From positions 7,904-71,903 of the forward strand of contig CAYGTO010000005.1 of assembly GCA_964352815.1 (NCBI GenBank): a DNA stretch of 64,000 bases, read 5' to 3'. Shown here in pieces: positions 1-64,000 of the stretch. How positions within the stretch are numbered: position 1 is the stretch's first letter; every line of letters begins with the position of its first letter. The notes below the pieces were generated by a model. The model had not been told where the DNA came from and searched no databases. It saw only the letters and a list, made by a program, of their open reading frames with translations. Origin of the DNA: an uncultured Azospirillaceae bacterium. GTDB lineage: Bacteria; Pseudomonadota; Alphaproteobacteria; Rickettsiales; UBA3002. Position numbers and translations under genes: made by a program.

Positions 1-198
1 GAGGCCGCCTTCCATAATGCCCGCCGTATATACCGCAGCATTCATCGCACCCGCGCTGGTAGCAGAAATACCGTCAATATCAACGCGGCCATCTTCGCAC
101 AGCATGTCTAATACGCCCCAGGTAAAGGCCCCATGCGCACCGCCGCCTTGAAGCGCGAGGTTAATGGTTTTCTCGTTCTGTTTATTATTGGAGGCCAT
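1..198 (-). CDS. patatin-like phospholipase (5' part only; the gene runs off the left edge)
   Basis: A reverse-strand ATG at 198-196 opens MASNNKQNEKTINLALQGGGAHGAFTWGVLDMLCEDGRVDIDGISATSAGAMNAAVY. It has the GGGxxG oxyanion motif and a GxSxG-type serine motif (ATSAG) of the patatin family. It is absent from the ORF track because there is no stop inside the window. Confidence 0.7.
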   Translation of the reverse strand, partial: MASNNKQNEKTINLALQGGGAHGAFTWGVLDMLCEDGRVDIDGISATSAGAMNAAVYTAGIMEGGL

Positions 199-200
199 GA

Positions 201-1157
201 TTAGGGAGTCCCTGTTTCAGCGGTTAACTTAACTGGATGAATTTGATATCCCTCTGCTTCAAGCAAAGAAAGCATACCGTCATCACCGGGTAAATGAAGC
301 GCGCCGACGGCGATAAATAGCGACATTGTTTGTAACTTATCGAGCGCACGTTTCGTCATGTTGTGATTACGCTTTTCAATAAGCTCTTCTGAAATGTACT
401 GCGATAATGTTTCTTGTGGAATGTCGAGTAATGCTTCGGTGCCTACATGTTGAATCTTTTCTAAATCACCACTCAAATAGGCGCGTTTGAGGCTCAATTC
501 CATGGATTTGAGGCGCTGAAATGAATCCAGCGTGTAAAACAAAAAGGAGAGCTGTTCATCGACTGATAAATTCTCAAACACGTCAAACTGATCATGAATA
601 TCCTCAAGTGCAAAGATAGGCTTACCCTCTGCACTGGCCATTTGTTGAAGGCGTTTGTCGACGACGAGTCCATCATTCTCAGGGATCGGGTATTGTAGAA
701 TAATTGCAGCGGCCCACGGTTTTAGGCGCGAAAGAGCTTCTATAGGAATGGCGCCTGTGCGTTTAGCAAGCGCCCTGAGTTGTTTGTAGCGCGTTTCGTT
801 CATGAGTGTGAAGAGCCCCTTATGCTCTTTTGGAAGTAGAGAGATTTGAATGGTTCGGCGCTGGAGTTCTTCGTCAAGCACGACTTCAAATGCAGCGGCA
901 TCGGTTTCATAAATATAGCGCGCAGCTTTTTTGGTAATAGGCTGCAAGGCTGGGCTGTCAGAGTGAAAAGTGCCGAACAAATAGCCTACTTTGTGATTAG
1001 TGTCACAAGGCTCTAAGCGATAGAGCAGTGTGTTTAGCTTCTGCTCCAAGATAGGTGTGTAGTCTGATTCGGGGACACATTTTGCATGAGCGTGGTTCGT
1101 CAGCAAGGTGGAAGCAAAAACCACCATGAATGAAATGAAATATGCGCGAATCTTCAT
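201..1157 (-). CDS. TraB/GumN family protein (secreted/periplasmic)
   Basis: ORF 201..1304. I chose the internal start MKIRAYFISFMVVFASTLLTNHAHA (signal-peptide-like, ATG at 1157), which removes the overlap with trpC. The YLFGTFHSDSP motif resembles the GumN/TraB GT(I/F)H motif. Confidence 0.65.
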   Translation of the reverse strand: MKIRAYFISFMVVFASTLLTNHAHAKCVPESDYTPILEQKLNTLLYRLEPCDTNHKVGYLFGTFHSDSPALQPITKKAARYIYETDAAAFEVVLDEELQRRTIQISLLPKEHKGLFTLMNETRYKQLRALAKRTGAIPIEALSRLKPWAAAIILQYPIPENDGLVVDKRLQQMASAEGKPIFALEDIHDQFDVFENLSVDEQLSFLFYTLDSFQRLKSMELSLKRAYLSGDLEKIQHVGTEALLDIPQETLSQYISEELIEKRNHNMTKRALDKLQTMSLFIAVGALHLPGDDGMLSLLEAEGYQIHPVKLTAETGTP

Positions 1158-1167
1158 ATGTGAGATG

Positions 1168-1965
1168 TTATCCCGTTCCCAATAATGATACCGTAGCATC
1201 ATATATATTGCGCTGCAACAAAAGTGATTCGCCGACCAAGAAGCAATGAATATCATGTGCTTGAATGGCTTTGACATCATCATGTGTTTTGATGCCACTT
1301 TCACATACTATTACGTAATCAGCGGGAATTCCCTGCGCGATACGGGGGGTGTTCTCGAGGTTCACTTCAAGGGTTTTAAGGTTGCGATTATTGACGCCAA
1401 TAAGACGAGAGCTCAGATGCGTTAGCGCGCGGTCGCGCTCTTCTTCATCATGGACCTCGATGAGTACGTCCATCCCAAGCTCATGCGTGGCGGCTTCGAG
1501 TTCTTTTGCCTGCGCATCGGAGAGCGCCGCCATGATGATCAGAATACAATCCGCGCCGATAGCGCGTGATTCTATAATCTGATAGGAATCGACCATGAAG
1601 TCTTTACGAAGTACGGGGAGGGTGCATGCCTCTCGTGCCGTAATCAAATCGCCATCATTCCCTTGAAAATAAGGCGCGTCTGTGAGGACGGAAAGACAGC
1701 CTACTCCCGCGCGTTCATATTCTTTTGCTATTGCCGCTGGGTCAAAAGCTTCACGAATGAGCCCCTTGCTTGGCGATGCTTTCTTTATCTCACTGATAAG
1801 CCCGATTTGAGCTGTGTCCGCTTTTGTTTTGAGGGCTTTCATAAAGCCCCGGGTTTCACTTTGCGTCTTGATACGCTCTTCTAGGTCGCTAAGAGGGACT
1901 GCTTGTTTTTGCTTAACCACATATTCACGTTTTACCTCACAAATTTCATCGAGTTTATCAGACAT
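1168..1965 (-). CDS. trpC: indole-3-glycerol phosphate synthase
   Basis: 265 aa with EIKKASPSKG and the conserved LSVLTD..FQG motifs. Last gene of the trpE-G-D-C run. Confidence 0.95.
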   Translation of the reverse strand: MSDKLDEICEVKREYVVKQKQAVPLSDLEERIKTQSETRGFMKALKTKADTAQIGLISEIKKASPSKGLIREAFDPAAIAKEYERAGVGCLSVLTDAPYFQGNDGDLITAREACTLPVLRKDFMVDSYQIIESRAIGADCILIIMAALSDAQAKELEAATHELGMDVLIEVHDEEERDRALTHLSSRLIGVNNRNLKTLEVNLENTPRIAQGIPADYVIVCESGIKTHDDVKAIQAHDIHCFLVGESLLLQRNIYDATVSLLGTG

Positions 1966-1966
1966 A

Positions 1967-2986
1967 TCAGCTCTGGTTACTCCAATGAATCAGCTCTTTC
2001 AGAGTATTCCGCGCACGGCCGCTATCAATAGCGAGCTTGGCCTCGCGTACCCCGTCTTTCAAGGTGTCGGCGGTGCCCGCAATGATCAGGGATGCGGCAC
2101 TGTTGAGTAACACAGCATCACGGTAGGCACCTTGTTCGCCATAGAGCAGCGCTTTAATCGCTTCTGCATTGGTTTGCGCGTCACCACCCTGAATATCTTT
2201 AAGCTGTGCTCGCGCGAGTCCGGCATCTTCAGGCGTCACGCTGAAGGTTTTGATGCGCCCTTTGTTGAGCGAAGCAACATAGGATTGGCCGGTGATGGTG
2301 AGCTCGTCAAGCCCGTCCTCGCCATGCACGACCCAGGCATGTTCCATATTGAGCAACTTTAAGACACGGACAATCGAATCGATGAGTGATTTGTCGTATA
2401 CGCCGAGAAGCTGGCGCTGCGTCCGCGCCGGATTAATAAGTGGGCCTAGGACGTTAAAGATAGTGCGTGTTTTTAGTTTCTTGCGAATGGGCGCAACGTG
2501 TTTCATAGCATCATGAAATTGCGTTGCCATCATGAAACAAATGTTTGCTTTTTTAAGGCACTGCTCAAGCACATGCTTTTCCGCCATAATATTAATACCC
2601 AACGCTTCGAGAACATCAGCAGACCCTGACTTTGACGAGACAGAGCGATTACCGTGCTTAGCAACGGGAATGCCGCACGCGGCCACGACGAGCGCAGAGG
2701 CAGTGGAAATATTATACGTCCCTTTTGCATCGCCTCCCGTGCCACATGTGTCGATTGCATCTGCGGGTGCTTTAATCGGTTTGGCTAGTTTTCGGAGTAC
2801 TTCGACAGCGCCGGTGATTTCATCAGCTGTTTCGCCTTTTTTCTTCAATGCGAGAAGGAATCCTTCAATTTCATCATCATTCGCATCACCCTTCATAATG
2901 CGTGTGAAGGCGCGCTTGCTCTCAGCGCGTGTAAGCGAATTACCCGCGTCAATCTTATCAATGAGAGGGGTTAATGAAGTGGCCAT
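1967..2986 (-). CDS. trpD: anthranilate phosphoribosyltransferase
   Basis: 339 aa with the DTCGTGGD motif and NRSVSSKSGSADVLEALG. Confidence 0.95.
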   Translation of the reverse strand: MATSLTPLIDKIDAGNSLTRAESKRAFTRIMKGDANDDEIEGFLLALKKKGETADEITGAVEVLRKLAKPIKAPADAIDTCGTGGDAKGTYNISTASALVVAACGIPVAKHGNRSVSSKSGSADVLEALGINIMAEKHVLEQCLKKANICFMMATQFHDAMKHVAPIRKKLKTRTIFNVLGPLINPARTQRQLLGVYDKSLIDSIVRVLKLLNMEHAWVVHGEDGLDELTITGQSYVASLNKGRIKTFSVTPEDAGLARAQLKDIQGGDAQTNAEAIKALLYGEQGAYRDAVLLNSAASLIIAGTADTLKDGVREAKLAIDSGRARNTLKELIHWSNQS

Positions 2987-2993
2987 AGCTGCT

Positions 2994-3578
2994 TTATATC
3001 AGTTCGAGGAAATTTCTCAACACATCATGCCCATACTGCGAGGCAATACTTTCCGGGTGAAATTGCACGCCGTGCAGCGGGTGTTTCTTGTGCGCGATTC
3101 CCATGATGGTGCCATCTTCAATTTCAGAAGTGATCTCGAAACAGTCTGGCAGCGATTCACGTTCGACAATCAAAGAATGATAGCGCGTTGCTTCAAACGG
3201 GCTACTCAGCCCTTTAAAGACGGACTTGCTTGTATGGGTAATCATACTCGTTTTGCCGTGCATCGGTTTTTTTGCACGGATGATTTTTCCGCCATAAGCC
3301 TGTGCGATGGATTGATGTCCCAAACACACGCCAAGCATGGGAATGGATGGGCCGAGTTTTGCGACGAGCTCGAGGCAAATACCCGCTTCATCAGGTGTTG
3401 CCGGGCCTGGCGAAATGATAATGCCATCAACCGTTCCTGCCGCTTTCTTAGCTTCAATATCACTCACGCTGACCGCATCATTGCGCACCACTTCGATCGG
3501 TGAACCCAGTTCTTGCACGTAATGTGATAGATTATAGGTGAAGCTATCGTAATTATCGATTAGGAGAATCTGTTTCAT
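2994..3578 (-). CDS. trpG: anthranilate synthase component II (glutamine amidotransferase)
   Basis: 194 aa class-I GATase with GVCLGHQ and HPES. Its start overlaps the trpE stop by 4 nt. Confidence 0.9.
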   Translation of the reverse strand: MKQILLIDNYDSFTYNLSHYVQELGSPIEVVRNDAVSVSDIEAKKAAGTVDGIIISPGPATPDEAGICLELVAKLGPSIPMLGVCLGHQSIAQAYGGKIIRAKKPMHGKTSMITHTSKSVFKGLSSPFEATRYHSLIVERESLPDCFEITSEIEDGTIMGIAHKKHPLHGVQFHPESIASQYGHDVLRNFLELI

Positions 3579-5080
3579 TCAAACCTCCGTGCTTGCTCTG
3601 CAGCCTTCATCAGCGCTTTGGCCTTGTTCCATGACTCTTGATATTCACCTTCAGGACTGCTGTCTGCGACCACGCCGCCGCCAGCTTGAATATGAAGCTT
3701 TCCATCTTTAATCAAGCCCGTGCGCAGTGTGATACAGGTATCCATTGCACCATTGGCCGAAATATAGCCGACACCGCCGGCATAGAAGCTGCGGCGTTCG
3801 GGCTCTAACTCATCAATGATTTCCATAGCGCGAATTTTCGGTGCGCCGCTAACGGTGCCTGCGGGGAAGCCGGCGATCAGCGCATCGATCGCATCATATT
3901 TGTCGCGATCGAGTGTTCCTGTTACGTGCGATGCAATATGCATCACATGCGAATAATATTCGATCTGCATCTGCTCATCAACGTTGACGGTGCCTGCTTT
4001 AGCAACACGGCCAACATCGTTACGCCCAAGATCGAGAAGCATCAAATGTTCTGCTGTTTCTTTTTCATCAGAAAGAAGGTCTTTCGCGAGCGCCATATCT
4101 TCTGCAGGTGTTTTGCCGCGTTTACGCGTCCCAGCGATCGGACGAATAGTGATTTCATCATCGCGCACACGCACCAAAATCTCTGGGCTTGATCCTACTA
4201 GTGCATAGTCGCCAAACTCTAAATAAAAGAGGAAAGGCGAAGGGTTCATCTGGCGCAGTGAACGATAGAGCGCGAACGGGTGGTGCTCAAACGGAGTAGA
4301 AAATCTCTGAGAGAGTACCGTCTGGAAAATATCTCCGGCCATGATGTAGTCTTTGGCTTTATTAACCATGCCGTGAAACTCAGGCTCGGTGACATTTGAT
4401 TCGAATGAGAGTGTTTCTGTATCCACGGGCTTGTAATAGCTGCGTTGATCAAGAGGGCCTTGGAGCGTGTCGATCACGGCTTCAATTTCTTGACGCGCGT
4501 CTTGATAGGCTTTTCCTGCACTGTATTCGTCGAACGTTGTTTCTGCCCAAATCGGGCGACACAAATAGACAACCCCATCAACCGAATCAAAAATGGCGAG
4601 CATTGAAGGGCGCATAAAACATGCATCCGGAATATCGATTGGGTCAGGATTTGTATCTGGTAATTTTTCCATCAGCTTGACCATATCATAGCCAAAATAA
4701 CCTACGATTCCTGCGGCCATGGGCGGCAGTTCGGAAGGTAGTTCCATGGTGCAGCGTTTTACCAGCTGGCGCATCGAGCTAAGCGCATCTTCATAGCATG
4801 GCTCGAAATGGTCTGGTTGAGTGAGTGCATCTTCGTTAATCTCAGAAGTGCTCCCAAAACAGCGCCACACGATATCGGGTTGCATGCCAATAATAGAGTA
4901 ACGGCCGCGTGCGGCGCCGCCCTCAACCGATTCTAGTAAGAAGCATACAGAGTGTTGTTTCCGTAGTTTGAGTACTGCAGAAACAGGCGTTTCCACATCG
5001 GCAACAAACCGTGTCCACATCATACTTGGATTTCCGGCCAGAAGCTGGTCAGTGACGGTTTGTTTTTCAGGAAATTGCAT
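3575..5080 (-). CDS. trpE: anthranilate synthase component I
   Basis: ORF 3575..5119 with LLESVEGG and GAPKIRAMEII motifs. I preferred the start MQFPEKQ (ATG 5080) because the longer start would overlap the ppiD-like gene by 32 nt. Confidence 0.93.
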   Translation of the reverse strand: MQFPEKQTVTDQLLAGNPSMMWTRFVADVETPVSAVLKLRKQHSVCFLLESVEGGAARGRYSIIGMQPDIVWRCFGSTSEINEDALTQPDHFEPCYEDALSSMRQLVKRCTMELPSELPPMAAGIVGYFGYDMVKLMEKLPDTNPDPIDIPDACFMRPSMLAIFDSVDGVVYLCRPIWAETTFDEYSAGKAYQDARQEIEAVIDTLQGPLDQRSYYKPVDTETLSFESNVTEPEFHGMVNKAKDYIMAGDIFQTVLSQRFSTPFEHHPFALYRSLRQMNPSPFLFYLEFGDYALVGSSPEILVRVRDDEITIRPIAGTRKRGKTPAEDMALAKDLLSDEKETAEHLMLLDLGRNDVGRVAKAGTVNVDEQMQIEYYSHVMHIASHVTGTLDRDKYDAIDALIAGFPAGTVSGAPKIRAMEIIDELEPERRSFYAGGVGYISANGAMDTCITLRTGLIKDGKLHIQAGGGVVADSSPEGEYQESWNKAKALMKAAEQARRFE

Positions 5081-5087
5081 GGCTAGA

Positions 5088-6992
5088 CTACCGGGCGATC
5101 TCTTGCAGCAACGATTCATTGATCGTTACCGGATATTTCGCGCGTAGATAGTGCAAATATTGGTCAAGCAACTCAATGCGATACTCTTTCGCGAGCCTCT
5201 GGCGTAGCGCATCCAGTTCGGCTTTTTTGGCATTCTCAAATGGTTTCGCTGGAATGATTTTCTTCACAACACCTATGGCAAAGTCGCCGTCGGGTAGCGG
5301 ATAGGCGCCGGTGCTGTCATTGATCTCTTTGTCATCGAACAATTCTTTTACAAAGCCATTCGTTGTATTGATTTTTTTCGAACTGTCCTGGATGGAAATA
5401 CTTTCGTCGTTACGAGCAAGCGGCTTGCTTGTGATGAGAGAGAGCTGACTTAGGCGAAGCACGTCCGCGGGTGCATCCGAGGCGTTTGCTTTTTCGGCAA
5501 TCTCGGATGCTTTTTGTACTTTCAGCTCTTGGCGTTTTAACGCGTTCCAGCTCTCAGTAACTTCTCCTCTGACGGCGTCAAAGGCTTTGGGCTGACTCTC
5601 AATCACTTGCGTGACTTTGGTCAGGAAATACACTTGATTCGGACCTACCTCGAGATTTGAAATAAGGTCTTTCTCGTCATCATAATGTTTCGCTAGAATT
5701 TGTGCTTCCACATCGGATGGTTTCATTGCACCGGAAGATCCTTGGCGTTCGAGCGAACGAGAGACAGGTGCAATCGTGCCCACGCGAGAACTATATTTCT
5801 TAGCGATCTCTTGAAGCGATGAGCCCCCCGCAACGGCATCTTCAATGGTTACTGTGAAATCGTTTAGTGCTTTAGCACGCTTACTCTGAAGCAATTCTTT
5901 TTCTAATGTATCCTTAACCTCGTCGAATGCTTTGACTGTAGGTGCATTGATCGAACGAATAATAAAGACATGCCAGCCAAAGCTTGTATTGATCGGTTCC
6001 GTGACGCTGCCTGCTGCGCTGTTGAACACGATCTCTTCAGCGCTTTCCGGTAAGTCGCCTAGAGTAACATCTCCAAGGTCAGAATAAGTGCCATGCGCTA
6101 CCGGTGCTTTTGCCGGTGAACTAACCCCATTCTCATCAAGGAGCGCTTGCGCTGTGGCCGCGTCGTCGTAAGTGGCAAACAACCATTGCGCGACGCTGCG
6201 TGACTCTGGCGAGGCGTATAAATCTTTATTCGCTTCATAGGATGATTTGAGCTCATCATTCGACACGTTAACTGAATTGATGATCGCTTCTGGTTCAATG
6301 ACGACATACTCAAAGGCACGATATTCCGGCGTACGGTAGAGCGGTTGCTGTTTTTCGTATAACTCTTGCAGTTCTTCGTCGCTTGGCTTGGGTAATTCAC
6401 CTACATTGCGATTTGTCACCAAACCGAGTTGAACCACGCGGCGCTCACCTTCCGTTAAATAGATGCGGCGGACAAGTGGCTCTGACACGAGAGGAATATT
6501 CGTAATCACGCTCTCAAGCAGGTCAATACTCAGCTCTTCACGCAGAAAATTAAGATAGGTGCTTTCGCTCAAGCGATTATCACGAAGCATTAGGGAGAAG
6601 AGCTGGCGGTCGAATTCCCCGCTATTATTGATAAAGTCTGGGTTGGTCCTGATGTGTTCTGCGAGTAATTCGTCAGAAATGCGAACACCCAGCTCATCGG
6701 CTTCTTGAAACAGCAGGGCATTATTCACTAAGGCGCTGAGCACCTGCTGCGGTACATTAAGCTGAGCGAAAAGCTCGCTTGAGTAATTATTACCAAAAGA
6801 GCGGCGTACACGCTGAAGTGCCCGATCATAGCGGCTTGCCGTAATCGATATGTCGCCAACGACCGCGACAGCATTACTGGGAGGCCCGGTGATAATGTCA
6901 CCGATCCCCCAAACGGCAAAACTGAGGATCAGCGTGCCGAGTAACAGCTTAGAGAAGAGGCTATGCGCGCCTTTGCGCATCGTATCAAGCAT
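5088..6992 (-). CDS. ppiD: periplasmic chaperone / peptidyl-prolyl isomerase, PpiD-like (SurA N-terminal domain + parvulin domain)
   Basis: 634 aa with an N-terminal membrane anchor (LLLGTLILSFAVWGIGD) and a parvulin-like FGWHVFIIRS segment. It sits upstream of trpE, as in many alphaproteobacteria. Confidence 0.75.
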   Translation of the reverse strand: MLDTMRKGAHSLFSKLLLGTLILSFAVWGIGDIITGPPSNAVAVVGDISITASRYDRALQRVRRSFGNNYSSELFAQLNVPQQVLSALVNNALLFQEADELGVRISDELLAEHIRTNPDFINNSGEFDRQLFSLMLRDNRLSESTYLNFLREELSIDLLESVITNIPLVSEPLVRRIYLTEGERRVVQLGLVTNRNVGELPKPSDEELQELYEKQQPLYRTPEYRAFEYVVIEPEAIINSVNVSNDELKSSYEANKDLYASPESRSVAQWLFATYDDAATAQALLDENGVSSPAKAPVAHGTYSDLGDVTLGDLPESAEEIVFNSAAGSVTEPINTSFGWHVFIIRSINAPTVKAFDEVKDTLEKELLQSKRAKALNDFTVTIEDAVAGGSSLQEIAKKYSSRVGTIAPVSRSLERQGSSGAMKPSDVEAQILAKHYDDEKDLISNLEVGPNQVYFLTKVTQVIESQPKAFDAVRGEVTESWNALKRQELKVQKASEIAEKANASDAPADVLRLSQLSLITSKPLARNDESISIQDSSKKINTTNGFVKELFDDKEINDSTGAYPLPDGDFAIGVVKKIIPAKPFENAKKAELDALRQRLAKEYRIELLDQYLHYLRAKYPVTINESLLQEIAR

Positions 6993-7116
6993 AGGAGTCC
7001 CTGTTTTTGTCTAGTTGTAACCCTTGGTTATAGGGTGCAAAATTGAAAAATCAAAAGAAACTGAAGGGATGTCCTCTTTCAGTTGCGCGATCATAAAAAA
7101 TGATTAGGCTCGCGCC

Positions 7117-7800
7117 ATGAGTTATTTCGTCGCAAATTGGAAAATGTATGGCAATCAGGCGCTTGTCTCGGAGTTGGCGCAAGCAATGCCGGAATCTAGC
7201 CGTTTTGACTCTATCGTCATTTGTCCACCCGCTCCATTACTGGACCGAGTAAATAGCGTTTTTTCATGCGAAATGGGCGGCCAGGATTGTTCGCCGTACG
7301 AACATGGTGCGTATACGGGTGATGTTTCGGCGCCCATGCTTAAGGACTTGGGTTGCAGCTATGTGATTCTTGGGCATTCAGAGCGCCGCCAGCACCACGG
7401 CGAGAAAGATGTGTTAGTCAAAGCGAAAGCGGAAGCAGCTATGAAGGCAGGGCTCACGCCTATTATTTGCGTGGGCGAGACATTAGCAGAGCGTGAAGGT
7501 GGTTTTGTTCTTGAGGTGCTCGAGAAACAAGTCGCAGCATCCATACCAGACTCGGGTGATTATCTCATCGCTTATGAGCCGGTTTGGGCGATTGGAACGG
7601 GCCATACACCCAGTCTCGAACAGATTGAAGCGGCACATGCACATATTAAACAGGTCAGCGGTGGGGCGGCGGTGCTCTATGGTGGCTCGGTGAAACCTGC
7701 GAATTTGGATGAAATTCTCACTGTACAAACCGTCGATGGTGTATTAGTAGGTAGCGCCAGTATTGATTCGGAGAGTTTCCGAAAAATGATTGAGAAATAA
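7117..7800 (+). CDS. tpiA: triose-phosphate isomerase
   Basis: 227 aa with the ANWKMYG, GHSERR and YEPVWAIGTG motifs. Confidence 0.95.
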   Translation: MSYFVANWKMYGNQALVSELAQAMPESSRFDSIVICPPAPLLDRVNSVFSCEMGGQDCSPYEHGAYTGDVSAPMLKDLGCSYVILGHSERRQHHGEKDVLVKAKAEAAMKAGLTPIICVGETLAEREGGFVLEVLEKQVAASIPDSGDYLIAYEPVWAIGTGHTPSLEQIEAAHAHIKQVSGGAAVLYGGSVKPANLDEILTVQTVDGVLVGSASIDSESFRKMIEK

Positions 7801-7806
7801 CGTTTC

Positions 7807-7890
7807 GTCATTCTCGACCGAGCCTAGCGAGTGTCGGGAATCTAATCGAGATAGATCCCCGAGACGAACAGCAGTTCGCTCGAGGATGAC
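7807..7890 (+). repeat. GTCAT...ATGAC nested-hairpin element (84 nt), upstream flank of secG
   Basis: gtcattctcgaccg...cgggaatc-taatcgagata-gatccccg...ctcgaggatgac. The termini and centre are inverted repeats. Same subfamily as 8396-8476. Confidence 0.85.
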
Positions 7891-7908
7891 GGCAACTAAG
7901 GTAAGAAC

Positions 7909-8301
7909 ATGGAACTACAAACAATTTTACTCGCGCTGCATGTGGTTGTCACCTTGTTGATGATCGGATTTATTCTGTTGCAGAAAAGCAGCACTGATGG
8001 TTTTGGGCTTGGGGGCGGAAGTGGTGCAGGGCTGATGTCTGGGCGCCAGACGGCGAATTTTATGACGCGCACTACGGGTATATTGGCGGCCATCTTTATG
8101 GCGAATAGCTTGTTGCTCTCTATTCTAGCGGCCAGTGACCGTGGGACCTCGATTCTGGATGAAGCGCCGACTGCAGTGATCGAAGGGCAAGAAGAGCTGG
8201 GTGTTCCGCTGGTGGGTGATGGCGAGACAGCGACGCAAGACGTTGCTCCTGTGAAAATAAAGGAAATGCCGAGTGAGCCTATAGTGCCGCTCGCGGAATA
8301 A
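7909..8301 (+). CDS. secG: preprotein translocase subunit SecG
   Basis: 130 aa. LLALHVVVTLLMIGFILLQKSSTDGFGLGGGSG is typical of SecG. Conserved tpiA-secG-pyrG order. Confidence 0.9.
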   Translation: MELQTILLALHVVVTLLMIGFILLQKSSTDGFGLGGGSGAGLMSGRQTANFMTRTTGILAAIFMANSLLLSILAASDRGTSILDEAPTAVIEGQEELGVPLVGDGETATQDVAPVKIKEMPSEPIVPLAE

Positions 8302-8350
8302 TTCGAAACTACTCCTTGCGCTCCCCTAAAAGCCGAGTTATACCTTATAT

Positions 8351-8368
8351 CCCGTAGCAACCTACGGG
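8351..8368 (+). terminator. possible weak intrinsic terminator after secG
   Basis: 7-bp stem cccgtag/ctacggg with loop caac, followed by gattt (short T run only). Confidence 0.25.
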
Positions 8369-8395
8369 GATTTCATGAGAGATTTGCAAATATTC

Positions 8396-10142
<1,747 letters not shown>

Positions 10143-10152
10143 ATTACAGCGA

Positions 10153-10180
10153 TTGTTTTTTCCTCATTTTTTGGTATGAT
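10153..10180 (+). promoter_or_regulatory. putative sigma70-type promoter with extended -10
   Basis: TTGTTT (10153-10158), 16 nt, then TGgTATGAT (TG 10172-10173, TATGAT 10175-10180), about 30 nt upstream of the small ORF at 10210. Confidence 0.3.
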
Positions 10181-10209
10181 GTGCGTGTTATACAAAGAAA
10201 GGTATTCTT

Positions 10210-10335
10210 ATGAGCACGCACAGAAGACGCAGCGCAGAGCAACATGCTGATGCTAACGCAAATTTGACTTTGGTATTCTTCGAAACGGCGATTGTCGTCG
10301 TGATCGTCGCGATTGTTGTCGGCGCGAGTATTTAG
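10210..10335 (+). CDS. small hydrophobic protein (41 aa), hypothetical
   Basis: MSTHRRRSAEQHADANANLTLVFFETAIVVVIVAIVVGASI has a basic N-terminus and one C-terminal TM segment. AAGAAAGG lies upstream. It is below the ORF-track size cutoff. Confidence 0.3.
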   Translation: MSTHRRRSAEQHADANANLTLVFFETAIVVVIVAIVVGASI

Positions 10336-10352
10336 TTAGCAATTCCTTCGAT

Positions 10353-10452
10353 GTCATTGCCTGAATTTCCATTGAAATTCTAAGGCAATCCAGAAAAAGT
10401 TCGATTAATTACTGGATTAACCTAGAATCGCACGCGCGATTCGGGTAATGAC
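10353..10452. repeat. GTCAT...ATGAC nested-hairpin element (100 nt)
   Basis: gtcattgcct[gaatttc-catt-gaaattc]taaggcaatcc ... attaacc-ta[gaatcgc-acgc-gcgattc]gggtaatgac. Two tandem hairpins, each with a nested perfect 7-bp hairpin. Confidence 0.75.
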
Positions 10453-10469
10453 AATAGAAAAGGAAGAAT

Positions 10470-11300
10470 ATGACCAAAACCATTTCCCTCGGCGAGATTC
10501 GGATCGCCAATGACAAGCCCTTTACCCTCATCGCTGGCCCGTGCCAGATGGAGAGCCGTGAGCATGCGCTGGAAGTGGCGGGGGAGCTAAAAGCCATATG
10601 TGAAAAGCTCGATATTCCACTGATTTACAAAACCAGCTTCGATAAGGCCAACCGCACGAGCCTTGGCGGCAAGCGCGGGGTAGGGCTTGATGCGTCGCTG
10701 CCGGTGTTTGCCGAGATCAAAGAATCGCTAGGTATTCCGGTGCTGACCGATGTGCATGAGAAAGAGCAATGCGCGAAGGTGGCGGAAGTGGTGGATGTGC
10801 TGCAAATCCCCGCCTTTTTGTGCCGCCAGACCGATCTGTTGATTGCCGCGGCCAAGACCGGCGCGGTGGTGAATATCAAAAAGGGTCAGTTCCTTGCGCC
10901 GTGGGACATGAAGAATGTCGCGGCGAAGGTGGCCGAGTCGGGCAATGAGCGAATTATTCTCACCGAGCGCGGCTCGAGTTTTGGTTATAACACACTGGTG
11001 GCGGATTTCCGTAGCTTGCCGATCATGGCGCAGCAGACCGGCTATCCGGTGATTATGGATTCGACCCATTCGGTGCAGCAGCCAGGCGGGCAGGGCACCA
11101 GCTCGGGCGGTCAGCGCGAATTTGCTCCGGTCATGGCGCGCTGCGCGATTGCGACGGGAAGCTGCGCCGGGCTGTTCATCGAAACCCATCCTGACCCCGA
11201 CAATGCGCCGTCTGACGGGCCGAACATGATTCCGCTCGCTGAGATGGAAGCGCTGCTAACTCAGCTCAAAGCGCTCGATCAAGTGATGAAGGGGTGTTAG
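10470..11300 (+). CDS. kdsA: 3-deoxy-8-phosphooctulonate (KDO-8-P) synthase
   Basis: 276 aa with [12 protein letters not shown] and FKSSFDKANR-like [12 protein letters not shown]. Conserved pyrG-kdsA-eno order. Confidence 0.95.
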
Positions 11301-12079
11301 CGGGTTTCAAGGCGCGCGGCAGGGCGCTCAGCGTCTGGTATCGTGGGTGTCCGCGCTGGGCCTGAGCCGTCATATTCCTGGTCTTCTCCCCCTCTTGCTT
11401 GCGCAATGAGCTGTAAATCAGTCAGGAACTTTTCTTCCATCATATCTGCCACCGATGACCATTCGGTATGAAAAGCAATGCCCAGCGGCTCTCTTGTACG
11501 GACATAATTATGTAAGAAGTCATAATTTCGCGTGTCTTCATCAATTCCGATAGAGTTAACGGTAATGCCTGCTGATTCTGCTCTGCCAATAGCACCTAGT
11601 GGATTTCCTATATTATTTGCTCCATCTGTAGAAACATCTATGACCATTTTTTTAGGGTTTGGACATAGCTGTTGTCTTTCAGCGCTTCCCATAAGATTAA
11701 TGCCATCATCTATGCCTACCGATATATCTGAAGCCCTTGCTGAGTATCTCCTTAATTCTCTCAAAGAAGCAAGCTCCGATGCAAATGACAATGCATCTTC
11801 CTTTGAGTGTATCATCTTCCAGTTCACTAAAGGGTGAGTTCTTGTATCAAAAGAACGAGCAATAAACACCATGGGAAGGTTTTTTTCGATTTCATCAAGT
11901 ACACGCTCACTATTAAGTGCATCAGTGTGTGCATCCACTTGAAGTGTCCACGGTCTAACATCTTTCATTCCCGGAACGCGTGCAGTTGTCATGGAGCCGC
12001 TTTGATCTAGTGTGAAAACCACAGCCATCTTACATCCCGATAATGCCGAAGCGAGCTCTGGTTCGATTGATTCTGACAT
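11297..12079 (-). CDS. vWA-fold protein, DUF1194-like
   Basis: MIDAS-like DQSGSM, plus [13 protein letters not shown] and GITVNSIGI, which resemble DUF1194 signatures. The start was moved to MSESIEPE (ATG 12079) because it is preceded by GGAGGT. The ORF track begins at 12232. Confidence 0.65.
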
Positions 12080-12268
12080 GGATACCTCCGTAGTTGCTAC
12101 ATGTTGCATAGCACAAAATCGATCCGTATGCGTGACAGTTTTATGACAATCGATAAAACTCCTTAGTCTGAGGTCTTTAGTCGTTAGTAAGGGTAGTTCC
12201 TTGCTTGCGTTGGTGCACGATTTTGCTATCACCCTACTACAGACTAATGACCAACGACTAGAGACTAG

Positions 12269-13543
<1,275 letters not shown>

Positions 13544-13569
13544 CACTGTTTTTCCGCTATAAGTGAAGG

Positions 13570-13890
13570 ATGGAACCTCTGTTAAATCTGCGCGCCTTGT
13601 TGCAACCCAAACGCCTTGGGAAGCCACTGTTAATCGCAGCGGCTATGTTCTATCTCGGGTTTCATTCACTTCATGGTGAGCGCGGCTTATACGCACTTTT
13701 CAAAGAGCAACAAAAGCAAGAAGCATTGAATCATGAGCTCGCGCTTGTGGTAGAAAAGCGTGAAGCCATTGAAAACCGGATCGCACGGTTTCAGTCGGCG
13801 CATATGGATCTAGATCTACTTGATGAACAGCTTCGTCGACGTATGGGGCTCGCGCCCGAAAATGAATATATGATTTTGCTCTCTCAGTGA
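13570..13890 (+). CDS. ftsB: septum formation initiator family protein (FtsB/DivIC-like)
   Basis: 106 aa with one N-terminal TM segment followed by a coiled coil. Conserved position between eno and pdhA in alphaproteobacteria. Confidence 0.7.
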   Translation: MEPLLNLRALLQPKRLGKPLLIAAAMFYLGFHSLHGERGLYALFKEQQKQEALNHELALVVEKREAIENRIARFQSAHMDLDLLDEQLRRRMGLAPENEYMILLSQ

Positions 13891-13905
13891 TGTGTTTGTA
13901 TTGAT

Positions 13906-13963
13906 GTCATTGCCACGCACGGATGGCCAGCGGGTCATATGTCGCAGATTGATCGAGGATGAC
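13906..13963 (+). repeat. short (58 nt) derivative of the nadA-flanking element
   Basis: gtcattgccacg...cgaggatgac has the same two termini as the 155-nt copies at 59563-59716 and 60825-60979, with the internal hairpins missing. Confidence 0.7.
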
Positions 13964-14091
13964 AAGGAAAGGGGTGCTTGCTGCGCCGCAGCAACTTTTT
14001 CTCAAGAAATTCAGGCCTTTCCCCTTGTTTTATAGAATTTTGATCAGTACATTCCTTGCAACGTTGCAATACGGTTCGTTTGGAGGAACAG

Positions 14092-15117
14092 ATGGCGAAA
14101 TCAGCCAGCAAAGCCAAAGATAAAGTGGTCAATATCTCGGCGGATTCGCGCAGCCCCGAGCTCAACAAAGACACTCTCCTGAAAATGTATGAAGAAATGC
14201 TGCTGATCCGGCGCTTCGAAGAGAAGGCGGGCCAGCTTTACGGTATGGGCCTGATTGGCGGGTTTTGTCATCTTTACATTGGCCAGGAGGCGGTGGTGAC
14301 CGGCCTTCAGCACGCGGGCAAGGAAGGCGATACCGTCGTCACGACCTACCGTGATCATGGCCATATGCTAGCCTGTGGGATGGACCCGAAGGGGATTATG
14401 GCCGAGTTGACCGGGCGTATTGATGGCTTTTCCAAAGGGAAGGGCGGCTCGATGCATATGTTTTCCGTCGAGAAGAAATTTTACGGTGGGCATGGAATTG
14501 TCGGCGCGTCGGTGCCGATCGGTGCGGGCCTCGCTTTTGCGCATAAATATCGCAACGAAGATAGTTTGAACTTCTGTTACTACGGTGATGGCGCGGCGAA
14601 CCAAGGTCAGGTGTATGAAACCTATAATATGGCGGCGCTATGGCAGCTGCCGATTATCTTTGTGATTGAGAATAACGAATATGCGATGGGTACGAGCATC
14701 AAGCGTCACCATTCCTCGCCGGCGCTCTATACGCATGGTGAGCCGTTCGGCATTCCGGGTAAGCAGGTGAACGGGATGGATGTGACCGAGGTTTATAAGG
14801 CGGGCGTCGAAGCGGTGGAGCATGTGCGCTCGGGCAAAGGGCCGATGCTGCTCGAGGTAAAAACCTATCGCTATCGTGGTCATTCCATGTCTGACCCGGC
14901 GAAATATCGTACCAAGGAAGAAGTCGACAGCTTCAAGCAAGATAATGACTGCATCAAGAACCTCGCGGCGCTGCTCGAGAAGGAGCATGGCGTGAAGGAA
15001 GAGGCGCTGAAAGAGATTGATAAAAAGATCAAAGACCGCATCGCCGATGCGGCAGAATTTGCAAAAGAATCGCCCGAGCCTGATCCGTCAGAGCTTTGGA
15101 CGGATATTACGCAGTAG
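14092..15117 (+). CDS. pdhA: pyruvate dehydrogenase E1 component, alpha subunit
   Basis: TPP-binding GDGAANQG...ENNEYAMGT. Start MAKSASKAK (ATG 14092) is preceded by GGAGGA. The ORF track begins at 14056. Confidence 0.95.
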   Translation: MAKSASKAKDKVVNISADSRSPELNKDTLLKMYEEMLLIRRFEEKAGQLYGMGLIGGFCHLYIGQEAVVTGLQHAGKEGDTVVTTYRDHGHMLACGMDPKGIMAELTGRIDGFSKGKGGSMHMFSVEKKFYGGHGIVGASVPIGAGLAFAHKYRNEDSLNFCYYGDGAANQGQVYETYNMAALWQLPIIFVIENNEYAMGTSIKRHHSSPALYTHGEPFGIPGKQVNGMDVTEVYKAGVEAVEHVRSGKGPMLLEVKTYRYRGHSMSDPAKYRTKEEVDSFKQDNDCIKNLAALLEKEHGVKEEALKEIDKKIKDRIADAAEFAKESPEPDPSELWTDITQ

Positions 15118-15128
15118 GGGGGTGAGTT

Positions 15129-15515
15129 ATGAAACTATACGATTTACAAGACCCAGAGAAACTCAGACAGATTATGGATAAGGCTGGTCTAAATCCCACA
15201 GACTTTGATGTGACAGATCATGCAGGCGAAAGAGATAGTATTATTAGCAGATTAAAAGGCCTTGGTTACGATAATCCAGAATATGAAATTGGTGCAACCT
15301 ATTATGTGTCTCGTGATAGAAAAAGAAGCCAAGACGAAAGCGGTGAAACCCGAATTGAACCCCGAATTGAACAAGAAGGTGGCATCGTGGCAGCTGTCAA
15401 AGAAGCGTTCCCAGAAATAACAATTTCAACACTTCAAGCAGAGAATATTGCGTATGTGTTAGCGGGCAGAGTGGATCAGCACGCTGAATTACGCGCTGGC
15501 ATGGAAAGAGGATAA
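15129..15515 (+). CDS. hypothetical protein (128 aa) inserted between pdhA and pdhB
   Basis: Strong SD (GGGGGGTGAG) 2 nt upstream. I recognise no family. Its 3' end contains the SD of pdhB. Confidence 0.5.
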
Positions 15516-15516
15516 A

Positions 15517-16515
15517 ATGGCAACACAAACAATACGGGTCGCGCTGAGAGACGCCATGGCGGAGGAGCTTCGCCGCGATGAAGAAGTGTTCGTGATGGGC
15601 GAGGAAGTCGCCGAATATCAGGGCGCGTATAAGGTAACGGAAGGCTTGCTTGAGGAATTTGGCGACAAGCGCATTATTGATACACCGATCACCGAGCATG
15701 GCTTTGCGGGGATTGGTGTCGGCGCAGCGATGGCGGGGCTGAAGCCCGTTGTCGAATTCATGACGTGGAATTTTGCGATGCAAGCGATTGACCAGATCAT
15801 TAACTCTGCCGGCAAGACGCTTTACATGTCCGGCGGGCAGATCAAATGTCCGATCGTGTTTCGTGGGCCGAACGGCGCGGCCGCGCGCGTAGGTGCACAG
15901 CATTCCCAGGAATATTCCAGCTGGTACGCGCATATTCCGGGCCTTACCGTCATCGCGCCTTACAGCGCCGGCGATTGCAAAGGCCTGCTCAAATCCGCGA
16001 TTCGCAGTCCCAATCCGGTGATCTTCCTTGAGAATGAAGTGACCTATGGCTGGGAATTTGACGATGTGATGGAAGGCGAAGATGATCTGATTCCGATCGG
16101 CAAAGCGGCTGTGAAGCGCGAAGGCACGGACGTGACCATCACCGCCTTTTCGATCAATGTGAAATATGCGCTCGATGCGGCAGAGAAACTTGCCAAAGAG
16201 GGCATTAGCGCGGAGGTGATTGACCTGCGCACGATTCGTCCGCTCGATACGCAAACCATCATTGATTCGGTGCGCAAAACCCATCGTTTGATTTCCGTTG
16301 AAGAGGGCTGGCCCTTTGCTGGAATTGGCTCCGAGCTCGCAGCCATTTGTATGGAAGATTTGTTTGACGAGCTGGATGCACCGATGATTCGTGTGACGGG
16401 CAAAGACGTGCCGATGCCGTATGCGGCGAACCTTGAAAAACTCGCACTGCCCGGTGTAGATGACATTGTCAATGCGGCGCAGGAAGTCTGTTTTCCAATG
16501 GGGGCGGTGGCGTGA
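15517..16515 (+). CDS. pdhB: pyruvate dehydrogenase E1 component, beta subunit (no lipoyl domain)
   Basis: 332 aa with [25 protein letters not shown] and a transketolase-like pyrimidine-binding region. Confidence 0.95.
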
Positions 16516-16530
16516 GAAAAATGAAGCAAC

Positions 16531-16621
16531 GTCATTTCGAGCGAGCGCATCAGCGCGACGAGAAATCTGTCGGCGTCATGTTGAGATTTCTCCGTCTGCT
16601 AAAGCAGCCGTTCGAAATGAC
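16531..16621. repeat. GTCAT...ATGAC nested-hairpin element (91 nt)
   Basis: gtcatttcgag...gagaaatc-tgtcggcgtcatgtt-gatttctc...cgaaatgac has a perfect 8-bp inner stem. It overlaps the 5' end of the following ORF. Confidence 0.8.
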
Positions 16622-17330
16622 GTATATTATTTTCGCGGGAATGACACTTTTAGTGTTCACTTCCATTGCCCATGCCGACGATGATCTCGTACGCAGTGTG
16701 AGCGTGGTGGGCGAAGCAAAAGAATCACTCACCCCAGACCGCGCAACCATTAGCAGCACGGTACAGGCAAAGAACCAAAACTTAGACGCCGCAAAGAAAG
16801 AGCATGATGCGAAGCTTCGCAGCCTTTTGGCTCTGGCGAAGAAATATGATGTTGATGACAAAGACCAGCGCACGGTATCAAGCCGGATTCATCCGGAATG
16901 GCGTTGGGAAAAAAACACGCAAGTCTTTAAGGGATACACCGTGTCGACCACGGTGAGTTTTACGCTGGAAGACATCAAAGATGTGGGCGCGTTTTTAGAA
17001 GATGTGGTCCGCACCAAGCCCCATCAGATGAACGGCCCGAATTATCACATGGATGACACGAAACCGATCCGCGATAAGGTGCGTGTGTCGGCGATGAAAG
17101 ATGCGTATGCGAAAGCGGAAGCGCTTGCGAAGCAGGCTGATTTGAAGGTGGGGAAGGCCATCAGTATTTCAGACCGCTACCAGTCACCGCGGCCAGCTAT
17201 TGTAAACCGCGGTATGATTCGCGCTGATTCGGTTTCGTTTTCGGCGATGGAATCCGCGCCTGTTACTCCCCCTGCCGGAGAGCAAGCGATTCACGCGCAT
17301 GTCTATGTCACTTATGAGTTAGAAGAATAG
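16578..17330 (+). CDS. SIMPL-domain (DUF541) periplasmic protein
   Basis: A signal peptide ending ...LLVFTSIAHA, then a SIMPL-like body (DRATISSTVQAKNQNLDAAKKEH...). The start is ambiguous: 16578 (MLRFLRLLK, inside the repeat), 16617 (the ATGAC terminus of the repeat) or 16641. The ORF track begins at 16512. Confidence 0.7.
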   Translation: MLRFLRLLKQPFEMTYIIFAGMTLLVFTSIAHADDDLVRSVSVVGEAKESLTPDRATISSTVQAKNQNLDAAKKEHDAKLRSLLALAKKYDVDDKDQRTVSSRIHPEWRWEKNTQVFKGYTVSTTVSFTLEDIKDVGAFLEDVVRTKPHQMNGPNYHMDDTKPIRDKVRVSAMKDAYAKAEALAKQADLKVGKAISISDRYQSPRPAIVNRGMIRADSVSFSAMESAPVTPPAGEQAIHAHVYVTYELEE

Positions 17331-17342
17331 TAAGGGAACGCT

Positions 17343-18674
17343 ATGACCACAGAAATTTTAATGCCGGCGCTGTCGCCAACCATGACCGAGGGTACGCTTG
17401 CCAAATGGCTCAAGAAAGAAGGCGATACGGTCGAGTCGGGGGATATTCTCGCAGAGATCGAGACCGATAAGGCGACGATGGAAGTCGAAGCGGTCGATGA
17501 AGGCGTACTTGGCAAAATTTTTGTGGGTGACGGCACGGATAATGTGAAGGTCAATCAAGTGATCGCGGTGCTGCTGGATGAGGGTGAAGATAAGAGTGTA
17601 CTCAAAGATTATACGCCGCCGAAGCTGGAGGAGGAATCAGCAGAGGAAGAGGACGCCTCTGGTGACGATTCGGGCGGTGAGAAAAAAGAAACGAAAAAGC
17701 CGAGCGGTTCAGGCGGCGCGGCGATGATTCAGCAGCAAGCAACGACCGCGCCCGATGGCCCGGTCATGCCGGCAAAAGGGAAAGCTGCACAAACCGGTGA
17801 TCGCGTGAAGGCCTCGCCGCTGGCCAAGCGCATTGCTGAACAGAATATGCTCGATTTGAGTCGTGTGATGGGCAGCGGCCCGAACGGACGTATCATTAAA
17901 TCTGATATTGAAGAGGCGCTGCTGTCGGGCAATGCCGGGGCGAGCAAGGTGACGCGCCACCCGGTTGATTTCTATAAATTGCCGAACAATAATATGCGCA
18001 AAACCATCGCCAAGCGCCTGCTTGAGGCGAAGCAGACCATGCCGCATTTCTATCTGACGGTGGAGTGCGAGCTGGATGCGATGCTCGAAGTGCGTAAGCA
18101 AATTAATGGTCTGGCCGCCTCGCAAGCGGACGCGGATGGTAAGCCGCCTTACAAAATTTCGGTCAATGATATGGTCATCAAAGCCTCAGCTTGCGCGCTG
18201 CGTGACAAGCCAGCGGCGAATGCTAGCTGGTATGATGATGCGGTGGTGCAGTATAATAATGTCGATATTTCGGTGGCGGTGGCGACTGAGGGCGGCCTGA
18301 TCACGCCGATCATTCGCAATGCCGATCAAAAATCACTGCCGCAAATTTCTGCCGAGATGAAAGACCTCGCGGGCCGCGCGCGTAAAAATGCGCTGAAGCC
18401 TGAGGAATATCAGGGTGGCGGTTTCTCGATTTCAAACCTCGGCATGTTCGGCGTGCAAAGTTTCAGCGCCATTGTGAACCCGCCGCAAAGCTGCATCCTT
18501 GCGGTTGGCGCGGGAGAGGAAAAACTCGCGCTGGTCGATGGCCAGGTCACGGCGAAACAGGTGGTGAAAGTTACCCTGTCCGTTGATCACCGCTCCGTCG
18601 ATGGCGCCCTCGGCGCGGAATGGCTGCAAGCCTTTAAGAAATATATCGAACAGCCGGTGCTAATGTTTGTGTGA
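17343..18674 (+). CDS. pdhC: pyruvate dehydrogenase E2 (dihydrolipoamide acetyltransferase)
   Basis: Lipoyl domain with [10 protein letters not shown], an E3-binding domain and the catalytic DHRSVDG. Confidence 0.95.
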
Positions 18675-19195
18675 TGGAAGAGTGGGAACATACTTACTAT
18701 TATGAAATTTTGTTACTTTTAGTAACGTTAGTAGCTGGAGCTGTTGGTGCTCTTACGAACAAAGTGTTTGAGTGGAAAAACAGAGAAGAACTTAGAAAAA
18801 AGTTACACGAATATATTATCAGAGAAATAAAATTTAATATATCTAGAGTAGAGCACAATATTAATGAGCTTTACCAAATAAGAAACAAGTATGCCTTGTC
18901 AGAACGTATGATTGAAGCAACTACAGCAATAGGTAGAAGTGAAAGTAGCGTTATATTGAATTATTTGATTTCTCAAGGCATGGTCTATGAATTCTTAACA
19001 GACAAACAAATGGTGCTAATGCATAATTTTATCTTAAATTTTGCATCTACTACGGATTTATTTTTTAAAAGATTCACAGAACTGAAAGAAACAAATCCAA
19101 ATAAACAAGATGCTACAGCTTTCTTGGATCACTTTATTGATGAATATAATCATTATAAAAAAGATTTAGAAGATTTATTAAGAGAGCTAGCATGA
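18674..19195 (+). CDS. hypothetical membrane-anchored protein (AT-rich orphan)
   Basis: 173-174 aa with an N-terminal TM segment (YYYEILLLLVTLVAGAVGALT) and a helical remainder. ATG 18674 overlaps the pdhC TGA (TGATG); GTG 18671 is an alternative. Hand counts of two 60-nt lines give 13/60 and 21/60 G+C, against 29/60 in pdhC. Confidence 0.5.
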   Translation: MEEWEHTYYYEILLLLVTLVAGAVGALTNKVFEWKNREELRKKLHEYIIREIKFNISRVEHNINELYQIRNKYALSERMIEATTAIGRSESSVILNYLISQGMVYEFLTDKQMVLMHNFILNFASTTDLFFKRFTELKETNPNKQDATAFLDHFIDEYNHYKKDLEDLLRELA

Positions 19196-19503
19196 CAGAA
19201 AAACCCGTCATCACCTTCGAAGATATCCGCGCTAAACGCGAGGATATTTTGCGTATAGCGGAGGAACGCGGGCTTACGAATATCCGTGTGTTTGGCTCCA
19301 TCGCGCGCGGTGATGCCACCGAAGATAGCGACATTGATTTCTTGGTCAGCTACATGCCAGAAAGCGGTAAGGGCTGGGAAGTGTATGGGTTTCCGATAGA
19401 AATGGAAAAAATGTTTGGTGTGTCCAAAGTCGACATGGTGTTTGATAGTAACCTATATCCCATTTTCAAAGAACGCGTATTAAGCGAGGCGGTCGAGCTA
19501 TGA
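19192..19503 (+). CDS. mntA: nucleotidyltransferase-domain antitoxin (MntA-type, type VII TA)
   Basis: 103 aa. GSIARGDATEDSDIDFLV matches the GSxxRGx(n)SDxDxLV minimal nucleotidyltransferase motif. ATGA overlaps on both sides. Confidence 0.8.
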   Translation: MTEKPVITFEDIRAKREDILRIAEERGLTNIRVFGSIARGDATEDSDIDFLVSYMPESGKGWEVYGFPIEMEKMFGVSKVDMVFDSNLYPIFKERVLSEAVEL

Positions 19504-19868
19504 AGGAGAATGGCGATCAGGCTCACATTCATTATATTCTCTCCACCTCAGAGAAATTGTTGGGACTCGTGAAGGAAGAGAATGCCCGCAAGGCCTATCA
19601 AGACGATTGGATTCGCCAAGGCGCCACATTGCGCGGGCTTCATACCCTGTCTGAATCCGCTAGCAAGCTTTCGGGCGAAGCTAAGACCGCGATGCCAAAT
19701 ATCGAATGGGAAGAAATTCACGCTTTTAGAAATGCGTTGGTGCATGGATATTTGGGAAACATCAATCATGATGCCGTCTGGCTTGTGTTAGAGAACAAAC
19801 TACCAGACTTGAGAAACACATTATTAGCTTACTATGAGGAACATTATGGCGAATACAAACAAACATGA
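19500..19868 (+). CDS. hepT: HEPN/DUF86 toxin (HepT-type)
   Basis: 122 aa with the RNALVHGY (Rx4H) HEPN motif. Paired with the upstream MNT gene. Confidence 0.8.
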   Translation: MKENGDQAHIHYILSTSEKLLGLVKEENARKAYQDDWIRQGATLRGLHTLSESASKLSGEAKTAMPNIEWEEIHAFRNALVHGYLGNINHDAVWLVLENKLPDLRNTLLAYYEEHYGEYKQT

Positions 19869-21273
19869 TATCGTAATTTTAGGCGGTGGCCCGGGCGGGT
19901 ATGTCGCGGCGATTCGCGCGGCGCAGCTGGGCATGAATGCGGCGGTGGTCGAGCGCGAACATATGGGCGGGATTTGCCTGAATTGGGGCTGTATTCCGAC
20001 CAAGGCGCTGCTGCGCTCATCGGAGGTGATGCATCTGATGCAGGAGTCGGAAAGTTTCGGCCTGAGCAATGATAATATTTCGTATGATTTGAAAAAAGTG
20101 GTGAAGCGTTCGCGCGATGTGTCGGGGCAGCTCACCGGCGGAATCAGTGCGCTGATGAAGAAGAACAGAGTGACCGTCTATGAAGGCCATGGCGCGCTCG
20201 CGGGCGCGGGTAAAGTGACCGTGACCGAATTTGACAAAGAAGCGCGCGAAAAGGGCGAGAAGAAAGTCACCGAGATTGAAGCGGAACATATTATTCTCGC
20301 GACCGGTGCACGGGCGCGTCAGCTTCCGGGCCTTGAGTCCGATGGCACGCTGATCTGGACGTACCGCGAGGCGATGGTGCCAACCAAAATGCCGAAGAAA
20401 TTACTCGTCGTTGGTTCGGGCGCGATCGGTTCGGAATTTGCGAGTTTTTACCTGAATATGGGCGTCGATGTGACGCTGGTGGAAGTGCTTGATCGTGTGC
20501 TGCCCGTCGAAGATGAAGACATCTCGAAATTTATGAAGAAGCAGTTCGAGGCGCAGGGCATGAAGGTCAAAACCGCGACGACCGTGACCAAGCTCGAGAA
20601 GGGCAAAAGCAATGTCAAAGCGACGATGAAGGATAAAAAGGATAAGGAAACCACCGAGACGTTCGATAATGTGATTATGGCGGTGGGGATTGTCGGCAAT
20701 ATTGAAGGGATCGGCATTGAGGGTACGCGCGTGAAAACCGAGCGCGGCCATATTGTGGTGGATGAATATTACCGCACCGGTGAGAAGGGCGTCTATGCGA
20801 TCGGTGACATTACCGGCGCGCCGTGGCTCGCGCATAAAGCCTCGCATGAGGGGGTGATTTGTATCGAAGCGATTGCCGGCAAAAAGCCGCACGCGATGGT
20901 GAAGGAAAATATTCCGGGCTGCACCTATTGCCGCCCGCAAGTGGCGAGCGTTGGGCTGACTGAGGCGAAGGCGAAAGAGGCAGGGCATGAGGTCAAAGTC
21001 GGCAATTTCCCATTCATCGGTAATGGCAAAGCGATTGCACTGGGCGAGCCGGAAGGCATCGTGAAAACCGTGTTTGATGCGCAGACGGGTGAGCTACTCG
21101 GCGCGCATATGGCCGGCGCGGAAGTGACCGAAATGATTCAGGGCTACGTCATCGCGAAGCAGCTGGAGGCGACTGAAAAAGACCTGATGCACACCATCTT
21201 CCCGCATCCGACGCTGTCGGAAATGATGCATGAGTCGGTGCTGGATGCGTATGGGCAGGTGATTCATATGTGA
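19846..21273 (+). CDS. lpdA: dihydrolipoyl dehydrogenase (E3)
   Basis: GGGPGGY FAD motif and redox-active CLNWGCIPTK. Start MANTNKHD (ATG 19846, GAGGAA SD) overlaps the hepT 3' end by 23 nt. Confidence 0.95.
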   Translation: MANTNKHDIVILGGGPGGYVAAIRAAQLGMNAAVVEREHMGGICLNWGCIPTKALLRSSEVMHLMQESESFGLSNDNISYDLKKVVKRSRDVSGQLTGGISALMKKNRVTVYEGHGALAGAGKVTVTEFDKEAREKGEKKVTEIEAEHIILATGARARQLPGLESDGTLIWTYREAMVPTKMPKKLLVVGSGAIGSEFASFYLNMGVDVTLVEVLDRVLPVEDEDISKFMKKQFEAQGMKVKTATTVTKLEKGKSNVKATMKDKKDKETTETFDNVIMAVGIVGNIEGIGIEGTRVKTERGHIVVDEYYRTGEKGVYAIGDITGAPWLAHKASHEGVICIEAIAGKKPHAMVKENIPGCTYCRPQVASVGLTEAKAKEAGHEVKVGNFPFIGNGKAIALGEPEGIVKTVFDAQTGELLGAHMAGAEVTEMIQGYVIAKQLEATEKDLMHTIFPHPTLSEMMHESVLDAYGQVIHM

Positions 21274-21384
21274 TTTTTGCGTTTCTTCCCGCTCCGGCCT
21301 CCTGGCCTGCGCGATGAAGCTAACGCCTTCGGCGACTAAAGTATCGGCCTACTGGCCTTACTTTACGATACCAGCTGTGCCGGA

Positions 21385-21520
21385 ATTTATCCCCGTACCC
21401 GCCTACGCGGGCATAAACTCCGGCGGGGATCCAGAGCAGCAGGCTATATGAAGCATAACGCCCCAGACCCCGCAACAAGTGCGGGGTGACATGTGTGGGG
21501 CGAAGCGAGCACGGGATCTC
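21385..21520. repeat. degenerate cluster of hairpin repeats related to the GTCAT family
   Basis: atccccg[..cccgc-ctac-gcggg..]cggggatcc and ccccgca-acaag-tgcgggg hairpins, similar to the 58557-58659 copy. The boundaries are uncertain. Confidence 0.35.
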
Positions 21521-21602
21521 CAGCTCTAAATCTTCACGAAACTGCCACACACCCTTCCTACTTAGTGGCTATATTTCGGCCAATTAAACGCGGAGATACA
21601 CT

Positions 21603-22367
21603 ATGACAGATTTTAACAAACCCAAATTTATTATGATGGTAGGCGTTCCCATGTCCGGCAAGGACAGCTGGATCGGCCAGAACTTTGATTTTCAGGGGAC
21701 TAGCTCAGCGGATCTAGGCCTATATAAACGTAAGTCGGACGGTGCGACCTTTAACGTGATTTCCACCGATAATGAAGTATATACTGTTGGGTGTAAACAC
21801 TGTGTTACTTCCGATTTACAAGGCAGAGATGAGTATGTTCGTTACCAAGACGTTATGACGTACGATGATTGGCATCCCAAAGACAAGCCGGTGAGTGATT
21901 TATATCGAGAGGCAATTGATGAGGTGGACAAGAAGTTAGATGAGGCAATTGCTGCGGGCAAAAATATTTTGTTCAATCGCACGAATACAACTCAGCAAGA
22001 GCGCGCAGCTGTTATTGAAAAGCTAGGCGATAAATATGATGTCGAAGCGGTAGTTATGGTGCCATCTTCAGAAGAGATTGCATCACGCTATGAACGCTCG
22101 AACCCTAAAGAAATCCCGGGTTTTGTGATGGCTTCCAAAATGAAAAAGTTTGAAATGCCAACCAAGGAAGAAGGCTTTAGTCATATCCATATTAACCCGC
22201 CAACACGTCCAACAATTTTCCCGGGAATGGCAGGTGAGCGTTATGCACCGAGTGAGTTTATTAAAAAGAATCAAGCGGTGATAGATTCTTCAGTATTTAG
22301 GGGTGTCGAGGCAGTTCAAAAATATGATGAACTCGCTGCAGCACAGGTACGAGGCCAATCCCGCTAA
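21603..22367 (+). CDS. P-loop kinase-like protein (AAA_33 / polynucleotide-kinase-like)
   Basis: FIMMVGVPMSGKDSW is Walker A-like (GxxxxGKD, with D in place of S/T). ILFNRTNTTQQER resembles the kinase lid region of AAA_33 proteins. Confidence 0.55.
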   Translation: MTDFNKPKFIMMVGVPMSGKDSWIGQNFDFQGTSSADLGLYKRKSDGATFNVISTDNEVYTVGCKHCVTSDLQGRDEYVRYQDVMTYDDWHPKDKPVSDLYREAIDEVDKKLDEAIAAGKNILFNRTNTTQQERAAVIEKLGDKYDVEAVVMVPSSEEIASRYERSNPKEIPGFVMASKMKKFEMPTKEEGFSHIHINPPTRPTIFPGMAGERYAPSEFIKKNQAVIDSSVFRGVEAVQKYDELAAAQVRGQSR

Positions 22368-22410
22368 TTTCCTTCTTTAAACACCCCCCAAAATTTGCTA
22401 TCATAAAAGC

Positions 22411-23196
22411 ATGTTGGGGGCGCAGTTTTTTCGAAGCATCTACTCCGCGCAGGAGTTGCAAACCTCTTTTGAAGAAATTCACACCCTGCCGCATAGTCCA
22501 CAAGATCGTATTGAAACCGGCTGTCTTCATCAATATCTCGCCGTGCTAAACTATCATGACCGGGTCCATTTCCCGCTCGATATTATGAAACATTTTCAAG
22601 GGCAGGGGCCAGACTTTACGATTCGTAATGGCGCCTATTTCGGCGTGGAGATGACCAAAGTCACCACGCAGGATTATCAGGTCTGGCTGAAAAGCGGGCT
22701 AAATTATTGGCCAATCCAGAATATGGATGAATATGTCGATACGCGCGCGGAGCATCGCGTCGCCGATCTGACGATGTACCGCATCAAGAAAAAGAATTAT
22801 AAACTCCCGCTCTATAAAGCCGCAGTGCCAGATATGGAATATTGCGATCTGGTGTTGGAGGAAGATGGCAATGTCTGCATGAACAAAGGGGTGCTGATGG
22901 ATCTGCTTCAACGCAAAGTCCATACGCTAAAATTCCAGAACTTCCGAACGCTCTCCCTGATCTCTGGCTCTACGTTATTTTATGCGTTCAATACCGATGA
23001 TGCGGCAATTCTAAACGCGCCAGATATGATTAGCGCGATTCAAAACCGTACGAGTGATGTCACGAAACAGGCACTGTTCGAGAAAGGATGGGAGGAAACT
23101 AACGCGCTTGTGGTCCCGCCGAAAAGAACTGCTTTACCATGCCCACCGGGTCGCTCAACTTCGACTGAAGCTTCCCAATTTGCATCACGTCATTAA
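22411..23196 (+). CDS. hypothetical protein (261 aa)
   Basis: An ORF with ordinary codon usage and no family I recognise. Its 3' end overlaps the convergent COQ9-like gene by 98 nt. Confidence 0.45.
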   Translation: MLGAQFFRSIYSAQELQTSFEEIHTLPHSPQDRIETGCLHQYLAVLNYHDRVHFPLDIMKHFQGQGPDFTIRNGAYFGVEMTKVTTQDYQVWLKSGLNYWPIQNMDEYVDTRAEHRVADLTMYRIKKKNYKLPLYKAAVPDMEYCDLVLEEDGNVCMNKGVLMDLLQRKVHTLKFQNFRTLSLISGSTLFYAFNTDDAAILNAPDMISAIQNRTSDVTKQALFEKGWEETNALVVPPKRTALPCPPGRSTSTEASQFASRH

Positions 23197-23731
23197 TACG
23201 TCGGTGCAGAAATTCGCGTGTATCTTCATGGTTTTCTGAGGTGTCTTCAAGCCAAAAATACAGCGTTGTCATATAGACTTTGCTGAGCAGAGCACGTTTG
23301 GTGTACCAGTTATAATCCGTTGACTCATCACCTGCCGCAATCCACATCTGGTCCACTGTATTCCCCAAGAGGCGAAGCCCCTCTGGCATGTTCCACGGCA
23401 AATTAAAATGCGCAATGCCGCGGCGAATCGCATCTTTATGCGCTTCATTCTGTTCGAGGCGAACCATAACGGCGGTAGCAATGCGGTCGCGGATTTTCAT
23501 AGTGTCGAACGTATAATCATTGGTGAGAGCGTCCATCATACGCTGATCGGCGCGTTCAGAATGATAGGAGAGGGCGTCGGTTCCACCGTTAGGAAAGTGA
23601 ATTAGCGCGTCATCATATTTTCCGTGGAGCTCAAGGCAGGCAGAGCGCAACGACGCATCACTCCACCCATCGAACACGATGTGAGGGAGCATGGCGTCAA
23701 GGAGCGCATCTTTATCAATCAATGCCATCAT
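23099..23731 (-). CDS. COQ9 family protein (rpsU-divergently-transcribed-protein family)
   Basis: 210 aa. The N-terminus LLDAMLPHIVFDGWSDASL and overall length match the alphaproteobacterial COQ9-like family. Confidence 0.7.
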   Translation of the reverse strand: MMALIDKDALLDAMLPHIVFDGWSDASLRSACLELHGKYDDALIHFPNGGTDALSYHSERADQRMMDALTNDYTFDTMKIRDRIATAVMVRLEQNEAHKDAIRRGIAHFNLPWNMPEGLRLLGNTVDQMWIAAGDESTDYNWYTKRALLSKVYMTTLYFWLEDTSENHEDTREFLHRRINDVMQIGKLQSKLSDPVGMVKQFFSAGPQAR

Positions 23732-23773
23732 ATTAATATAGAGAAAATTGGGGCTGCCACAAGCGGCAAGTTA

Positions 23774-24805
23774 CTATGCGGATTCCGCCAGCTTAGAATT
23801 TTGTACGAATTGTGCTTTGATGATCTGTGCACGACGAATTGGATCTCTTTGGTGATGTCCTTGTTTGAGCGCCTCAAGTTTATGACGAATCCGCACGCCA
23901 ACGCTAATCACGCGTTCTTCTGGAAGCGTGATGCTCGCAAGAGTGCCATGACCAAAGGTACTGAAGAGAGTGATGTTCCCGTCATGTAAGTGAGTAAACT
24001 CTTTTGCCAGCGCTAACCCTAGGCGTATCCCTTTGGGGTCAGTCGCAAACACAGAATTGGGCTGAGCGAGCCCTTCACGAATTTTCTCTAAATGGTCAGT
24101 CTGAATGCCGGTCCCTTCATCCTCAATCGACAGGACGAGTGAACCGTTCGGTGCAACTTCTGCACGTAGCCAGATATTGCCATATTCTTCTGAGAAGTTG
24201 ATCGCATTACTCAGCAGATGGCTCATAGCCTGGGTTAGCTTGGCGCGGTCGATATTGACCACGACAGCACGTTGTTTAAGGTCGGTATGAATCTTTAGCT
24301 GCTTTTCTTGGATACGCTTCGCATGTAGCGAAACGGCATCCTCGGCAATATCGGACAGATTAATATGTTGGTCACGCAGTTTTAAACGGCCACTATCGAT
24401 TTCCGCAATTTCCAGTAAGTCACGAATTTTATTGAGCAATAAATAGCCGCTTTCTTGAATGTGGTCGAGATATTCGCGGCGTGTGTCATGGTCATAATCT
24501 TGATCGCAGCTTTGCAGCATTTGTGAGAAACCGATGATCGCGTTGAGCGGCGTTCGAAGCTCATGGCTCATATTGGCCAAAAATTCCGTGCGGCTACGTT
24601 TCGCAAGTTCGGCTTCATTTTTGTGCTGCATACACTCTTCCCAGAGCCGTTTATAAGCAGCATCTGATTGCAACCGTTCTTCGCTGGGAGGTGATTTTGG
24701 TTGTGAAAGAGCAGGCTGAGTTGGTTTTTCTTCTATAATTTCCTTCTGATCAGACGACGCATCTGAGCCAGAACGATAAAAGTCGCGCATGAACATCCAG
24801 TACAT
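23774..24805 (-). CDS. cytoplasmic sensor histidine kinase (HisKA + HATPase_c)
   Basis: H-box FLANMSHELRTPLNAIIGFSQML, N-box LLSNAINFS and G-box DEGTGI. No TM segment. Confidence 0.85.
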   Translation of the reverse strand: MYWMFMRDFYRSGSDASSDQKEIIEEKPTQPALSQPKSPPSEERLQSDAAYKRLWEECMQHKNEAELAKRSRTEFLANMSHELRTPLNAIIGFSQMLQSCDQDYDHDTRREYLDHIQESGYLLLNKIRDLLEIAEIDSGRLKLRDQHINLSDIAEDAVSLHAKRIQEKQLKIHTDLKQRAVVVNIDRAKLTQAMSHLLSNAINFSEEYGNIWLRAEVAPNGSLVLSIEDEGTGIQTDHLEKIREGLAQPNSVFATDPKGIRLGLALAKEFTHLHDGNITLFSTFGHGTLASITLPEERVISVGVRIRHKLEALKQGHHQRDPIRRAQIIKAQFVQNSKLAESA

Positions 24806-24903
24806 AATACCACAAGATCTCGTAGGTGTTCCTCAATAGTACCACAGCATAATCGATGTCATGCGGCTTGAGAATGGAATAGTGCACTGTGTGGATAAGA
24901 AAT

Positions 24904-25158
24904 TTACGCTGCGATTAGTGCGTCGAGTTCCCCTTTGCGATCTAGCGCGGCGAGGTCGTCAAACCCGCCCACATGTGTGTCGCCAATGAAAATTTGTGGA
25001 ACCGTGCGTCGCCCACCTGCGCGCTCAATCATTTTCTCGCGCTCAGCATCGTCGGACACATCGATTTCGCTGTAGTCAGCGCCTTTGCGTTTAAGTAAAT
25101 CTTTTGCACGCACGCAGTATGGGCATATGGGAGTGGAATAAACCGTGATATCGGCCAT
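24904..25158 (-). CDS. grxC: glutaredoxin 3
   Basis: 84 aa with the CPYC active site and TVPQIFIGDTHVGGFDDL. Confidence 0.9.
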   Translation of the reverse strand: MADITVYSTPICPYCVRAKDLLKRKGADYSEIDVSDDAEREKMIERAGGRRTVPQIFIGDTHVGGFDDLAALDRKGELDALIAA

Positions 25159-25173
25159 GAAAACCTCCTGGGG

Positions 25174-25671
25174 TTAGGCGTTATGTTCAGTCACCGCATC
25201 GAGGACGGCTTGAACGTGTCCATCAACTTTGACTTTCGGCCATAGTTTGGCAATTTTGCCTTCTTTATCAATCAAAAAAGTGGCTCGCTGCACGCCCATA
25301 TATTTCTTGCCATACATATTCTTTTCAACCCATACGCCGTAACGTTCGCACACATCACCTTCTTCATCAGACGCGAGTGCAAAATTGAGAGACTGCTTTG
25401 CTTTAAACTTATCATGCGACGCTATGCCATCTTTAGAAATACCAATGATTACCGTATCTTGCTTAGCGAAGGCATCGTGTAAATCACGAAAGTTCTGTGC
25501 TTCTGTGGTACATCCCGGTGTTGCGTCTTTCGGATAAAAGTAGACGACCACATTCTTTGAACCAACTAATTCGGCTGTGTTGATTCGCCCTTCGCCATCC
25601 GTTGGTAAATCAATGATAGGCGCTTGGTCGCCCTCTTGTAAGCTATTGTCTTTTAATGCGGCTTGTCCCAT
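25174..25671 (-). CDS. bcp: thioredoxin-dependent peroxiredoxin Bcp
   Basis: FYPKDATPGCTTEA. Start MGQAALK (ATG 25671) is preceded by AAGGAGAG. The ORF track begins at 25692. Confidence 0.9.
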   Translation of the reverse strand: MGQAALKDNSLQEGDQAPIIDLPTDGEGRINTAELVGSKNVVVYFYPKDATPGCTTEAQNFRDLHDAFAKQDTVIIGISKDGIASHDKFKAKQSLNFALASDEEGDVCERYGVWVEKNMYGKKYMGVQRATFLIDKEGKIAKLWPKVKVDGHVQAVLDAVTEHNA

Positions 25672-25797
25672 GAAGTCTCTCCTTTGTTGCATAAGATATA
25701 GGGCATGATCGCCATCTCACAAGGGGTATTCCATCTACCTCTATGCTTGCTATGATGAGGCAAATGCTTCATACAAGATGCCAGTTTTGAGACGCTT

Positions 25798-28700
25798 ATG
25801 ATCCTTCGACTTGTGAAATGGTTTTCTGCCGCTGCGTTTACCCTTATACTTTTGCTAGGGGCGGTAACGGCGTGGCTATTATATGACGAAGAAACTCTGA
25901 ATCAGATCGCCCCCAATATGATTACCTCGGCGCTTCAGGGTGACGTGTACAGCGCAGAGTTTGAACGGCTTGAAGTTACGAATGTGGATTGGGATGGCAG
26001 CATGGCGGTGTCTTTCTCCTCATTATCAATGATAAAAAACGGTACCTTCCGTATCGCCACCATTCCCAATCTCAACCTTACGCTTAATTGGCATGCGCTT
26101 TTGTTGGGGTATGTTTCGATTGAACGCGTGATGGTCGAGAACCCATATTTTATGCTCACGCGGCGTGTGAATGGAGAAACCTGGTTTAGCACAAAGAATG
26201 AACAAGAAGAAGTGGTGAGCCATGTTCCGATCGCGATGGTGCGTAAGATGGAGCAAGTGCTTCAGAAAAATATTGATGAAGAACAAGAAAATGCTCCATC
26301 TGTAGAAGAGAAACCTGGTGTGAGTAATGAAACACTGATCAGGGCAGAAGAGCTGTTCGGTTTTCTTTCTTCACTACCAGATGAGCTGACATTGAGAGGT
26401 TTCCATTTTGAGCTCGTAGATGAAATTGAAAAGCGTAGCGTGCATTGGAACGATGTGACTATCGCACTGCAAGAAGAGGATGGTGTACTCAAGGGGAATG
26501 GGCGCGCATCATTTGAACTCCCAACGCAAACGGCCTTGGTTAATGTGATTGCAGAGGAGGTGAGTTCAGGGCGTGTTGATGTGTCACTTGAGTTTTCGGA
26601 GCTGGATATCGCATCGGTTTGTGCGGTTAAGCCCAAACAATGCGGTGAACTTGCAGCGCTATCATTCCCTGTTTCTGGAAAGGTTGGGGTTGAAGTCTCG
26701 GCTGAGAATGGCCTAGAGCTCGTCGATTTTGCGTTTAAAGGTGAGCAAACCGCGGTCACTCATCCGGAGTGGTTTACGGCACCCGCGATGCTTGAGCATT
26801 ATCTGCTTGAGGGGGAATATGCGGCGCTAGAAAATGACCTCAAAATCAAACAGTTGCGCATGGAATTACCGAAAGCTACTATCGAAGGGGTAGGGCATGC
26901 CCAGTATCTCGACGCAGACCCTACAATTGAAGCAAGCCTGAGCGGTGCAAATATCGATATTGCTGAACTTAATACGTACTGGCCGACGCATATTGCTGTT
27001 GATGCTCGTAACTGGGTAACGGACCATTTGCTTGCAGGAACAGTCACGAAAGCGTCGGTGAAAGTAGACATTGATCGCGCAGATTGGCAGAAAGAAATCT
27101 TCCCGACAGAAGCGTTATTCGCTGAGCTTGATGTCCAAGATGCAACACTTTTATATTTGCCTAATTATCCCAAAGTTGAACTACTCGACGCGAGTGTGAT
27201 GTTTACAGCGAAGGAGATGGCGGTCGTGATTGCGGATGGAAAAACGCTGAAAGATTCTAAAGTGCTTGAGGGGACGGTCCGTATTCCTGACTTTTCGGTG
27301 AATGGCATGCCGATGGAGATCGATCTCATGGTTGATACATCCGCAGCGGACGTCGCGCGTTTTATTAATCCGCCGCGCTACACCTTCGCTAAGAAGCTAA
27401 AGTTCAATCCAAAGACGATCAAGGGGCGTGCTACGGGGGAGATTACGCTGCGTTTTAATACGAGCACGCCTGTTCCTGGAGGGGGCGAAGAGACGACTCA
27501 AGAAAATGATGATGCAATGGGCGACGTTTATTATGCAATCAACGCGCAGCTTCACAAGGTTGGCCAGAAAGGCATTCAAGGCGTTTGGGATTTTGCGAAT
27601 GTAGACGCCGAAGTTGTTGCAGACGCCAAGGGCGTGGAGATGAAAGGGATTGGCCTGATTCATGGTGAAAAATCAAAATTCAGTATCGAGAGTGTCGAAG
27701 GAAAACCAACACATTACACCTATAGCGGTTCACTGCCTAAAGCCAAGCTCTCTAAATTTGGGTTCCCTGAAATTGATGCGCTGACAGGCTGGGTATCGCT
27801 CGATGCAGATGTCACGGAATATGCTTCGAAGCAAGTCACAAAGCTCAACGTAGGTCTGACCAATGCTACGGTTGATCTTGGTGCGCTTGGTATGAAAGAG
27901 TCGGGGAAAAAGGCAAACATGTCGTTCGTCGCGCACGCACCCCACAAGAGTAATGAGACAGAGTTGAAGCAGTTTCGCTATAGCGGTGAGGGTTTCATGA
28001 TTAAAGGAAATGTAGTGACTGATGGAGCGCTTGGGATTCGCCGAGCGACGCTTCCCAGTTTGAAGTTTAACCAAACCGAACTCGCGCTCGATTATCATGT
28101 TAATTCGGGTGTGCATCATATCACGGTTGAAGGGCCAATGTTAAGCCTACGAGAAGAAGAAACAGAGGAAAATATAGATTCCGGGTTTTCATTAAGCACC
28201 CTGTCGCCCTTTGTGGCTATGGTTGATATTGAAGCGGTCAGCTTTGGTAAGGGCAAGCAATTGAGTAATGTGAAAGGCAATTTACATTGCCATGGAGAAC
28301 GCGGCCGATGTATGAGTGGTGAAGTGACGGCCTTTCTACCCAGTGGTGAAGGTATTAATATGGCGATTGGTAGAGAAGGCGGGCAGCGAGGGTTTTCGCT
28401 CAGTACAAATGATGCGGCGGGGCTTATGAAAGCCACCGATATCCACGATGATGTTACGGGTGGCACGCTTGATATCAAAGGGACCTACGATGATAGTAAA
28501 CCGAATAGCCCGCTCAATGGCCGTGTTCTTGCGACAGATTTTACGCTTAGAAACGCACCGATCTTGGGTAAACTGTTGACGCTAGGCTCATTCACGGGGC
28601 TGCTTGATACATTGCAAGGGAAAGGCATTAAGTTTGAGAAATTCTCGAGCCATTTCCGTTTAGCTGATGATACGCTTACCCTTCAAGAGGGGCGTGTTAA

Positions 28701-29097
28701 AGGGGATGCAATCGGTGCGACTATTGAAGGGGATATTCGAATTGATCAGAATATACTGAATTTGAAAGGGACTCTATTCCCTGCTTACTTCTTGAACACG
28801 TTGATCAGTAATGTACCAATTTTGGGTGAGCTAATTGCGGGGGGTGAAGGTGAAGGAATTGTCGGGATTCGTTATAGTGTTAAAGGAAATGCTAGCGATC
28901 CTAAAGTAGGGGTAAATCCTCTCTCGGCATTAACGCCAGGCTTCACGCGTAATTTCTTTGATGCTTTTGAGAGCGGCAGTGGGGCGGCAGAAGAGCCAGT
29001 AAAAGAGGCGCCGGAAGAGCGCGGAACAATTCTGAACCAAGAAGAAGCATTGCCACCCCTCGAGAAACAAGATGTGGAAGTCGTGCCGGCGCTTTAG
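25798..29097 (+). CDS. large AsmA-like / YhdP-like membrane protein (DUF3971-type)
   Basis: 1099 aa with an N-terminal TM anchor (FSAAAFTLILLLGAVTAWLL), a long beta-rich body and a C-terminal AsmA-like region (GIVGIRYSVKGNASDPKVGVNPLSALTPG). Confidence 0.65.
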   Translation: MILRLVKWFSAAAFTLILLLGAVTAWLLYDEETLNQIAPNMITSALQGDVYSAEFERLEVTNVDWDGSMAVSFSSLSMIKNGTFRIATIPNLNLTLNWHALLLGYVSIERVMVENPYFMLTRRVNGETWFSTKNEQEEVVSHVPIAMVRKMEQVLQKNIDEEQENAPSVEEKPGVSNETLIRAEELFGFLSSLPDELTLRGFHFELVDEIEKRSVHWNDVTIALQEEDGVLKGNGRASFELPTQTALVNVIAEEVSSGRVDVSLEFSELDIASVCAVKPKQCGELAALSFPVSGKVGVEVSAENGLELVDFAFKGEQTAVTHPEWFTAPAMLEHYLLEGEYAALENDLKIKQLRMELPKATIEGVGHAQYLDADPTIEASLSGANIDIAELNTYWPTHIAVDARNWVTDHLLAGTVTKASVKVDIDRADWQKEIFPTEALFAELDVQDATLLYLPNYPKVELLDASVMFTAKEMAVVIADGKTLKDSKVLEGTVRIPDFSVNGMPMEIDLMVDTSAADVARFINPPRYTFAKKLKFNPKTIKGRATGEITLRFNTSTPVPGGGEETTQENDDAMGDVYYAINAQLHKVGQKGIQGVWDFANVDAEVVADAKGVEMKGIGLIHGEKSKFSIESVEGKPTHYTYSGSLPKAKLSKFGFPEIDALTGWVSLDADVTEYASKQVTKLNVGLTNATVDLGALGMKESGKKANMSFVAHAPHKSNETELKQFRYSGEGFMIKGNVVTDGALGIRRATLPSLKFNQTELALDYHVNSGVHHITVEGPMLSLREEETEENIDSGFSLSTLSPFVAMVDIEAVSFGKGKQLSNVKGNLHCHGERGRCMSGEVTAFLPSGEGINMAIGREGGQRGFSLSTNDAAGLMKATDIHDDVTGGTLDIKGTYDDSKPNSPLNGRVLATDFTLRNAPILGKLLTLGSFTGLLDTLQGKGIKFEKFSSHFRLADDTLTLQEGRVKGDAIGATIEGDIRIDQNILNLKGTLFPAYFLNTLISNVPILGELIAGGEGEGIVGIRYSVKGNASDPKVGVNPLSALTPGFTRNFFDAFESGSGAAEEPVKEAPEERGTILNQEEALPPLEKQDVEVVPAL

Positions 29098-30347
29098 GCT
29101 GCTTTGACGAGCACGTGTTTCTTCTTCCCCGCAGAAAGCTTAATATGCCCTTCGCCAGTCACATGTGAAAGTGTTACAGGGCTATTCTCGTCGTCCACTT
29201 TCTCATCATTGATGCGCGCGCCGCCGCCTTGAATAAGTTGGCGAGCTTTTTTTCCTGACTCAGCAAGCCCGGCAAGGTGAAAGGCTTTGAAAGCGGGGAT
29301 CCCCTTTTCAAGTTCAGTTTTTTCGATCGCAACTTCGGGAAGAGCATCTCCCGTCGCTCCTTGCTCAAAGGTTTTTTGAGCAGTCTCAGCGGCTTCTTGT
29401 GCGGCCGCCTCTCCGTGGAGTAATACAGTCGCTTCATTCGCCAGCACCTTTTTCGCTTCATTGATCTCAGAACCTTCAAGCGCCTCGAGGCGCGCAATTT
29501 CATCCATCGGAAGCTCGGTAAACAGCCGGAGAAATTTCCCGACATCCGCATCTTCGGTGTTGCGCCAATATTGCCAATAATCATAGGCGCTGAGCATATC
29601 AGGGTTTAGCCAGACGGCGCCATCTTCACTTTTGCCCATTTTTTTGCCTGAAGCCGTGGTGAGTAGTGGCGAGGTGATGCCGAACAGTGGTGGCGCCGAG
29701 CCGTCACCAGCTAAGCGGCGATGAAGCTCGATTCCTTGCGTGATGTTTCCCCATTGATCGGAACCACCAAACTGTACGCGGCAGCCGTAGCGTTTGTAAA
29801 GCTCGACGAAATCAACAGCCTGAAAAATCATATAGTTAAATTCCAGCAAACTCATTTCCTGATCGCGCTCCAAGCGCAGCTGAACACTCTTGTTGCGAAG
29901 CATGCGGTTCAAAGAAAAATGTCGCCCATGCATATTCAAAAATTCAATGAAATTGAACGTTTCGAGCCACTCGGCATTATCGACATAAATTGTCTCTAAC
30001 CCTTGATTCAAAAGCTTCGGGAACGCCACTTTGATCGATGCCATATTCTTGGCGATTGTTTCCTCAGAAATAAGCGGGCGTTCGGTGTCTTTTCCTGATG
30101 GGTCACCAATTTTGGTGGTGCCTCCACCCAAAATCACAATGGGTTGATTGCCGGTCTTCTGCCACCAGCGTAGCATCATGGTTGGCAGCAAGTGGCCAAC
30201 ATGAAGGCTTGGCCCGGTACAATCATAGCCCACATAGGCGGTTGCGGGTTCACCGGCGTTTAGTAATGCGCGCGTGCCCTGTTCATCTGTGAGCTGATAG
30301 AAGAAGCCACGCTCGCGGCAGAGATCAAGAAAGTCAGATTCCGACAT
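29094..30347 (-). CDS. tyrS: tyrosine--tRNA ligase
   Basis: HVGH (HIGH) and KMGKS (KMSKS) motifs, with a C-terminal S4 domain. Confidence 0.95.
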   Translation of the reverse strand: MSESDFLDLCRERGFFYQLTDEQGTRALLNAGEPATAYVGYDCTGPSLHVGHLLPTMMLRWWQKTGNQPIVILGGGTTKIGDPSGKDTERPLISEETIAKNMASIKVAFPKLLNQGLETIYVDNAEWLETFNFIEFLNMHGRHFSLNRMLRNKSVQLRLERDQEMSLLEFNYMIFQAVDFVELYKRYGCRVQFGGSDQWGNITQGIELHRRLAGDGSAPPLFGITSPLLTTASGKKMGKSEDGAVWLNPDMLSAYDYWQYWRNTEDADVGKFLRLFTELPMDEIARLEALEGSEINEAKKVLANEATVLLHGEAAAQEAAETAQKTFEQGATGDALPEVAIEKTELEKGIPAFKAFHLAGLAESGKKARQLIQGGGARINDEKVDDENSPVTLSHVTGEGHIKLSAGKKKHVLVKAA

Positions 30348-30349
30348 TA

Positions 30350-32743
30350 TTACCCCGTAATCTTATTCCACCAACCGCTTTTTTTATCTTTCGGGTCTAG
30401 CTCCCCGCCATTTTCATTGGCGTGTAGCTCATGCGTTGGGTTGACGTAATGTGCTTCTTCAAGTGTCTCTTCTGCTACAGGCTCGGAGTAATCATTTTGT
30501 GTGTTTTTTGGAGCATCATCTGTACTTTCTTGAGATGAATCTGCCGCTTGATCATCATTATCTGATGTTTTGGGCTGATTCTCCTCAGATGAGTTGTCAC
30601 TATTCTCTTTTGAGCGATCACGTGAGCGCCGGTTCCGGCCACCACGATTGCCGCGTGAGCGACCTCTGCGACGCGAACGGCCCTCATTTTCTTCATCATC
30701 TGATTCTGATTCGGCATTGTCATTTGAAGAGGCTGACTCTTCGTCACTATCATCTGTTTCATCGCGATCTTCATTACGGTTACGACTATTACTGTGCTGT
30801 GGACGGTGACGCCCTTTACCACCACGACGACGATTCTTTTTCGCCTTACTTTCATCATGACCAACTTCGCTACCATCGTTACGGACTTTGATGATCCGGT
30901 AACCATTCGTGCTGATCGTATGATCAACAGTGATCACTATCTTCACATTATATTGCTCTTCAACCTGCTGGATCATCTCACGTTTATGATTAAGAAGGTG
31001 CAGCGCGGTTTCCGTGTTGGTGAATATTCGAAACTCTTTATATTCTTCCGTGCTCGCCTCTTTTTGAATGATACGGATCATCTGAATCACCACCGTATCA
31101 TTGCTCTTAATCGTTCCCATGCCGTTACAGTGCGGGCAGAGCAGGCCAGCAGTTTCGCTGATGCTAGAACGCAGGCGTTGACGCGAAAGCTCCATCAAAC
31201 CGAACATGGATAGCCGTGAAAGCTGAATCTTAGCGCGATCGACTTTCAGCGCATTGCGCAGCGTCTTCTCTACGATACGTCGGTTTTTGCCATAATACAT
31301 GTCAATGAAATCGATGACCACAAGGCCAGCAAGATCACGTAAACGAAGCTGGCGTGCAACTTCCTCTGCGGCTTCGCAATTCGTCTTGAGTGCGGTCTCT
31401 TCTACGCTTCGTTCGGTAGTGGAGCGCCCCGAGTTTACATCAATTGAGATCAACGCCTCAGTTGGGTGAATAACAATATACCCACCCGATGGAAGTTTTA
31501 CCTCTGGCTCATACATGCTGTCGAGTTGATTTTCGATGTCATACTCATAGTAAAGTGGTGTGTCGCCTTTATATCGTTTCACACGTGCCGCATGCGACGG
31601 CATAAGAATTTTCATAAAGGCTTTTGCATCTTTATAAGCCTCTTCACCATCGATAAGAACTTCTTCAATATCTGTAGTGTAGAGATCGCGAATCGATCTT
31701 TTGATCACGTCGCCTTCTTCATAAATCAAGGCGGGAGCGGTGGCCTGCATCGTATCTTCGCGGATTTGATTCCACATTTTAATGAGATAATCAAAGTCAC
31801 GACGAATCTCTGCGCGTGTTTTTTCTGATCCGGCGGTACGGATGATTGCGTTCATGCCGTATTTGTCTTTCAATTCGGCCATCATTTCTTTGAGCCGTTT
31901 ACGGTCTTCCCGGTTGGTAATTTTACGCGACACCCCGCCACCTTTATGGGCATTCGGCATAAGAACGCAGTAACGTCCTGGAAGTGAGATATACGTGCTC
32001 ATCGAACAGCCCTTATTCCCACGTTCCTCTTTTATGACTTGGACGAGCATGACTTGGTTGCGCTTAATGACTTCCTGAATTTTATAGCGACGAAAAGCGC
32101 GGCGTTTTGTGCCTCGCTTTTTAGACTCAACTTCGTCTTCATCATCACCGGTGATTGTCTCAACCTCATCCTCGTCATCTTCATCGATATCGTCGAGCGC
32201 TTCATATTCTTCGTCATCTGCGGGAGAAATTCCCTCGTTAGAGTTCGCATTATTATTTTCAGTGATCTCAACTTGTTCTTTGGCAGCGTCATCTTCTGAG
32301 TTGATAAAAGTCTCTTCGCTGTCTCCTTCAACTTCTTCAGAACGAGTTTCTTTGTCACGGCGGTTTAATCCACGACGGCGACCCTTGCGTTTCTCACGGC
32401 GTTCCTGTTCAGCTTCTTCACGTGCTTCTTCTTCAGCTTCTTCCGCTTCCGCTTCTTCTTCTTCTTCTTTAAGCAGGCGTTTCTTATCCTCTACGGGGAT
32501 TTGGTAATAGTCCGGGTGGATTTCTGAAAAAGGCAAAAAGCCTTGGCGATTGCCACCATATTCGACGAAAGCCGCTTGAAGTGATGGTTCCACCCGGGTT
32601 ACTTTCGCAAGATAAATATTACTTTTGATTTGTTTTTTTGCGGCGGTGATAAAATCAAAATCGATGATTTTATCATCTTCATCCGAGATGACGACACGCG
32701 TTTCACCCTCATTTTGGGCATCAATAAGCATTAGTTTAGACAT
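30350..32743 (-). CDS. rne: ribonuclease E
   Basis: S1 domain, ISIDVNSGR, a CPHCNGMG Zn-link, a long acidic/arginine-rich insertion within the N-terminal region and an R/D/E/S-rich C-terminal tail. Confidence 0.9.
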   Translation of the reverse strand: MSKLMLIDAQNEGETRVVISDEDDKIIDFDFITAAKKQIKSNIYLAKVTRVEPSLQAAFVEYGGNRQGFLPFSEIHPDYYQIPVEDKKRLLKEEEEEAEAEEAEEEAREEAEQERREKRKGRRRGLNRRDKETRSEEVEGDSEETFINSEDDAAKEQVEITENNNANSNEGISPADDEEYEALDDIDEDDEDEVETITGDDEDEVESKKRGTKRRAFRRYKIQEVIKRNQVMLVQVIKEERGNKGCSMSTYISLPGRYCVLMPNAHKGGGVSRKITNREDRKRLKEMMAELKDKYGMNAIIRTAGSEKTRAEIRRDFDYLIKMWNQIREDTMQATAPALIYEEGDVIKRSIRDLYTTDIEEVLIDGEEAYKDAKAFMKILMPSHAARVKRYKGDTPLYYEYDIENQLDSMYEPEVKLPSGGYIVIHPTEALISIDVNSGRSTTERSVEETALKTNCEAAEEVARQLRLRDLAGLVVIDFIDMYYGKNRRIVEKTLRNALKVDRAKIQLSRLSMFGLMELSRQRLRSSISETAGLLCPHCNGMGTIKSNDTVVIQMIRIIQKEASTEEYKEFRIFTNTETALHLLNHKREMIQQVEEQYNVKIVITVDHTISTNGYRIIKVRNDGSEVGHDESKAKKNRRRGGKGRHRPQHSNSRNRNEDRDETDDSDEESASSNDNAESESDDEENEGRSRRRGRSRGNRGGRNRRSRDRSKENSDNSSEENQPKTSDNDDQAADSSQESTDDAPKNTQNDYSEPVAEETLEEAHYVNPTHELHANENGGELDPKDKKSGWWNKITG

Positions 32744-33156
32744 GATCTCTCCTCTCTATCGAGGAATCGCCGATGCGCTAGCGTGACAAATAGATATGCG
32801 ATCGCCCACTTACGTCAGCGAAAAACACTCCAGGGGCGGGGTTAATGGCATATCACTATGATGAATCAAAAGAATCTCCAAAAAATCTGTCTATTTTGTA
32901 GGTGCTATCGCTTTCGAGCGTATCCTCAAATATGTTTTCTTCGTTATCACTAAAACAGCGTTCATCAATGCTTTAAACGCCACTTTATCAATTACTTATG
33001 TCAGGTGACTCATTTCACCTTATTAGCAAGCATAGCGACCAGAAACGGGAAATACAATGAAAATATGTGGTAGAAAAACTATATGAATGAGATTGTTAGC
33101 TATTTTCTGCTTGAGTGTTGACGATAAAGGCGATTGCTCGAACAGCGAAAATTCGT

Positions 33157-34374
33157 ATGATGAAAGCCATCATGATTGTCAGCCGTTTGTTTCATTCATT
33201 ATTTTCCGCATTATGGATGTACTGCGCTCTTATATCTACAGCTTATGCTATTGAAATTGTTTCGCTATCTTATGTCTCTGGCGAAGAGGAAGAGCAGCTC
33301 CTCATCGAGATGGATGACGTGTATCCGCCAAAAGCAGTTTTTACGCTCGATAACCCGCCGCGTGTTGTGATTGATCTGCCAGCGGTGGATAATCCAAATG
33401 CATTGAGTGCGCCAGATGTGGGTAAGAGTAAGCTTATCAAAGGCGTGCGCTTTGGGCAATATGACGCCACGACCATGCGAATTGTGTTAGATGCTAAAAG
33501 TGCAGCCATTGCAACGCATTCGCTTGAACCGTCGGCTAACCGTTTAGTGGTGAGCATTAGCCCGAAGCAGGGCGCCTATGCAACGAAAGCGGCAAAACGA
33601 TCGATTCGTGATGGCAAGATCGTTACTTCAAAGGATGTGAAAAAAAGTGTCTATGAAGCGTTAGAGGGTATTGTTATGCCGGAACCTAAGCCCAAGCGCG
33701 AACAGCGTAAGCCGCTCGTGGTGATTGATGCCGGCCATGGGGGGAAAGATACCGGCGCGATAGGTCCGAAAGGTCTGAAAGAAAAGGACTTAACCATGCG
33801 TTACGCGAAGGCGCTCAAGAAAGCGCTCGAGGATAGTGAAGAATTTCGTGTAAAGCTTACGCGGCAAGATGACCGCTATCTTCTTCTCAACGAACGTATT
33901 GAGGTGGCGCGCGGCTATGATGGTGACTTATTCCTCTCGCTCCATGCGGATGCAAACCCATCGCCTAGGGCGCGGGGGTTTTCGATTTATACATTGTCGG
34001 AAGAGGCATCGGATGACGAGGCGGCCGCGCTCGCCAAGCAGGAGAATAAGGCCGATATTTTGTCAGGTATGGATTTGTCGGTGGAAGATGAAGATGTCGC
34101 GAACATCTTGATTGATTTAGCGCAGCGCGAAACCAACAATAAATCGTCCGAACTAGCCGAGACGATTATCGATCACATGCCAAAAACGATTCGCGGCACG
34201 ACGAATACGCACCGGTTTGCTGGGTTTCGCGTGTTGAAAGCGCCCGATATTCCCTCTGTACTGATTGAAATCGGATTCTTGACCAATCGTCATGATGAAA
34301 AGCTGCTTCAAACTGAATGGTACCAGCAAGAGTTTGTTAAAGGCCTCGTCGCGGGCCTTAAAGCGTTTCGCTAG
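33157..34374 (+). CDS. amiC: N-acetylmuramoyl-L-alanine amidase (AMIN + Amidase_3 domains)
   Basis: VVIDAGHGGKDTGA and LSLHADA motifs. I preferred ATG 33157 (MMKAIMIVSRLF...AYA signal) over the GTG at 33115. Confidence 0.85.
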   Translation: MMKAIMIVSRLFHSLFSALWMYCALISTAYAIEIVSLSYVSGEEEEQLLIEMDDVYPPKAVFTLDNPPRVVIDLPAVDNPNALSAPDVGKSKLIKGVRFGQYDATTMRIVLDAKSAAIATHSLEPSANRLVVSISPKQGAYATKAAKRSIRDGKIVTSKDVKKSVYEALEGIVMPEPKPKREQRKPLVVIDAGHGGKDTGAIGPKGLKEKDLTMRYAKALKKALEDSEEFRVKLTRQDDRYLLLNERIEVARGYDGDLFLSLHADANPSPRARGFSIYTLSEEASDDEAAALAKQENKADILSGMDLSVEDEDVANILIDLAQRETNNKSSELAETIIDHMPKTIRGTTNTHRFAGFRVLKAPDIPSVLIEIGFLTNRHDEKLLQTEWYQQEFVKGLVAGLKAFR

Positions 34375-34436
34375 AGGCATGTGGGTCACTTTTTCTGCGC
34401 AGTTGTGATTCTTTCTTCCAATGCTATAGCTGTTCT

Positions 34437-37244
34437 ATGATTTTACACGCCGTCACGCAAAACCCTTCGTTACGCTTTATTGCGGGTATTGTCGGGATGT
34501 TTTTTATGATGGGTTTGGTAGGCGTCGTCGCAGTGGCGGGGCTGATTCATTACTACAATAAAGACCTCCCGGATTATCAGCAGCTCTCGGAATATAATCC
34601 GCCGATTGTGACGCGGCTTTATGCGGCAAATGGTGGTCTGCTTGCGGAATATGCGACGCAGAAGCGCATATTTGTTCCGCTGAACGCTATCCCAAAACAA
34701 CTTCAACACGCGTTTATTGCAGCGGAAGATAAGGATTTCTATGAGCATCCTGGAGTGGATATCCGTGGAGTCGCACGGGCCGTGCTTGAGAATGTCAAAA
34801 ATTATGGTACCGGACGAAGGCTCGTAGGGGGCTCAACGATTACGCAGCAAGTCGTCAAAAACTTTTTGCTCACCAATGAAAAATCGTTTGAGCGAAAAAT
34901 CAAAGAAGCGCTTCTCGCCTTTCGAATCAGTCGGGCTTATAGCAAAGAAAAAATTCTCGAATTATATTTGAACGAAATCTATCTCGGCCGAGGCTCCTAC
35001 GGGGTCGCTGCTGCGGCGCTCAATTATTTCGGTAAAGCGCTGAATGATTTGGAAGTGCAAGAGATGGCATTTTTGGCGGCACTCCCTCAGCAGCCCGCCC
35101 GGTTAGACCCCGATAAAAATTATGATGATGCTCTCACGCGCCGAAATTACGTGCTACGGCGAATGCATGCGGATGGTTATATTGATGCGGTCGCGCTTGA
35201 CAAAAGACTTGCTGAACCGATTACTACCGGAAAGATGACGCATGCAAATTTGGCACGGGGTGATTTCTTTGCCGAGGAAGTGCGCCGTACCCTGGCTGAG
35301 CAATATGGTTCGGATGTCCTCTATAAAGGAGGGTTGACGGTCCACACCACATTGCAGCCAGAGCTTCAACAATTTGCAGAGAATGCGCTGCGTAAAGCAC
35401 TTATAGATTATGATAAACGCCATGGTTACCGGGGTCCGGTGAATGCAATGGCGAGTGTTGATGGATGGCAGAAATCAGTGGCGCTAATGAAGAATGAGTT
35501 AACGGTTCCGCTATATGAGAAAGAAGATATTGCCGTAGTGCTTTCCACGTCGAAGGATAATGCAGAGATTGGACTGCCGAATGGTGAAAAGGGAAGCATT
35601 GCTCGTTCGGATACGACGTGGGCACGTAAGGATTTAGGTAATAATAAGCTTGGGGCATCCATCGCAAAGATGAGTCAGGTGATGGAAAAGGGCGATGTTA
35701 TTTTGGTGCGCGAAAAGGATGCTGATAAAAACACCTTTACGCTGCACCAGATTCCGAAAGTGAATGGTGCAATGCTGGTGATGGAGCCGCATACCGGCAA
35801 AGTGCTCGCGATGGTGGGTGGCTATAGTTACCAAAAAAGTGAGTTTAACCGTGCAACGCAAGCACGCCGTCAGCCGGGCTCTGCGCTCAAACCATTCGTC
35901 TACTTAACGGCGCTAGAGAACGGGTTTACGCCAGCGACAATTGTCATGGATGGTGAGATCGCAATTGAACAAGGGCCAAACAAGCCACTCTGGAAACCGC
36001 AAAACTATGGCGGCGATTTCTTAGGGCCTACCACGCTGCGCATGGGCCTTGAGAAGTCGCGTAACACGATGACGGTGCGTCTTGCTCAGATGCTGAGTTT
36101 GAACCGGGTGATTCGTCTCGTGAAGCGTTTTGGCCTCTATGATGATCTACCTCGTAATTTTTCAATGGTGCTAGGGTCACAAGAAACGACTTTGCTGAGG
36201 CTCATTAATGCGTATTCGATGTTCGTGAATGGCGGCCATGAAGTCAGTCCAGCACTGATCGAGCGGATTGATGATCGCGAAGGGAAAATTGTCTATCGCC
36301 GTGACACACGTGATTGCCAGAAATGTCAGGTAGACCTGACTCAGCCGATTGTTAGCCCAGAGCCTCCTCTTGTCCCAGATAACCGCCCACGGATTGTCGA
36401 TGAGCGAGTGGCTTATCAAATCGTATCGATGCTTGAAGGTGTGGTTCAGCGCGGTACTGGTGTCCGCGCGCGTCAGATTGGAAAGCCCGTAGGCGGAAAA
36501 ACTGGAACGACGAATGACAGCCGCGATGCGTGGTTTGTTGGTTTCTCGCCCGACTTGGTGGCGGGGGTGTTTATTGGTCATGACACGCCGAAAGGTTTGG
36601 GCGACAAGGAAACGGGCGGGCGCGTCGCGCTGCCAGCATTTGTGAATTTCATGAGCAGTGCGCTCAAAGATCAGCCAGAACGCCCATTCCGTATCCCGCC
36701 TGGGATTCAGCAGGTGCGTATTGAGCGCAAAACAGGCATCCCGGCCTATTCTTCTTATGACCCAAACGCGAAGATTATTACGGAATCCTTCATCACGGAT
36801 TATGAAAGCCTTTTTCGTCCAGAGTCTGATGGCGGTGATGGCATTAAGGCCGACCCACCAGTGATTTATGCCGATGATGAAATTGAAGAGCTTTGGCATG
36901 CGGGTGATGATTATGATTTCGAGTATGAAGATAATGGGAACTACACCGTGCCTCCCAACCCCTATGTGAACGAGCGTTACGGGGATTATACAGGTTCGCA
37001 GCAACCTGGGTCGCGCGCACCACAAACGGGCGGAGCAGGGGGGTATCCCAATGATTATGACCCGCGTAATCAGCGGCTGGGTGTGCTAAATGGAGAGGAT
37101 GAGCGCCGTGTGCCCCAAGGCAACCCTTCGTTCCAAGATAACTCGGAGAATCTCTACCAGCTCCGCCAAGCTGAGATCGATGAACGTGAACGCCGTGACC
37201 AGCAGGGCAATCAATATCAGGGCGGAACCGGCGGATTCTATTGA
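34437..37244 (+). CDS. mrcA: penicillin-binding protein 1A (bifunctional transglycosylase/transpeptidase)
   Basis: EDKDFYEHPGVD glycosyltransferase motif, plus SALKP (SxxK), SRN and KTGTT transpeptidase motifs. About 130-aa low-complexity Q/G/N/D/Y-rich C-terminal tail. Confidence 0.9.
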   Translation: MILHAVTQNPSLRFIAGIVGMFFMMGLVGVVAVAGLIHYYNKDLPDYQQLSEYNPPIVTRLYAANGGLLAEYATQKRIFVPLNAIPKQLQHAFIAAEDKDFYEHPGVDIRGVARAVLENVKNYGTGRRLVGGSTITQQVVKNFLLTNEKSFERKIKEALLAFRISRAYSKEKILELYLNEIYLGRGSYGVAAAALNYFGKALNDLEVQEMAFLAALPQQPARLDPDKNYDDALTRRNYVLRRMHADGYIDAVALDKRLAEPITTGKMTHANLARGDFFAEEVRRTLAEQYGSDVLYKGGLTVHTTLQPELQQFAENALRKALIDYDKRHGYRGPVNAMASVDGWQKSVALMKNELTVPLYEKEDIAVVLSTSKDNAEIGLPNGEKGSIARSDTTWARKDLGNNKLGASIAKMSQVMEKGDVILVREKDADKNTFTLHQIPKVNGAMLVMEPHTGKVLAMVGGYSYQKSEFNRATQARRQPGSALKPFVYLTALENGFTPATIVMDGEIAIEQGPNKPLWKPQNYGGDFLGPTTLRMGLEKSRNTMTVRLAQMLSLNRVIRLVKRFGLYDDLPRNFSMVLGSQETTLLRLINAYSMFVNGGHEVSPALIERIDDREGKIVYRRDTRDCQKCQVDLTQPIVSPEPPLVPDNRPRIVDERVAYQIVSMLEGVVQRGTGVRARQIGKPVGGKTGTTNDSRDAWFVGFSPDLVAGVFIGHDTPKGLGDKETGGRVALPAFVNFMSSALKDQPERPFRIPPGIQQVRIERKTGIPAYSSYDPNAKIITESFITDYESLFRPESDGGDGIKADPPVIYADDEIEELWHAGDDYDFEYEDNGNYTVPPNPYVNERYGDYTGSQQPGSRAPQTGGAGGYPNDYDPRNQRLGVLNGEDERRVPQGNPSFQDNSENLYQLRQAEIDERERRDQQGNQYQGGTGGFY

Positions 37245-37277
37245 CAATATGTCGCTAACTGCCTACCACCCACCATT

Positions 37278-38388
37278 ATGAAAGCCGAAATCAAAACCTT
37301 GTCGGATGATATTCAGCAAAGCCTCGCCTTGCTGAGGAGGTATCTTTGACTGGGAGGTGAGCCTCACAAAGCTCGACGAACTAAACGCCAAGGCGGAAGA
37401 CCCTGATCTTTGGAATGATCAGGCGAAAGCGCAATCGATATTGAAAGAACGCACGGCGCTTGAAACGATGATCAACGGCGTGCGCAGCCTCGAATCGGAA
37501 CATGAGGACGCCATTGCGCTTGCGGAATTGGGTGAAGAAGAGGGAGATCAAGACTCGGTTAATGAGGCTGAGGCGATACTCCAGAAGACACTTGAAACGT
37601 CCAAGCGCCTCGAAATTGAATCACTCCTAGCCGGGGAAGCGGATGCGAATAACTGTTTTGTGGAATTTCATCCCGGTGCGGGCGGAACGGAGAGCCATGA
37701 TTGGTGCAGTATGCTTTACCGGATGGTGCTGCGCTGGGCTGAGCGTCGTGGGTTTAAAACAGAAATTGTCGAAGAACAGTCGGGCGAAGAGGCGGGTATT
37801 AAATCGGCCACCATCAAGATTGTTGGCCATAATGCCTATGGCTGGACGAAGACCGAATCGGGAACGCACCGCTTAGTGCGCATCTCGCCGTTCGATTCTG
37901 CGTCGCGCCGCCATACCAGCTTTGCAAGTATCTGGGTATATCCCGAGGTAGATGATAATATCGATATCGATATCGATGAATCTCAGGTGCGGGTGGACAC
38001 CTATCGGGCGTCGGGCGCGGGTGGTCAGCATGTGAACAAAACCGATTCTGCGGTGCGATTGACCCATGAGCCAACCGGCATTGTCGTGCAATGTCAGAAT
38101 TCACGCTCGCAGCATGCGAACCGGGCCGAAGCGTGGAAGATGCTGCGCGCGCGGCTCTACGAGAGAGAGCTTCAGCTACGCGAAGATGCGGCGGCGGCGG
38201 AGCAGGCGAGCAAAGGCGATAATGCTTGGGGCCATCAGATTCGCTCCTATGTGCTGCACCCGTATCAGATGGTGAAGGATTTGCGCACGGGGGTTGAGAC
38301 GGGGAACACACAAGCCACGCTCGATGGTGATTTGGACCCGTTTATCTTTGCCGCGCTCGCCGATCGGGTTGGTGGGAAGGAGGGTTAG
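37278..38388 (+). CDS. prfB: peptide chain release factor 2, made by programmed +1 frameshift: join(37278..37346,37348..38388)
   Basis: Frame 0 reads ATG 37278 ... AGG AGG TAT CTT TGA (stop at 37347-37349). The +1 frame continues GAC TGG GAG GTG AGC... into the 343-aa ORF, which carries SPF (RISPFDS) and GGQ (SGAGGQHVNKTDSAVR). Confidence 0.95.
37335..37350 (+). promoter_or_regulatory. prfB autoregulatory +1 frameshift site
   Basis: AGGAGG-tat-CTT-TGA-C: an internal SD-like element 3 nt before the slippery CTT and an in-frame UGA followed by C. This is the canonical arrangement. Confidence 0.9.
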
Positions 38389-38783
38389 GGTGTCGGCCCT
38401 TGCCGTGCGATGATCGCTTCCGCGTCTTTTTGGATTCGATCTATACCAGAGCGGTCATAATCATCTGTTTCTTTAGGGATTTTGACGCAAAAATTGAAAT
38501 GGCCCATTTGAGCAATGCCTAAAGGGTTTTTATCAATTAATTTTCGATTGATTCCATAATGCGTGCATAGCTCTTCTTTTAACCCGGTTACTTCATGTGA
38601 TAGTGGTCTGTACGTTCGTGAACTTTTAGGAACGAAGCCTATGTAAAGTGTAATATATCCAGCATTGTTATGTTGTTTGATTGTTTGTGATTGCAGAGCC
38701 GTGAAGTCATGTTGTGCCATGAAATCAATCAGTAAATTTTTCAATCTACCTTTTGATTCTGGCGCATGTACTTTGATTGCCAT
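38385..38783 (-). CDS. hypothetical protein (132 aa, AT-rich orphan)
   Basis: An ORF between prfB and mnmA whose 3' end overlaps the prfB stop by 4 nt. No recognisable motif. Confidence 0.4.
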   Translation of the reverse strand: MAIKVHAPESKGRLKNLLIDFMAQHDFTALQSQTIKQHNNAGYITLYIGFVPKSSRTYRPLSHEVTGLKEELCTHYGINRKLIDKNPLGIAQMGHFNFCVKIPKETDDYDRSGIDRIQKDAEAIIARQGPTP

Positions 38784-38840
38784 AATCCTAACTTTCGTTA
38801 ATAATTGACTTTGTTATAGAAATAGTGTCTGAATAAGTCA

Positions 38841-39995
38841 ATGGAAAACCAACAGAAACAACGTATTGTTGTCGCCATGTCGGGCGGAGTGGATAGCTCT
38901 GTCACCGCCGCATTGCTGCATGAGCAAGGCCATGAGGTGATTGGCATCACGCTTCAGCTTTATGACCACGGCGCGGCGGTGGGTAAGAAGGGCGCCTGTT
39001 GCGCGGGGCAAGATATTCATGACGCAGCACGCGTATGTGAAACATTAGGAGTTCCGCATTACGTATTGAATTACCAGGATAAGTTTAAAGAATCAGTGAT
39101 GGATGATTTCGTCGAGACTTATCTTGCGGGAGCGACTCCGATTCCGTGTGTGCGCTGTAATCAGACGGTGAAATTCAAAGATTTGCTTCAAACTGCGCGT
39201 GATCTTGGCGCCGAGTGTATGGCGACAGGGCATTACATTCAGCGGGTTGTCGGTGACGATGGGCGTGCGCAGCTTCATCGCGGCGCGGATCATAGTAAAG
39301 ATCAAAGCTATTTCCTGTTCGCAACCACACAAGAACAGCTTGATTTTCTACGTTTCCCGCTCGGCGGTATGAGCAAAGACGAAACCCGGGCACTTGCGAC
39401 GAAATATGGGCTGTCGGTAGCAGATAAGCCGGATTCTCAGGATATTTGTTTCGTGCCCACGGGCGGTTATGCGAAAGTGATCGAAAAGCTGCACCCTGGC
39501 GCGAGTGAGCCAGGCGAGATCATCCATCTGGACGGCACGCGGCTAGGGATTCATCAAGGGATTATCCATTACACGGTGGGCCAGCGCCGTGGTTTGAACA
39601 TTGGCGGCACGATGGACCCGCTCTATGTGGTGCGCGTGGATGCAGAGAAAAAACAAGTGATTGTGGGGCCCAAAGAGGCGCTGGCGGTGGAATCCTTCGT
39701 GATCCAGGAACTGAACTGGCTGGGCGATGTCCCTTTAAATGGTCGGAGCGATGAAGTGATGGTTAAGATGCGTTCGATGCAAAAGCCTGTTCCGGCCTAT
39801 ATCGAGCCCATGGAAAACGGCAGTGCGCGCGTGATTTTGAAAACACCCCAGGAAGGAACCGCGCCTGGTCAGGCATGCGTGTTTTATGATGGGGAAAGGC
39901 TTTTGGGTGGCGGCTGGATTATTGCGCAGCGTCAGCAGGTTTCTCTTCTTCCTCGTCAAGAAGAATCTCTTCACCAATCGAGCGGCGCCGCCTGA
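38841..39995 (+). CDS. mnmA: tRNA 2-thiouridine(34) synthase
   Basis: PP-loop AMSGGVDSS, with the catalytic Cys region PIPCVRCN and DQSYFL. Confidence 0.95.
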
Positions 39996-40494
39996 TTTCA
40001 GGTCCCCATTCTTCCATTAAATCTTTTTGTTGATCACGCAATCGTGTGACATAGGTCTTGTTTACGAATTCGATGAAAAACGTGGTGGCAAGGGGAGCGG
40101 CGGTAATTAAAAGCCATCCAAGTAGCGCCGAGCCATAAACAATGACCCATGTGTTGATGCTCGCCATCATGTTCATCACCATGGCGGGTGAGTTGCCTTG
40201 TAATATCAGATCAATCAGCAGAGGAATGAGCCCGGCTAAATTACACGCAAAGACTGTTTTGAATGGGCTTCGCGTACTCGACATCTCAATGAAATATGAA
40301 ATAATCGAAGGCATAAGGGCGATCAGAATAAAAATATACGTTATTTTGAGCCAAAAGATCAGCACCAAAGAGGCTGTCATGAACAAAAAGAAGTGTTTTC
40401 GGTTATGGCGCCTCTTACGTCTCAAATATGCTTTGCGCCGCTCCGCAATATCGTTCGTACGAGTTGGATCAACCTGATCTTGAAGTGAAGCCAT
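39919..40494 (-). CDS. hypothetical 4-TM membrane protein, operon partner of the pseudokinase
   Basis: 191 aa with a basic N-terminus ([16 protein letters not shown]), four hydrophobic segments and an acidic C-terminus ([14 protein letters not shown]). It begins 3 nt after the stop of the upstream gene. Its 3' end overlaps mnmA by 77 nt. Confidence 0.5.
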
Positions 40495-40497
40495 ATG

Positions 40498-42618
40498 CTA
40501 TACCCAATATTGATATAAAAGTAACATGGTAGTGATCAGCATCACCACATACCCCATACTCACCGAAAGCCGGTCACCGCTTCGCCGAGCCATCCGGTTT
40601 GCTGTCTCTTTACGCTTGAGGTGAGCGATTGTCATATCCGTTCGCTCATAGACATCTCCTGCACGCTTAAACAGTTTTTCGTCCCTATCAATGACTTCCG
40701 GGTCAAACACAACATTCAACACATTCTGAACTTTGCCGGTTTGTGCTGCAAGCAGAAGCTGTTTACGCATGCGCCGGCGCGTAGTACGGTTGTGGATGTT
40801 ATTCATATATTCTGAGATACGAATGGCGACCCAAGTGCTTAAACCAATAAGCGAGAGCTTCTTGAAGCTGTTCTGCGCCATTGCGATGATGTTGATGACG
40901 ACCAACTCTTCCGGCGCGATTTGACCGGTTGAGAAAGACAATTTCTTCACGCGCTGTTCTTTTACAATACCAAGCCGTGACGCCAAGAACGCTGCGAGTT
41001 CACGATCATCGAAAGATGTGTTCATGGCCTTTTCTTTTGAAATCATATCTAATGTGCGAAGTGCATCTTTGAGATCATCGATCGAATATTCAACGATAAT
41101 AGGGCTTTGGCATGGCAAGGAGCGGTTTAGCTCATAGATAATACGCTCCACACCAAACCCGTAATTATCGATTGTCAGATATTTGCGAATATTCGGAATA
41201 TTCCACAACATTGCTTGCGTGTGTGTATTCATACGTAGAGGGTTTAGATCAAGAATATATTGTGGGAGGTTGTTCCAAATCATGTCGATTAAAGCGTCGA
41301 CCTTTTTCATGTCGCCTTCACGAAAATATTCGAGCATTCCGGTGCCAATTCCATCGATATGCACGGCCATTTCTTTCGCGCGCATCGGACCAAAATTATC
41401 TAACGTCGCAAGGACGCGCGTGACCATATCATGCCGTGCACGGTCTGTGTCTTCTGCATTATTGATGATTTGTGCAATAGGCGCGGCTAGATGTTTAACA
41501 TCTGGCCCGCTTTCGATCCATCGATCCATCCGTGTGTTACTTAGCTCACGGATCGCACTGGTCCACTTCTCATGCATTGCGTTGGCAACGGCTTTAAGGT
41601 TGAAGTATTCCTGCTCATTATAGAGGAACGGACGGCTTGTATCACGCGGTGGATTTGGGTAAATAAGGTTAAACCGTTTTCCGTCAAGCCATGAGGCAAG
41701 CTGTTCTAATCCCCAACGATCTCTCGGGTCGTCTACTAGCGTGCCACGAAAAAAATCTTCTAGAGTGTTGGTCATCTCGCGGCTTCCCAGGTAAAGAGCA
41801 TATGAGCCTTTCACAAGAATCTGATCTGCTAGAAGTTTTTTGGGGATTTTCTCGATCTTCTCTGTACCAAAGAGCATCGCATACATCACCATACCAAGTG
41901 CATAGACATCAGTTTTCTCAGTAGGCTCGCCACGTGCACATGGATCAGCGAGCATGCGCTCAACCGGTTCGTAGCAATCAATTTGCGAATAGCCGCTGCG
42001 CTCGCCCATACATTCACCAAGCACGACATTACGTCCTAAGAAAATATTGCCTGGATTGATTCGCCCATGTGAAACGCCTTTCTCTTTCATCGCAGTAAGG
42101 TACTCGATGATTGGGGTGAGCACCTGATAGACGATTTGCCGCTCATGGAACCGCTGCCCTTTAGAGAGTAATTCTCTGAGGCGTGTTTTAGGGGGCTGCT
42201 CAAACACAAAAACGCGCCGGTAATCATTATCGATACTAATTTTTGTACGACCGTAATCAAGCGATCGAATTCCGTTTGGATGATTAAATCGCAAGAGTGC
42301 TTCAGTCGCTGTGGCACGGTGCGCATATTGATGGTCAAGCACAAGCGCATAGTACCGCACATCAGGATGCGCTTTTGATGTTGCTTCATAGGCGCGTGTG
42401 AATTTTGTTTCTAAGTGAGGGAGCGGTTTATCAACATTAATACGGTACTGATGATGGAGCACGTCTGTTGGTGAAGTGGAAGGAGCATAAGAACTACGAT
42501 ATTCCTCAAGAATTTGCTGAAGTTTGACGATCGTGCTTTCCTCGAGCTGGCGCGTTTCCGCATCAGCTTTCGGATACATCCCATCTAACCCCTGACTAGC
42601 CATGACTGGCCCTCCCAA
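40498..42618 (-). CDS. protein-kinase-like (probable pseudokinase) protein with a large C-terminal domain and a C-terminal TM anchor
   Basis: Eukaryotic-like kinase subdomains are recognisable: HGRINPGN in place of HRDxKPxN, GEC in place of DFG, YEPVE in place of APE, DVYALGMVMYAMLFG (subdomain IX) and DPRDRW (XI). C-terminal hydrophobic segment YVVMLITTMLLLYQYWV. Confidence 0.6.
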   Translation of the reverse strand: MGGPVMASQGLDGMYPKADAETRQLEESTIVKLQQILEEYRSSYAPSTSPTDVLHHQYRINVDKPLPHLETKFTRAYEATSKAHPDVRYYALVLDHQYAHRATATEALLRFNHPNGIRSLDYGRTKISIDNDYRRVFVFEQPPKTRLRELLSKGQRFHERQIVYQVLTPIIEYLTAMKEKGVSHGRINPGNIFLGRNVVLGECMGERSGYSQIDCYEPVERMLADPCARGEPTEKTDVYALGMVMYAMLFGTEKIEKIPKKLLADQILVKGSYALYLGSREMTNTLEDFFRGTLVDDPRDRWGLEQLASWLDGKRFNLIYPNPPRDTSRPFLYNEQEYFNLKAVANAMHEKWTSAIRELSNTRMDRWIESGPDVKHLAAPIAQIINNAEDTDRARHDMVTRVLATLDNFGPMRAKEMAVHIDGIGTGMLEYFREGDMKKVDALIDMIWNNLPQYILDLNPLRMNTHTQAMLWNIPNIRKYLTIDNYGFGVERIIYELNRSLPCQSPIIVEYSIDDLKDALRTLDMISKEKAMNTSFDDRELAAFLASRLGIVKEQRVKKLSFSTGQIAPEELVVINIIAMAQNSFKKLSLIGLSTWVAIRISEYMNNIHNRTTRRRMRKQLLLAAQTGKVQNVLNVVFDPEVIDRDEKLFKRAGDVYERTDMTIAHLKRKETANRMARRSGDRLSVSMGYVVMLITTMLLLYQYWV

Positions 42619-42840
42619 TGCCTCATCTGATTTAAAAAGCTAAGTTTCTCTTTATACTAGCCTTTTTTTTGTTTTTTCTCAAGTGGACAGCTTCAGCTAT
42701 AAAGCGAGAATAGCTCTCCATACTGTTATACGCAAAATGTCGTGGATAGGTGACGCAACCATGGATTCATGGGTTGCTAACCATCAGAAAATCGGTATGT
42801 TAGGGGCCTCTTAAATATATAAACATAACTGGAGATTTAT

Positions 42841-44154
42841 ATGAGCGCACAACCTGCATTAGCCACCAATGAAGATTTTAAGGTAGCCGATATTTCACAA
42901 GCCGAGTGGGGGCGTCGTGAAATCGCAATTGCTGAAACGGAAATGCCTGGGCTCATGGCGCTTCGCGAAGAGTTTGGTGCGTCTCAGCCTCTGAAGGGGG
43001 CGCGCATCGCAGGATGTCTGCATATGACGATTCAAACCGCAGTGCTGATTGAAACACTGACGGCGCTCGGCGCAGAAGTGCGTTGGAGTTCATGCAATAT
43101 CTATTCGACGCAAGACCAAGCGGCGGCGGCTATTGCAGCGACAGGTGTCCCGGTGTTTGCATGGAAAGGTGAGACCGAAGAAGAATATGAATGGTGTGTG
43201 CATCAGACGATTAAGGGGCCAGATGGCTGGGTGCCAAATATGATTCTCGATGATGGAGGGGATCTCACGAAGATCATGCATAACGATTACGCGGATCTTA
43301 TGAAAGATGTAAAGGGTGTTTCCGAAGAGACCACGACAGGTGTGTTGCGTCTTTATGAAATGGAAAAAGCCGGTAATTTGAAAGTTCCAGCGATTAATGT
43401 GAATGACTCGGTCACGAAGTCGAAATTTGATAACCTGTATGGGTGTCGCGAAAGTCTTCCGGATGGGCTGAAACGTGCGACAGACATCATGCTTGCGGGT
43501 AAGCTCTGCGTGGTAGCTGGTTACGGCGATGTTGGTAAAGGCTGCGCCGATGCGCTGAAGAGTCATGGTGCGCGTGTGGCTGTAACAGAAGTAGATCCAA
43601 TCTGTGCATTGCAAGCAGCGATGGAAGGGTATGAAGTTCTGACCATGGATGAGATGGCGCCAAGAGCGGATATCTTTGTGACGGCGACGGGAAATAAAGA
43701 CGTCATCACGGTTGATCACATGCGTGCGATGAAAGACCGCGCGATTGTCTGTAACATCGGTCACTTCGATAATGAGATTCAAGTCGAAGGCTTATCGAAT
43801 ATGAAGTGGCACGAAGTGAAGCCACAGGTCGATGAGGTGGAATTCCCGGATGGGAAACGCATCATCATACTTGCGAAAGGCCGCTTGGTGAATCTTGGCT
43901 GTGCAACAGGGCATCCAAGCTTTGTTATGAGTACATCATTCACAAACCAGGTGCTTGCACAAATAGAGCTGTGGCAAAATGCGAGTAATTATGAAAATAA
44001 GGTTTACGTATTACCGAAACATCTTGATGAGAAAGTAGCACGTTTGCACCTTGAGAAGATTGGTGTGAAATTGTCTCAGCTTACGAAAGAGCAGGCAGAT
44101 TATATTGGCGTCGATGTTGCGGGTCCGTATAAGGCTAACGAATACCGTTACTAA
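42841..44154 (+). CDS. ahcY: adenosylhomocysteinase
   Basis: 437 aa with the NAD-binding GYGDVGKG motif and HFDNEI. Confidence 0.97.
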
Positions 44155-44171
44155 TCGGCATGTAGGGTCTT

Positions 44172-46217
44172 ATGGAACCCATGGCATTTATCATAGGCGC
44201 TGTCGGGGGCATATGCGTGTTGCTTCTTTGGCAGCGCTTTGTGATCAAGCCAACACCAAAGAGCGTACCTGTTTCGAGTCTTGTGAACGTTCCTGAAAGT
44301 CAAATCGAGCGTGAAAATGCAATCGTCAAATCAGAAGCGCGGCGCTATGCGAATCTCATTAATTTATCCAATAACCCCGTATGGCTCCGCGACACCGAAA
44401 TGCGCTTGGTCTTTAGTAATCTCGCATTTGCTTCTGTAGCGGAAGAGGAAGACGACGTTGATGATGCGTTTGCGGCGCTTGAGCTATTTCGTAACGAAAA
44501 AACACGATCGCAAACCGTCTTAGAAACAGGCACGGAAGAAATCTTTAAGCAGCATATCGTTGTTGATGGTGATCGTGAGCTTTATGAAGTACGCATTACG
44601 CCGGTTCCTGGCGAGGAGATGGTGGCGGGCTATGCGATCAATATTAGCCAATTAGATGAATCAGAAGAGGAGCTGAAGCGTTATGTGTCGTCGCAGCGCG
44701 ACTTGCTAGAAAGTTCGACCAACGGTATGGCGATTTTCGGCAGCGACATGCAGCTTAAATTTTACAACTTTTCGTATGCGGCGTTGTGGAAACTCGAAGA
44801 GCGCTGGCTTGATGGCGGCCCGACCTATGCCGAGGTCTTGGAAGCATTGCGAGTGAACCGCCGTTTGCCGGAGCAGGCAAACTTCCAAATGTATAAAGAG
44901 ACCCGAGTAAAGCGCTTCAAAGAGCTGATCGAGGCAGAAGAAGAATTCTTTTATCTACCGGATGGAAAGACACTCCGCGTACTCGCGATTCCACATGCCT
45001 TAGGCGGCATTTTATTTGTGTATGAGGATGTCACAGATCGCTTAGCACTTGAACGATCGTATAATACACTTATTGCAGTGCAAAAAGAAACGCTTGATAA
45101 TCTTCATGAGGGTGTCGCTGTGTTTAACGAAAGTGGTCGTTTGTCATTGAACAATCCAGCGTTCCTGAATATGTGGAAGCTTGATGCGAGTGATGTGATC
45201 AGCGAGCCACATGTGGCGGACTTTTTAGAATCGACCAAGCCGCTTCATGCTTGGGTGGATTGGGAACGCTATAAGCAGGATTTCATTGGGCGTGTGCAGG
45301 CACGTGCGATTCAAGCCGGGCGGATGGAACGCACAGACGGTAAAGTGCTTGATTGGAGCAGTGTGCCGCTTCCAGATGGCGCAACCCTACTCACCTTCAT
45401 TGATGTAACCGATTCAAAATTAGTTGAGCGTTCACTTCGTGAAAAGAATGAAGCACTCGAAGCGGCAGATCGGCTAAAGACAGAATTCTTGGCGAATGTT
45501 TCGTATGAGCTACGTTCGCCCCTTACATCAATCATGGGCTTTGCCGATATTTTATTGCGTGGCTATGTCGGCCGACTTAAAGCGGAGCAAAAAGAATATA
45601 TTCAAGGCATCCACGATTCCTCTGAGCAGCTTAGCGAACTGATTGGGAATATTCTCGATTTGGCGTCTATAGAGGCGGGCTATCTCAATCTTGAAATCTC
45701 GGAAGTGAATATTCGTCAGTTGTTTGAAGAGACGATTAGCCTCTTTAATGTGCGTGCAGAACAGAAACGACAACACATCAAAATTGATATTAGCGAGGAA
45801 GTCTCGAGCTTCTTTGCGGATGAAAAAAGACTCAAGCAGATCCTATTCCAGCTACTTAGTAATGCGGTTAAGTTTACACAAGAAAGTGGGCGTATCACGC
45901 TTAAGGCGCATCTGACTAAAGAAAAGGGTGTGATCGTTTCGGTGGAAGATAATGGTACGGGGATTGAGTCTGATCGTCTGGAACATGTGTTTGAGACTTT
46001 CTTCCGGAGCGGCCCAACCTATGGCGATCAGGTGGGTTCAGGGCTAGGCCTCTCAATGGTGAAAAGGCTCGTGGAGCTTCATGGTGGGAATGTAGAGATT
46101 CGCTCAGCGCCGAAGAAAGGGACGAAAATTCAATGCTTATTCCCAAATCAGTTGCCAAAAGAGCCGGAAATCGCTAAGAACGCGGACGAAGAAACCGCGA
46201 GCGACGCTAATGTCTGA
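44172..46217 (+). CDS. PAS-domain sensor histidine kinase
   Basis: One N-terminal TM segment, repeated PAS-like regions, the H-box FLANVSYELRSPLTSIMGF, N-box LLSNAVKFT and G-boxes DNGTGI / GSGLGLS. Confidence 0.85.
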   Translation: MEPMAFIIGAVGGICVLLLWQRFVIKPTPKSVPVSSLVNVPESQIERENAIVKSEARRYANLINLSNNPVWLRDTEMRLVFSNLAFASVAEEEDDVDDAFAALELFRNEKTRSQTVLETGTEEIFKQHIVVDGDRELYEVRITPVPGEEMVAGYAINISQLDESEEELKRYVSSQRDLLESSTNGMAIFGSDMQLKFYNFSYAALWKLEERWLDGGPTYAEVLEALRVNRRLPEQANFQMYKETRVKRFKELIEAEEEFFYLPDGKTLRVLAIPHALGGILFVYEDVTDRLALERSYNTLIAVQKETLDNLHEGVAVFNESGRLSLNNPAFLNMWKLDASDVISEPHVADFLESTKPLHAWVDWERYKQDFIGRVQARAIQAGRMERTDGKVLDWSSVPLPDGATLLTFIDVTDSKLVERSLREKNEALEAADRLKTEFLANVSYELRSPLTSIMGFADILLRGYVGRLKAEQKEYIQGIHDSSEQLSELIGNILDLASIEAGYLNLEISEVNIRQLFEETISLFNVRAEQKRQHIKIDISEEVSSFFADEKRLKQILFQLLSNAVKFTQESGRITLKAHLTKEKGVIVSVEDNGTGIESDRLEHVFETFFRSGPTYGDQVGSGLGLSMVKRLVELHGGNVEIRSAPKKGTKIQCLFPNQLPKEPEIAKNADEETASDANV

Positions 46218-47076
46218 AGAGTCAAAACGATATATTCTTGCGCTGTCATGCAATGATGTGCGCGGTATTGTGGCCGCGGTTACGGCATTTGTGGCTCAAA
46301 AAGACGGGTTTATTCTAGAGTCGACACAGTTCGGCGACCCTTCGACGAAGCAGTTTTTCTTACGCATGGAGCTAGAAGCTGGGCCTAAAACCCCCGAATA
46401 TGAAGCGCTCAAAGCAGCGTTTGAGCAGGAAGTTGGTGCGAAATATGGCATGCATTTCGAATTACACCCCAAGGAAAGTAAGCCAAAACTCGTCATCATG
46501 GTGTCTAAAACAGGGCACTGCCTCTATGATTTACTGCACCGTTACCGTAGTGGGAAGCTGCCAGTCGAAATTCCCGCGGTAATTTCAAATCATGATGATT
46601 TGCGCGGTATTGTCGAATGGCATGGTATTCCGTTTCATTATTTCCCGATCACGAGTGACACGAAGGAAGCGCAAGAAGCAAAAGTATGGGACGTGTTTGA
46701 GCAGTCGGGCGCAGACCTTTTGGTATTAGCGCGCTATATGCAAATTTTGTCGGCCGATTTGTGTGAGAAGTTGGTCGGGCGTGCGATCAATATTCACCAT
46801 TCCTTTTTGCCTAGTTTTAAAGGGGCGAGACCCTATCACCAGGCCTTTGACCGAGGCGTGAAAATCATTGGGGCAACGGCGCATTATGTCACAGGTGATC
46901 TGGATGAAGGGCCGATTATCGAACAAGAAGTCGTCCGTGTGAGCCATAACAATTTACCAGACGACTTGGTAACGCTGGGGCATGACATTGAACGCACGGT
47001 TTTGGCGAAAGCGGTAAAGCTTCATACCGAACATCGTGTAATTCTCAATGACCATAAAACTGTTGTTTTTCAATAG
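46210..47076 (+). CDS. purU: formyltetrahydrofolate deformylase
   Basis: N-terminal ACT domain and a formyltransferase core with NIHHSFLPSFKGA. Confidence 0.95.
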   Translation: MSEESKRYILALSCNDVRGIVAAVTAFVAQKDGFILESTQFGDPSTKQFFLRMELEAGPKTPEYEALKAAFEQEVGAKYGMHFELHPKESKPKLVIMVSKTGHCLYDLLHRYRSGKLPVEIPAVISNHDDLRGIVEWHGIPFHYFPITSDTKEAQEAKVWDVFEQSGADLLVLARYMQILSADLCEKLVGRAINIHHSFLPSFKGARPYHQAFDRGVKIIGATAHYVTGDLDEGPIIEQEVVRVSHNNLPDDLVTLGHDIERTVLAKAVKLHTEHRVILNDHKTVVFQ

Positions 47077-47118
47077 ATTGCATATCTTTTCCTGAAGAAA
47101 TCTATATTTCTCAGTCGA

Positions 47119-47136
47119 TTGTCATCATTTTGTCAC
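47119..47136 (+). promoter_or_regulatory. Pho-box-like direct repeat (putative PhoB site)
   Basis: TTGTCAT-CATT-TTGTCAC: two 7-nt repeats with 11-nt periodicity. Compare the E. coli Pho box CTGTCATA(A/T)A(A/T)CTGTCA(C/T). TATTCT lies 10 nt downstream as a possible -10. Near-identical copy at 55816-55833. Confidence 0.4.
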
Positions 47137-47147
47137 ATGGATCCGGT

Positions 47148-47171
47148 ATTCTAATAGTGAGATATTAGAAT
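47148..47171 (+). promoter_or_regulatory. perfect 9-bp inverted repeat (possible operator)
   Basis: ATTCTAATA-gtgaga-TATTAGAAT, ending 12 nt before ATG 47184. Confidence 0.3.
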
Positions 47172-47183
47172 TTTTGGAACCTT

Positions 47184-48296
47184 ATGCCTGAGAATAGCAC
47201 ACTCAAACCGATGCAGACGACAAGCGACCTGTTCGCTCGCATGCGTGCGCAATGTGTGGATGCACTGTCCTCTTGTATTGGCGGAGTACATAAGCGCTGC
47301 CAACCTGATTTTGAAACAAAGATAAGTGAGACGTATTATGAAAGGCTTATGAGAAGCCGTGTAAAACTGTATCTAGGAGCAGACCGGTTTGATCGTATTA
47401 AAGCACTAGAAGTAGAGCTACATAGCCGACAACCTGGTCTCTTTTTAGACGCTAGTAAATGCGTTGAAGATTTTATTGGCGGCGGAGGGAAAGACGAAGC
47501 TGCGACTAAGCTTAAGAGCGAATTAGCACAAAAGCTTTACAGAGAACTTAGAATTAACGAAGTGTTTGAGGGGCTTGATCTTTATTTTCAGGGAAGCACT
47601 CCTCTAGTGGAAAGATTTTCAGCCCAAATGGTGGATCACTTTGGCGTAATTGTCGATATGCAAGTAGCGCAAATTCTCGAGGCTTGCCTAGAGAAAGCGC
47701 TGCTGGATATTTCTGGTGGAAAAAAAGCAGATAAAATAACGATGAGTCTTCCAGAATTTATTCGTAATATGCCTCTTTCTCCTAAGGTATTCGATGATTT
47801 TTGGTCAGAGAAGAACTGGGCAGTCGTGAGTGATATGGAATTTGCGCGTCATGGAAGCACAAGAGCTTATGTTGAGGATTTTCTTTACCCGATTCAGCAA
47901 AATGTAAAAGAGCATTCGAAGGCCGTGCATGCGGATTTTGCAAAGTTTATGGGAAAGCATGGGCTTAGTGAATCATTGATTGCGATACAAAATGAAGCAT
48001 CACGCTTACTTGATTTGTCGCACCATGTCATGCGAAACGTGACGGTTGATCTTATTGGAACTTTCACGAAATCGAACTGGTCAGGGCGTGCGGGGAAGGT
48101 TGGGTTGATGGCTGCTGGTGGTGTATTGATGTCGGATGGAACACGAGGAGCGCTTAACGCCTTTGAGGTAAAAGAAGACGCGGAAGAATACAAATATGTT
48201 CACCGTAACTGGATGGAAACCGGCTTGCGCGCGATTGAAGCAGCTGCGGGATTAGGCGTGGCGTATTTCGGCGCGACAACGCGCTTTGGCCGCTAA
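47184..48296 (+). CDS. hypothetical protein (370 aa orphan)
   Basis: An ORF with no recognisable motif. The C-terminal third has G/A-rich hydrophobic stretches (GKVGLMAAGGVLM, AIEAAAGLGVAYFGA). Confidence 0.5.
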   Translation: MPENSTLKPMQTTSDLFARMRAQCVDALSSCIGGVHKRCQPDFETKISETYYERLMRSRVKLYLGADRFDRIKALEVELHSRQPGLFLDASKCVEDFIGGGGKDEAATKLKSELAQKLYRELRINEVFEGLDLYFQGSTPLVERFSAQMVDHFGVIVDMQVAQILEACLEKALLDISGGKKADKITMSLPEFIRNMPLSPKVFDDFWSEKNWAVVSDMEFARHGSTRAYVEDFLYPIQQNVKEHSKAVHADFAKFMGKHGLSESLIAIQNEASRLLDLSHHVMRNVTVDLIGTFTKSNWSGRAGKVGLMAAGGVLMSDGTRGALNAFEVKEDAEEYKYVHRNWMETGLRAIEAAAGLGVAYFGATTRFGR

Positions 48297-48297
48297 C

Positions 48298-48579
48298 CTA
48301 AAGATAATAAATAATCATCCCTTGTAGAAACTGAACCCCTAGCAGAAGAACGAGCGGCGACAAGTCAATCCCGCCAATCACGGGCACGACCTTACGGATC
48401 GGCTTTAGCATAGGGTTTAGAAGTTGTTCTAAGAAGTTGTAGACCACTTTCACGAACTGATTGAAACGATTAATCACCTCGAAATTGATCAATAAGCTCA
48501 TCACCACCCAAATGATGATGGCGAGATTAAGTAGCTCGAGAATGCTAACAATGAGCTGAACAACAGGAGGGGGAAGCAT
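48298..48579 (-). CDS. yggT: YggT family membrane protein
   Basis: Start MLPPPVVQLIV (ATG 48579) avoids overlap with gltA. Two TM segments and a KPIRKVVP..GGIDLSPLVL motif typical of YggT. Confidence 0.7.
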   Translation of the reverse strand: MLPPPVVQLIVSILELLNLAIIIWVVMSLLINFEVINRFNQFVKVVYNFLEQLLNPMLKPIRKVVPVIGGIDLSPLVLLLGVQFLQGMIIYYL

Positions 48580-48583
48580 TGGC

Positions 48584-50029
48584 TTACTTCCGTTGACCCA
48601 ATGCCTGATATTTCCGTCCCTTCGATCCCACAAAGAGCTGACGCGGGCGGCCAATCTTTTGCTTTGGATCATTAAGCATTTCTTTCCACTGCGCGACCCA
48701 GCCGGCAGTACGCGCCACTGCGAACATCACCGTGAAGAGCGAAGTAGGAATACCCATCGCGCGGTAGATAATGCCTGAGTAGAAATCGACGTTCGGATAG
48801 AGTTTGCGCTCGACGAAATATGGGTCTTCAAGCGCGATTTTCTCTAGCTCCATCGCAATTTTCAACATGGGCTCATTCTCTTGGCCAAGCTCCTTCAATG
48901 TTGCGTGGCAGGCTTTGCGAATCACTGCAGCACGCGGGTCATAGTTTTTGTAGACGCGGTGGCCAAAGCCCATGAGGCGGAATGGATCGTTTTTATCTTT
49001 CGCACGCTTAATGAATTCAGGGATGTTTTTCACATCACCGATTTCTTCGAGCATGTTGATTACCGCTTCGTTTGCGCCACCATGCGCAGGGCCCCAGAGC
49101 GATGCGATGCCCGCGCCGACACAGGCGAACGGGTTCGCGCCGGATGAGCTAGCAAGGCGAACGGTCGATGTTGACGCGTTTTGCTCATGATCGGCATGGA
49201 GGATGAACAGCATGTCCATCGTGCGTGCAAGCACAGGGTTTACTTCATACGCTTCGCATGGTGTTGCGAACATCATGTAGAGGAAATTCTCAGCCAGTGT
49301 GAGGTCATTATCAGGGTAGATGAATGGCTGGCCCACTGCATATTTGTAACACATGGCAGCAAGCGTTGGCATCTTCGCGATCATACGGAAGGCAGACAGC
49401 TCTACCTGCTCAGGGTCGCGAATATCTAGGCTATCATGGTAGAACGCTGAGAGCGACGCGAACGAACCACAGAGAATTGCCATTGGGTGCGCACGGCGAG
49501 GGAAGCCACGGAATAGGAATTGAATTTGCTCATGAACCATCGTGTGGAGAGTCATTTCGCGATCAAAAAGTTTCTTTTGCTTCGCTGTTGGAAGCTCACC
49601 ATTCAATAGAAGATAACACACTTCCGGGTAATCACTCTTTTGCGCAAGCTCACCAATATCATATCCGCCGTAACGCAGGATTCCCTTGTCACCATCGATA
49701 AACGTAATGGATGACTCACATGAAGCAGTGGACATAAAGCCAGGGTCGTAAGTGAAGTAGCCTGTGTCCTTATACAGGTTACTCATGTCAATCGCCGCTG
49801 GCCCGTCATTGGCTGTTAGGATCGGGAATTCAAAATTCTTTTTCCCGATAATGACTTGTGCACTACCGCTCGCTTTAGCAGTGTTGCTGATTGCGGCTTT
49901 TTTGGCAGGAGTTGATTTGCGTGCCGAGATACGAGTGCTTGCGCTACGTGACGTTACTTTCGATGCGTTCTTCTTCTTAGTGGTGGGTTTTGCTTTCGTT
50001 GATTTCGTTTTTTTACTCGTACTTGCCAT
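48584..50029 (-). CDS. gltA: citrate synthase with an N-terminal basic low-complexity extension
   Basis: [14 protein letters not shown] signature. The conserved body begins near [13 protein letters not shown]. The preceding 57 residues contain 13 K + 3 R and no D/E. Confidence 0.95.
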
Positions 50030-50154
50030 TTAGGCCTCCCTTACGTAATGTGCATACAACAACAATAAATATGGCGAAATAATACGCGATCGAGCAGACA
50101 AGGTAAAGAATATTGTGCATAGCAGCGTAAGCGCTGCGACAAATAGGAGAACAC

Positions 50155-51459
50155 ATGGCGAAGGAAGAAGTGTCGAGGGGGAAATTGAAAAGATTGTCAG
50201 ATGAGGTCGAAGGAGCCGCGCTGAACGCGCACCATAAGGCAGACAAGATTGTTTTTGCACCACTACGTAACTTTTTGCGCACCGAAGCATCAGGTGGATT
50301 GCTTCTTATTTTAGGAATGATCCTAGCGCTGATCGCGGCGAATACCGAACTGTCGCACTGGTATCATGAAACCATGCACACCCATCTTACGCTGACGATT
50401 GGCGGCTTCGGGATTGATAAGGGCCTGTCGCATTGGATCAATGATGGCTTGATGGCGATCTTCTTCCTGCTGGTTGGGTTAGAGATAAAACGTGAAGTGA
50501 TTGAGGGAGAACTCTCCACCCCGGCACAAGCATTGCTTCCCATTGTGGCGGCGATTGGCGGAATCGCGGCGCCGGCCGGAATTTTCTATTATATGAACAT
50601 GCATGACCCGGTTGCAGTGCATGGCTGGGCGATTCCTTCGGCGACAGATATCGCGTTTGCGCTCGGGATCTTGTCTCTCTTCGGTAAGCGCGTCCCGTTG
50701 GCGCTTAAGTTGTTTTTGACGGCCGTTGCGGTGATGGATGATTTGGCGGCCATCGCGATCATTGGTGTGTTTTACAGTGGTGATTTAAATATGGATGCGC
50801 TGGGGCTTGCTGGTGCGATGATTCTGGTGCTACTATATTTCAACTTTGCACGGTCTTCGCGGATCTGGATCTACGTAATCTTCGGCCTAGTGATGTGGTA
50901 TGCTGTCCTCAAGTCAGGTGTGCATGCGACGCTTGCGGGCGTGGTGCTTGGCTTCTTGATTCCACATGATGCACGCGACAAAGATGGCAAATGTTTTGCG
51001 AACCGTTTGGAGCATGATTTACACCCGTGGGTGGCTTATCTCATTCTTCCTATTTTCGCATTTGCAAATGCCGGAGTCTCGTTCGATGGGCTGAGTATGG
51101 ATTCGTTCAATCACCCCGTAGTGCTTGGGATTACGGCAGGGCTCTTTGTTGGTAAGCAAGTTGGAATTATGGCGATTTGCTATCTTCTCATATTGTTCGG
51201 TTTTGCGAAGCTCCCACGTAATGTGAATTGGGGGCAGTTTTATGCTGCCAGCGCGCTTGCCGGGATTGGTTTTACCATGAGTCTGTTCATTGGCAATCTT
51301 GCGTATACCACTGACCTGCTGCATAATTATGTTAAGCTCGGTGTGCTTTCCGGGTCGCTCCTCTCAACAATCTGGGGAATGATTTTGCTTCAGATAAGTT
51401 TGCCCAAAGCAGGTTTGAGTGAAGCGGAGCGTAATGTCATTACAGAGAAGAACGGGTAA
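50155..51459 (+). CDS. nhaA: Na+/H+ antiporter NhaA
   Basis: 434 aa, polytopic, with the FFLLVGLEIKRE and ATDIAFALG motifs. Confidence 0.9.
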   Translation: MAKEEVSRGKLKRLSDEVEGAALNAHHKADKIVFAPLRNFLRTEASGGLLLILGMILALIAANTELSHWYHETMHTHLTLTIGGFGIDKGLSHWINDGLMAIFFLLVGLEIKREVIEGELSTPAQALLPIVAAIGGIAAPAGIFYYMNMHDPVAVHGWAIPSATDIAFALGILSLFGKRVPLALKLFLTAVAVMDDLAAIAIIGVFYSGDLNMDALGLAGAMILVLLYFNFARSSRIWIYVIFGLVMWYAVLKSGVHATLAGVVLGFLIPHDARDKDGKCFANRLEHDLHPWVAYLILPIFAFANAGVSFDGLSMDSFNHPVVLGITAGLFVGKQVGIMAICYLLILFGFAKLPRNVNWGQFYAASALAGIGFTMSLFIGNLAYTTDLLHNYVKLGVLSGSLLSTIWGMILLQISLPKAGLSEAERNVITEKNG

Positions 51460-52459
51460 AGAGTGCTAATGCCTTTTGGTCTGCTTTCGAGAGTGGCAGA
51501 GAAGGGACCTCTTCATAGTCAATCCAATTTTGACTGTTTTCAAGCCGGTCTGATACCCATTTATACACCTTTGCTTCGAGCTTGAAGTGGCTATAGGTGT
51601 GTTTGATCTGACCGAGATATTGAAGATCAGTCATTCCTGCTTCGCGGCCACCTATCCGCATGATTTTTAGTGGAGGCTCAACTTCAATAAACTGATACAT
51701 GCCCCCTAAAAAGCGTGACTCACGCGGCGTGACATAAATACGCCGATTAATATCCTGCGCGATGATAATGAGTCGTTCACGCGTCGGAACTGATTTCTTT
51801 TGCTTCTTTTCGGGGTACGCCTCTGGGGTGTTTTTGCCTCTGCATAGCATGCTTGCGGGGCACGTGTCGCATTGAGGTGTTTTAGGGGTACAGATCATCG
51901 ATCCGATGTCCATCATCGCCTGGTTATAGGTAAAGGGATCCTCCGTATCGACAAGTGTGTGAGCAGTATTCCATAATTCTTTTTTGCTTGGCGAGCTGAG
52001 GGCAAACAACCGACATAAAACGCGTTTCACATTCGCTTCCATTACTGGGACAGGCTGGTGAAAGGCGAACGTGGCAATCGCATGCGCGGTGTTCTTGCCA
52101 ATTCCGGGCAGCGCCATGAGCTCCTCGATCGTTTTAGGCAGCTCGGGGGCTATTTGTTTCGCTGTTTTATGAAGATTGCGAGCTCTAGAGTAGTAGCCGA
52201 GCCCTTCCCAGGCTTTAAGCACATCCTCTTCTTTAGCGACCGAAAGAGAGGCTAAATTGGGGAATTTTTCCAAAAATGGACCATAAAACCGCTCTAATAC
52301 GGTTTTTACTTGGGTCTGCTGGAGCATGATTTCACTGAGATAAATCGTATAAGGATCATCGGTGTTGCGCCATGGCAGGTCTTTTCGGCCGTGTGCGGCA
52401 TACCATTCGCGTAGTGTATGATGGAAGGCAGATATCTCTTTTTTGGAGAGGGCGGGCAT
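51440..52459 (-). CDS. mutY: A/G-specific adenine DNA glycosylase
   Basis: HhH-GPD region (LPGIGKNTAHAI), Fe-S cluster loop CTPKTPQCDTCPASMLC (Cx6Cx2Cx5C) and a NUDIX-like C-terminus. Confidence 0.9.
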   Translation of the reverse strand: MPALSKKEISAFHHTLREWYAAHGRKDLPWRNTDDPYTIYLSEIMLQQTQVKTVLERFYGPFLEKFPNLASLSVAKEEDVLKAWEGLGYYSRARNLHKTAKQIAPELPKTIEELMALPGIGKNTAHAIATFAFHQPVPVMEANVKRVLCRLFALSSPSKKELWNTAHTLVDTEDPFTYNQAMMDIGSMICTPKTPQCDTCPASMLCRGKNTPEAYPEKKQKKSVPTRERLIIIAQDINRRIYVTPRESRFLGGMYQFIEVEPPLKIMRIGGREAGMTDLQYLGQIKHTYSHFKLEAKVYKWVSDRLENSQNWIDYEEVPSLPLSKADQKALALFTRSSL

Positions 52460-52531
52460 GCGTGGCTAGCTTACAAACTTGGTTTATTTTCTGCTATATG
52501 TTAGGATTTTGTTAGAAGTTACAAGTGTATA

Positions 52532-53338
52532 ATGGGTCTTATGAAATTTCTATTATTTACCATTATCTCGTGCCTCTTGGCGGTTACAGCGCATGCGACA
52601 CAAGCGCTTAAGCCACCTGCGGATTATCATATTGTGATTCTCGGCGACCAGTTTAGTAGCGATGCGGATATGCCAGAGCAGTTTCATTTAAGCACGCTCA
52701 TTGAAGAACAAATTCGTTATTCGATTAAAGAAATTCCTCAATACTCAGCGATGCGCGTCAAAAAACTGCAAGTGACGAACCTTTCTGCGGCGGGCTTGTC
52801 GATTCTGACCGCACCATCTTACGTGGACTACATTACTCAGGTGCGCCCTGACATTGTGATTGTTCAGCTTGGAACCAATGACGCACTAGCGCAACAAGAC
52901 CCATCGCTTCTTGAAAGCGCGTTAGGCCGATTGCTCGTTGATATTCGAGGCGCCTATGCTTATCCAATTCTGGTGAGTATGCGTGCCCCAAAACACGTGC
53001 CGCACTCATATTCTGCGCATTATAACCTTATCTTCGGTAATACAGCAGCGCGCAACAAGGTACATCATGTTCAAGATTACATGAAAGATCTTGAGGGAAA
53101 TTGGGAGCTTTTGATGGCGGATGAAATCACGCCGAATGAGCAAGGAAAGGAAGTGTTAGCAAAAAAACTGACCCCTTATATTCTACAAGCCATACGCGAA
53201 GTTTACGGAAAGCGAATTGAAACTTTCGACCGCGAAAAAGAGCTTGAGCAGCAACGTAAAGCTAAGGCGCGCCAAGAGAAATGGGATAAAATCAAGCGCG
53301 AGGCAGATGAGCGCCGACAGAAAATATGGGGCCAATAA
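52532..53338 (+). CDS. SGNH/GDSL-like hydrolase with a charged C-terminal tail
   Basis: Signal peptide (LLFTIISCLLAVTAHA), block I VILGDQFSS, block III-like GTNDA and a K/R/E-rich C-terminus. ATG 52541 is an alternative start. Confidence 0.6.
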   Translation: MGLMKFLLFTIISCLLAVTAHATQALKPPADYHIVILGDQFSSDADMPEQFHLSTLIEEQIRYSIKEIPQYSAMRVKKLQVTNLSAAGLSILTAPSYVDYITQVRPDIVIVQLGTNDALAQQDPSLLESALGRLLVDIRGAYAYPILVSMRAPKHVPHSYSAHYNLIFGNTAARNKVHHVQDYMKDLEGNWELLMADEITPNEQGKEVLAKKLTPYILQAIREVYGKRIETFDREKELEQQRKAKARQEKWDKIKREADERRQKIWGQ

Positions 53339-53416
53339 TACGCTAGCTATCTGTTAAATGCGCGGTAATGCTTGTTTTTTCCGTTCTAGCATTCTACTCC
53401 TATGGCAATCAACTAA

Positions 53417-55336
<1,920 letters not shown>

Positions 55337-55385
55337 TGAAAGTCGCTAGTTATTAGTCTCTAGTTGTTAGCGACTAACAGCGAGC

Positions 55386-55699
55386 GTCATTCTGAGTGAA
55401 GCGCAGCGCAACGCAACGAAGAATCTCCTTGCGTTTGACGCGATAGATCCTTCGCATTCGCTCAGGATGACGACGTCTCCCGTTCTGCGAGAAGCGAAGC
55501 GACGAAGCAGTCCATTAACATTGTGCATTACGCTTTGGATCGCGCTTGCCCGCTATAGCCTTGGCAAAGGCTGGTCGCCGGCACGATGTGCCTTCTCGCG
55601 AAACGGCATAATCTCGTCATCTCGAACACGGCGCAGCGTGAGCGAAGCAGTGGAGAGATCTTAGATTTCTCCATTCGCGGGGCTCCTGTTCGAAATGAC
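55386..55699 (+). repeat. mosaic of three repeat units (left flank of the RTX gene)
   Basis: unit1 55386-55471 (gtcattctgag...gctcaggatgac), unit2 55472-55615 (cgttctgcgagaagcgaagcgacgaagcagtcc...ccttctcgcgaaa) and unit3 55616-55699 (gtcatctcgaac...gttcgaaatgac). Confidence 0.8.
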
Positions 55700-55815
55700 G
55701 GCGCGAAGCCAGCAGGCGTAGCCCTTCAGTGCGCGGAAGCGCTTAGGCTTATCGTGAGCGCAGAAGCGCGAACGGGAGCGATCAAAAAAACTCTAACCCC
55801 CTGATTTTTCATTTT

Positions 55816-55833
55816 TTGTCATCAAATTGTCAC
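55816..55833 (+). promoter_or_regulatory. Pho-box-like direct repeat (putative PhoB site)
   Basis: TTGTCAT-CAAA-TTGTCAC. 19 of 22 positions are identical to the motif at 47119-47140. GATTCT lies 12 nt downstream. It is 158 nt upstream of ATG 55991. Confidence 0.35.
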
Positions 55834-55990
55834 ATTGTTTGAGGCGATTCTCAGATATACTGAAAGCTGGCTGCTTTTTTCATCATGACCGTTCGGATAC
55901 CCGCGTGGACCGAACCGATGGAGAAAGCTCCGATTCCTACCCGCAAGCGTGGTGCTTGTGTGGGGGATACAACTGTAGGAGACTACTGAG

Positions 55991-57052
55991 ATGAGTAACA
56001 CCATCATCGGTTCCGACGGAGGGGAAACCCTCAACGGAACCAACGGCGACGACGTCATCTTCGGCAACGGGGGCAATGATGTCCTCCGCGGCAACGAAGG
56101 TGATGACACCCTCTGGGGTGGGCTTGGCGTCGACACCCTCTTCGGAGGTGCCGGTGCCGACATTCTTGACGGTGGCTTCCAGACGGGAAGCACCGTTCAC
56201 GTCAACGAGTTCGACGTGGACGGCGACCTCCTGTGCGGGGTCGACCGGACGATCATCTATGTGATCAACGGTGTCGCCCACATGGCCGAGTTCGGTTTCG
56301 AAGACGCCAACGGCAATGGTGTTTGGCTTCTCGACGACGGTGACGGTGTCACCGACTTCGAGGCCCGCCTCGTGCGGGAAACGCCCGATCACGAGCTGTT
56401 CGGCGTTTTCGCCGTCGAGCAGCCGGTCGACCCCGACCCGGTGGAAACGCCGGGCACGGGCGGCGACCCGGACTTTATCGATATCGACATCATCGGCGAC
56501 GGTGATAACGACATCGATATCGACATCGACGGACCGGTGATCGACATCGACATCGACGGCCCCGTGGACGGGGACGTTGACATCGACATCGACATCGACA
56601 ATGGCGATGGGCACGATACGCCCTCTGGTGACGACGAGATCGATTCGCTGGAATCGGCCTGGGTCGAGCTCCTCTACGAGGCGGGTCTGAACCGTCCTGC
56701 GCAGGGCGCCGGCAAGGCGTTCTGGCTCGATGTCTTCGAAAGCTTCGAGGACGCCGAGGAAGGGTCCAACTTCCTCGCCTACCACTTCCTGTACTCTCTG
56801 GAGTTTCAGGAGAATGTGGGAGACGTGGAGACGATGGACTCGTTCCACTTCGTCGGTGCGCTCTACGAGAACGTCCTCGACCGCGAGGCCAAGGCCGGTG
56901 GCCTGGACTTCTGGGCCGGGGTCGATGAGCGTGGCGATTCGAGCGTAGAGACGCGGGTCGAGATCCTGGAGGCCTTCGCGGGAAGCCAGGAGAACATCGC
57001 TCAAGCCGACTTGGCTGGGGAGTATACCTCAGGCGACTTCATCTGGATCTGA
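55991..57052 (+). CDS. RTX (hemolysin-type calcium-binding) repeat protein with a DUF4214-like C-terminal region
   Basis: Five N-terminal nonapeptides (GTNGDDVIF GNGGNDVLR GNEGDDTLW GGLGVDTLF GGAGADILD), an acidic DIDIDID core and a C-terminal LLYEAGLNRPAQGAGKAFWLD...ALYENVLDREAKAGGLDFW segment like DUF4214. AGGAG SD. G+C-rich. Confidence 0.8.
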   Translation: MSNTIIGSDGGETLNGTNGDDVIFGNGGNDVLRGNEGDDTLWGGLGVDTLFGGAGADILDGGFQTGSTVHVNEFDVDGDLLCGVDRTIIYVINGVAHMAEFGFEDANGNGVWLLDDGDGVTDFEARLVRETPDHELFGVFAVEQPVDPDPVETPGTGGDPDFIDIDIIGDGDNDIDIDIDGPVIDIDIDGPVDGDVDIDIDIDNGDGHDTPSGDDEIDSLESAWVELLYEAGLNRPAQGAGKAFWLDVFESFEDAEEGSNFLAYHFLYSLEFQENVGDVETMDSFHFVGALYENVLDREAKAGGLDFWAGVDERGDSSVETRVEILEAFAGSQENIAQADLAGEYTSGDFIWI

Positions 57053-57134
57053 GAAGCGGAACACCGCGACAGGCTAGAGACGTCGAGCCACTGAAGCATC
57101 CCCTCCTTCGGGAGGGGGCGCTTCAAACACTCAA

Positions 57135-57176
57135 GGGGGTGAGGGCCGCAAGGTTCTCCCCCCTCTTTCTTTTGTG
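57135..57176 (+). terminator. putative intrinsic terminator after the RTX gene
   Basis: An imperfect GC stem (gggggtgag...tctccccc) followed by tctttcttttgtg. It is preceded by a stable cccctcc-ttcg-ggagggg hairpin at 57100-57117. Confidence 0.4.
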
Positions 57177-57185
57177 TGGCACTAT

Positions 57186-57469
57186 GGATCCTTCGCATGC
57201 GCTCAGGATGACGATATCTTTCGTTCTGCGAGCGGACACGCAGTGTCAAGCGACGCAGTCCAGCAGAATCTAGCAACACGCTCTGGATCGCGCTTGCCCG
57301 CCGTAGCCTTGGCGAAGGCTGGTCGTCGATGCGTGGCATCTCCTCGCGAAATGTCTAGCATCGTCATTTCGAACGACCGCGCAGCGGGAGGAGAGCCGAA
57401 GCGAAGCTAAATCTCATGATATTGCCCGAGATCCTCACATCGTTCGTTTCACTCGCTCCTCAGGATGAC
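57186..57469 (+). repeat. mosaic of repeat units (right flank of the RTX gene), same order and orientation as 55386-55699
   Basis: 3' half of unit1 57186-57212 (ggatccttcgcatgcgctcaggatgac), unit2 57213-57362 (cgttctgcgag...tggatcgcgcttgcccgccgtagccttggcgaaggctggtcg...ctcctcgcgaaa) and unit3 57363-57469 (gtcatttcgaacg...cctcaggatgac). Confidence 0.8.
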
Positions 57470-57568
57470 GAGATGTGAATGGATCGCTTCGTTGCTCATG
57501 ACATTCGCGCCTCGCGAAATGGCACTTTATGCATTGACTCTAGGCCGCAAACCGTCAAGATTCCTCAC

Positions 57569-58555
57569 ATGCAGATTACTCCCTTCACCCCGCACCCTTA
57601 TGAAACCATCTCCCATCACGTATTCCCCAAGCCCATTGGCGAAGAGGTCTATGCGCAGTGGAACACAAAGCTCGCGCGGGAAGAAGCGCTAGTGACGGAG
57701 CGCATTGCCTATGAGGTGGGCGGTGTGCCCGTCTCGGGGGTGCGTGTGATGCCGGCTCTTGAACCGTCATTGCGAGGGAGCGCCAGCGACCGCGGCAATC
57801 TCCCTCAAGATGACGCCACGCCTCACGAGATTGCCACGCATCCTTCGGATGCTCGCAATGACGATGCTTCCTACCCCCTCATTATCTTCAACCGCGGTGG
57901 CAGTGGCAGCTATGGTATGATCACCACGCTGCAGATCGTCTATCTGCTACATCCGATGGCGAAATTCTGGGGCGGCGCGATTGTGCTGGGCAGTAATTAT
58001 CGCGGGAATGACACCGAGGCGGCGCTGGATGAGCGGCTCGATGAATTTGGCGGCGCGGATGTGGCCGATGTGCTCGCGCTGATCGAGGAAGGCAAGAAAA
58101 TGCCGCAGTGGGATGGGAAGAATATTTTTATGGCTGGCTGGTCGCGCGGCGGCATGATGGCGGCACTGGCGATGAAGCAGGGCGCCGAGCTTACGGCAGC
58201 GGCGGCGATTGGCGGGGCGTTTGATTTAAAGGATATGCTCGAAAAGCGCCCAGGCATGCGCGACACCTATGAGCGGCGGATTGGGATTACGAGCCAAGAA
58301 AAGCTGGAGCAGGATATGCGCGAGCGTTCCGCCATTCACTGGCCCGAGGCGATCAGCGCGCCGTTCCAGCTTCAGCATGGTGATGCGGATGAACAGGTGA
58401 GCGTGGAAGGCGCAAAGCTGCTTGCGGAGAAGTTAGAGGCGATTGGTGCGCCGCATGAGCTGATTCTGCATGCGGGCGGTGATCATTTCTTGAACCGTAA
58501 GCGTGAAGAGGTGCTTGCGCATATTGAGCGGTGGTTTAGAAACTATAAAACGTGA
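57569..58555 (+). CDS. alpha/beta hydrolase (S9 prolyl-oligopeptidase / dienelactone-hydrolase-like) carrying an in-frame repeat insertion
   Basis: Nucleophile elbow GWSRGG, with HGDADEQV and GGDHF near the C-terminus. I preferred start MQITPFTPHP (ATG 57569) over 57479, which lies just after the repeat mosaic. Confidence 0.75.
   Translation: MQITPFTPHPYETISHHVFPKPIGEEVYAQWNTKLAREEALVTERIAYEVGGVPVSGVRVMPALEPSLRGSASDRGNLPQDDATPHEIATHPSDARNDDASYPLIIFNRGGSGSYGMITTLQIVYLLHPMAKFWGGAIVLGSNYRGNDTEAALDERLDEFGGADVADVLALIEEGKKMPQWDGKNIFMAGWSRGGMMAALAMKQGAELTAAAAIGGAFDLKDMLEKRPGMRDTYERRIGITSQEKLEQDMRERSAIHWPEAISAPFQLQHGDADEQVSVEGAKLLAEKLEAIGAPHELILHAGGDHFLNRKREEVLAHIERWFRNYKT
57766..57862 (+). repeat. 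GTCAT...ATGAC element inside the hydrolase CDS, read through in frame
   Basis: gtcattgcgag...ctcgcaatgac (perfect 11-nt terminal inverted repeat), translated as PSLRGSASDRGNLPQDDATPHEIATHPSDARNDD immediately before the conserved YPLIIFNRGGSG strand. Confidence 0.75.
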
Positions 58556-58556
58556 T

Positions 58557-58659
58557 GTCATCCCCGCGACCCGAAGGGCGGCGCAAGCCAACGCGGGGAT
58601 CCAATTAAACAAACTGCGTTCTCTGGGATTCATTAGATTCCCGCTTTCGCGGGAATGAC
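58557..58659 (-). repeat. GTCAT...ATGAC nested-hairpin element (103 nt)
   Basis: gtcatccccgcg...cgcggggatcc ... gattcccgc-tttc-gcgggaatgac. It starts 2 nt after the hydrolase stop. Confidence 0.8.
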
Positions 58660-58667
58660 AATATTAT

Positions 58668-59099
58668 ATGAGTAAACAGCCTACCTTCCTCAATAAACCA
58701 ATGAAGCATATGACGCCCCAAGAATGGGAGTCGCTATGCGATGGTTGCGGGCTATGCTGTCAGATTCAGGTCGAATGCGGTGATTCGGGGGAGCGGGCGC
58801 TGACGAATGCGGCCTGCCGCTATCTGGATTTATGCACGCACCGCTGCAGCGATTATGAGAACCGTCAAAAGAATGTGCCCGATTGCGTCAAGGTGACGCC
58901 GCAGAATATTGCTGAGCTGGATTGGCTCCCTGGCACTTGCGCGTATCGGTTGGTCTATCAAGGCTTTGACCTGCCCGAATGGCATTATTTGATCTGCGGC
59001 GACCGGCAAGAAGTGCACCGCTCGGGCCCGTCGATGAAAGGCGAGCTGATCTCGGAAGATGACACCGACTTTGAAGGGGATGAGGGGCGGAATGTCTAA
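58668..59099 (+). CDS. ycgN: YcgN family cysteine-cluster protein (UPF0260)
   Basis: 143 aa with WESLCDGCGLCC and further conserved Cys residues (CRYLD..C..C). Confidence 0.8.
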   Translation: MSKQPTFLNKPMKHMTPQEWESLCDGCGLCCQIQVECGDSGERALTNAACRYLDLCTHRCSDYENRQKNVPDCVKVTPQNIAELDWLPGTCAYRLVYQGFDLPEWHYLICGDRQEVHRSGPSMKGELISEDDTDFEGDEGRNV

Positions 59100-59106
59100 T
59101 ACACTC

Positions 59107-59190
59107 GTCATTCTGTGGCGAGCATAGCGAGAGCACAGAATCTGATGGAAAGATCCTGTGCAGCCTGCTATCGCAGTCTCACAGGATGAC
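59107..59190 (+). repeat. GTCAT...ATGAC nested-hairpin element (84 nt)
   Basis: gtcattctgtg...cacagaatc-tgatggaaa-gatcctgtg...cacaggatgac. All four arms are variants of one 8-mer. Confidence 0.85.
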
Positions 59191-59206
59191 AATGAAAGGA
59201 AGTGAT

Positions 59207-59560
59207 ATGAAACTGCACGGAATCAAGAATTGTAACACGGTGAAAAAAGCGCTCGACTGGTGCGATACGCAGGGGCTGGCTTATGAATTCCATGACTACA
59301 AGAAGCAATCGCCCGATGAGGCGGTGCTTAAAAGCGCGATGGAGAAATGGGGCTGGGAAAAAGTGATCAACCGCGCCGGGATGACGTGGCGGAAGCTGAG
59401 TGATGATGAGAAAAATGCGGTGAATGATGATGCGTCTGCGATGGCGCTGGCGATGGAGAAACCGTCGGTGATTAAGCGGCCGATTGTGACGGATGACAAT
59501 GGCGCGCCGATGGTGATGGGCTTCAAAGACGCGGAGTATGAAGCGGTGCTTTCCTCTTAA
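59207..59560 (+). CDS. yffB: ArsC/Spx-family reductase-like protein (YffB type)
   Basis: MKLHGIKNCNTVKKALDWC N-terminus, with AAGGAAG SD before ATG 59207. The ORF-track ATG 59186 is the terminal ATGAC of the repeat. Confidence 0.75.
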   Translation: MKLHGIKNCNTVKKALDWCDTQGLAYEFHDYKKQSPDEAVLKSAMEKWGWEKVINRAGMTWRKLSDDEKNAVNDDASAMALAMEKPSVIKRPIVTDDNGAPMVMGFKDAEYEAVLSS

Positions 59561-59562
59561 CT

Positions 59563-59716
59563 GTCATCCTCGGGGCTTTTGTTAGTAGACAAAAGAGCCC
59601 GGGGATCCAGAATCAAAAGGTCAGGAGACCTTTTGATATTCACTGATGTCTACTGACATCAATGAACTAGATTGCCTGGATGCGCTCGCTTGCTACTTGC
59701 TTACCGTGGCAATGAC
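59563..59716 (-). repeat. compound 154-nt element, left inverted copy flanking nadA
   Basis: gtcatcctcgggg[cttttgt-tagtag-acaaaag]..ggggatccagaa[tcaaaaggtc-agga-gaccttttga]..[ttcactgatgtc-tact-gacatcaatgaa]..gattgcctgg...ccgtggcaatgac. Confidence 0.85.
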
Positions 59717-59808
59717 ACTAATCTTACATTCCCGTCATCAAATATTAATTGCGGAAACTTTTTTTCGCGTCATAATGTCAAATATAGTTAATATTCTGGC
59801 AAAGGTTA

Positions 59809-60813
59809 ATGACTGAGATTACGCCACAGTCGAACGATCGTTCAGCTATCACGCCTGCAATTCCACGTGATTTGGAAGGTGAGATTGATCGCCTGCGCAC
59901 GGAAATGAACGCAGTCATTTTGGCTCATTACTATCAAGAGGACGAGATTCAGGACATTGCCGACTTTGTGGGTGATTCGCTCGATCTCTCGCGTAAGGCG
60001 GCGGCGACGGATGCGGATGTGATCGTGTTTTGCGGTGTTAAATTCATGGCGGAAACCGCAAAAATTTTGAGCCCAGAGAAAACGGTGCTACTTCCGGATT
60101 TGAAGGCAGGGTGTTCGCTTGAAGATTCCTGCCAACCAGAGAAATTCAAAGCGTTTCGTGAGGCACACCCGGACCATCTCTCGCTGACCTACATCAATTG
60201 CTCGGCCGAGGTGAAAGCGCTATCGGATATTATTGTGACTTCGACGAATGCGGAACATATCATCAACCAAATTCCCGAAGACCAGCCAATTTTGTGGGCA
60301 CCGGATAAATTTCTCGGCGGCTATTTGGCGAAGAAAACGGGCCGTGAGATGCTCTTGTGGGACGGGACATGTATTGTGCATGAGCGTTTTTCTGAACAGG
60401 AATTAGTGAAACTTAAAACCCGCCATGCAGGCGCGCATGTAATTGCGCATCCGGAGTGCCCCGAAGCATTGCTGAATCATGCGAACCATATTGGTTCGAC
60501 CTCCTCCTTGCTGAAATTCACAGAAGAACGCCCGGGTGAAGAATTCATCGTGCTGACCGAGCCAGGGATTCTGCATCAGATGGAGCTGCGCTCGAAAGGC
60601 AGCACTTTTTATGATGTGCCCGGCGCGATGGATTCGGGCTGTGTGTCGTGTAATCATTGCCCTTATATGAAAATGAATACGATGGAAAAGCTCTATCTCT
60701 GTATGGATCAGCGCGCGCCAGAGCTCACGCTTTCTCCCGAGCTTATCACAGCGGCACATAAGCCACTTGCGAAGATGTTAGAGATGTCGCAAGATATCCC
60801 GATAAAGAAATAA
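59809..60813 (+). CDS. nadA: quinolinate synthase
   Basis: 334 aa with ILAHYYQ, VHERF and conserved Cys ligands (C..CxxC..). Confidence 0.93.
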
Positions 60814-60824
60814 CACATTATTTT

Positions 60825-60979
60825 GTCATTGCCACGGTAAGCGAGCAGATAGCGAGCGCATCCAGGCAATCCATTCCATTGATGTCAGGAGACATCAATG
60901 GAAATAAAAATGTCTTCTGACATTTTTATTCTGGATCCCCGGGATCTTTTGTCTTGCTGACAAAAGCCCCGAGGATGAC
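60825..60979 (+). repeat. compound 155-nt element, right inverted copy flanking nadA
   Basis: gtcattgccacgg...ccaggcaatcc..[ttccattgatgtc-agga-gacatcaatggaa]..[ataaaaatgtc-ttct-gacatttttat]..ggatccccggg..[cttttgt-cttgctg-acaaaag]ccccgaggatgac. Its architecture is the reverse complement of 59563-59716. Confidence 0.85.
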
Positions 60980-60996
60980 AGATTACGGAGGCATAT

Positions 60997-61665
60997 ATGC
61001 GCGTATTAATTATCATTCTTCTTCTCATTGGGGCGTGCGCCGGCGGGCTTTATTACTCATGGCAAGCAAAGACTGAAGCGTATCTCGGTTATATCAAATA
61101 TATGATTGAGAGCTATGAGATGAATATGCCAAAGGGCATGGAAGTAGTGACCGAGGGTTTTGCGATAGAGGGCTTCCCATTCGAGAATCGTGTGGTGATG
61201 TCTCATTCAAGTTTAGTGAGTGATGACGGGATTGAGCATTTAGAGATTCACAGCCACCGCATCGCGTTTACGCTTGAATCGGTAGGCAATTACACGCGTA
61301 CAAAAGTGGAGTGGCTTGAGCCGATTAAGGTGATTTATGGCCGCAACGGCAACCAGAACACATACCGCGTTAAGCAGGTTGAGCCAATGACGGCGTATTT
61401 AAAATATGGCAGCAAGCAGAACAATAAAACGCCGACCACGCTAGATACCATGCCGCCGCCTAATCGGGCTGGAGTGAAACTTCCAAAACCCTTCGTGCTC
61501 GAAGCAACATGCGGGGAGGTGAAAGAGACCATTGCCTTTCCCAAGCTACCAGAGATGAATACGGTGTTGTGGGTCGAAATTCCGACAAATCTATACAATT
61601 CATTGAGAATTTTTACGTACATGATTGATGAAGCCTTAAAGGGTAAAGGTAACTGCATAAAATAG
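60997..61665 (+). CDS. hypothetical membrane-anchored protein (possibly DUF2125-like)
   Basis: GGAGG SD, an N-terminal TM segment (VLIIILLLIGACAGGLYY) and an EGFPFENRVV segment reminiscent of DUF2125. The assignment is tentative. Confidence 0.5.
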   Translation: MRVLIIILLLIGACAGGLYYSWQAKTEAYLGYIKYMIESYEMNMPKGMEVVTEGFAIEGFPFENRVVMSHSSLVSDDGIEHLEIHSHRIAFTLESVGNYTRTKVEWLEPIKVIYGRNGNQNTYRVKQVEPMTAYLKYGSKQNNKTPTTLDTMPPPNRAGVKLPKPFVLEATCGEVKETIAFPKLPEMNTVLWVEIPTNLYNSLRIFTYMIDEALKGKGNCIK

Positions 61666-61787
61666 TGTAAGGCCAAGAGGCTAAAGTAGGGCGACTCATA
61701 AATACTGCACCTGCGAAGCAGCTCTTTGACTCAACTCAATGATTCTATTACAACTATCCGACTTTCGCGAAACAAGCGGGGCGGGGA

Positions 61788-62627
61788 GTGCAACCAAACA
61801 TCGAAGAATTACAGCGTATTATTGTAATGGCGCTCACGGAAGATATCGGCAATGGCGATATCACCTCGGAACTATGCATTGATGCAGAACATCAGAGCCA
61901 CTACGCCTTTGTCGCACGCGAAGATATGGTGTCGTGTGGTGCGCAGATCGCAGCGCAAATTCTCCAGGTGGTCGACCCAACGATTGAGATTACCTATATC
62001 AGTGAAGACGGCGCACGTATTAAAGCGGGGGAGTCACTCGCTCAAGTATCTGGGCCCACACGCGCTATCCTGACAGGCGAGCGCGTGGCGCTTAACTTGC
62101 TGCAGCGTATGTGCGGTATTGCGACTGAAACAAAAGCCTATACCGATGCTGTTGCTGGTACGAAGGCAACGATCCTAGATACGCGCAAGACCATGCCGGG
62201 GTTGCGGGCGATTGATAAATATGCCGTGCGTGTTGGCGGTGGGAGGAACCATCGCATGCGTCTGGATGATGCGATTCTAATCAAAGATAACCATATCGCG
62301 GCGGCAGGAAGCGTTTCAGAAGCGTTGTCACGTGCCAAAACAGCCGCACCAGTGACGGCAACCATCGAAGTGGAATGTGATACGCTTGACCAGGTGAAAG
62401 ACGTGCTTGCGATTGGAGTGGATGTCATCTTGCTCGACAATATGAGCCCTGAAAAGTTGAAAGAAGCGGTCGCGCTTATCGGGGATCAGGCTAAAACCGA
62501 AGCGTCAGGAAATGTGTCGTTGGAGAACGTGAAGGCAATCGCTGAAAGTGGCGTAGATTATATTTCGATAGGGCGTTTGACGCATTCGGTGCGTAGTGTC
62601 GATATTGGATTGGATGTGGCGGTGTGA
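61788..62627 (+). CDS. nadC: nicotinate-nucleotide diphosphorylase (carboxylating)
   Basis: GTG start. ALTEDIGNGDITS, TRKTMPGLR and IMLDN-like ILLDNM motifs. Confidence 0.92.
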   Translation: MQPNIEELQRIIVMALTEDIGNGDITSELCIDAEHQSHYAFVAREDMVSCGAQIAAQILQVVDPTIEITYISEDGARIKAGESLAQVSGPTRAILTGERVALNLLQRMCGIATETKAYTDAVAGTKATILDTRKTMPGLRAIDKYAVRVGGGRNHRMRLDDAILIKDNHIAAAGSVSEALSRAKTAAPVTATIEVECDTLDQVKDVLAIGVDVILLDNMSPEKLKEAVALIGDQAKTEASGNVSLENVKAIAESGVDYISIGRLTHSVRSVDIGLDVAV

Positions 62628-63160
62628 TGTTAGCAGTGGCTCTGATGATCGACTCCCTCAACCGCTTTCTTGGCAAAAGCGTTTCGTGGCTTGCCCTTGG
62701 AATGGTGGTCATGATGAGCACAAATGTAGCGATGCGGTATTTGTTCTCCGAGGGTACACCATGGCAGCAAGAAATTGTACGTTTTATGCATGGGATTGTG
62801 TTCTTAGCGGGCGCCGCCTATGCGCTTCAGCGCGAGCAGCATGTGCGCGTGGATATTCTCTATCAGGGGTTTTGTGACCGAAAGAAAGCGTGGGTCAATA
62901 TTATAGGAACGCTTATGTTCCTGTTTCCAGTCGCGATCGCGCTGATCTATTTCTCACTCCACTATGTGCTTGGGTCATGGGCGATCTATGAAGGTTCGAC
63001 GGAATATAAGGGCATGCCTGGCGTCTTCATCTTCAAGACATTTATCTGGGTCGCTGGTGGGACGCTCATTCTGCAGGGCGTTTCTTCGATCATTCATAGT
63101 ATTCGTACTTTGCAAGGCAAAGAACCGGCGATTCAAAGTCACCATGAGGAGCATGTCTAA
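62627..63160 (+). CDS. dctQ: TRAP transporter small permease subunit
   Basis: About 177 aa with four TM segments. ATG 62627 overlaps the nadC TGA; GTG 62624 is an alternative. Confidence 0.8.
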   Translation: MLAVALMIDSLNRFLGKSVSWLALGMVVMMSTNVAMRYLFSEGTPWQQEIVRFMHGIVFLAGAAYALQREQHVRVDILYQGFCDRKKAWVNIIGTLMFLFPVAIALIYFSLHYVLGSWAIYEGSTEYKGMPGVFIFKTFIWVAGGTLILQGVSSIIHSIRTLQGKEPAIQSHHEEHV

Positions 63161-64000
63161 TGGCTGAATTAATGCCAATTCTGATGGTGGTAAGTATATT
63201 CGCAGGACTCATTATCGGCTATCCCGTTGCGTTCACACTCGGCGGTGTGGCGATTATATATGCACTGTTAGGCGAAGCATTCGGGATCTTTAATCTCAGT
63301 ACAATGAGTGCACTGCCGAGCAGTGTGTATGGGGTGATGACCAGTGATCTACTGATTGCTGTTCCGCTGTTTGTATTTATGGGAATCACGTTGGAGCGCG
63401 CCAAGATTGCGGAAGAGCTCCTTGAAACTATGGCTGGGCTGTTTGGGTCGATGCGTGCCGGACTAGGCATCTCCGTATTGCTGGTTGGTGCTGTGCTTGC
63501 GGCGTCTACCGGGATTGTTGGCGCAACGGTTGTGACGATGGGGCTGTTTTCACTGCCTGCGATGATCAAAAATGGCTACTGTAAAAAAATCTCGACGGGA
63601 ACGATTTGTGCTGCGGGAACGCTTGGTCAGATCATCCCACCATCGATCGTGTTGATTCTTCTCGCAGATCAAATCTCGAGCTCATGGCAAACAGCACAGC
63701 TCAATATGGGCGTATTGACTCCGGTGCCGGTCAGCGTGTCGGATCTCTTTGTTGCCGCGCTGATTCCAGGCTTTGGCTTGGTCGCGATTTACGTGATTTG
63801 GCAGCTGATTTATAGTGCGGCAGATGCCTCACGGATGCCGCCACTGTGTGCGAATGAGCGTCAGCGTATGTTTGATGATGGCAAATTGAAAGCGATTTTG
63901 CGGACTCTTTTCCCGCCACTGGCCCTAATCGCCATTGTTCTAGGCTCGATTTTGGGTGGTATTGCGACTGCAACGGAGTCGGCTGCGGTGGGTGCGCTGG
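63160..64000 (+). CDS. dctM: TRAP transporter large permease subunit (5' part; runs off the right edge)
   Basis: My own translation from ATG 63160 (TAATG overlap with dctQ) gives MAELMPILMVVSIFAGLIIGYPVAFTLGGVAIIYALLG...PLFVFMGITLERAKIAEELLETM...GIVGATVVTMG, typical of DctM. It is absent from the ORF track because there is no stop in the window. Confidence 0.85.
   Translation, partial: MAELMPILMVVSIFAGLIIGYPVAFTLGGVAIIYALLGEAFGIFNLSTMSALPSSVYGVMTSDLLIAVPLFVFMGITLERAKIAEELLETMAGLFGSMRAGLGISVLLVGAVLAASTGIVGATVVTMGLFSLPAMIKNGYCKKISTGTICAAGTLGQIIPPSIVLILLADQISSSWQTAQLNMGVLTPVPVSVSDLFVAALIPGFGLVAIYVIWQLIYSAADASRMPPLCANERQRMFDDGKLKAILRTLFPPLALIAIVLGSILGGIATATESAAVGAL

Follow-up and report, generated by a model that had tools for sequence, protein, structure and literature searches.

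Introduction

Three small genes lie between pdhC and lpdA—the genes for the E2 and E3 components of pyruvate dehydrogenase (PDH)—in the 64-kb stretch of alphaproteobacterial DNA analysed here (hereafter, the window), each joined to its neighbours by overlapping coding sequences. Does such close packing mean that the three genes form a single functional cassette? A preliminary description of this locus had proposed just that, joining an AT-rich gene for a membrane-anchored orphan protein to an MntA/HepT toxin–antitoxin pair, and had suggested that the whole might act either as a three-component defence or abortive-infection module or as an addiction module piggybacking on PDH expression.

The catalytic motifs by which such pairs are recognised, GSX10DXD in the antitoxin MntA and RX4HXY in the toxin HepT, have been defined previously (PMC7641770). 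Here, we compare the three genes with known protein families, with each other and with the contents of the same interval in related and more distant Alphaproteobacteria.

Results

Open reading frames and Pfam matches place the genes for E1 alpha, E1 beta, E2 and E3 in order on one strand of the window, a pdhA-pdhB-pdhC-lpdA order also found in loci L083 and L003. Tightly packed on that strand between E2 and E3 are open reading frames for a 173-aa protein, a 103-aa minimal nucleotidyltransferase (MNT) and a 122-aa HepT (Table 1), so that the location of the three genes inside the PDH operon was as originally described. The coordinates of all four coupled overlaps were likewise confirmed: in order along the interval, these are TGATG, ATGA, ATGA and an overlap of 23 nt. 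At the first, the pdhC stop codon (TGA, 18672–18674) overlaps the ATG of the 173-aa gene at 18674; this start is favoured over an alternative GTG at 18671 in the list of open reading frames, because the family alignment shows no variation at residues M1 and E3. At the last, lpdA has a Shine–Dalgarno sequence, GAGG, at 19837–19840 and an ATG 23 nt inside hepT, which homologue N-termini in L083 and L085 support over an alternative ATG at 19834. The identical arrangement recurs in three independent Logan assemblies, which excludes a mis-assembly. No terminator-like site was found on the plus strand inside the three-gene interval, nor were meaningful direct or inverted repeats, an integrase or scars found around it, and Rfam and tRNA searches returned no matches within the 64-kb window.

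Table 1. Features of the pdhC–lpdA interval, with positions counted from the first base of the window.
Feature	Position	Strand	Evidence and remarks
pdhC, E2 dihydrolipoamide acetyltransferase	17343..18674	+	Upstream anchor; Pfam Biotin_lipoyl, E3_binding, 2-oxoacid_dh (9e-82)
Gene for AT-rich 173-aa membrane-anchored helical protein	18674..19195	+	Uncharacterised six-sequence family, known only from the pdhC–lpdA junction
Predicted single transmembrane helix, residues 10–28 of the 173-aa protein	18701..18757	+	Kyte–Doolittle 2.0
mntA, minimal nucleotidyltransferase antitoxin, 103 aa	19192..19503	+	PF01909 1.3e-10; PADLOC PDC-S09 1.4e-27; PDB 1WOT 2.4e-15
MntA GSX10DXD catalytic motif, G35 S36 IARGDATEDS D47 I48 D49	19294..19338	+	Read from sequence
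hepT, HEPN RNase toxin (predicted), 122 aa	19500..19868	+	PF01934 1.2e-15; NCBIfam HepT_toxin 2e-09
HepT RX4HXY motif, R77 NALV H82 G83 Y84	19728..19751	+	Read from sequence; Y84 is the predicted AMPylation site
lpdA, E3 dihydrolipoamide dehydrogenase	19846..21273	+	Downstream anchor; Pyr_redox_2 2e-66, Pyr_redox_dim 2e-37

The reading of the last two genes as a type VII MntA/HepT pair is borne out by Pfam matches and by exact catalytic motifs. The MNT protein scored 42 bits against PF01909 (gathering score 21; profile positions 4–84 of 93) and HepT 57.7 bits against PF01934 (DUF86/HepT-like; gathering score 23.5; profile positions 6–117 of 120). The GSX10DXD letters are exact in MntA, as are those of RX4HXY in HepT, which comprise the RNase site and the acceptor tyrosine. 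The antitoxin gene lies upstream of the toxin gene on the same strand, with a 4-nt ATGA overlap. In all these respects—PF01909 protein with GSX10DXD encoded directly upstream of, and overlapping, a PF01934 HEPN gene with RX4HXY, and similar gene sizes—the pair resembles class I type VII HepT/MntA systems, and we read it as an intact module of that class, with its activity predicted from the motifs.

The pair differs from such systems in two respects. First, it is divergent: scores against the NCBIfam equivalog models for MntA and HepT (NF047752 and NF047751) were 35.9 and 37.4 bits, below the cut-offs of 60, and a PDB sequence search found no match for HepT, which has few close relatives and a best match only 32% identical. 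On these scores, the pair is a divergent member of its domain families and not an equivalog of Shewanella MntA/HepT. Among solved structures, the best match to the MNT protein, over residues 9–102, is a putative minimal nucleotidyltransferase from Thermus thermophilus (PDB 1WOT), a structural-genomics entry whose record describes no function or partner. Second, its location is a core metabolic operon, where the packing leaves it no promoter space and hepT runs 23 nt into lpdA. The closest HepT relative that we found belongs to a plain, stand-alone, two-gene MNT/HepT pair.

Base composition separates the first gene from the other two. The preliminary description had noted a far lower G+C content in the first gene than in its neighbours, and this holds across its length: GC is 0.299 and GC3 0.247, against 0.55 and 0.63–0.68 in pdhC and lpdA. 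It forms the lowest-GC stretch of the 64 kb, where the 300-nt minimum is 0.29 and the mean over the window 0.497 (sd 0.05), and the change in GC is sharp, falling exactly at the gene borders. No open frame of 170 codons arose in 20,000 shuffles of this AT-rich DNA. As GC3 is 0.55 in the MNT gene and 0.50 in hepT, the gap between the first gene and the pair argues that they were not acquired together and counts against a shared origin for all three.

As first proposed, the 173-aa protein is a single-pass membrane orphan by prediction. Searches of Pfam, NCBIfam, PHROGs and PADLOC with this protein and its family members returned sub-threshold noise only (DUF1128 0.024, BA5345 0.017, GpsB 0.059), and none of five family members matched a defence model in PADLOC-DB 2.0 at E ≤ 1. 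Across five members, there are no lysines or arginines on the N-terminal side of the helix and seven or eight in the 25 residues that follow it, an asymmetry that, by the positive-inside rule, indicates an N-out/C-in orientation. An AF2 model of the 173-aa protein is a helical bundle (pLDDT 73.6). We infer a single N-terminal transmembrane helix, with the N-terminus outside, followed by a predicted cytoplasmic helical bundle of ~140 residues.

Small-residue motifs in the transmembrane helix (T18, L19, G22) are kept across the family, as are polar residues in the predicted cytoplasmic domain (R50, E51, N55, R78, D110, Q112, N118, K144 and D152, all invariant). The family alignment has 23 invariant columns and almost no indels which, with a dN of 0.37 far below a dS of ~3 for the family genes of L083 and L086, points to purifying selection. 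We rejected the idea that the 173-aa protein is itself a HEPN protein, as the family alignment has no conserved RX4-6H motif. The protein did not resemble known PDH-binding or regulatory domains in sequence or structure, viral-contig, phage and plasmid collections contained no homologue, and a literature search, within the library covered, brought up no relevant account of a gene at the pdhC–lpdA junction.

Only five relatives of the 173-aa protein emerged from ~15 billion proteins (P0004, P0005, P0006, P0007 and L086), all 167–169 aa in length and 25–31% identical to it. Three came from an exhaustive phmmer search of 1.84 billion representatives and two more from a profile search and metagenome scan. 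All those with a readable neighbourhood come from related uncultured Alphaproteobacteria and sit in the pdhC–lpdA interval, adjoining pdhC and/or lpdA, closely packed and without exception on the PDH strand. With TM169 or TM167 denoting the family gene, the arrangements are pdhC-GNAT-ZnR/TM-TM169-lpdA in L083, pdhC-TM169-SnoaL-lpdA in L085, pdhC-ZnR/TM-TM169 in L084/L086 and GIY-YIG-TM167-409-aa gene on the P0004 contig. Neighbouring slots are also taken by selfish families: L003 and the P0004 contig carry GIY-YIG, and L083 a bAvd/IVS protein.

Had the three genes formed one cassette, homologues of the membrane protein might be expected beside MNT and HepT genes elsewhere. Instead, they adjoin GNAT, Zn-ribbon/TM, SnoaL and GIY-YIG genes, and neither MNT nor HepT lies downstream of the family gene in any of the three contexts with a visible downstream side (L083, L085 and the P0004 contig)—a small sample of three independent contexts, the L084/L086 contigs being uninformative downstream as they end 9–46 nt past the family gene. 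Comparison of the junction among relatives, as the preliminary description had advised, thus told against the proposed cassette; such a lack of co-occurrence is the result that the description itself had named as counting against it.

Family proteins from L083 and L086 are 57% identical, compared with 25–31% for the window and the others; for the E2 C-terminus, the corresponding identities are 83% (L083 and L086) and 74% (window and L086). Host genes place the window as an outgroup to L083 and L003. Divergence of the family protein therefore parallels that of host genes, which supports vertical descent. L003, nested with L083, has an intact PDH operon with a 66-nt palindromic spacer alone between pdhC and lpdA, so the family gene can be lost. 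Low GC is a family trait: GC3 is 0.25–0.42 in family genes and 0.62–0.80 in host genes despite saturated dS, and this strong AT-richness, 0.3–0.5 below host GC3, is seen in four lineages.

In 60 other alphaproteobacterial loci, the pdhC–lpdA gap measures anywhere between −11 and 2687 bp and contains SLOG, DUF559 (Methylobacterium), GDSL (Rhizobiales), DUF465 and GNAT genes as well as low-GC orphans. These accessory genes share the junction and the strand with the 173-aa gene, and many are, like it, lower in GC than their flanks (for orphans in L044 and L081, 0.46 vs 0.71 and 0.50 vs 0.67). The 173-aa protein has no homologue among them, its family being absent from all 60 loci (HMM E > 0.05), and none of those examined is a toxin–antitoxin pair. 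A 163-aa open reading frame in L064, with an N-terminal transmembrane helix and a helical domain, came closest in architecture and was considered as a distant homologue, but rejected (hhalign probability 0.2%). The junction is a permissive, general landing site for small accessory or selfish genes across the Alphaproteobacteria.

Discussion

The interval probably holds two evolutionarily independent units, and not one cassette, with the toxin–antitoxin pair inserted later. The first unit (18674–19195) would be a clade-specific gene, already present at the junction in the common ancestor shared with a few related uncultured Alphaproteobacteria, fast-evolving under purifying selection, dispensable and kept strongly AT-rich. 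The second (19192–19868) would have inserted later, and in this lineage alone, into a gap of a few bases that separated the first unit from lpdA; the order of events, first unit before second, follows from these comparisons by inference.

Because the three genes have no space for promoters or terminators of their own, their transcripts most likely arise by read-through from the PDH promoter, with coupled translation. HepT would act as an RX4H RNase, as in other MntA/HepT pairs, and MntA would neutralise it by using its GSX10DXD site to AMPylate the tyrosine of RX4HXY. The pair would be maintained as an addiction or stress module. The suggestion of an addiction module piggybacking on PDH expression remains reasonable for the toxin–antitoxin pair by itself. 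For the 173-aa protein, our best guess is an accessory role, at low abundance and with no connection to the pair, although its ATGA coupling to mntA could represent a functional link gained secondarily in this lineage.

Two other accounts of the 173-aa gene deserve consideration. In one, which we think unlikely, the gene is a clade-restricted PDH accessory: its protein tethers or regulates the complex at the inner membrane, or its AT-rich DNA or RNA serves as a regulatory spacer that uncouples lpdA from pdhABC, so that one or the other modulates expression or localisation of PDH or E3, with AT-richness held by selection and not a relic of transfer. A spacer might work through silencer binding, RNase E entry or slow translation and codon de-optimisation in a highly expressed operon. 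The restriction of the family to the pdhC–lpdA interval, with its constant orientation along the PDH strand and its close packing, fits such a role, as do the invariant polar residues of the predicted cytoplasmic domain, while the low GC3 at saturated dS points to selection on composition. Silencing of AT-rich DNA by MucR provides an alphaproteobacterial precedent (PMC9410896). However, the absence of the gene from L003, with its intact PDH operon, and from 60 other loci means that PDH does not need it, the protein bears no likeness to known PDH-binding or regulatory domains, and in the window mntA and hepT lie between its gene and lpdA.

The second account concerns descent. The 173-aa gene may have been repeatedly acquired from an unsampled AT-rich gene pool and not vertically inherited. 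The proposal—that it is a foreign ORFan from a phage or AT-rich donor, repeatedly reaching the junction and lacking any host function, with AT-richness a mark of recent arrival—seems improbable to us. It would account for the sharp switch in GC at the gene borders, and the other low-GC orphans at the same junction and the selfish families in adjacent slots lend it some plausibility. Yet no homologue turned up in phage, plasmid or viral-contig collections, nor outside the junction among ~15 billion proteins, and there is no integrase, repeat or scar. Moreover, the family proteins diverge more than host genes but in the same order, as fits co-divergence, and dN/dS is well below 1.

For the toxin–antitoxin pair, inactivity and decay would be compatible with scores under the equivalog cut-offs and with the scarcity of close relatives, but we consider a decaying remnant very unlikely: both open reading frames are full length against the Pfam profiles, both catalytic motifs are exact and the overlapping start/stop architecture is preserved.

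The Hailong anti-phage system pairs a nucleotidyltransferase with a membrane effector. Like Hailong, with its membrane channel HalA and nucleotidyltransferase HalB, the locus in the window sets a nucleotidyltransferase gene beside a membrane-protein gene; here, though, the HalB model NF051895 covers only a 19-residue catalytic loop, with a score of 20.9 bits (cut-off 190), no defence model recognises the membrane protein, and the locus carries a HEPN toxin instead. Despite this precedent, the tight ATGA and TGATG overlaps and the match of the MNT protein to PDC-S09, a PADLOC candidate defence family, we view a three-component defence or abortive-infection system—membrane effector or sensor plus MntA and HepT—as the least probable reading of all, given the weak HalB match, the three informative contexts devoid of MNT/HepT, the GC3 gap, the lack of a PADLOC model for the 173-aa protein and the two-gene organisation of the closest HepT relative.

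Tight translational coupling at this locus, then, does not mean shared function. The MntA/HepT pair belongs to the most abundant class of toxin–antitoxin systems and is routine for it; only its placement, wedged into a core metabolic operon without promoter space, is unusual, and this shows how deeply selfish modules can embed themselves in essential transcription units. If selection does hold the AT-rich composition of the 173-aa gene and its relatives, the family would offer a compact natural case of resident genes resisting base-composition amelioration.

Gene order between pdhC and lpdA

The overlapping gene layout reported in the preliminary description was reproduced at every coordinate by ORF listing and direct reading (see table). 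On direct reading, pdhC meets the gene for the 173-aa membrane protein at a TGATG (18672–18676), that gene meets mntA and mntA meets hepT at ATGA sequences (19192–19195 and 19500–19503, respectively), and hepT overlaps lpdA by 23 nt, with the GAGG Shine–Dalgarno sequence of lpdA retained at 19837–19840. The ORF tool also gave GTG 18671 as a start for the 173-aa ORF, but ATG 18674 is supported because all homologues share M1 and E3; the N-termini of relatives’ lpdA products similarly support ATG 19846 over ATG 19834. Three sequencing runs, each assembled independently, yielded the identical sequence. No terminator-like sites were found inside the cassette and no repeats or scars around it; we infer that its genes are co-transcribed with the pyruvate dehydrogenase (PDH) genes.

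Features of the PDH locus and of a further apparent AT-rich insertion in the window
Feature	Position	Strand	Remarks
orf128 (128-aa ORF)	15129–15515	+	fills pdhA–pdhB junction; GC 0.42, GC3 0.30
SIMPL/DUF541 gene	16512–17330	+	between pdhB and pdhC; overlaps pdhB by 4 nt
pdhC	17343–18674	+	ORF listing and direct reading
173-aa ORF	18674 (ATG)–19195	+	ORF listing and direct reading
mntA (103-aa ORF)	19192–19503	+	ORF listing and direct reading
hepT (122-aa ORF)	19500–19868	+	ORF listing and direct reading
lpdA	from 19846 (ATG)	+	ORF listing and direct reading
254-aa P-loop kinase-like protein	21603–22367	+	between lpdA and orf261; GC3 0.42
orf261 (261-aa protein)	22411–23196	+	downstream of lpdA; without Pfam match
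132-aa ORF	38385–38783	−	between prfB and mnmA; without Pfam match

The membrane protein is separate from the toxin–antitoxin pair

Searched by word index against 5.8 billion clusters, the 173-aa protein matched only itself, while exhaustive phmmer searching of 1.84 billion representatives recovered three relatives (P0004–P0006, E 7e-11 to 9e-7). P0007 came from a profile search, and L086, which is P0005 in full length, from a metagenome scan. All relatives are 167–169 aa long and align end to end, almost without indels, with 23 invariant columns. Neither curated families and defence models nor phage, plasmid and viral contig collections produced a match to the 173-aa protein.

Every homologue with recognisable neighbours lies in a pdhC–lpdA interval. 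The gene order in L083, from a related uncultured alphaproteobacterium, is pdhA, bAvd-like, pdhB, SIMPL, pdhC, GNAT, Zn-ribbon/TM, TM169 (the 169-aa homologue), lpdA; in L085 it is pdhC, TM169, SnoaL-like, lpdA; and in L084/L086 it is pdhC, Zn-ribbon/TM, TM169, then the contig end. The P0004 contig carries GIY-YIG, TM167 and a 409-aa gene truncated where the contig stops. Immediately upstream of the membrane-protein gene in L083 (9623–9949) and L086 (410–766) lies a gene, without a homologue in the window, for a 108/118-aa protein in which two CxxC pairs flank a hydrophobic segment and the C-terminus carries a conserved DPDAW.

The preliminary description had treated the three genes as one cassette, possibly a three-component module, and had tied this to co-occurrence of the membrane protein’s homologues with MNT/HEPN genes. 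Downstream of the homologues, in the three contexts that can be read on that side, there are no MNT/HepT genes, which is the outcome that the preliminary description had itself named as refuting its proposal. The 173-aa gene and the pair also appear to be separate units because their composition differs (GC3 0.25 vs 0.55 in mntA and 0.50 in hepT). The original observation stands and its interpretation survives in part: the toxin–antitoxin pair is upheld, and the supposed third component is an independent orphan specific to the clade, outside that module.

History of the interval

The closest relative with full genes, L083, shares 71% identity with the window in E1 alpha, 81% in E1 beta, 63–69% in E2, 69% in E3, 32% in SIMPL, 52% in orf261 and 28% in the membrane protein. 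L003, which is the closest GTDB representative, resembles L083 more than the window does (E1 beta 85%, E3 79%), yet its pdhC and lpdA are separated by nothing but a 66-nt palindromic spacer. Membrane-protein identities (57% for L083–L086, 25–31% for the window against all others) rank in the same order as those of host genes, and a single base separates the membrane-protein gene from lpdA in L083. On the simplest history, the 173-aa gene would already have occupied the junction in the common ancestor and been lost in the L003 lineage, and the toxin–antitoxin pair would have landed later, in the window’s lineage, in the few bases between the 173-aa gene and lpdA.

Short REP-like palindromes of the TCCCGC-N4-GCGGGA type lie beside the membrane-protein gene in L083 (9950–9990) and L085 (600–640), and palindromes of the GTCATTCTGAGCGAAGCGAAGAATC type fill the empty L003 spacer (3850–3910). 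The window has one TCCCGC-N4-GCGGGA copy, at 58639–58654, distant from the cassette.

Persistent AT-richness of the orphan

The 173-aa gene is the lowest-GC stretch of the 64 kb, and its GC of 0.30 and GC3 of 0.25, vs 0.55 and 0.63–0.68 in its PDH neighbours, bear out the low G+C first noted. None of 20,000 shuffles of its stop-codon-rich DNA gave a 170-codon open frame. Between lineages, dS is saturated (1.8–3.1 or not computable) and dN is 0.37–0.86, marking it as an old gene under purifying selection. A long-resident gene is expected to drift toward host composition, yet GC3 in four lineages is 0.25, 0.27, 0.26 and 0.42, with flanking genes at 0.62–0.80. Either selection holds the gene AT-rich or it has been replaced repeatedly from an unsampled AT-rich pool; we favour selection because no family member was found anywhere else. 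Possible selective reasons for such AT-richness are low translation of a membrane protein within a strongly expressed operon, an RNase E entry site, or binding by a MucR-type silencer of AT-rich DNA (PMC9410896). A role for the orphan as an accessory element linked to PDH and maintained by selection seems unlikely.

Predicted structure of the membrane protein

A single hydrophobic helix spans residues 10–28; none of the five members has K/R before it, and each has 7–8 in the 25 residues after it, so that by the positive-inside rule the orientation is predicted to be N-out, C-in. In an AF2 model built from the five-sequence alignment (pLDDT 73.6), the membrane helix runs on as a long helix to residue 75, and helices 110–140 and 144–172 pack into a bundle; Foldseek returned only generic helical bundles (E > 0.1). 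The invariant polar residues (R50, E51, N55, R78, D110, Q112, N118, K144, D152) suggest a putative specific binding surface.

PDH operon junctions as landing sites

The pdhC–lpdA junction is a general landing site: in 60 further loci from Alphaproteobacteria the gap spans −11 to 2687 bp and houses unrelated genes (SLOG, DUF559 endonuclease-like, GDSL hydrolase, DUF465, GNAT and several low-GC orphans), with no relatives of the 173-aa family among them. In two of the other Alphaproteobacteria, unrelated low-GC ORFs directly follow pdhC: L064 (7423–7914; GC 0.56 vs 0.66 for pdhC) and L044 (7577–8101; 0.46 vs 0.71). They encode 163–174 aa with predicted membrane helices and undetectable homology to the 173-aa protein, of whose gene they may be positional analogues.

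The remaining operon junctions are also occupied in this clade. In the slot that orf128, which has no family match, fills in the window, L083 has an unrelated 128-aa bAvd/23S-rRNA-IVS protein gene and L003 a gene for a 100-aa GIY-YIG nuclease; since three lineages carry different occupants, the pdhA–pdhB junction too collects small, variable, partly selfish genes. The SIMPL/DUF541 protein, oxidative-stress-defence-like with a signal/TM N-terminus, keeps its position in the window, L083 and L003 at only 32–34% identity. Downstream of lpdA, orf261 is conserved in L083 (49–52% identity) and L003 (52%), as a PDH-locus neighbour specific to this clade. In both, it directly follows lpdA; the 254-aa kinase-like gene (matches to AAA_33, weakly to Zeta_toxin, and to phrog_6931 at 5.5e-17) is missing and is probably another lineage-specific insertion. 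Elsewhere, the 132-aa ORF, in the window’s second-deepest GC dip (about 0.36), looks like another AT-rich orphan insertion.

A divergent type VII toxin–antitoxin pair

The study defining type VII HepT/MntA systems gives GSX10DXD in MntA and RX4HXY in HepT as their motifs, the Tyr of the latter being the AMP acceptor (PMC7641770). Pfam assigns the 103-aa protein to NTP_transf_2 (42 bits) and the 122-aa protein to HepT-like PF01934 (57.7 bits, profile covered nearly in full), and both motifs are exact: G35-S36-X10-D47-I48-D49 (19294–19338) and R77-X4-H82-G-Y84 (19728–19751), in agreement with the preliminary assignment. The antitoxin gene mntA lies upstream of, and overlaps, the toxin gene hepT. 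Among solved structures, the MNT protein has its best relative in the Thermus minimal nucleotidyltransferase 1WOT; HepT matched no PDB sequence, and both proteins fall under NCBIfam equivalog cut-offs. Of the HepT relatives found, P0003 (32% identity) is the nearest; it belongs to an ordinary two-gene MNT/HepT pair whose locus is rich in toxin–antitoxin genes. Judged by its motifs, this is apparently a divergent, intact class I type VII pair, in which HepT would be toxic and AMPylated by MntA. The pair adds a new and divergent example to a very common class, and is unusual in its position deep within an essential operon.

Follow-up and report, generated by a model that had tools for sequence, protein, structure and literature searches.

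The window, by which we mean the whole stretch of 64,000 nucleotides that was analysed, carries on its reverse strand two adjacent genes, one for a large kinase-like protein (here the pseudokinase) and one for a small polytopic membrane protein (its partner). The two genes form an operon with a gap of only 3 nt at the junction (TAG-CAT-ATG), and the 3' end of the partner gene overlaps the convergent mnmA (38841..39995) by 77 nt (39919-39995), in a region that encodes the non-conserved tails of both the partner and MnmA. An earlier sequence-only reading had described both ORFs, their spacing and this overlap, and all of these were confirmed from the ORF list and the sequence. The length of 706 aa that it gave for the large product, which is also that of the mechanical ORF call (40498..42618, reverse strand, first codon TTG at 42618), needs correction. 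The start is likely the ATG at 42603, giving 701 aa, because a GGGAGGG Shine-Dalgarno sequence stands just before it and P0001, the database copy, has this length too. The coordinates of the features are collected in Table 1.

Table 1. Features of the pseudokinase-partner locus (window coordinates; residues refer to the 701-aa product)
Feature	Position	Strand	Basis or remark
Pseudokinase gene, 701 aa, tail-anchored	40498..42603	-	Stop codon counted in
N-terminal helix, residues 15-34, before the kinase-like domain	42502..42561	-	AF2 model secondary structure
Hanks-type kinase-like domain, residues ~48-310	41674..42462	-	Pfam, phmmer, AF2/structure match, motifs
All-α C-domain with two small β-hairpins, residues ~311-664	40612..41673	-	AF2 model, alignment
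C-terminal TM tail anchor, residues 678-697, 4 residues beyond	40513..40572	-	Hydropathy
Partner gene, 191 aa	39919..40494	-	ORF call
Shine-Dalgarno GGGAGGG	42610..42616	-	6 nt 5' of ATG 42603; read from sequence
Divergent intergenic region, common to the pair and ahcY	42604..42840	.	Presumed promoter site

The promoter of the pair would lie in the intergenic region shared with ahcY. The only match found upstream of the pair is a weak sigma-70-like one (TTGAGA-17-TAGTAT, 42682-42654), and neither the promoter nor the terminator scans at the locus gave matches above shuffled expectation. An Rfam search of the whole window found no RNA family.

The N-terminal third of the pseudokinase had been judged kinase-like by eye, and profile, PDB and structure searches all give a kinase fold. 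Pfam Pkinase (PF00069) matches the window protein with 36.9 bits (gathering score 31.7) and also matches 35 of 41 relatives; in the PDB, phmmer finds STK16 (E 3e-6). When the AF2 model (pLDDT 86.6, pTM 0.81) was searched with Foldseek, it matched the kinase domains of PknB and Aurora (TM 0.7-0.79, E ~4e-9), those of PknB being the best structural matches (TM 0.72-0.79). These results show that the N-terminal third is a true Hanks-type kinase fold. Every motif quoted in the sequence-only reading is found in the translation (HGRINPGN, LGEC, YEPVE, DVYALGMVMYAMLFG, DPRDRW and the terminal YVVMLITTMLLLYQYWV). That reading had also raised the question of a known active atypical kinase family; Pfam, NCBIfam and PADLOC matched none, returning only generic kinase-domain matches that fall far short of the family cut-offs.

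The canonical catalytic Asp, the β3 Lys and the Gly-rich loop are lost across the family. In the window protein HGRINPGN replaces HRDxKPxN, LGEC replaces DFG and YEPVE replaces APE; DVYALG of subdomain IX and DRW of subdomain XI are kept. Among 41 divergent relatives the position of the HRD Asp is held by R (15), N (7), S (6), A (4), G (3), E (2), C (2) and others, and by D in none. The β3 Lys position (VAIK) is C, L or V across the family (YALVL/YALIC), PLPxLD(S) stands where the GxGxxG of the Gly-rich loop would be, and the αC Glu position varies in the alignment of these relatives. The invariant residues are structural ones, namely H179 (41/41), D232, R296 and E212. The claim that the catalytic positions are substituted thus holds for the HRD Asp, the β3 Lys and the Gly-rich loop, but not plainly for the DFG. 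The acidic residue of the G-E-C motif, which is preceded by a small residue as in aDFG, is E in 28 relatives and D in 11; it probably aligns with the DFG Asp, although the HMMER alignment instead paired C198 of the window protein with that Asp. Since 39 of 41 relatives carry E or D there, the position is not clearly lost. Judged from its sequence, the protein would be catalytically inactive, and the label 'serine/threonine protein kinase', which databases give to the family along with 'hypothetical protein', is probably wrong.

The long stretch that follows the kinase part, already noted as unlike anything recognisable, is a helical C-domain of about 370 residues, with GFGxERxLYxLNPxLPCxSP and DRHIAAF as its most conserved motifs. 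It matched nothing in Pfam, NCBIfam or the PDB, no internal repeats were found by hhalign between its segments, and it is without a recognisable relative outside the pseudokinase family. The C-terminal TM anchor proposed earlier is borne out by the hydropathy of the protein, in which 678-697 is the single hydrophobic segment of the 701 residues, with an invariant G676 just ahead of it. The pseudokinase is predicted to be entirely cytoplasmic except for this inner-membrane tail anchor, and it has no sensor domain outside the cell, whether PASTA or another, because only ~4 residues lie beyond the TM helix.

The partner had been described as a protein with a polybasic N-terminus, four TM segments and an acidic tail, and its hydropathy profile agrees. 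Hydrophobic stretches cover residues 33-72 (enough for two helices), 78-100 and 113-144, the first 34 residues include 11 K/R, and a conserved cytoplasmic helix ending in EEWG precedes the acidic tail, which is not conserved. We predict a membrane protein of N-in/C-in topology with about four TM helices. No family or structure match was obtained for it in Pfam, NCBIfam or the PDB; weak matches to Yip1, DUF401 and M50B, each in one of 17 members, were discarded as noise.

An exhaustive HMM profile search for the pseudokinase returned 1,542 cluster representatives (clusters at 50% identity) at E<=1e-3, nearly all 650-750 aa long and with the C-domain at residues 300-700. The roughly 1,500 representatives that share this architecture all come from MAGs or metagenomes of Micavibrio-like bacteria, "Rickettsiales" and other Alphaproteobacteria. 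This search overturned the picture of a tiny family that a word-indexed homology search had given (10-14 matches), a sensitivity artefact that arose because kinase words saturated the candidate list. A metagenome locus scan yielded only three further family loci, owing to a narrow search pattern. The sequence-only reading had tied its proposal to co-conservation of the two genes, and the partner gene lies directly downstream of the pseudokinase gene in 19 of 22 assessable loci. It is nearby in L020, 3.4 kb away; an adjacent partner is missing in three loci (L016, L028 and L030), and where the partner gene was taken as the starting point, the pseudokinase gene stood immediately upstream in 3/3 cases. 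Distances among pseudokinases correlate with those among partners (r=0.94) and with those of purA (r=0.92). As both genes track purA divergence, the pair is vertically inherited, and because purA gives so similar a value the mirror-tree correlation is not specific: it reflects vertical descent, not co-evolution. The two genes are vertically inherited core genes of a large uncultured alphaproteobacterial group. In the literature on pseudokinases, Tad, Alphaproteobacteria, tail-anchored proteins and Micavibrio we found nothing on the family, and the earlier statement that this is not a system that can be named still holds, with no literature, Pfam family or solved structure for the C-domain or the partner.

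The neighbourhood of the pair was compared between loci. PBP1A, AmiC and mnmA flank it both in the window and in L045, secA is directly upstream in L031, lepB directly downstream in L017, and several loci have ftsH and glmM upstream. The gene purA adjoins the pair in 12/24 loci, without a plausible functional link. The Tad/Flp pilus locus is the only functionally coherent neighbour that recurs: tadE-tadE-tadG-flp-cpaA-F follows the pair immediately, in the same orientation, in L007, L009, L018, L021, L022 and L043, cpaB/C lies 2.3 kb downstream in L015, which belongs to the other deep clade, and a secretin-N-domain protein and a TPR protein are encoded near the pair in L029. The tally is six direct and two partial cases in 22 loci, found in both deep clades and mostly in one. 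This adjacency may be inherited gene order, since it is no stronger than that of purA. The 64-kb window holds no Tad genes, neither protein matches a Tad family of Pfam or NCBIfam, and CtrA boxes (TTAA-N7-TTAA) occur upstream of the pair in just one of 22 loci. That the pair serves the Tad/Flp pilus is speculative, and we regard it as doubtful. Two further candidate links were set aside, namely STAS/RR-SpoIIE partner switching, which adjoins the pair in only two loci (L010 and L020), and a possibly TadD-like TPR neighbour that recurs only within one close clade.

Taking these observations together, we put at about 0.5 the probability that the pair forms a scaffold complex of the inner membrane that has no catalytic role and possibly works for an envelope machine, for example the Tad pilus. 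The pseudokinase and its partner would come together in the inner membrane by way of the tail anchor, by docking of the C-domain on the partner, or both, and the complex would recruit cytoplasmic clients to an envelope machine, much as EssB/YukC does in Gram-positive type VII secretion; the Tad/Flp pilus is the best candidate for this machine. Both the physical contact between the two proteins and the scaffold role are inferred here. Three roles had been offered in the sequence-only reading, a signalling scaffold, a polarity or envelope factor and a defence sensor; the defence sensor finds no support, and a scaffold, polarity or envelope factor continues to be the best reading.

Pseudokinase folds can be active enzymes, as SelO, SidJ, WNK and CASK illustrate, and the cleft of this one might bind nucleotide and metal, either with relocated residues as in WNK or with altered chemistry such as the AMPylation of SelO or the glutamylation of SidJ. 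The pair would then be an atypical enzyme or a nucleotide-binding switch that signals or modifies a substrate at the membrane, and not a mere scaffold. Residues around the cleft are strongly conserved, which suggests that it is used: besides the invariant H179 and the acidic residue at the DFG-Asp equivalent, the Mg-binding Asn186 is kept in 30 of the 41 relatives, R96 in 38 and K/R70 of β2 in 29. Binding of a ligand or nucleotide, or atypical catalysis, is therefore conceivable. However, the position of the catalytic base is variable and acidic only as the E of two relatives, the Gly-rich loop and β3 Lys are missing, the αC Glu position varies, at K/R70 the window protein has R while 12/41 relatives have neither residue, and no match to SelO, SidJ, Kdo or any other atypical kinase family reached threshold. 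An active enzyme is for these reasons unlikely. The weak PADLOC and NCBIfam matches to defence kinases (PD-T4-6, 43 bits; MADS6, 33.4 bits) and the toxin-antitoxin pairs near the locus in L001, L003 and L010 would fit a pair that works as sensor or effector in anti-phage defence or in a toxin-like system. Yet these matches cover the generic kinase domain only, that to MADS6 falls far short of its cut-off of 460, and the partner has no PADLOC match. The pair sits among housekeeping genes without a mobile-element or island signature, it diverges with purA as a vertically inherited core gene does, and its neighbours vary by locus, whereas defence modules travel with fixed partners. We rejected a defence role, which is very improbable, on the sub-cut-off matches, the housekeeping context and the vertical inheritance.

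The remaining alternative keeps the pair in the envelope and takes it away from the pili, as a core envelope, polarity or membrane-protein-biogenesis factor, for instance an adaptor anchored in the membrane that serves cell-wall synthesis, division or protein insertion, with the Tad adjacency as inherited gene order only. The lack of tad genes in the window argues for it, and so does the purA adjacency, where gene order is kept without a functional link; beyond the Micavibrio-like clade the pair is surrounded by housekeeping genes, often with an envelope role (PBP1A, AmiC, secA, lepB, ftsH, glmM). No single envelope function recurs among them, however, and because they differ between clades they give no specific lead. 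We hold this possibility to be rather doubtful.

Only a few bacterial pseudokinases, among them EssB/YukC and the MviN domain, are known to serve as scaffolds at the membrane. The pair defines a large family that combines a degenerate kinase fold, a structurally orphan domain, a tail anchor and a dedicated polytopic partner, and this family belongs to the core of a little-studied alphaproteobacterial radiation, of which the epibiotic predator Micavibrio is a member. Once the role of the family is understood, a misannotation would be put right and a new pseudokinase architecture added, and an organiser so far missing for Tad pili, or for some other envelope machine of these bacteria, might come to light.

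In mycobacterial MviN/MurJ a degenerate Hanks-type domain on an integral membrane protein is a docking platform in envelope biogenesis. There a single polypeptide carries both the pseudokinase and the polytopic flippase, whereas the polytopic protein described here is a small, unrelated product of its own gene, and the genes nearby encode neither a flippase nor an FHA partner. The Hanks Ser/Thr receptor kinases of PknB type likewise place an N-terminal cytoplasmic kinase domain before a membrane anchor, but they differ from the pseudokinase family in the catalytic Asp, β3 Lys and Gly-rich loop that the latter is without. The best analogy for the way in which the pair might work is EssB/YukC of Gram-positive type VIIb secretion, with its cytoplasmic N-terminal degenerate kinase fold and single TM helix. 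EssB, a membrane pseudokinase, serves as a non-catalytic scaffold that contacts the EssC ATPase by binding its FHA domains (PMC11217815). Its TM helix is central and followed by an extracellular domain, whereas that of the pseudokinase makes up the last 20 residues; the helical cytoplasmic domain between kinase fold and TM, the dedicated 4-TM partner and the alphaproteobacterial hosts also set the present system apart. The Pfam YukC model found no match in the window protein or the 41 relatives at E<=0.01, these relatives have no Pfam match beyond generic kinase models, and neither EssC nor WXG100 neighbours occur in 24 loci.

A further comparison is offered by Caulobacter, where Tad assembly begins from lineage-specific membrane and cytoplasmic scaffolds (PodJ-PleC-CpaE, ZitP-CpaM) that are needed before the machine assembles, and where the outer cytoplasmic ring of the Tad machine is still unassigned (PMC12637624). 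The pair shares no sequence or domain similarity with these scaffolds, and its link to the Tad machine is a neighbourhood in 6-8 of 22 loci only; it would resemble them as a lineage-specific, membrane-anchored and mostly cytoplasmic platform, and it heads the tad locus in Micavibrio-like genomes. It is possible, if unlikely, that in Alphaproteobacteria of the Micavibrio-like kind, predatory or host-associated, the pair is a platform of the Tad/Flp machine at the cytoplasmic membrane that has so far gone unrecognised, a Gram-negative counterpart of EssB and a functional replacement for polar organisers of the PodJ/ZitP type, in which case the outer cytoplasmic density of Tad machines, still unassigned, could be due to it.

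The pseudokinase ORF that the sequence-only reading had counted at 706 aa is present, but its start is taken here as the ATG at 42603, since a Shine-Dalgarno sequence precedes that codon and P0001, the database protein identical to the window pseudokinase, is 701 aa long; residue numbers follow the 701-aa protein. All the motifs cited in that reading were found in the translation, the partner ORF does begin three nucleotides downstream (junction TAG-CAT-ATG), and the overlap claimed with mnmA is present in the ORF coordinates. The mnmA product has 384 aa in the window versus 362-364 aa in L010 and L045, two loci of relatives in other genomes, and the acidic tail of the partner is missing from most homologues.

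Coordinates of the gene pair and of other features in the window and in three loci of relatives (L010, L020, L029)
Feature	Position	Strand	Remark
Pseudokinase ORF	40498..42618	-	ORF listing; 706 aa counted from TTG
Shine-Dalgarno GGGAGGG	42610-42616	-	6 nt ahead of ATG 42603
Partner ORF	39919..40494	-	ORF listing; 191 aa
mnmA	38841..39995	convergent with pair	77-nt overlap with partner ORF
Partner/mnmA overlap	39919-39995		in C-terminal tails, non-conserved in both proteins
prfB (RF2)	37279-38388	+	downstream part only in mechanical ORF list
132-aa ORF	38385-38783	-	between prfB and mnmA; no Pfam match
YhdP-like protein, 1,099 aa	25798-29097	+	putative intermembrane lipid-transport family
370-aa ORF	47184-48296	+	downstream of purU; no Pfam match
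RTX calcium-binding repeats + DUF4214 protein	55991-57052	+	in GC-richest stretch of window (56-58 kb, GC 0.60)
Long ORF opposite the RTX gene	55937-57004		probably an artefact of the RTX repeats
L010, STAS and/or response-regulator-SpoIIE (PP2C) phosphatase	3772-5260		directly downstream of pair
L020, same description	9490-10665		directly downstream of pair
L029, uncharacterised 530-aa protein	1653-3242		between purA and pseudokinase gene
L029, paralogue of the 530-aa protein	12944-14779		8 kb off, same contig; 42% identity over 182 aa; weak TraW-like match nearby

The N-terminal domain is genuinely kinase-like, and it is degenerate. The Pfam Pkinase model scored 36.9 bits (gathering score 31.7), and phmmer against PDB sequences matched STK16 (E 3e-6), pairing HGRINPGN with HRDLKPTN. 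In an AF2 model made from 10 homologues (pLDDT 86.6, pTM 0.81), residues ~48-310 matched the kinase domains of PknB, PknA and Aurora by Foldseek (TM 0.7-0.79 relative to the target, E ~4e-9), so the kinase fold first proposed by eye is borne out by both Pfam and Foldseek.

Key columns were counted over 41 aligned relatives, which share 19-45% identity with the window pseudokinase. The structural His of HRD (H179) is kept in 41/41, and the structural residues E212, D232 and R296 are invariant or nearly so. The catalytic Asp of HRD, already reported missing, occurs in 0/41 (position 181: R15 N7 S6 A4 G3 E2 C2 and others); equally, the Gly-rich loop and VAIK Lys that had not been seen are replaced by PLPxLD(S) instead of GxGxxG at positions 60-66 and by C, L or V at position 89 (β3), and the αC Glu (position 101) lacks conservation. 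At the Asp of DFG, where GEC had been read, position 197 is acidic (E28, D11; alignment probable), the Mg-binding Asn is kept in 30/41 (N186), and the β2 basic residue is K or R in 29/41 (position 70). By the usual sequence criteria, pseudokinase status holds family-wide, the protein being a kinase fold superfamily member that fails the catalytic criteria; the cleft may nevertheless bind a ligand.

Hydropathy gives the pseudokinase a single hydrophobic segment (residues 678-697), in line with the C-terminal anchor first suggested, and the partner hydrophobic stretches at 33-72 (two helices), 78-100 and 113-144; with 11 K/R in its 34 N-terminal residues and an acidic C-terminal tail, the partner agrees with the poly-basic, four-TM, acidic-tailed protein described before. 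The positive-inside rule would orient it N-in/C-in, so that the soluble parts of both proteins would all be cytoplasmic.

The C-domain (residues ~311-664) is predicted to be mainly helical with two small β-hairpins, and it is best conserved in the motifs GFGxERxLYxLNPxLPCxSP and DRHIAAF. No Pfam match was found in any of 10 members, its profile hit nothing under E 0.1 among PDB sequences, Foldseek of a separately built model (pLDDT 79.8) returned nothing under E 0.5 in PDB and BFVD, and a search for internal repeats detected none; it thus appears novel, with no detectable relative in Pfam, PDB or BFVD. For the partner, searches of Pfam, NCBIfam, PADLOC and PDB brought up no relative; LP(S/T), T..A.NLAG, DP and MY.AA..G are conserved in it, as is a cytoplasmic helix with EEWG at its end.

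Twenty-four distinct loci were assembled, 22 of them assessable because L019 and L032 run off the contig end. The pair is indeed co-conserved: in 19/22 the next gene downstream, on the same strand, is a partner homologue, and 3/3 look-ups anchored on partner proteins, the most divergent included, had the pseudokinase gene immediately upstream. In L020 the partner is 3.4 kb upstream on the opposite strand, and L016, L028 and L030 have none within the locus sequence examined. Pairwise distances of the pseudokinase correlate with those of the partner (r=0.94) and of purA (r=0.92), which indicates that both genes follow the organismal phylogeny.

A word-indexed homology search retrieved just 10-14 relatives, and an exhaustive HMM search of 50%-identity cluster representatives with the C-domain profile gave 1,542 matches at E<=1e-3, of which 997 reach E<=1e-30; almost all are 650-750 aa long and carry the C-domain at residues ~300-700. 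Almost throughout they come from metagenome assemblies; the few that are named are "serine/threonine protein kinase" from MAGs of Alphaproteobacteria, Pseudomonadota or Rickettsiales. The partner profile found 102 clusters, every one a "hypothetical protein", in Micavibrio sp., "Bdellovibrionales" and Alphaproteobacteria MAGs. Micavibrio is alphaproteobacterial by phylogeny; NCBI taxonomy places it in Bdellovibrionales/Pseudobdellovibrionaceae, hence these labels on L017, L018 and L021. The family is both large and conserved, and its annotation is probably wrong; we found no paper that describes it.

Housekeeping genes surround the pair in the window: it is flanked on one side by tyrS, rne, amiC, PBP1A, prfB, a small ORF and mnmA, and on the opposite side by ahcY, a PAS histidine kinase, purU, gltA, nhaA, mutY and thiC. 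No anomaly of composition shows up, and the window has neither an Rfam match nor a Tad gene. Programmed +1 frameshifting in prfB is a known phenomenon, and the classical form is seen here: ATG 37279 starts a short frame ending AGGAGG TAT CTT TGA C (37335-37350); in the +1 frame, the main ORF runs on to 38388. The neighbouring 132-aa ORF may be a conserved small protein, since L010 and L045 hold a gene in the same slot (129 and 264 aa).

Among the loci, purA is upstream in 12/24, and mnmA-prfB-PBP1A is downstream in the window, L010, L014 and L045. A Tad/Flp pilus locus follows directly on the same strand in L007, L009, L018, L021, L022 and L043, the last with the complete order tadE, tadE, tadG, flp, cpaA, cpaB, cpaC, cpaD, cpaE, cpaF; cpaB/C lie 2.3 kb downstream in L015, and L029 has a secretin-N-domain protein and a TPR protein near the pair. 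The directly Tad-linked loci placed on a neighbour-joining tree form one clade, with L015 across the root. Other neighbours include secA, lepB-rnc-era, recR and a GNAT acetyltransferase. The STAS and SpoIIE-type proteins of L010 and L020 are partner-switching components beside a pseudokinase, in two loci, too few for interpretation.

What is directly supported is a vertically inherited operon of two genes, one for a cytoplasmic protein with a tail anchor and a catalytically degenerate kinase fold, the other for its small polytopic partner. The best explanation, by analogy with EssB/YukC, is that the two would form an inner-membrane scaffold complex without catalysis. A rival would make the pseudokinase an atypical active enzyme or a nucleotide switch. 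Another, a defence module such as the sensor suggested earlier, is essentially excluded; the pseudokinase matches no defence family. Searches for membership of Tad or atypical-kinase families likewise gave no match.

The Tad pilus is the sole functionally coherent neighbour, and in Caulobacter Tad assembly starts from lineage-specific membrane and cytoplasmic scaffolds, PodJ-PleC-CpaE and ZitP-CpaM, with the outer cytoplasmic ring still unassigned (PMC12637624); it is therefore plausible that in Micavibrio-like bacteria the scaffold complex would serve as a Tad platform. The evidence is weak, because Tad linkage is no stronger than purA linkage and is absent in most clades and in the window; a further rival is a general envelope or polarity factor.

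[quoted passage not shown] Membership of that family is ruled out for the window pseudokinase, which has no family profile match, a different topology and no T7SS neighbours. The proposed type, the membrane-anchored bacterial pseudokinase scaffold, is a known one, and what is new here is the C-domain and the dedicated partner.

Follow-up and report, generated by a model that had tools for sequence, protein, structure and literature searches.

A gene for a 353-aa protein with an N-terminal RTX part and a C-terminal DUF4214 domain (55991-57052, + strand) follows thiC in the window, the whole stretch of 64,000 nucleotides from an uncultured alphaproteobacterium that was analysed here, and this gene is very likely of foreign origin. 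The explanation we favor, and consider reasonably probable, is that a self-contained gene was acquired into a hotspot next to thiC, and that the mosaics of short repeats on either side of it are old clusters of palindromic units native to the genome. This reading is built on the codon usage of the gene, the domains of its product, the anatomy of the repeats and the variability of the slot among related genomes.

The RTX-DUF4214 gene and its neighbors

The gene, which was studied with Pfam, codon usage analysis, AF2 and Foldseek, stands between thiC, the conserved left anchor of a variable slot (53426-55336, + strand; Pfam ThiC_Rad_SAM, E = 9.6e-185), and an S9/alpha-beta hydrolase gene, the right anchor (57569-58555, + strand; Pfam Peptidase_S9). 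The Pfam calls on these two neighbors confirm the location given in a preliminary description of this DNA; genes for a CxxC protein, arsC and nadA are also found in the neighborhood. From its methionine encoded at 57569 onward, the hydrolase aligns with its orthologue in the related genome L008 (39% identity, E = 1e-68), and with 57569 as the true start all copies of the unit1-unit2-unit3 mosaic described below are intergenic.

An AT-rich region precedes the gene (55783-55990, + strand; GC = 0.37 at 55800-55899) and carries a Shine-Dalgarno sequence, AGGAG, at 55977-55981; a consensus scan of the + strand upstream of the gene found no sigma-70 promoter. Downstream of the stop codon, RNA folding reveals two strong hairpins (57092-57177, + strand), one at 57092-57125 and the other at 57134-57164, the second with a T-rich tail behind it. 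This region folds at -65.9 kcal/mol (z = -4.55), and the hairpins are likely the intrinsic terminator(s) of the cassette, which a simple terminator scan missed because the stem is bulged. With a ribosome-binding site, an open reading frame and terminator hairpins of its own, the cassette would be self-contained. The 355-aa ORF that had been noted on the opposite strand is present in the mechanical ORF list (55937-57004, - strand), as is the gene itself; this shadow ORF results from the high GC3 and is not a gene, and the Pfam domains lie on the + strand.

Composition and origin of the gene

The gene has a GC content of 0.617 compared to 0.498 for the window, and its GC3s of 0.797 is the highest in the window (z = +3.08 against the 47 other genes, which have a mean of 0.508, a standard deviation of 0.094 and a maximum of 0.695). 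The earlier impression of a G+C- and GC3-rich, compositionally foreign gene was based on hand counts and holds in the computed GC3 and codon usage, where the gene is an outlier and the codon preferences of the host are reversed. Cytosine occupies 0.55 of its third positions versus 0.23-0.27 in every host gene class, and its preferred codons are GAC (0.78), ATC (0.96), TTC (0.90), CAC (1.0) and GCC (0.70), in contrast to GAT (0.71), ATT (0.60), CAT (0.77) and GCG (0.66) in the GC3-rich core genes of the host. Because of this reversal, the evidence for foreignness is stronger than a GC count would provide.

A native gene with an odd composition resulting from its Asp/Gly/Ile/Val repeats or from very high expression is a very improbable alternative. 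The spread of GC3 in the window is wide (0.22-0.70), the central-metabolism genes of the host are GC3-enriched, and the RSCU values of the RTX-DUF4214 gene and of the GC3-rich genes of the host correlate weakly (r = 0.50), but the amino acids of the protein combined with host codon usage predict a GC3s of 0.50 and not the observed 0.80. The bias toward C-ending codons is uniform over all four segments of the gene, including those outside the repeats, whereas the GC3-rich genes of the host have more G-ending codons and their two-fold codons still end in T; neither L008 nor any of the 85 loci compared has an orthologue next to thiC. Even more improbable is an artefact of assembly or binning in which a fragment from an organism of high GC content would have been fused to this contig at shared repeats. 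Such a join could be suspected where four of five Logan contigs end at a single base, 55643, inside the third unit of the left mosaic, a shared break from which we conclude that this repeat confuses assemblers, and the join between thiC and the left mosaic is present in the window itself only. Three per-run Logan contigs, however, match the window at 100% identity from 55643 onward, across the gene and the right mosaic and on into the hydrolase gene, and the downstream hydrolase and CxxC genes are syntenic with thiC in L008. The segment from 55643 to the hydrolase gene recurs in three independent assemblies, and the misassembly that the preliminary description had wanted to exclude is disfavored there; the join of thiC to the left mosaic is represented once.

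Dating the duplication of the repeats by setting their divergence against the amelioration of the gene was rejected, because a change of ~10% per copy barely moves GC3.

Domain architecture of the protein

Pfam places HemolysinCabind (PF00353) at aa 6-41 and beyond (two stretches, E = 7.9e-14) and DUF4214 (PF13946) at aa 264-338 (E = 1.5e-18), in agreement with the order described before, in which RTX repeats at the N-terminus are followed by an acidic core of DIDID repeats and a DUF4214 part at the C-terminus. The RTX nonapeptides span aa 1-60, with similarity to the serralysin beta-roll up to about aa 127, and sequence matches of this part in the PDB include the RTX block of CyaA (E = 2e-25) and serralysin (E = 4e-8). 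Acidic DIDID/GPV repeats follow at aa 151-215, then a helical, PBS-linker-like DUF4214 domain at aa 220-345 (Foldseek, AF2) and the C-terminal tail SGDFIWI; in total, the protein has 84 Asp and Glu residues versus 10 Lys and Arg. The AF2 model made with an MSA reaches a pLDDT of ~82 at aa 1-35, where short strands with a 9-residue spacing are seen at aa 4-33, and of 90-98 at aa 220-340, the C-terminal domain of which Foldseek matches to PBS-linker domains. A model from the single sequence (no MSA; pLDDT 35) was discarded. For aa 38-216, protein searches and AF2 returned neither a homologue nor a confident structure. With its tandem GGxGxD repeats the N-terminal part is predicted to be a Ca2+-binding beta-roll of the RTX type, and the C-terminal part is assigned to the DUF4214 family by its helical repeat of ~70 aa with the pattern LYxxxLxR...G...W.

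In protein collections of 5.8 billion and 1.8 billion entries, the only full-length matches are identical copies, and the remaining matches cover the RTX part alone or the DUF4214 part alone. The segment aa 222-345 has 3044 homologues. An alignment of 38 DUF4214 sequences shows Y229, R235, G241, W245, R298 and W308 to be invariant, and the tail SGDFIWI aligns with a C-terminal G-x-W-x-F-(A/V/G) that recurs in the closest DUF4214 homologues. The N-terminal position of the RTX repeats had been regarded as unusual, a view that is not supported, since 6 of 37 short homologues, and Psh (PP_1794) as well, likewise have the RTX part at the N-terminus and DUF4214 at the C-terminus.

Comparison with Psh and possible function

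Psh (PP_1794) of Pseudomonas putida KT2440 is an RTX-DUF4214 "phage shielding helix-rich protein" that is exported by a T1SS, associates with LPS, masks phage receptors and confers phage resistance (bioRxiv 10.64898/2026.09.02.748959). The same 2026 preprint reports that the RTX-DUF4214 architecture guards the bacterium against many phages, places the DUF4214 of Psh in the phycobilisome-linker superfamily, and finds few RTX-DUF fusions in alphaproteobacteria. Compared by domain architecture only, the two proteins are alike in joining an N-terminal RTX part and a C-terminal DUF4214 domain in one polypeptide, and in a DUF4214 fold that is PBS-linker-like (by Foldseek here, by superfamily in the preprint). 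They differ in that the protein described here has an additional orphan middle part and the acidic DIDID linker, and in that its host is an alphaproteobacterium. The gene contexts differ as well, with psh adjoining T1SS genes (aprD/HlyD/OMF) and an O-antigen cluster, whereas no T1SS genes (ABC, MFP, OMP) were found with Pfam in the 48 genes of the 64-kb window, a search that had been suggested beforehand for the genome, and no O-antigen cluster lies within it. PADLOC-DB v2, a database older than the Psh report, gave no match to the protein at E <= 0.01.

The protein resembles CyaA, serralysin/AprA and lipases in its GGxGxD beta-roll, its strong acidity and the lack of an N-terminal signal peptide (no Sec signal peptide was detected). 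In classical T1SS substrates the RTX repeats immediately precede the C-terminal secretion signal, whereas in this protein they are N-terminal and the C-terminus is helical with a conserved aromatic tail, an arrangement also seen in Psh and further DUF4214 proteins. Because the window contains no T1SS genes, we can only infer export, which would use a T1SS encoded elsewhere in the genome and would be followed by folding with Ca2+ outside the cell and retention on or near its surface. The product is probably a secreted calcium-binding surface protein which, by analogy with Psh, may attach to polysaccharide on the surface and hide phage receptors.

Two mosaics of palindromic units flank the gene

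The left mosaic consists of three hairpin units on the + strand: unit 1 (55385-55472), of 88 nt with the termini CGTCATTCTGAG...CTCAGGATGACG and motif matches at 55385 (+) and 55472 (-); unit 2 (55480-55606), an inverted repeat of 127 nt with the termini CCGTTCTGCGAG...CTCGCGAAACGG and the core TGGATCGCGCTTGCCCGC; and unit 3 (55615-55700), also supported by folding, of 86 nt with the termini CGTCATCTCGAAC...GTTCGAAATGACG and motif matches at 55615 (+) and 55700 (-). The left mosaic folds at z = -3.8. The right mosaic, also on the + strand, begins with the 3' half of unit 1 (57187-57213), which is identical to 55446-55472 at 26 of 27 positions, and continues with unit 2 (57221-57353), a direct repeat of left unit 2, and unit 3 (57362-57470; motif matches at 57362 (+) and 57470 (-)). 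The equal order and orientation of the units that had been described is found on both flanks, with the exception that right unit 3 corresponds to its left counterpart in the 5' half only (90 aligned positions, confined to that half, at 77% identity), combining a unit-3-type 5' arm with a unit-1-type 3' arm (CTCAGGATGACG).

The flanking copies are clearly diverged, as was stated before: 55428-55491 and 57169-57232 are 81% identical, 55503-55603 and 57251-57351 are 76% identical, and the two copies of unit 2, which differ by 3 indels, are 80% identical across 127 aligned positions. BLAST recovers two cores, one of 48 nt (91.7% identity, E = 1.6e-12) and one of 46 nt (89.1%, E = 6e-9); the 64 kb contain no further copy of these core blocks, and the best-kept blocks are the stem cores of the repeat family rather than random stretches. 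The two mosaics are no fresh duplication, because the copies are ~20% different and contain indels. That two adjacent copies with the same order are the sole ones in 64 kb suggests that they are locally related, and on sequence grounds we regard the two clusters as paralogous but old, at ~20% divergence.

Some fainter similarities were evaluated against shuffled sequences. A possible degenerate unit-1-type 5' arm at 55748-55782 (+ strand), complementary to the 3' half of right unit 1, is a weak lead with a local alignment score of 24 (shuffles: mean 17.2, sd 2.5; 7/500 reached this score, without multiple-testing correction). The similarity of the 5' part of unit 1 to 55701-55990 is not significant (136/500 shuffles as high), nor is a third degenerate mosaic module at 57430-57580 (score 48.5 versus 36±5.5 in shuffles, maximum 51), of which only one element, a third unit-1 3' arm at 57439-57471, is genuine.

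The units belong to a larger family. Each has complementary termini (CGTCATYNYGAR / YTCRNRATGACG), and 13 occurrences of the terminal motif CGTCATYNYGAR were counted where 0.37 would be expected. A unit related to left unit 3 is located at 16530-16622, and the hydrolase gene carries a palindromic unit of 99 nt (57765-57863) in-frame, amounting to 33 codons, at exactly the position where the protein has an insertion of ~30 aa relative to its L008 orthologue. In relatives, an in-frame palindromic element of ~87 nt lies inside thiC of L030, and related palindromic units also occur in Inquilinus. The nadA gene, a native gene with normal codon usage, is bracketed by similar mosaics that are ~90% alike and in inverted orientation, and the other compositional outlier in the window, a foreign-looking ORF of low GC (18671-19195), has no mosaic flanks. 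Exact-pattern searches of JGI metagenomes with the unit-2 core and the unit1-unit2 junction gave 0 matches each, neither the mosaics nor the spacers match an Rfam family, and the literature found with the repeat sequence was unrelated. Searching at the protein level with the reading frame continued through the right mosaic yielded no further copies.

Compared with known repeats by their form, the units are REP/BIME/RPE-like, non-autonomous palindromes at home both in this genome, where they populate intergenic spacers and even ORFs, and in related ones. As short non-coding units with terminal inverted repeats they are MITE-like, but no target-site duplication is visible at their borders and there is no transposase in the window. 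BIMEs are mosaic elements of REP units in enterobacteria (PMC3184786), and the mosaics resemble them as clusters of different palindromic units that keep the same order and orientation and are located between genes, frequently behind the end of a gene; in contrast to BIMEs, the units measure 86-127 nt with CGTCAT termini instead of 20-40 nt with a GTAG-type head, the window has no RAYT (Y1 transposase) gene, and the sequences are unrelated. Rickettsia palindromic elements (RPEs) measure ~100-150 nt and are found in spacers and in-frame in coding genes (Ogata et al. 2000; PMC3184786). The ~100-nt palindromes in spacers and in-frame in the hydrolase gene and in L030 thiC are similar to RPEs in size and placement, and their host is a metabolically complete alphaproteobacterium and not a Rickettsia.

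The region 3' of thiC as an accessory slot

The thiC slot was compared with that of six relatives (L006, L007, L008, L010, L011 and L030), which are distant MAGs and not strains; the comparison genomes are GTDB representatives that do not include the species of the window, and the thiC product is 75% identical to ThiC of the nearest MAGs. One ThiC "cluster representative", P0123, was set aside as an unrelated eukaryotic transposon contig. The gene directly 3' of thiC differs in all six relatives and is often compositionally odd. The occupants are an unknown protein (GC 0.37), a DUF559 protein, and HEPN (GC 0.32) with GIY-YIG and EEP in L006, L007 and L008, and an unknown protein, a DUF2971/PADLOC PDC-S31 protein (GC 0.36) and an unknown protein (GC 0.40) in L010, L011 and L030. 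No homology was found among them, and together with the window the seven genomes have seven unrelated occupants. The arrangement of thiC with the hydrolase and CxxC genes is kept among the relatives in L008 only (nhaA-mutY-GDSL-thiC-[2.2 kb]-hydrolase-CxxC), and here the thiC-hydrolase junction, whose comparison had been proposed earlier, proves to be variable, as L008 holds 2.2 kb of unrelated cargo without the RTX gene.

Minimal mobile elements (MMEs) are sites between two conserved genes that hold different whole-gene cassettes exchanged by homologous recombination, with no integrase, and in N. meningitidis NIME arrays flank pilC1 between carA and NMA0611 (PMC3898611). The thiC slot is like an MME in its different whole-gene cargo in seven genomes, although only L008 shares the right anchor too, and MMEs are defined among strains of transformable Neisseria whereas distant MAGs are compared here. 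The mosaics are like NIMEs in forming intergenic arrays of short units around a surface-protein gene between conserved genes, but the Neisseria arrays consist of 20-bp dRS3 and RS units that are unrelated in sequence. On the strength of the cargo comparison, the region 3' of thiC can be described as an MME-like accessory slot.

Route of acquisition

The preliminary description had reported no adjacent integrase, transposase or tRNA, and none is present anywhere in the window (Pfam found no integrase or transposase in its 48 genes). Several conventional vehicles were considered and rejected: an integron, since there is no integrase and the hairpin termini read CGTCAT...ATGACG and not RYYYAAC...GTTRRRY as in attC; a tRNA-linked genomic island, given no tRNA, no integrase and flanking repeats of ~280 nt that are ~20% diverged; and a composite transposon. 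We infer that the cassette would have been acquired horizontally into a recombination-prone accessory slot of the chromosome right after thiC, most likely by homologous or illegitimate recombination in a hotspot and without a dedicated integrase, with a crossover at the repeats or at the conserved flanking genes.

Capture of the cassette by the mosaics themselves, which the preliminary description had suggested, is an unlikely alternative. In one version, a circular cassette with one mosaic would have entered a resident mosaic by a single crossover, leaving direct copies; in another, a tandem mosaic array would have received the cassette within the loop of one of its unit-1 hairpins, so that one unit 1 is now split. 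The three units with equal order and orientation on both sides are the sole copies in 64 kb, and sole copies of units 1 and 2 flanking one gene are more easily explained by a link to the insertion than by independent landing. The right copy begins in the middle of unit 1, and the complementarity of 55748-55782 to the right unit-1 3' half would fit a split, but this similarity is weak and carries no correction for multiple testing, and the cassette has neither terminal repeats nor a target duplication. Precedents exist in the NIME arrays at pilC1 (PMC3898611) and in REP units that serve as IS target sites (PMC3184786). The divergence of 20-25% with indels, however, and the coincidence of the kept blocks with family stem cores argue against capture, as do the native nadA gene between mosaics that are more similar to each other and inverted in orientation, and the low-GC foreign ORF at 18671-19195 without any. 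In the six relatives, the cargo has no direct repeats of at least 22 nt on both sides: L008, L006, L030 and L010 have no such repeats in the region, and L011 and L007 have short hairpin repeats only (22-30 nt), in L007 around the DUF559 ORF. Elsewhere in the relatives only short inverted hairpins at small GIY-YIG and DUF559 ORFs were seen, and the unit1-unit2 junction and unit-2 core are absent from the JGI metagenomes searched. Of the capture claim, then, the local relationship of the copies is suggested by the data and a role in capture is hypothetical. We regard as more doubtful still the wider proposal that the palindromic modules are targets that capture foreign promoter-plus-gene cassettes without integrase or transposase, the cassette (~55783-57182) lying inside the split unit-1 hairpin of a second tandem module, and that the repeats maintain the thiC hotspot with its hairpins and the small GIY-YIG and DUF559 ORFs of the relatives. 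Acquisition of a self-contained gene into a hotspot flanked by old native repeats remains the reading that we prefer.

Implications

These findings overturn nothing that is currently understood, and the unconventional capture mechanism is hypothetical. They add an uncultured alphaproteobacterium to the hosts of the Psh-like RTX-DUF4214 architecture, which is carried there by a stand-alone gene of recent transfer, and they document hairpin repeats of the RPE type entering ORFs in-frame outside Rickettsia. The 3' side of thiC emerges as a slot for accessory genes across Rickettsiales-like and other alphaproteobacterial MAGs. If the function of Psh carries over to this protein, such phage shields would spread horizontally unaccompanied by their secretion system.

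Composition of the RTX-DUF4214 gene and its surroundings

The window is part of the core chromosome of an alphaproteobacterium (trpEGDC, tpiA, pyrG, kdsA, eno, pdhABC-lpd, tyrS, rne, gltA, nhaA, mutY, thiC, nadA and nadC), in which the RTX-DUF4214 gene (55991-57052, + strand, 353 aa) lies downstream of thiC and upstream of an S9/alpha-beta hydrolase gene, whose true start is 57569 from alignment to an orthologue. The gene is G+C- and GC3-rich, as the preliminary description had noted (GC 0.617 vs 0.498 for the window; GC3s 0.797, z = +3.08, vs a mean of 0.508, sd 0.094 and maximum of 0.695 in the 47 other genes), and the 355-aa shadow ORF that it reported opposite the gene was found. Host codon usage combined with the amino-acid content of the product gives an expected GC3s of 0.50. 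The bias is more informative in its direction than in its size. The host, GC3-rich core genes included, favours T-ending two-fold and G-ending four-fold codons (GAT 0.71, CAT 0.77, TAT 0.76, ATT 0.60 and GCG 0.66 in the GC3-rich core genes), whereas the RTX-DUF4214 gene favours C-ending ones (GAC 0.78, CAC 1.0, ATC 0.96, TTC 0.90, GCC 0.70), with third-position C at 0.55 vs 0.23-0.27 in the host. Because this pattern differs in direction from that of the host and is alike across the RTX, middle, acidic and DUF4214 segments, an extreme version of the host's expression-linked bias is ruled out, and foreign origin is the best reading.

A second compositional outlier, a 174-aa ORF (18671-19195, + strand; GC 0.30, GC3s 0.22, z = -3.1), is located in the pdhC-lpd interval, overlapping the stop codon of pdhC. 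Neither Pfam nor PADLOC gives a match, no mosaics lie at its flanks, and it looks like a second foreign insertion, within the pdh cluster. There is no tRNA within the window, and no integrase, transposase or type I secretion (T1SS) gene among its 48 scanned genes. The spacer upstream of thiC (53339-53425) is only 87 nt long, and Rfam gives no TPP riboswitch there, either at its gathering threshold or at E<=1. The 90% cluster of the window ThiC is represented by a 55-aa protein, P0123, from an unrelated ENA contig that has both retrotransposon and transposase genes; this is apparently a clustering artefact of the database.

Repeat mosaics flanking the gene

Hairpin units whose termini are of the type CGTCATYNYGAR...YTCRNRATGACG occur in both flanks; this terminal motif occurs 13 times in the window vs 0.37 expected, and 10 of the 13 occurrences fall between 55385 and 57863. 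The left mosaic consists of unit 1 (55385-55472), unit 2 (55480-55606) and unit 3 (55615-55700), and the right mosaic of the 3' half of unit 1 (57187-57213), unit 2 (57221-57353) and unit 3 (57362-57470, ending 3' in a unit-1-type arm). The two are colinear and in direct orientation, sharing BLAST cores (E 1.6e-12 and 6e-9) that have no further copies elsewhere in the 64 kb, with 26/27 identical positions in the unit-1 half, 80% identity and three indels in unit 2, and 77% identity in unit 3 over its alignable half only. In both, folding is more stable than in shuffled sequence (z -3.8 and -2.9). The colinear units, identities and folds thus bear out the earlier account of diverged mosaics in the same order and orientation, the right one starting mid-unit-1.

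The identical protein is encoded on five per-run Logan contigs, three of which match the window at 100% from 55643, in left unit 3, through the gene and right mosaic to the hydrolase. Independent support starts at 55643; the join of thiC to the left mosaic is seen in the window assembly only. The start at 55643 is common to four of the five contigs, which indicates a repeat-induced break.

The region 3' of thiC in related genomes

The window's species is not among the GTDB representatives, in which the nearest ThiC proteins are 75% identical. We compared six relatives with upstream synteny or a close thiC. The Rickettsiales MAG STL-PRO43 (L008) keeps the order nhaA-mutY-GDSL-thiC-[2.2 kb]-hydrolase-CxxC, and its thiC-hydrolase junction holds, in place of an RTX gene, 2.2 kb of other cargo: a HEPN protein (GC 0.32), a GIY-YIG ORF and an EEP-family protein. 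The gene directly 3' of thiC differs in all six, being this HEPN protein in L008, unknown proteins in L006 (GC 0.37), L010 and L030 (GC 0.40), DUF559 in L007 and DUF2971/PADLOC PDC-S31 in L011 (GC 0.36); these genes are mutually non-homologous and often compositionally deviant. An accessory-gene slot thus lies on the 3' side of thiC.

Two kinds of small ORF adjoining thiC, GIY-YIG (94 aa) and DUF559 (132 aa), have tight inverted hairpin repeats on either side, as at L007 4599-5068 and in the perfect 28-nt inverted pair GTCATCCCGGCGAAGGCCGGGATCCACG of L008 (13117-13144 / 13535-13562), a hairpin also present in three copies after thiC in L011 (11843, 12250 and 12342); they may be selfish nuclease genes linked to hairpin repeats. 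ThiC tolerates insertions in its C-terminal linker. In the 772-aa ThiC of L008 (9950-12268), 40-nt inverted repeats flank an in-frame DUF559-like endonuclease domain, and thiC of L030 has an in-frame palindromic element of ~87 nt (11712-11798, SSLRGSEGDAAIQLKEDGSPRGLEAARDD).

Probable acquisition of the gene

The reading we favour is that ordinary recombination brought the gene into a hotspot, the slot 3' of thiC, and that palindromic repeats have colonised the spacers there. The mosaics could instead have been the capture device, as suggested earlier. No other same-order copy exists in 64 kb, the two are neighbours, the right mosaic starts mid-unit, and a degenerate stretch (55748-55782) matches the complement of the right unit-1 half (7/500 shuffles as high, uncorrected), as though the cassette had split a hairpin. 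However, the copies are ~20% diverged with indels, their conserved blocks are stem cores, and the cassette has neither terminal repeats nor a target duplication.

The hairpin superfamily, moreover, is native and widespread. A 93-nt unit-3-type hairpin (CGTCATTTCGAG...TTCGAAATGACG, 16530-16622) lies right after pdhB and before the SIMPL gene, inside the SIMPL/DUF541 ORF (16512-17330) as mechanically called, at its 5' end. Another unit, of 99 nt (CGTCATTGCGAG...CTCGCAATGACG, 57765-57863), sits in the hydrolase gene (57569-58555) in-frame, as 33 codons without a stop, adding ~30 aa (SLRGSASDRGNLPQDDATPHEIATHPSDARNDD) not present in the L008 orthologue. The superfamily also occurs in the thiC of L030 and in Inquilinus limosus, and short GTCATCCCGGCGAAGGCCGGGATCC hairpins adjoin thiC in L008 and L011. 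The nadA gene (59809-60813), of ordinary codon usage, lies between copies of a different mosaic (59561-59717 and 60824-60981; ~157 nt, ~90% identical, inverted; termini CTGTCATCCTCGGGGC...GGCAATGACA), and the outlier beside pdhC has no such flanks. On this balance we consider repeat-mediated capture unlikely.

The RTX-DUF4214 protein

The two Pfam domains are HemolysinCabind (E 7.9e-14), at the N-terminus, and DUF4214 (E 1.5e-18), close to the C-terminus. When 5.8 billion proteins were searched by word index and 1.8 billion representatives in full by HMMER, nothing but the protein itself matched over the full length; the remaining matches are confined to the RTX part or to aa 222-345 (3044 matches, best 6.5e-23), and the closest named match is from a Paracoccaceae MAG. 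A PDB sequence search pairs aa 2-58 with RTX blocks of CyaA (E 2e-25), and aa 13-127 with the beta-roll at the C-terminus of serralysin (E 4e-8). AF2, from a 38-sequence alignment, predicted the start of an N-terminal beta-roll (pLDDT about 82) and a C-terminal domain of eight helices (pLDDT 90-98) with confidence and left aa 38-216 unmodelled; Foldseek gave weak but consistent matches of the helical domain to phycobilisome-linker domains (best E 5.9e-3, prob 1.0). With D+E at 84 and K+R at 10, the protein is extremely acidic; it has tandem DIDID/GPV repeats and nothing signal-peptide-like at its N-terminus. Its closest homologues have in common an aromatic C-terminal tail, G-x-W-x-F-A/V, with which its SGDFIWI aligns. 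The N-terminal position of the RTX repeats, previously taken as an oddity, is not one in this family, as 6 of 37 short DUF4214 homologues have at least three GxGxD motifs upstream of the DUF4214 motif.

Exactly this layout, N-terminal RTX and C-terminal DUF4214, is that of Psh (PP_1794) of P. putida, described in a September 2026 preprint: Psh leaves the cell through an adjacent T1SS, associates with the LPS O-antigen and confers broad phage resistance via receptor masking (bioRxiv 10.64898/2026.09.02.748959). The RTX-DUF4214 gene is a new member of these Psh-like proteins, likened to Psh by domain layout; the Psh T1SS is adjacent, whereas the window has neither T1SS nor O-antigen genes. By analogy we infer that the product is exported by a T1SS, stabilised by Ca2+ and associated with the cell surface.

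In L008, the closest syntenic relative, a 2116-aa protein is encoded immediately past the hydrolase-CxxC pair (15901-22251, - strand). It contains many repeated modules, has GGxGxD motifs towards its C-terminus and looks like a candidate RTX adhesin. If it is one, candidate T1SS substrates would be encoded in this neighbourhood in relatives of the lineage.

Comparison with known systems

Integron/attC, tRNA-linked island and composite transposon models were rejected, each failing its defining tests. The slot 3' of thiC behaves like a neisserial "minimal mobile element" site, and a gene between repeat arrays recalls the neisserial intergenic mosaic element arrays around pilC1 (PMC3898611). The fixed mosaic of palindromic units resembles BIMEs (REP-unit mosaics), and in-frame insertion into ORFs resembles Rickettsia palindromic elements (RPEs), but the window repeats appear unrelated in sequence and unit size; the hydrolase unit is an instance of RPE-like behaviour outside Rickettsia. 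The finding is real but fits known categories, and it would become more significant if a genome-wide census linked the mosaics to insertion sites, either as their markers or as their source.

What the first reader, a model, noticed from the sequence alone, without database searches (positions are those of the whole stretch)
57766..57862. Palindromic element inserted in frame inside an alpha/beta-hydrolase gene (RPE-like behaviour)
A copy of the repeat family with a perfect 11-nt terminal inverted repeat (gtcattgcgag...ctcgcaatgac) lies inside CDS 57569-58555. It contains no stop codon in the gene's frame and is translated as PSLRGSASDRGNLPQDDATPHEIATHPSDARNDD. The insert falls directly before the conserved beta-strand YPLIIFNRGGSG. 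The catalytic motifs downstream (GWSRGG, HGDADE, GGDHF) remain in frame. In-frame insertion of palindromic repeats into intact genes is established for Rickettsia palindromic elements. It would be notable for this unrelated-looking family.
Basis: partly seen in the sequence, partly recalled or inferred. Interest (0 to 1): 0.7.

Follow-up and report, generated by a model that had tools for sequence, protein, structure and literature searches.

The report
Palindromic repeat translated inside hydrolase gene
A 97-base palindromic repeat of the widespread "CGTC-tagged REP" kind sits in frame inside an otherwise intact serine-hydrolase gene and adds a 32-residue floppy loop; the case is real, but this behaviour of such repeats is already documented.

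Summary
Window 57766-57862 (palindrome 57765-57863) is a 97-99-nt element with perfect 11-12-nt inverted ends. It is read through without a stop inside the S9-type hydrolase CDS 57569-58555.

It is an insertion. 95 of 97 homologues have 13-19 residues where this protein has 47. The AlphaFold model places the extra residues in a disordered loop just before the beta-strand carrying YPLIIFNRGG. The Ser192/Asp274/His306 motifs are intact, and dN/dS against the two closest orthologues is about 0.15.

A sister orthologue (L001) has an insert at the same site with the same right junction but a different repeat on the left. The insertion is therefore probably old and has been tolerated.

The element is not an unrelated family. 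It is a head-to-head dimer of CGTC-tagged REPs (Di Nocera et al. 2013). That superfamily was reported to include Rickettsia RPE-4 and RPE-6, and in-frame intragenic dimers of 20-30 residues are already catalogued for it.

A covariance model built only from copies in other genomes scores it at 57 bits. I found a second in-frame copy inside uvrA of a gammaproteobacterial MAG.

Verdict: real and well supported, but a new member of a known kind. Interest is low to moderate.

The parts
57765..57863 (.). Intragenic palindromic element: a head-to-head dimer of two CGTC-tagged REP units, GCGAG type. It is 97 nt from GTCAT to ATGAC and 99 nt including the C/G of the tags.
   Evidence: Sequence. Folds: RNA, z -4.66; DNA, -24.2 kcal/mol, z -3.15. 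CM R1 built from other genomes: 57.3 bits, E 2.5e-12.
57765..57802 (+). Left REP unit: tag CGTC, stem ATTGC(G)/(C)GCAAT enclosing a 20-nt structured loop, tail CTC.
   Evidence: Same modules as the family consensus CGTCATTGCGAG-[hairpin]-CGAAGCAATCC.
57803..57825 (.). Variable spacer between the two units (CCTCAAGATGACGCCACGCCTCA).
   Evidence: Corresponds to the non-conserved central loop of alignment A4.
57826..57863 (-). Right REP unit, inverted: GAG ATTGC ... GCAAT GACG, with an internal hairpin CATCC-TTCG-GGATG.
   Evidence: DNA fold -7.9 kcal/mol, z -2.3. alignment.
57569..58555 (+). Host gene: a 328-aa single-domain alpha/beta hydrolase of the S9/esterase type. The annotated 358-aa call starts at 57479, but homologues start at the Met of 57569.
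   Evidence: Pfam Peptidase_S9 3.5e-17 and DLH 3.6e-09. 563 homologues. Foldseek hits to S9 catalytic domains. AF2 mean pLDDT 90.5.
57767..57862 (+). The 32 codons (residues 67-98, SLRGSASDRGNLPQDDATPHEIATHPSDARND) that homologues lack.
   Evidence: this loop segment is 47 aa here and 13-19 aa in 95 of 97 homologues. pLDDT about 47-52 with no secondary structure.
58142..58144 (+). Ser192 codon, the nucleophile in GWSRGG.
   Evidence: Invariant column S192 in the 97-sequence alignment.
58388..58390 (+). Asp274 codon (HGDAD motif).
   Evidence: Invariant column D274.
58484..58486 (+). His306 codon (GGDHF motif).
   Evidence: Invariant column H306.
58556..58660 (.). Neighbouring intergenic CGTC-1-type head-to-head heterodimer, starting right after the hydrolase stop codon. 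It reads TGTC ATCCCCGCG...CGCGGGGAT CCA ... ATTCCCGC TTTC GCGGGAAT GACA.
   Evidence: The right unit has the canonical 8-bp stem and 4-nt loop described in PMC3733652.
57362..57470 (.). Related CGTC-type dimer upstream of the gene (CGTCATTTCGAAC...CTCAGGATGACG).
16528..16624 (.). Closest other family member in the window (CGTCATTTCGAG...TTCGAAATGACG), intergenic.
   Evidence: CM R1: 30.2 bits, E 1.9e-05..
55383..55702 (.). Cluster of two further CGTC-type dimers (55383-55474 and 55613-55702) downstream of thiC.
   Evidence: CM hits of 20.5 and 22.9 bits.

Best explanation
A non-autonomous palindromic repeat landed inside the coding sequence of a single-domain S9-type serine hydrolase, at the loop that leads into core strand beta-3. 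The repeat is a head-to-head dimer of two CGTC-tagged REP units of a GCGAG/GCAATC sub-type.

The net addition is a multiple of three (96 nt) and the gene's frame through the element is stop-free. The gene therefore stayed open and now encodes a 32-residue hydrophilic, disordered loop. That loop lies on the side of the beta-sheet away from the catalytic Ser-Asp-His triad.

The insertion is neutral or nearly so. It has been carried for a long time: the orthologue in a related organism has an insert at the same site with the same right junction. The enzyme has stayed under purifying selection throughout.

Nothing indicates that the peptide itself is functional. It is a tolerated passenger, as already catalogued for intragenic CGTC and GTAG REPs and for Rickettsia RPEs.

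**Shown:** it is an insertion; it belongs to the repeat family; the ORF and triad are intact; it sits in a disordered loop; the gene is under purifying selection; there is an orthologous insert.

**Inferred:**
- The protein is made and active.
- The loop's position relative to the active site. This rests on the canonical alpha/beta-hydrolase topology, in which catalytic residues sit at the C-terminal ends of the strands and the beta2-beta3 connection enters at the N-terminal end.
- The transposition mechanism. It is probably single-strand and hairpin-dependent, without target duplication, by an enzyme that is not known.
For: 1. **Insertion.** In a 97-sequence alignment the segment is 47 aa here and 48 aa in P0002, against 13-19 aa (mode 15) in the other 95. 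The closest insert-free orthologue, P0003/L002, is 73% identical outside the gap.

2. **Repeat identity.**
   - Their alignment gives the modular consensus C-GTCATTGCGAG-[variable hairpin]-CGAAGCAATCC-[loop]-GGATTGCTTCG-[variable]-CTCGCAATGAC-G.
   - There is covariation in the central stem extension.
   - A CM built from those copies scores the window element at 57.3 bits, E 2.5e-12.
   - The flanks carry C/T at -1 and G/A at +1, which is the CGTC/TGTC tag, and there is no target duplication.

3. **Known kind.** Di Nocera et al. 2013 define CGTC-tagged REPs. They are mostly head-to-head dimers, mostly in alpha-proteobacteria, and lack a dedicated transposase. The paper lists in-frame intragenic copies, many of them in uvrA/B/C, dnaE2 and polA.

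4. **Gene intact and constrained.**
   - S192, D274 and H306 are invariant columns.
   - dN/dS outside the insert is 0.153 (window vs L001), 0.166 (window vs L002) and 0.143 (L001 vs L002), with dS about 1.2-1.3.

5. **Loop location.** AF2 gives mean pLDDT 90.5, but 47-52 over residues about 63-101 with no secondary structure. The insert lies between strands 53-62 and 102-108.

6. **Age.**
   - L001 (thiC 90% identical and syntenic) has a 33-aa insert at the same site.
   - Its right end, GCTCGCAATGAC|GATGCTTC, is identical to the window's.
   - On the left it has a complete CGTC-1 dimer (SFPRRRES...DPRLRGDD) in place of the GCGAG left part.

7. **No special coding adaptation is needed.** 44% of frame-by-orientation combinations of 136 family copies are stop-free.

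8. **Recurrence.** The same family sits in frame inside uvrA in L033, as a 29-aa insert between residues 595 and 598 of structure 2r6f.
Against: - There are no expression or activity data, so a recently disabled gene cannot be formally excluded. dN/dS averages over the whole divergence.
- Each REP unit has only a 5-6-bp stem and a 20-nt loop. The published CGTC families have 8-9-bp stems and 4-5-nt loops, so assignment to one of the four families is not possible. Figure 2 of the paper could not be read.
- The element is 97-99 nt but the net insert is 96 nt, so the exact junctions, or a 1-nt adjustment, are unresolved.
- The three orthologues are almost equidistant (dS 1.23-1.32, near saturation). 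Shared ancestry of the window and L001 inserts therefore rests on the identical right junction, not on a resolved tree.
- The -47 kcal/mol RNA hairpin inside the mRNA could affect translation or stability. This was not tested.
Confidence: 0.85

Rival explanations
1. Two independent insertions at a hotspot. The window lineage and the L001 lineage were each hit separately at the same loop-coding site, so the window insert could be recent and its long-term tolerance unproven.
For: - The interiors of the two inserts are unrelated: GCGAG dimer versus CGTC-1 dimer.
- The three orthologues are about equidistant.
- Di Nocera et al. note different REPs at about the same site in the recB genes of two Xanthomonas species.
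Against: - L001 retains a 27-nt remnant ending in GCTCGCAATGAC at exactly the same junction with GATGCTTC.TACCCCCT as the window. This is hard to obtain twice independently.
- The nested arrangement implies the GCGAG element was there first.
Confidence: 0.12
2. The hydrolase is a pseudogene, or is on its way to becoming one. The open frame is a coincidence of a recent insertion.
For: - About 15% of random insertions of this family would keep a frame open: 44% are stop-free and one in three has a suitable length.
- There are no expression data.
Against: - The ORF is full length, with all 18 invariant and 33 nearly invariant columns of the family alignment preserved, including S192, D274 and H306.
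- dN/dS is 0.15.
- The orthologue with an insert also keeps the frame at 33 codons.
- The AF2 core is predicted with high confidence.
Confidence: 0.05
3. The insert has been exapted. Either the peptide acts as a new surface loop, or the intra-mRNA hairpin acts as an RNase or translation control site, and it is maintained by selection.
For: - Insert length is conserved between lineages, at 32 versus 33 codons.
- The hairpin is very stable, -47.4 kcal/mol as RNA.
- REPs and MITEs are known to modulate mRNA stability (PMC3733652).
Against: - The peptide sequence is not conserved between the two orthologues. dN/dS over the insert columns is about 0.9, and the left two-thirds derives from a different element.
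- The loop is predicted to be disordered.
- 95 of 97 homologues function without it.
Confidence: 0.07
4. Assembly or binning artefact. A repeat was mis-joined into the gene in a metagenome-assembled genome.
For: The source appears to be a MAG-like contig, and repeats are common break or mis-join points.
Against: - An independent Logan assembly of run ERR3535002 is identical over 3252 nt spanning the gene.
- An orthologue from a different sample (SRR26541455) has an insert at the same site.
- The frame and both flanks are colinear with homologues.
Confidence: 0.01

Closest known systems
CGTC-tagged REP superfamily, head-to-head dimers (Di Nocera, De Gregorio and Rocco 2013, BMC Genomics 14:522; PMC3733652)
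   Same: - CGTC tag at both outer ends.
- The stem begins with A-T pairs and is followed by a 3-nt tail.
- Two inverted units are separated by a 20-100-nt spacer and can fold into one long hairpin.
- Copies are mostly intergenic and close to ORF ends.
- The host is an alpha-proteobacterium.
- No target duplication and no associated transposase.
- Occasional in-frame intragenic dimers encode 20-30 aa, including copies in uvrA.
   Different: - The unit stem is only ATTGC/GCAAT (5-6 bp) around a 12-20-nt structured loop, not 8-9 bp with a 4-5-nt loop.
- The two units pair with each other more strongly than with themselves.
- No SLRG...ARND-type peptide appears in the paper's list of intragenic copies.
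- The sub-type looks closest to CGTC-3. I inferred CGTC ATTGCCGGG..CCCGGCAAT CCA for CGTC-3 by back-translating their VIAGLDPAIH peptides.
- It is found here in more phyla than the five they reported.
Rickettsia palindromic elements RPE-6 and RPE-4 (Ogata et al. 2000), which are CGTC-1 and CGTC-4 according to PMC3733652
   Same: - Short CGTC-tagged palindromes translated in frame inside housekeeping genes.
- The L001 orthologue's insert, SFPRRRES...DPRLRGDD, is the same peptide type as the R. conorii CGTC-1 dimers SFPRKRES...DSRFRGND.
   Different: - The window element is not CGTC-1 or CGTC-4 in sequence.
- The host is not Rickettsia.
- Intragenic copies are rare here: 1 of about 12 elements in the window and 1 of 136 in other genomes. 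In R. conorii they number in the dozens.
Rickettsia RPE-1 (Ogata et al. 2000, 2002)
   Same: A palindromic element of about 100-150 nt inserted in frame, with insertion sites compatible with protein fold and function.
   Different: - No sequence relation was detected: the insert peptides have no hit in Pfam-A or NCBIfam even at E<=10.
- RPE-1 encodes a conserved peptide, whereas here the peptide is not conserved.
REPINs / BIMEs mobilised by RAYT (TnpA_REP) transposases
   Same: - A doublet of inverted REP units forming a hairpin of about 100 nt.
- A terminal tetranucleotide tag.
- No target duplication.
   Different: - The tag is CGTC, not GTAG.
- No RAYT association is known for CGTC elements (PMC3733652).
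- No conserved neighbouring gene was found among 120 loci.
Classical bacterial MITEs found intragenically (ERIC/IRU, Coxiella QMITE1, Anabaena MITEs; review PMC10969869)
   Same: Small non-autonomous palindromic elements that can create in-frame fusions.
   Different: - MITEs have target-site duplications and a cognate IS.
- Neither was seen here.

Membership tests
CGTC-tagged REP superfamily (PMC3733652) | Unpaired terminal tetranucleotide CGTC (variants TGTC, CCTC) at the outer end of each unit. | tested here: met
   57765-57768 is CGTC and 57860-57863 is GACG. In 136 family copies, position -1 is C in 93 and T in 36, and position +1 is G in 102 and A in 30.
CGTC-tagged REP superfamily (PMC3733652) | The stem starts with complementary A-T residues in the first and second positions. 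| tested here: met
   CGTC-ATTGC...GCAAT-CTC in both units.
CGTC-tagged REP superfamily (PMC3733652) | Unit stem of 8-9 bp and loop of 4-5 nt (families CGTC-1 to -4). | tested here: not met
   Each unit folds with a 5-6-bp outer stem around a structured loop of about 20 nt. The left unit alone is no more stable than shuffles (z +0.33). The paper notes atypical loops in Bradyrhizobium CGTC-1 and says it discarded repeats with unusual loops. The element is therefore filed in the superfamily, not in one of the four families.
CGTC-tagged REP superfamily (PMC3733652) | Short unpaired 3-nt tail, mostly CCA. | tested here: inconclusive
   The window copy has CTC. Among family copies GCAAT is followed by CCA in 57 and CTC in 19.
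CGTC-tagged REP superfamily (PMC3733652) | Predominantly head-to-head dimers (tags outside) with a 20-100-bp spacer, able to fold into one large hairpin. | tested here: met
   Tags are outermost, with a 23-nt spacer. Whole-element fold is -24.2 kcal/mol as DNA (z -3.15) and -47.4 kcal/mol as RNA (z -4.66).
CGTC-tagged REP superfamily (PMC3733652) | Multicopy, mostly intergenic and close to ORF ends; no dedicated transposase next to the copies. | tested here: met
   - About 12 CGTC-type elements in 64 kb, 11 of them intergenic. For example, 7807-7890 fills a convergent gap and 58556-58660 starts 1 nt after a stop codon.
- No recurrent neighbouring ORF family in 120 loci.
- The whole source genome was not available.
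Rickettsia palindromic elements (RPE-1 to RPE-10) | Sequence or peptide similarity to an RPE family consensus. | tested here: not met
   - The insert peptides of the window and of P0002 have no Pfam-A or NCBIfam hit even at E<=10. I did not verify which RPE models those libraries hold.
- The relation to RPE-6 and RPE-4 is only at superfamily level, on the authority of PMC3733652.
Rickettsia palindromic elements (RPE-1 to RPE-10) | In-frame insertion in genes that remain functional. | tested here: met
   Open frame, conserved triad, dN/dS 0.15, loop location. Function itself was not assayed.
Rickettsia palindromic elements (RPE-1 to RPE-10) | The host is a Rickettsia. | tested here: not met
   The window has 49.8% G+C. 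The named ThiC relatives, at 74-77% identity, are 'Alphaproteobacteria bacterium' and 'Rickettsiales bacterium' MAGs. The organism was not identified further.
Classical MITE | Terminal inverted repeats plus a target-site duplication. | tested here: not met
   TIRs are present, but there are no direct repeats flanking 136 copies. Matches of length 1-8 occur at or below chance, and the flanks are instead mutually complementary (YY...RR).
REPIN/RAYT system | GTAG tag and a linked RAYT (Y1 HUH transposase) gene. | tested here: not met
   The tag is CGTC. No conserved adjacent ORF was found. A genome-wide RAYT search was not possible.
Peptidase S9 / alpha-beta hydrolase (host gene) | Pfam domain match above the gathering score and a Ser-Asp-His triad in the conserved motifs. 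| tested here: met
   PF00326 scores 63 bits against a cut-off of 22.6. S192, D274 and H306 are invariant in 97 sequences. Foldseek hits to S9 catalytic domains at E about 1e-14.

The most novel reading that the evidence does not exclude
The GCGAG/GCAATC element may be an uncatalogued fifth family of CGTC-tagged REPs. Its 11-nt ends and GCAATC core would be conserved from alpha-proteobacteria to Bacteroidota, Chloroflexota, Desulfobacterota, Planctomycetota and Patescibacteria.

The hydrolase locus would then record REP-on-REP turnover. In the sister lineage a CGTC-1 dimer replaced the left two-thirds of the older element at the same intragenic site, while selection kept the frame (32 versus 33 codons).

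That would imply that new CGTC elements insert at, or recombine with, existing CGTC tags or hairpins. It would give a concrete handle on the still unknown mobilisation mechanism of this transposase-less superfamily.
Probability: 0.25. Interest if true: 0.5.

Novelty: new member of a known kind. Interest (0 to 1): 0.27.

Why it matters
This is a clean, well-controlled example of how small palindromic repeats add disordered loops to enzymes without destroying them. An empty-site orthologue, a filled-site orthologue, a structural model and selection statistics are all available for the same locus.

It also corrects a likely mis-annotation risk. The 358-aa gene call and the 'extra' 32 residues should be flagged as REP-derived.

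It extends the CGTC-REP picture in three modest ways:
- a sub-type with long structured loops that earlier surveys probably filtered out;
- a much wider phylum range than reported;
- two different CGTC families occupying the same intragenic site in sister lineages.

It does not open a new kind of biology. Intragenic in-frame REPs and RPEs have been documented since 2000 and 2013.

Tried and rejected
1. **Rfam.** No family at gathering score in the whole window. Nothing overlaps the element at E<=10 in 55300-61100.

2. **Literature search by sequence strings.** I searched GTCATTGCGAG, CTCGCAATGAC, GGATTGCTTCG and others. The hits were only unrelated primers. The relevant paper was found by topic instead.

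3. **GIY-YIG association.** I recalled that these elements accompany GIY-YIG nuclease genes. All ORFs within 400 nt of 136 copies were clustered. No recurrent protein family appeared other than translations of the element itself and chance housekeeping genes. The idea was dropped.

4. **Classical MITE with target-site duplication.** Rejected.

5. **RPE domain membership via Pfam and NCBIfam.** No hits.

6. **The 1.4-kb unit 59563-60979 with 20-nt TIRs as a possible autonomous partner.** It contains nadA, not a transposase. It is simply nadA bracketed by two inverted copies of a 157-nt REP dimer.

7. **REP-terminal ATG as a donated start codon** for downstream genes at 8472, 16616 and 59186. 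This is most likely an ORF-caller artefact. The ArsC-like gene starts at 59207 by homology-style reasoning (MKLHGIKNC).

8. **Most 'ORFs spanning the element' in GC-rich genomes** (Bradyrhizobium and others) are spurious stop-free stretches. Only L033 uvrA survived inspection.

9. **Source organism.** Exact cluster look-up gave no names. ThiC neighbours only say Alphaproteobacteria/Rickettsiales MAGs.
Full report
**1. The observation**

The sequence is as described. GTCATTGCGAG at 57766-57776 is matched by its exact reverse complement at 57852-57862. The palindrome extends by one more base on each side (C...G, 57765-57863).

The ORF that runs from 57479, or more plausibly from the Met at 57569, to 58555 reads through it without a stop. 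The translation is ...MPALEP-SLRGSASDRGNLPQDDATPHEIATHPSDARND-DASYPLIIFNRGGSG..., and GWSRGG, HGDADE and GGDHF follow in frame.

A perfect 11-nt inverted repeat at this spacing is not significant in 64 kb. Two loci were observed, against about 1.2 pairs in shuffles. The significance comes from two other results:
- The fold is -47.4 kcal/mol as RNA with z = -4.66, and -24.2 kcal/mol as DNA with z = -3.15.
- The element matches a model of the family built from other genomes (section 3).

An independent Logan assembly of run ERR3535002 is identical over 3252 nt, so this is not an assembly artefact.

**2. It is an insertion in a live-looking gene**

The host protein is a single-domain alpha/beta hydrolase.
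- Pfam Peptidase_S9 scores 3.5e-17 and DLH 3.6e-09.
- Foldseek's best matches are S9 peptidase catalytic domains at E about 1e-14.

Of 563 homologues found I aligned 96 with the window protein. The segment from 'MP' to 'IIF' is 47 residues here and 48 in P0002. It is 13-19 residues (mode 15) in the other 95. The window protein therefore carries 32 extra residues (67-98).

S192, D274 and H306 are invariant columns, and all other invariant positions are kept.

The AlphaFold2 model has mean pLDDT 90.5. Over residues about 63-101 pLDDT is only 47-52, with no secondary structure. This stretch lies between strand 53-62 and strand 102-108, which is the YPLIIFN strand. In the canonical alpha/beta-hydrolase fold the catalytic residues sit at the C-terminal ends of the strands. 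The connection entering the N-terminal end of this strand is therefore on the far side from the active site. This last point is inferred from established fold knowledge and was not measured.

**3. What the element is**

The hosts include:
- Bradyrhizobium, Sphingomonadales, Micavibrio and Rickettsiales (including a 'Candidatus Tisiphia' symbiont);
- Gammaproteobacteria;
- Mucilaginibacter, Pedobacter and Flavobacterium;
- Ignavibacteriota, Chloroflexota, Desulfobacterota, Planctomycetota and Zixibacteria;
- Margulisbacteria, Clostridia and several Patescibacteria.

The copies share a modular plan: C-GTCATTGCGAG-[variable small hairpin]-CGAAGCAATCC-[variable loop]-GGATTGCTTCG-[short or hairpin]-CTCGCAATGAC-G.
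- GCAATC and GATTGC are both present in 111 of 136 copies.
- The central stem extension covaries (CG/UA, AU/CG, GC/AU/UA/CG).
- The side hairpins keep their pairing while changing sequence.

The window copy has every module. A covariance model built only from 91 foreign copies scores it at 57.3 bits, E 2.5e-12. It also picks up weaker relatives in the window at 16528-16624, 10350-10455, 55613-55702 and 55383-55474.

Flanks of 136 copies show no target duplication. Position -1 is C or T and position +1 is G or A, so the true end is CGTC or TGTC.

No protein family recurs next to the copies. There is no Rfam match.

**4. Comparison with what is known**

The anatomy is that of the CGTC-tagged REPs of Di Nocera, De Gregorio and Rocco (2013, PMC3733652). 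That paper describes:
- a terminal CGTC tag (or TGTC/CCTC);
- a stem starting with A-T pairs and a 3-nt tail, mostly CCA;
- predominantly head-to-head dimers, with tags outside, separated by 20-100-bp spacers;
- mostly alpha-proteobacterial hosts, in five phyla overall;
- no dedicated transposase.

[quoted passage not shown] It also states that REPs occur inside genes in several species. More than half of those inserts are dimers or groups encoding 20-30 residues, and many lie in uvrA/B/C, dnaE2, polA and recB. Its Additional file 3 lists them.

The window also holds canonical CGTC-1 units. At 58556-58660 the right unit is ATTCCCGC-TTTC-GCGGGAAT-GACA, with an 8-bp stem and a 4-nt loop.

The intragenic element departs from the four published families in one defining respect. 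Each unit has only a 5-6-bp ATTGC/GCAAT stem around a structured loop of about 20 nt. I therefore file it in the superfamily, closest to CGTC-3 by my back-translation of their VIAGLDPAIH peptides, and not in a named family. The paper says repeats with unusual loops were discarded, which may be why this sub-type and its SLRG...ARND peptide are absent from their list.

The insert peptides match no Pfam or NCBIfam model, so it is not an RPE-1-type domain.

**5. History of the locus**

Two close orthologues exist.

L002 (P0003):
- 73% identical outside the gap;
- has the empty site...KELP|SEGVPLVFFNRGG.

L001 (P0002):
- has a thiC neighbour 90% identical to the window's thiC, which directly abuts the hydrolase;
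- has a 33-residue insert at the same place.

The L001 insert is 103 nt and has two parts:
- a complete 76-nt CGTC-1 head-to-head dimer, TGTC-ATTCCCGC-GTAG-GCGGGAAT...ATCCCCGC-CTGC-GCGGGGAT-GACA;
- a 27-nt remnant ending in GCTCGCAATGAC, joined to GATGCTTC.TACCCCCT exactly as in the window.

Its peptide SFPRRRES...DPRLRGDD is the same type as the R. conorii CGTC-1 dimers SFPRKRES...DSRFRGND.

The simplest history is an old GCGAG-type insertion shared by the window and L001 lineages. A CGTC-1 dimer later replaced its left part in L001, and the frame was preserved.

Outside the insert, dN/dS is 0.14-0.17 in all three comparisons, at dS about 1.2-1.3. Across the insert columns it is about 0.9. 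The enzyme is constrained and the passenger peptide is not.

The three sequences are almost equidistant, so shared ancestry rests on the junction and not on a tree.

**6. How unusual is an open frame?**

Among 136 copies, 44% of frame-by-orientation combinations are stop-free, against 30% after shuffling. Lengths are evenly spread modulo 3. Roughly one insertion in seven into a tolerant loop would therefore keep the gene open, and no coding adaptation needs to be invoked.

I screened the 136 foreign copies for long ORFs spanning the element. GC-rich spurious ORFs were set aside. This left one clear second case, at L033:2835-2921. The element sits inside uvrA of a gammaproteobacterial MAG and adds 29 residues between residues 595 and 598 of the Bacillus UvrA structure 2r6f.

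That fits the published observation that repair genes are recurrent hosts. It also shows that intragenic copies of this sub-type are rare (about 1%), unlike the situation in R. conorii.

**7. Mechanism and rivals**

Best explanation (confidence 0.85): a tolerated, old, in-frame insertion of a CGTC-type REP dimer into a surface-loop-coding position. It is translated as a disordered loop and has no function of its own.

Mobilisation is unknown. Three features are those of single-strand, hairpin-recognising HUH/Y1 systems such as RAYT/REPIN and IS200/IS605:
- the absence of a target duplication;
- the tetranucleotide tag;
- the hairpin architecture.

This is inference only, and the literature reports no dedicated enzyme.

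Rivals considered:
- independent hits at a hotspot (0.12);
- exaptation of the peptide or of the mRNA hairpin (0.07);
- pseudogene (0.05);
- assembly artefact (0.01).

**8. Verdict**

The novelty class is a new member of a known kind.

The modestly new points are:
- the long-loop GCGAG sub-type and its very wide distribution;
- the two-family turnover at one intragenic site.

The source organism is an uncultured alpha-proteobacterium. The window has 49.8% G+C, and named ThiC relatives at 74-77% identity are 'Alphaproteobacteria bacterium' and 'Rickettsiales bacterium' MAGs.

Noticed in passing
window 59562-59718 and 60823-60980 (flanking nadA 59809-60813): nadA (quinolinate synthase) is bracketed by two copies, in inverted orientation, of the same composite CGTC-type dimer of about 157 nt (TGTCATCCTCGGGGC...GGCAATGACA). 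The outer 25 nt are 96% complementary and the inner 131 nt are 87% complementary. It looks like a giant inverted repeat around a housekeeping gene, and there is no transposase inside.
   Followed up: partly
window 55337-57568, compared with L001:1598-1603: In L001, thiC and the hydrolase are 5 nt apart. In the window 2.2 kb lies between them. It consists of two REP clusters sharing direct repeats of about 180 nt (55428-55603 vs 57169-57351, 76-81% identical) around an RTX-like ORF 55991-57052 (HemolysinCabind + DUF4214). This suggests insertion or rearrangement mediated by REP clusters.
   Followed up: partly
L033:2835-2921 (- strand): The same GCGAG-type dimer is in frame inside uvrA of an uncultured gammaproteobacterium. 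It adds 29 residues (SVIASKAKQSHSTGSANNGIATSPLAPRN) between residues 595 and 598 of UvrA structure 2r6f.
   Followed up: yes
L001:1797-1899: The orthologous hydrolase has a composite insert: a complete 76-nt CGTC-1 dimer plus a 27-nt right-end remnant of the GCGAG-type element. Two REP families have occupied one intragenic site, with the frame kept at 33 codons.
   Followed up: yes
window 8472, 16616/16641, 59186: The ATG within the terminal ...ATGAC of several REPs is the first in-frame ATG of the downstream ORF. Mechanical ORF calls therefore start inside the repeat. For the ArsC/Spx-like gene the real start is almost certainly 59207 (MKLHGIKNC). This is an annotation hazard in REP-rich genomes, and the 358-aa call of the hydrolase from 57479 is probably also too long.
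   Followed up: partly
window 7806-7891, 8395-8477, 10350-10455, 59106-59191: Further CGTC-type dimers of 80-106 nt almost exactly fill intergenic gaps. For example, 7807-7890 lies between convergent ORFs ending at 7800 and 7896. This matches the published tendency of such REPs to abut ORF 3' ends.
   Followed up: partly
proteins P0133, P0162, P0226 (ThiC homologues): Some ThiC homologues are 745-792 aa, compared with about 630, and carry extra PF04480 and PF18741 (endonuclease-like) domains. This may be a different kind of insertion or fusion in the neighbouring gene family.
   Followed up: no
window 56389-56601 and 55991-57052: The RTX-like ORF contains GAYATCGAY-rich repeats encoding DIDIDID runs. 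The opposite strand carries an almost equally long ORF (55937-57004), which is probably spurious.
   Followed up: no
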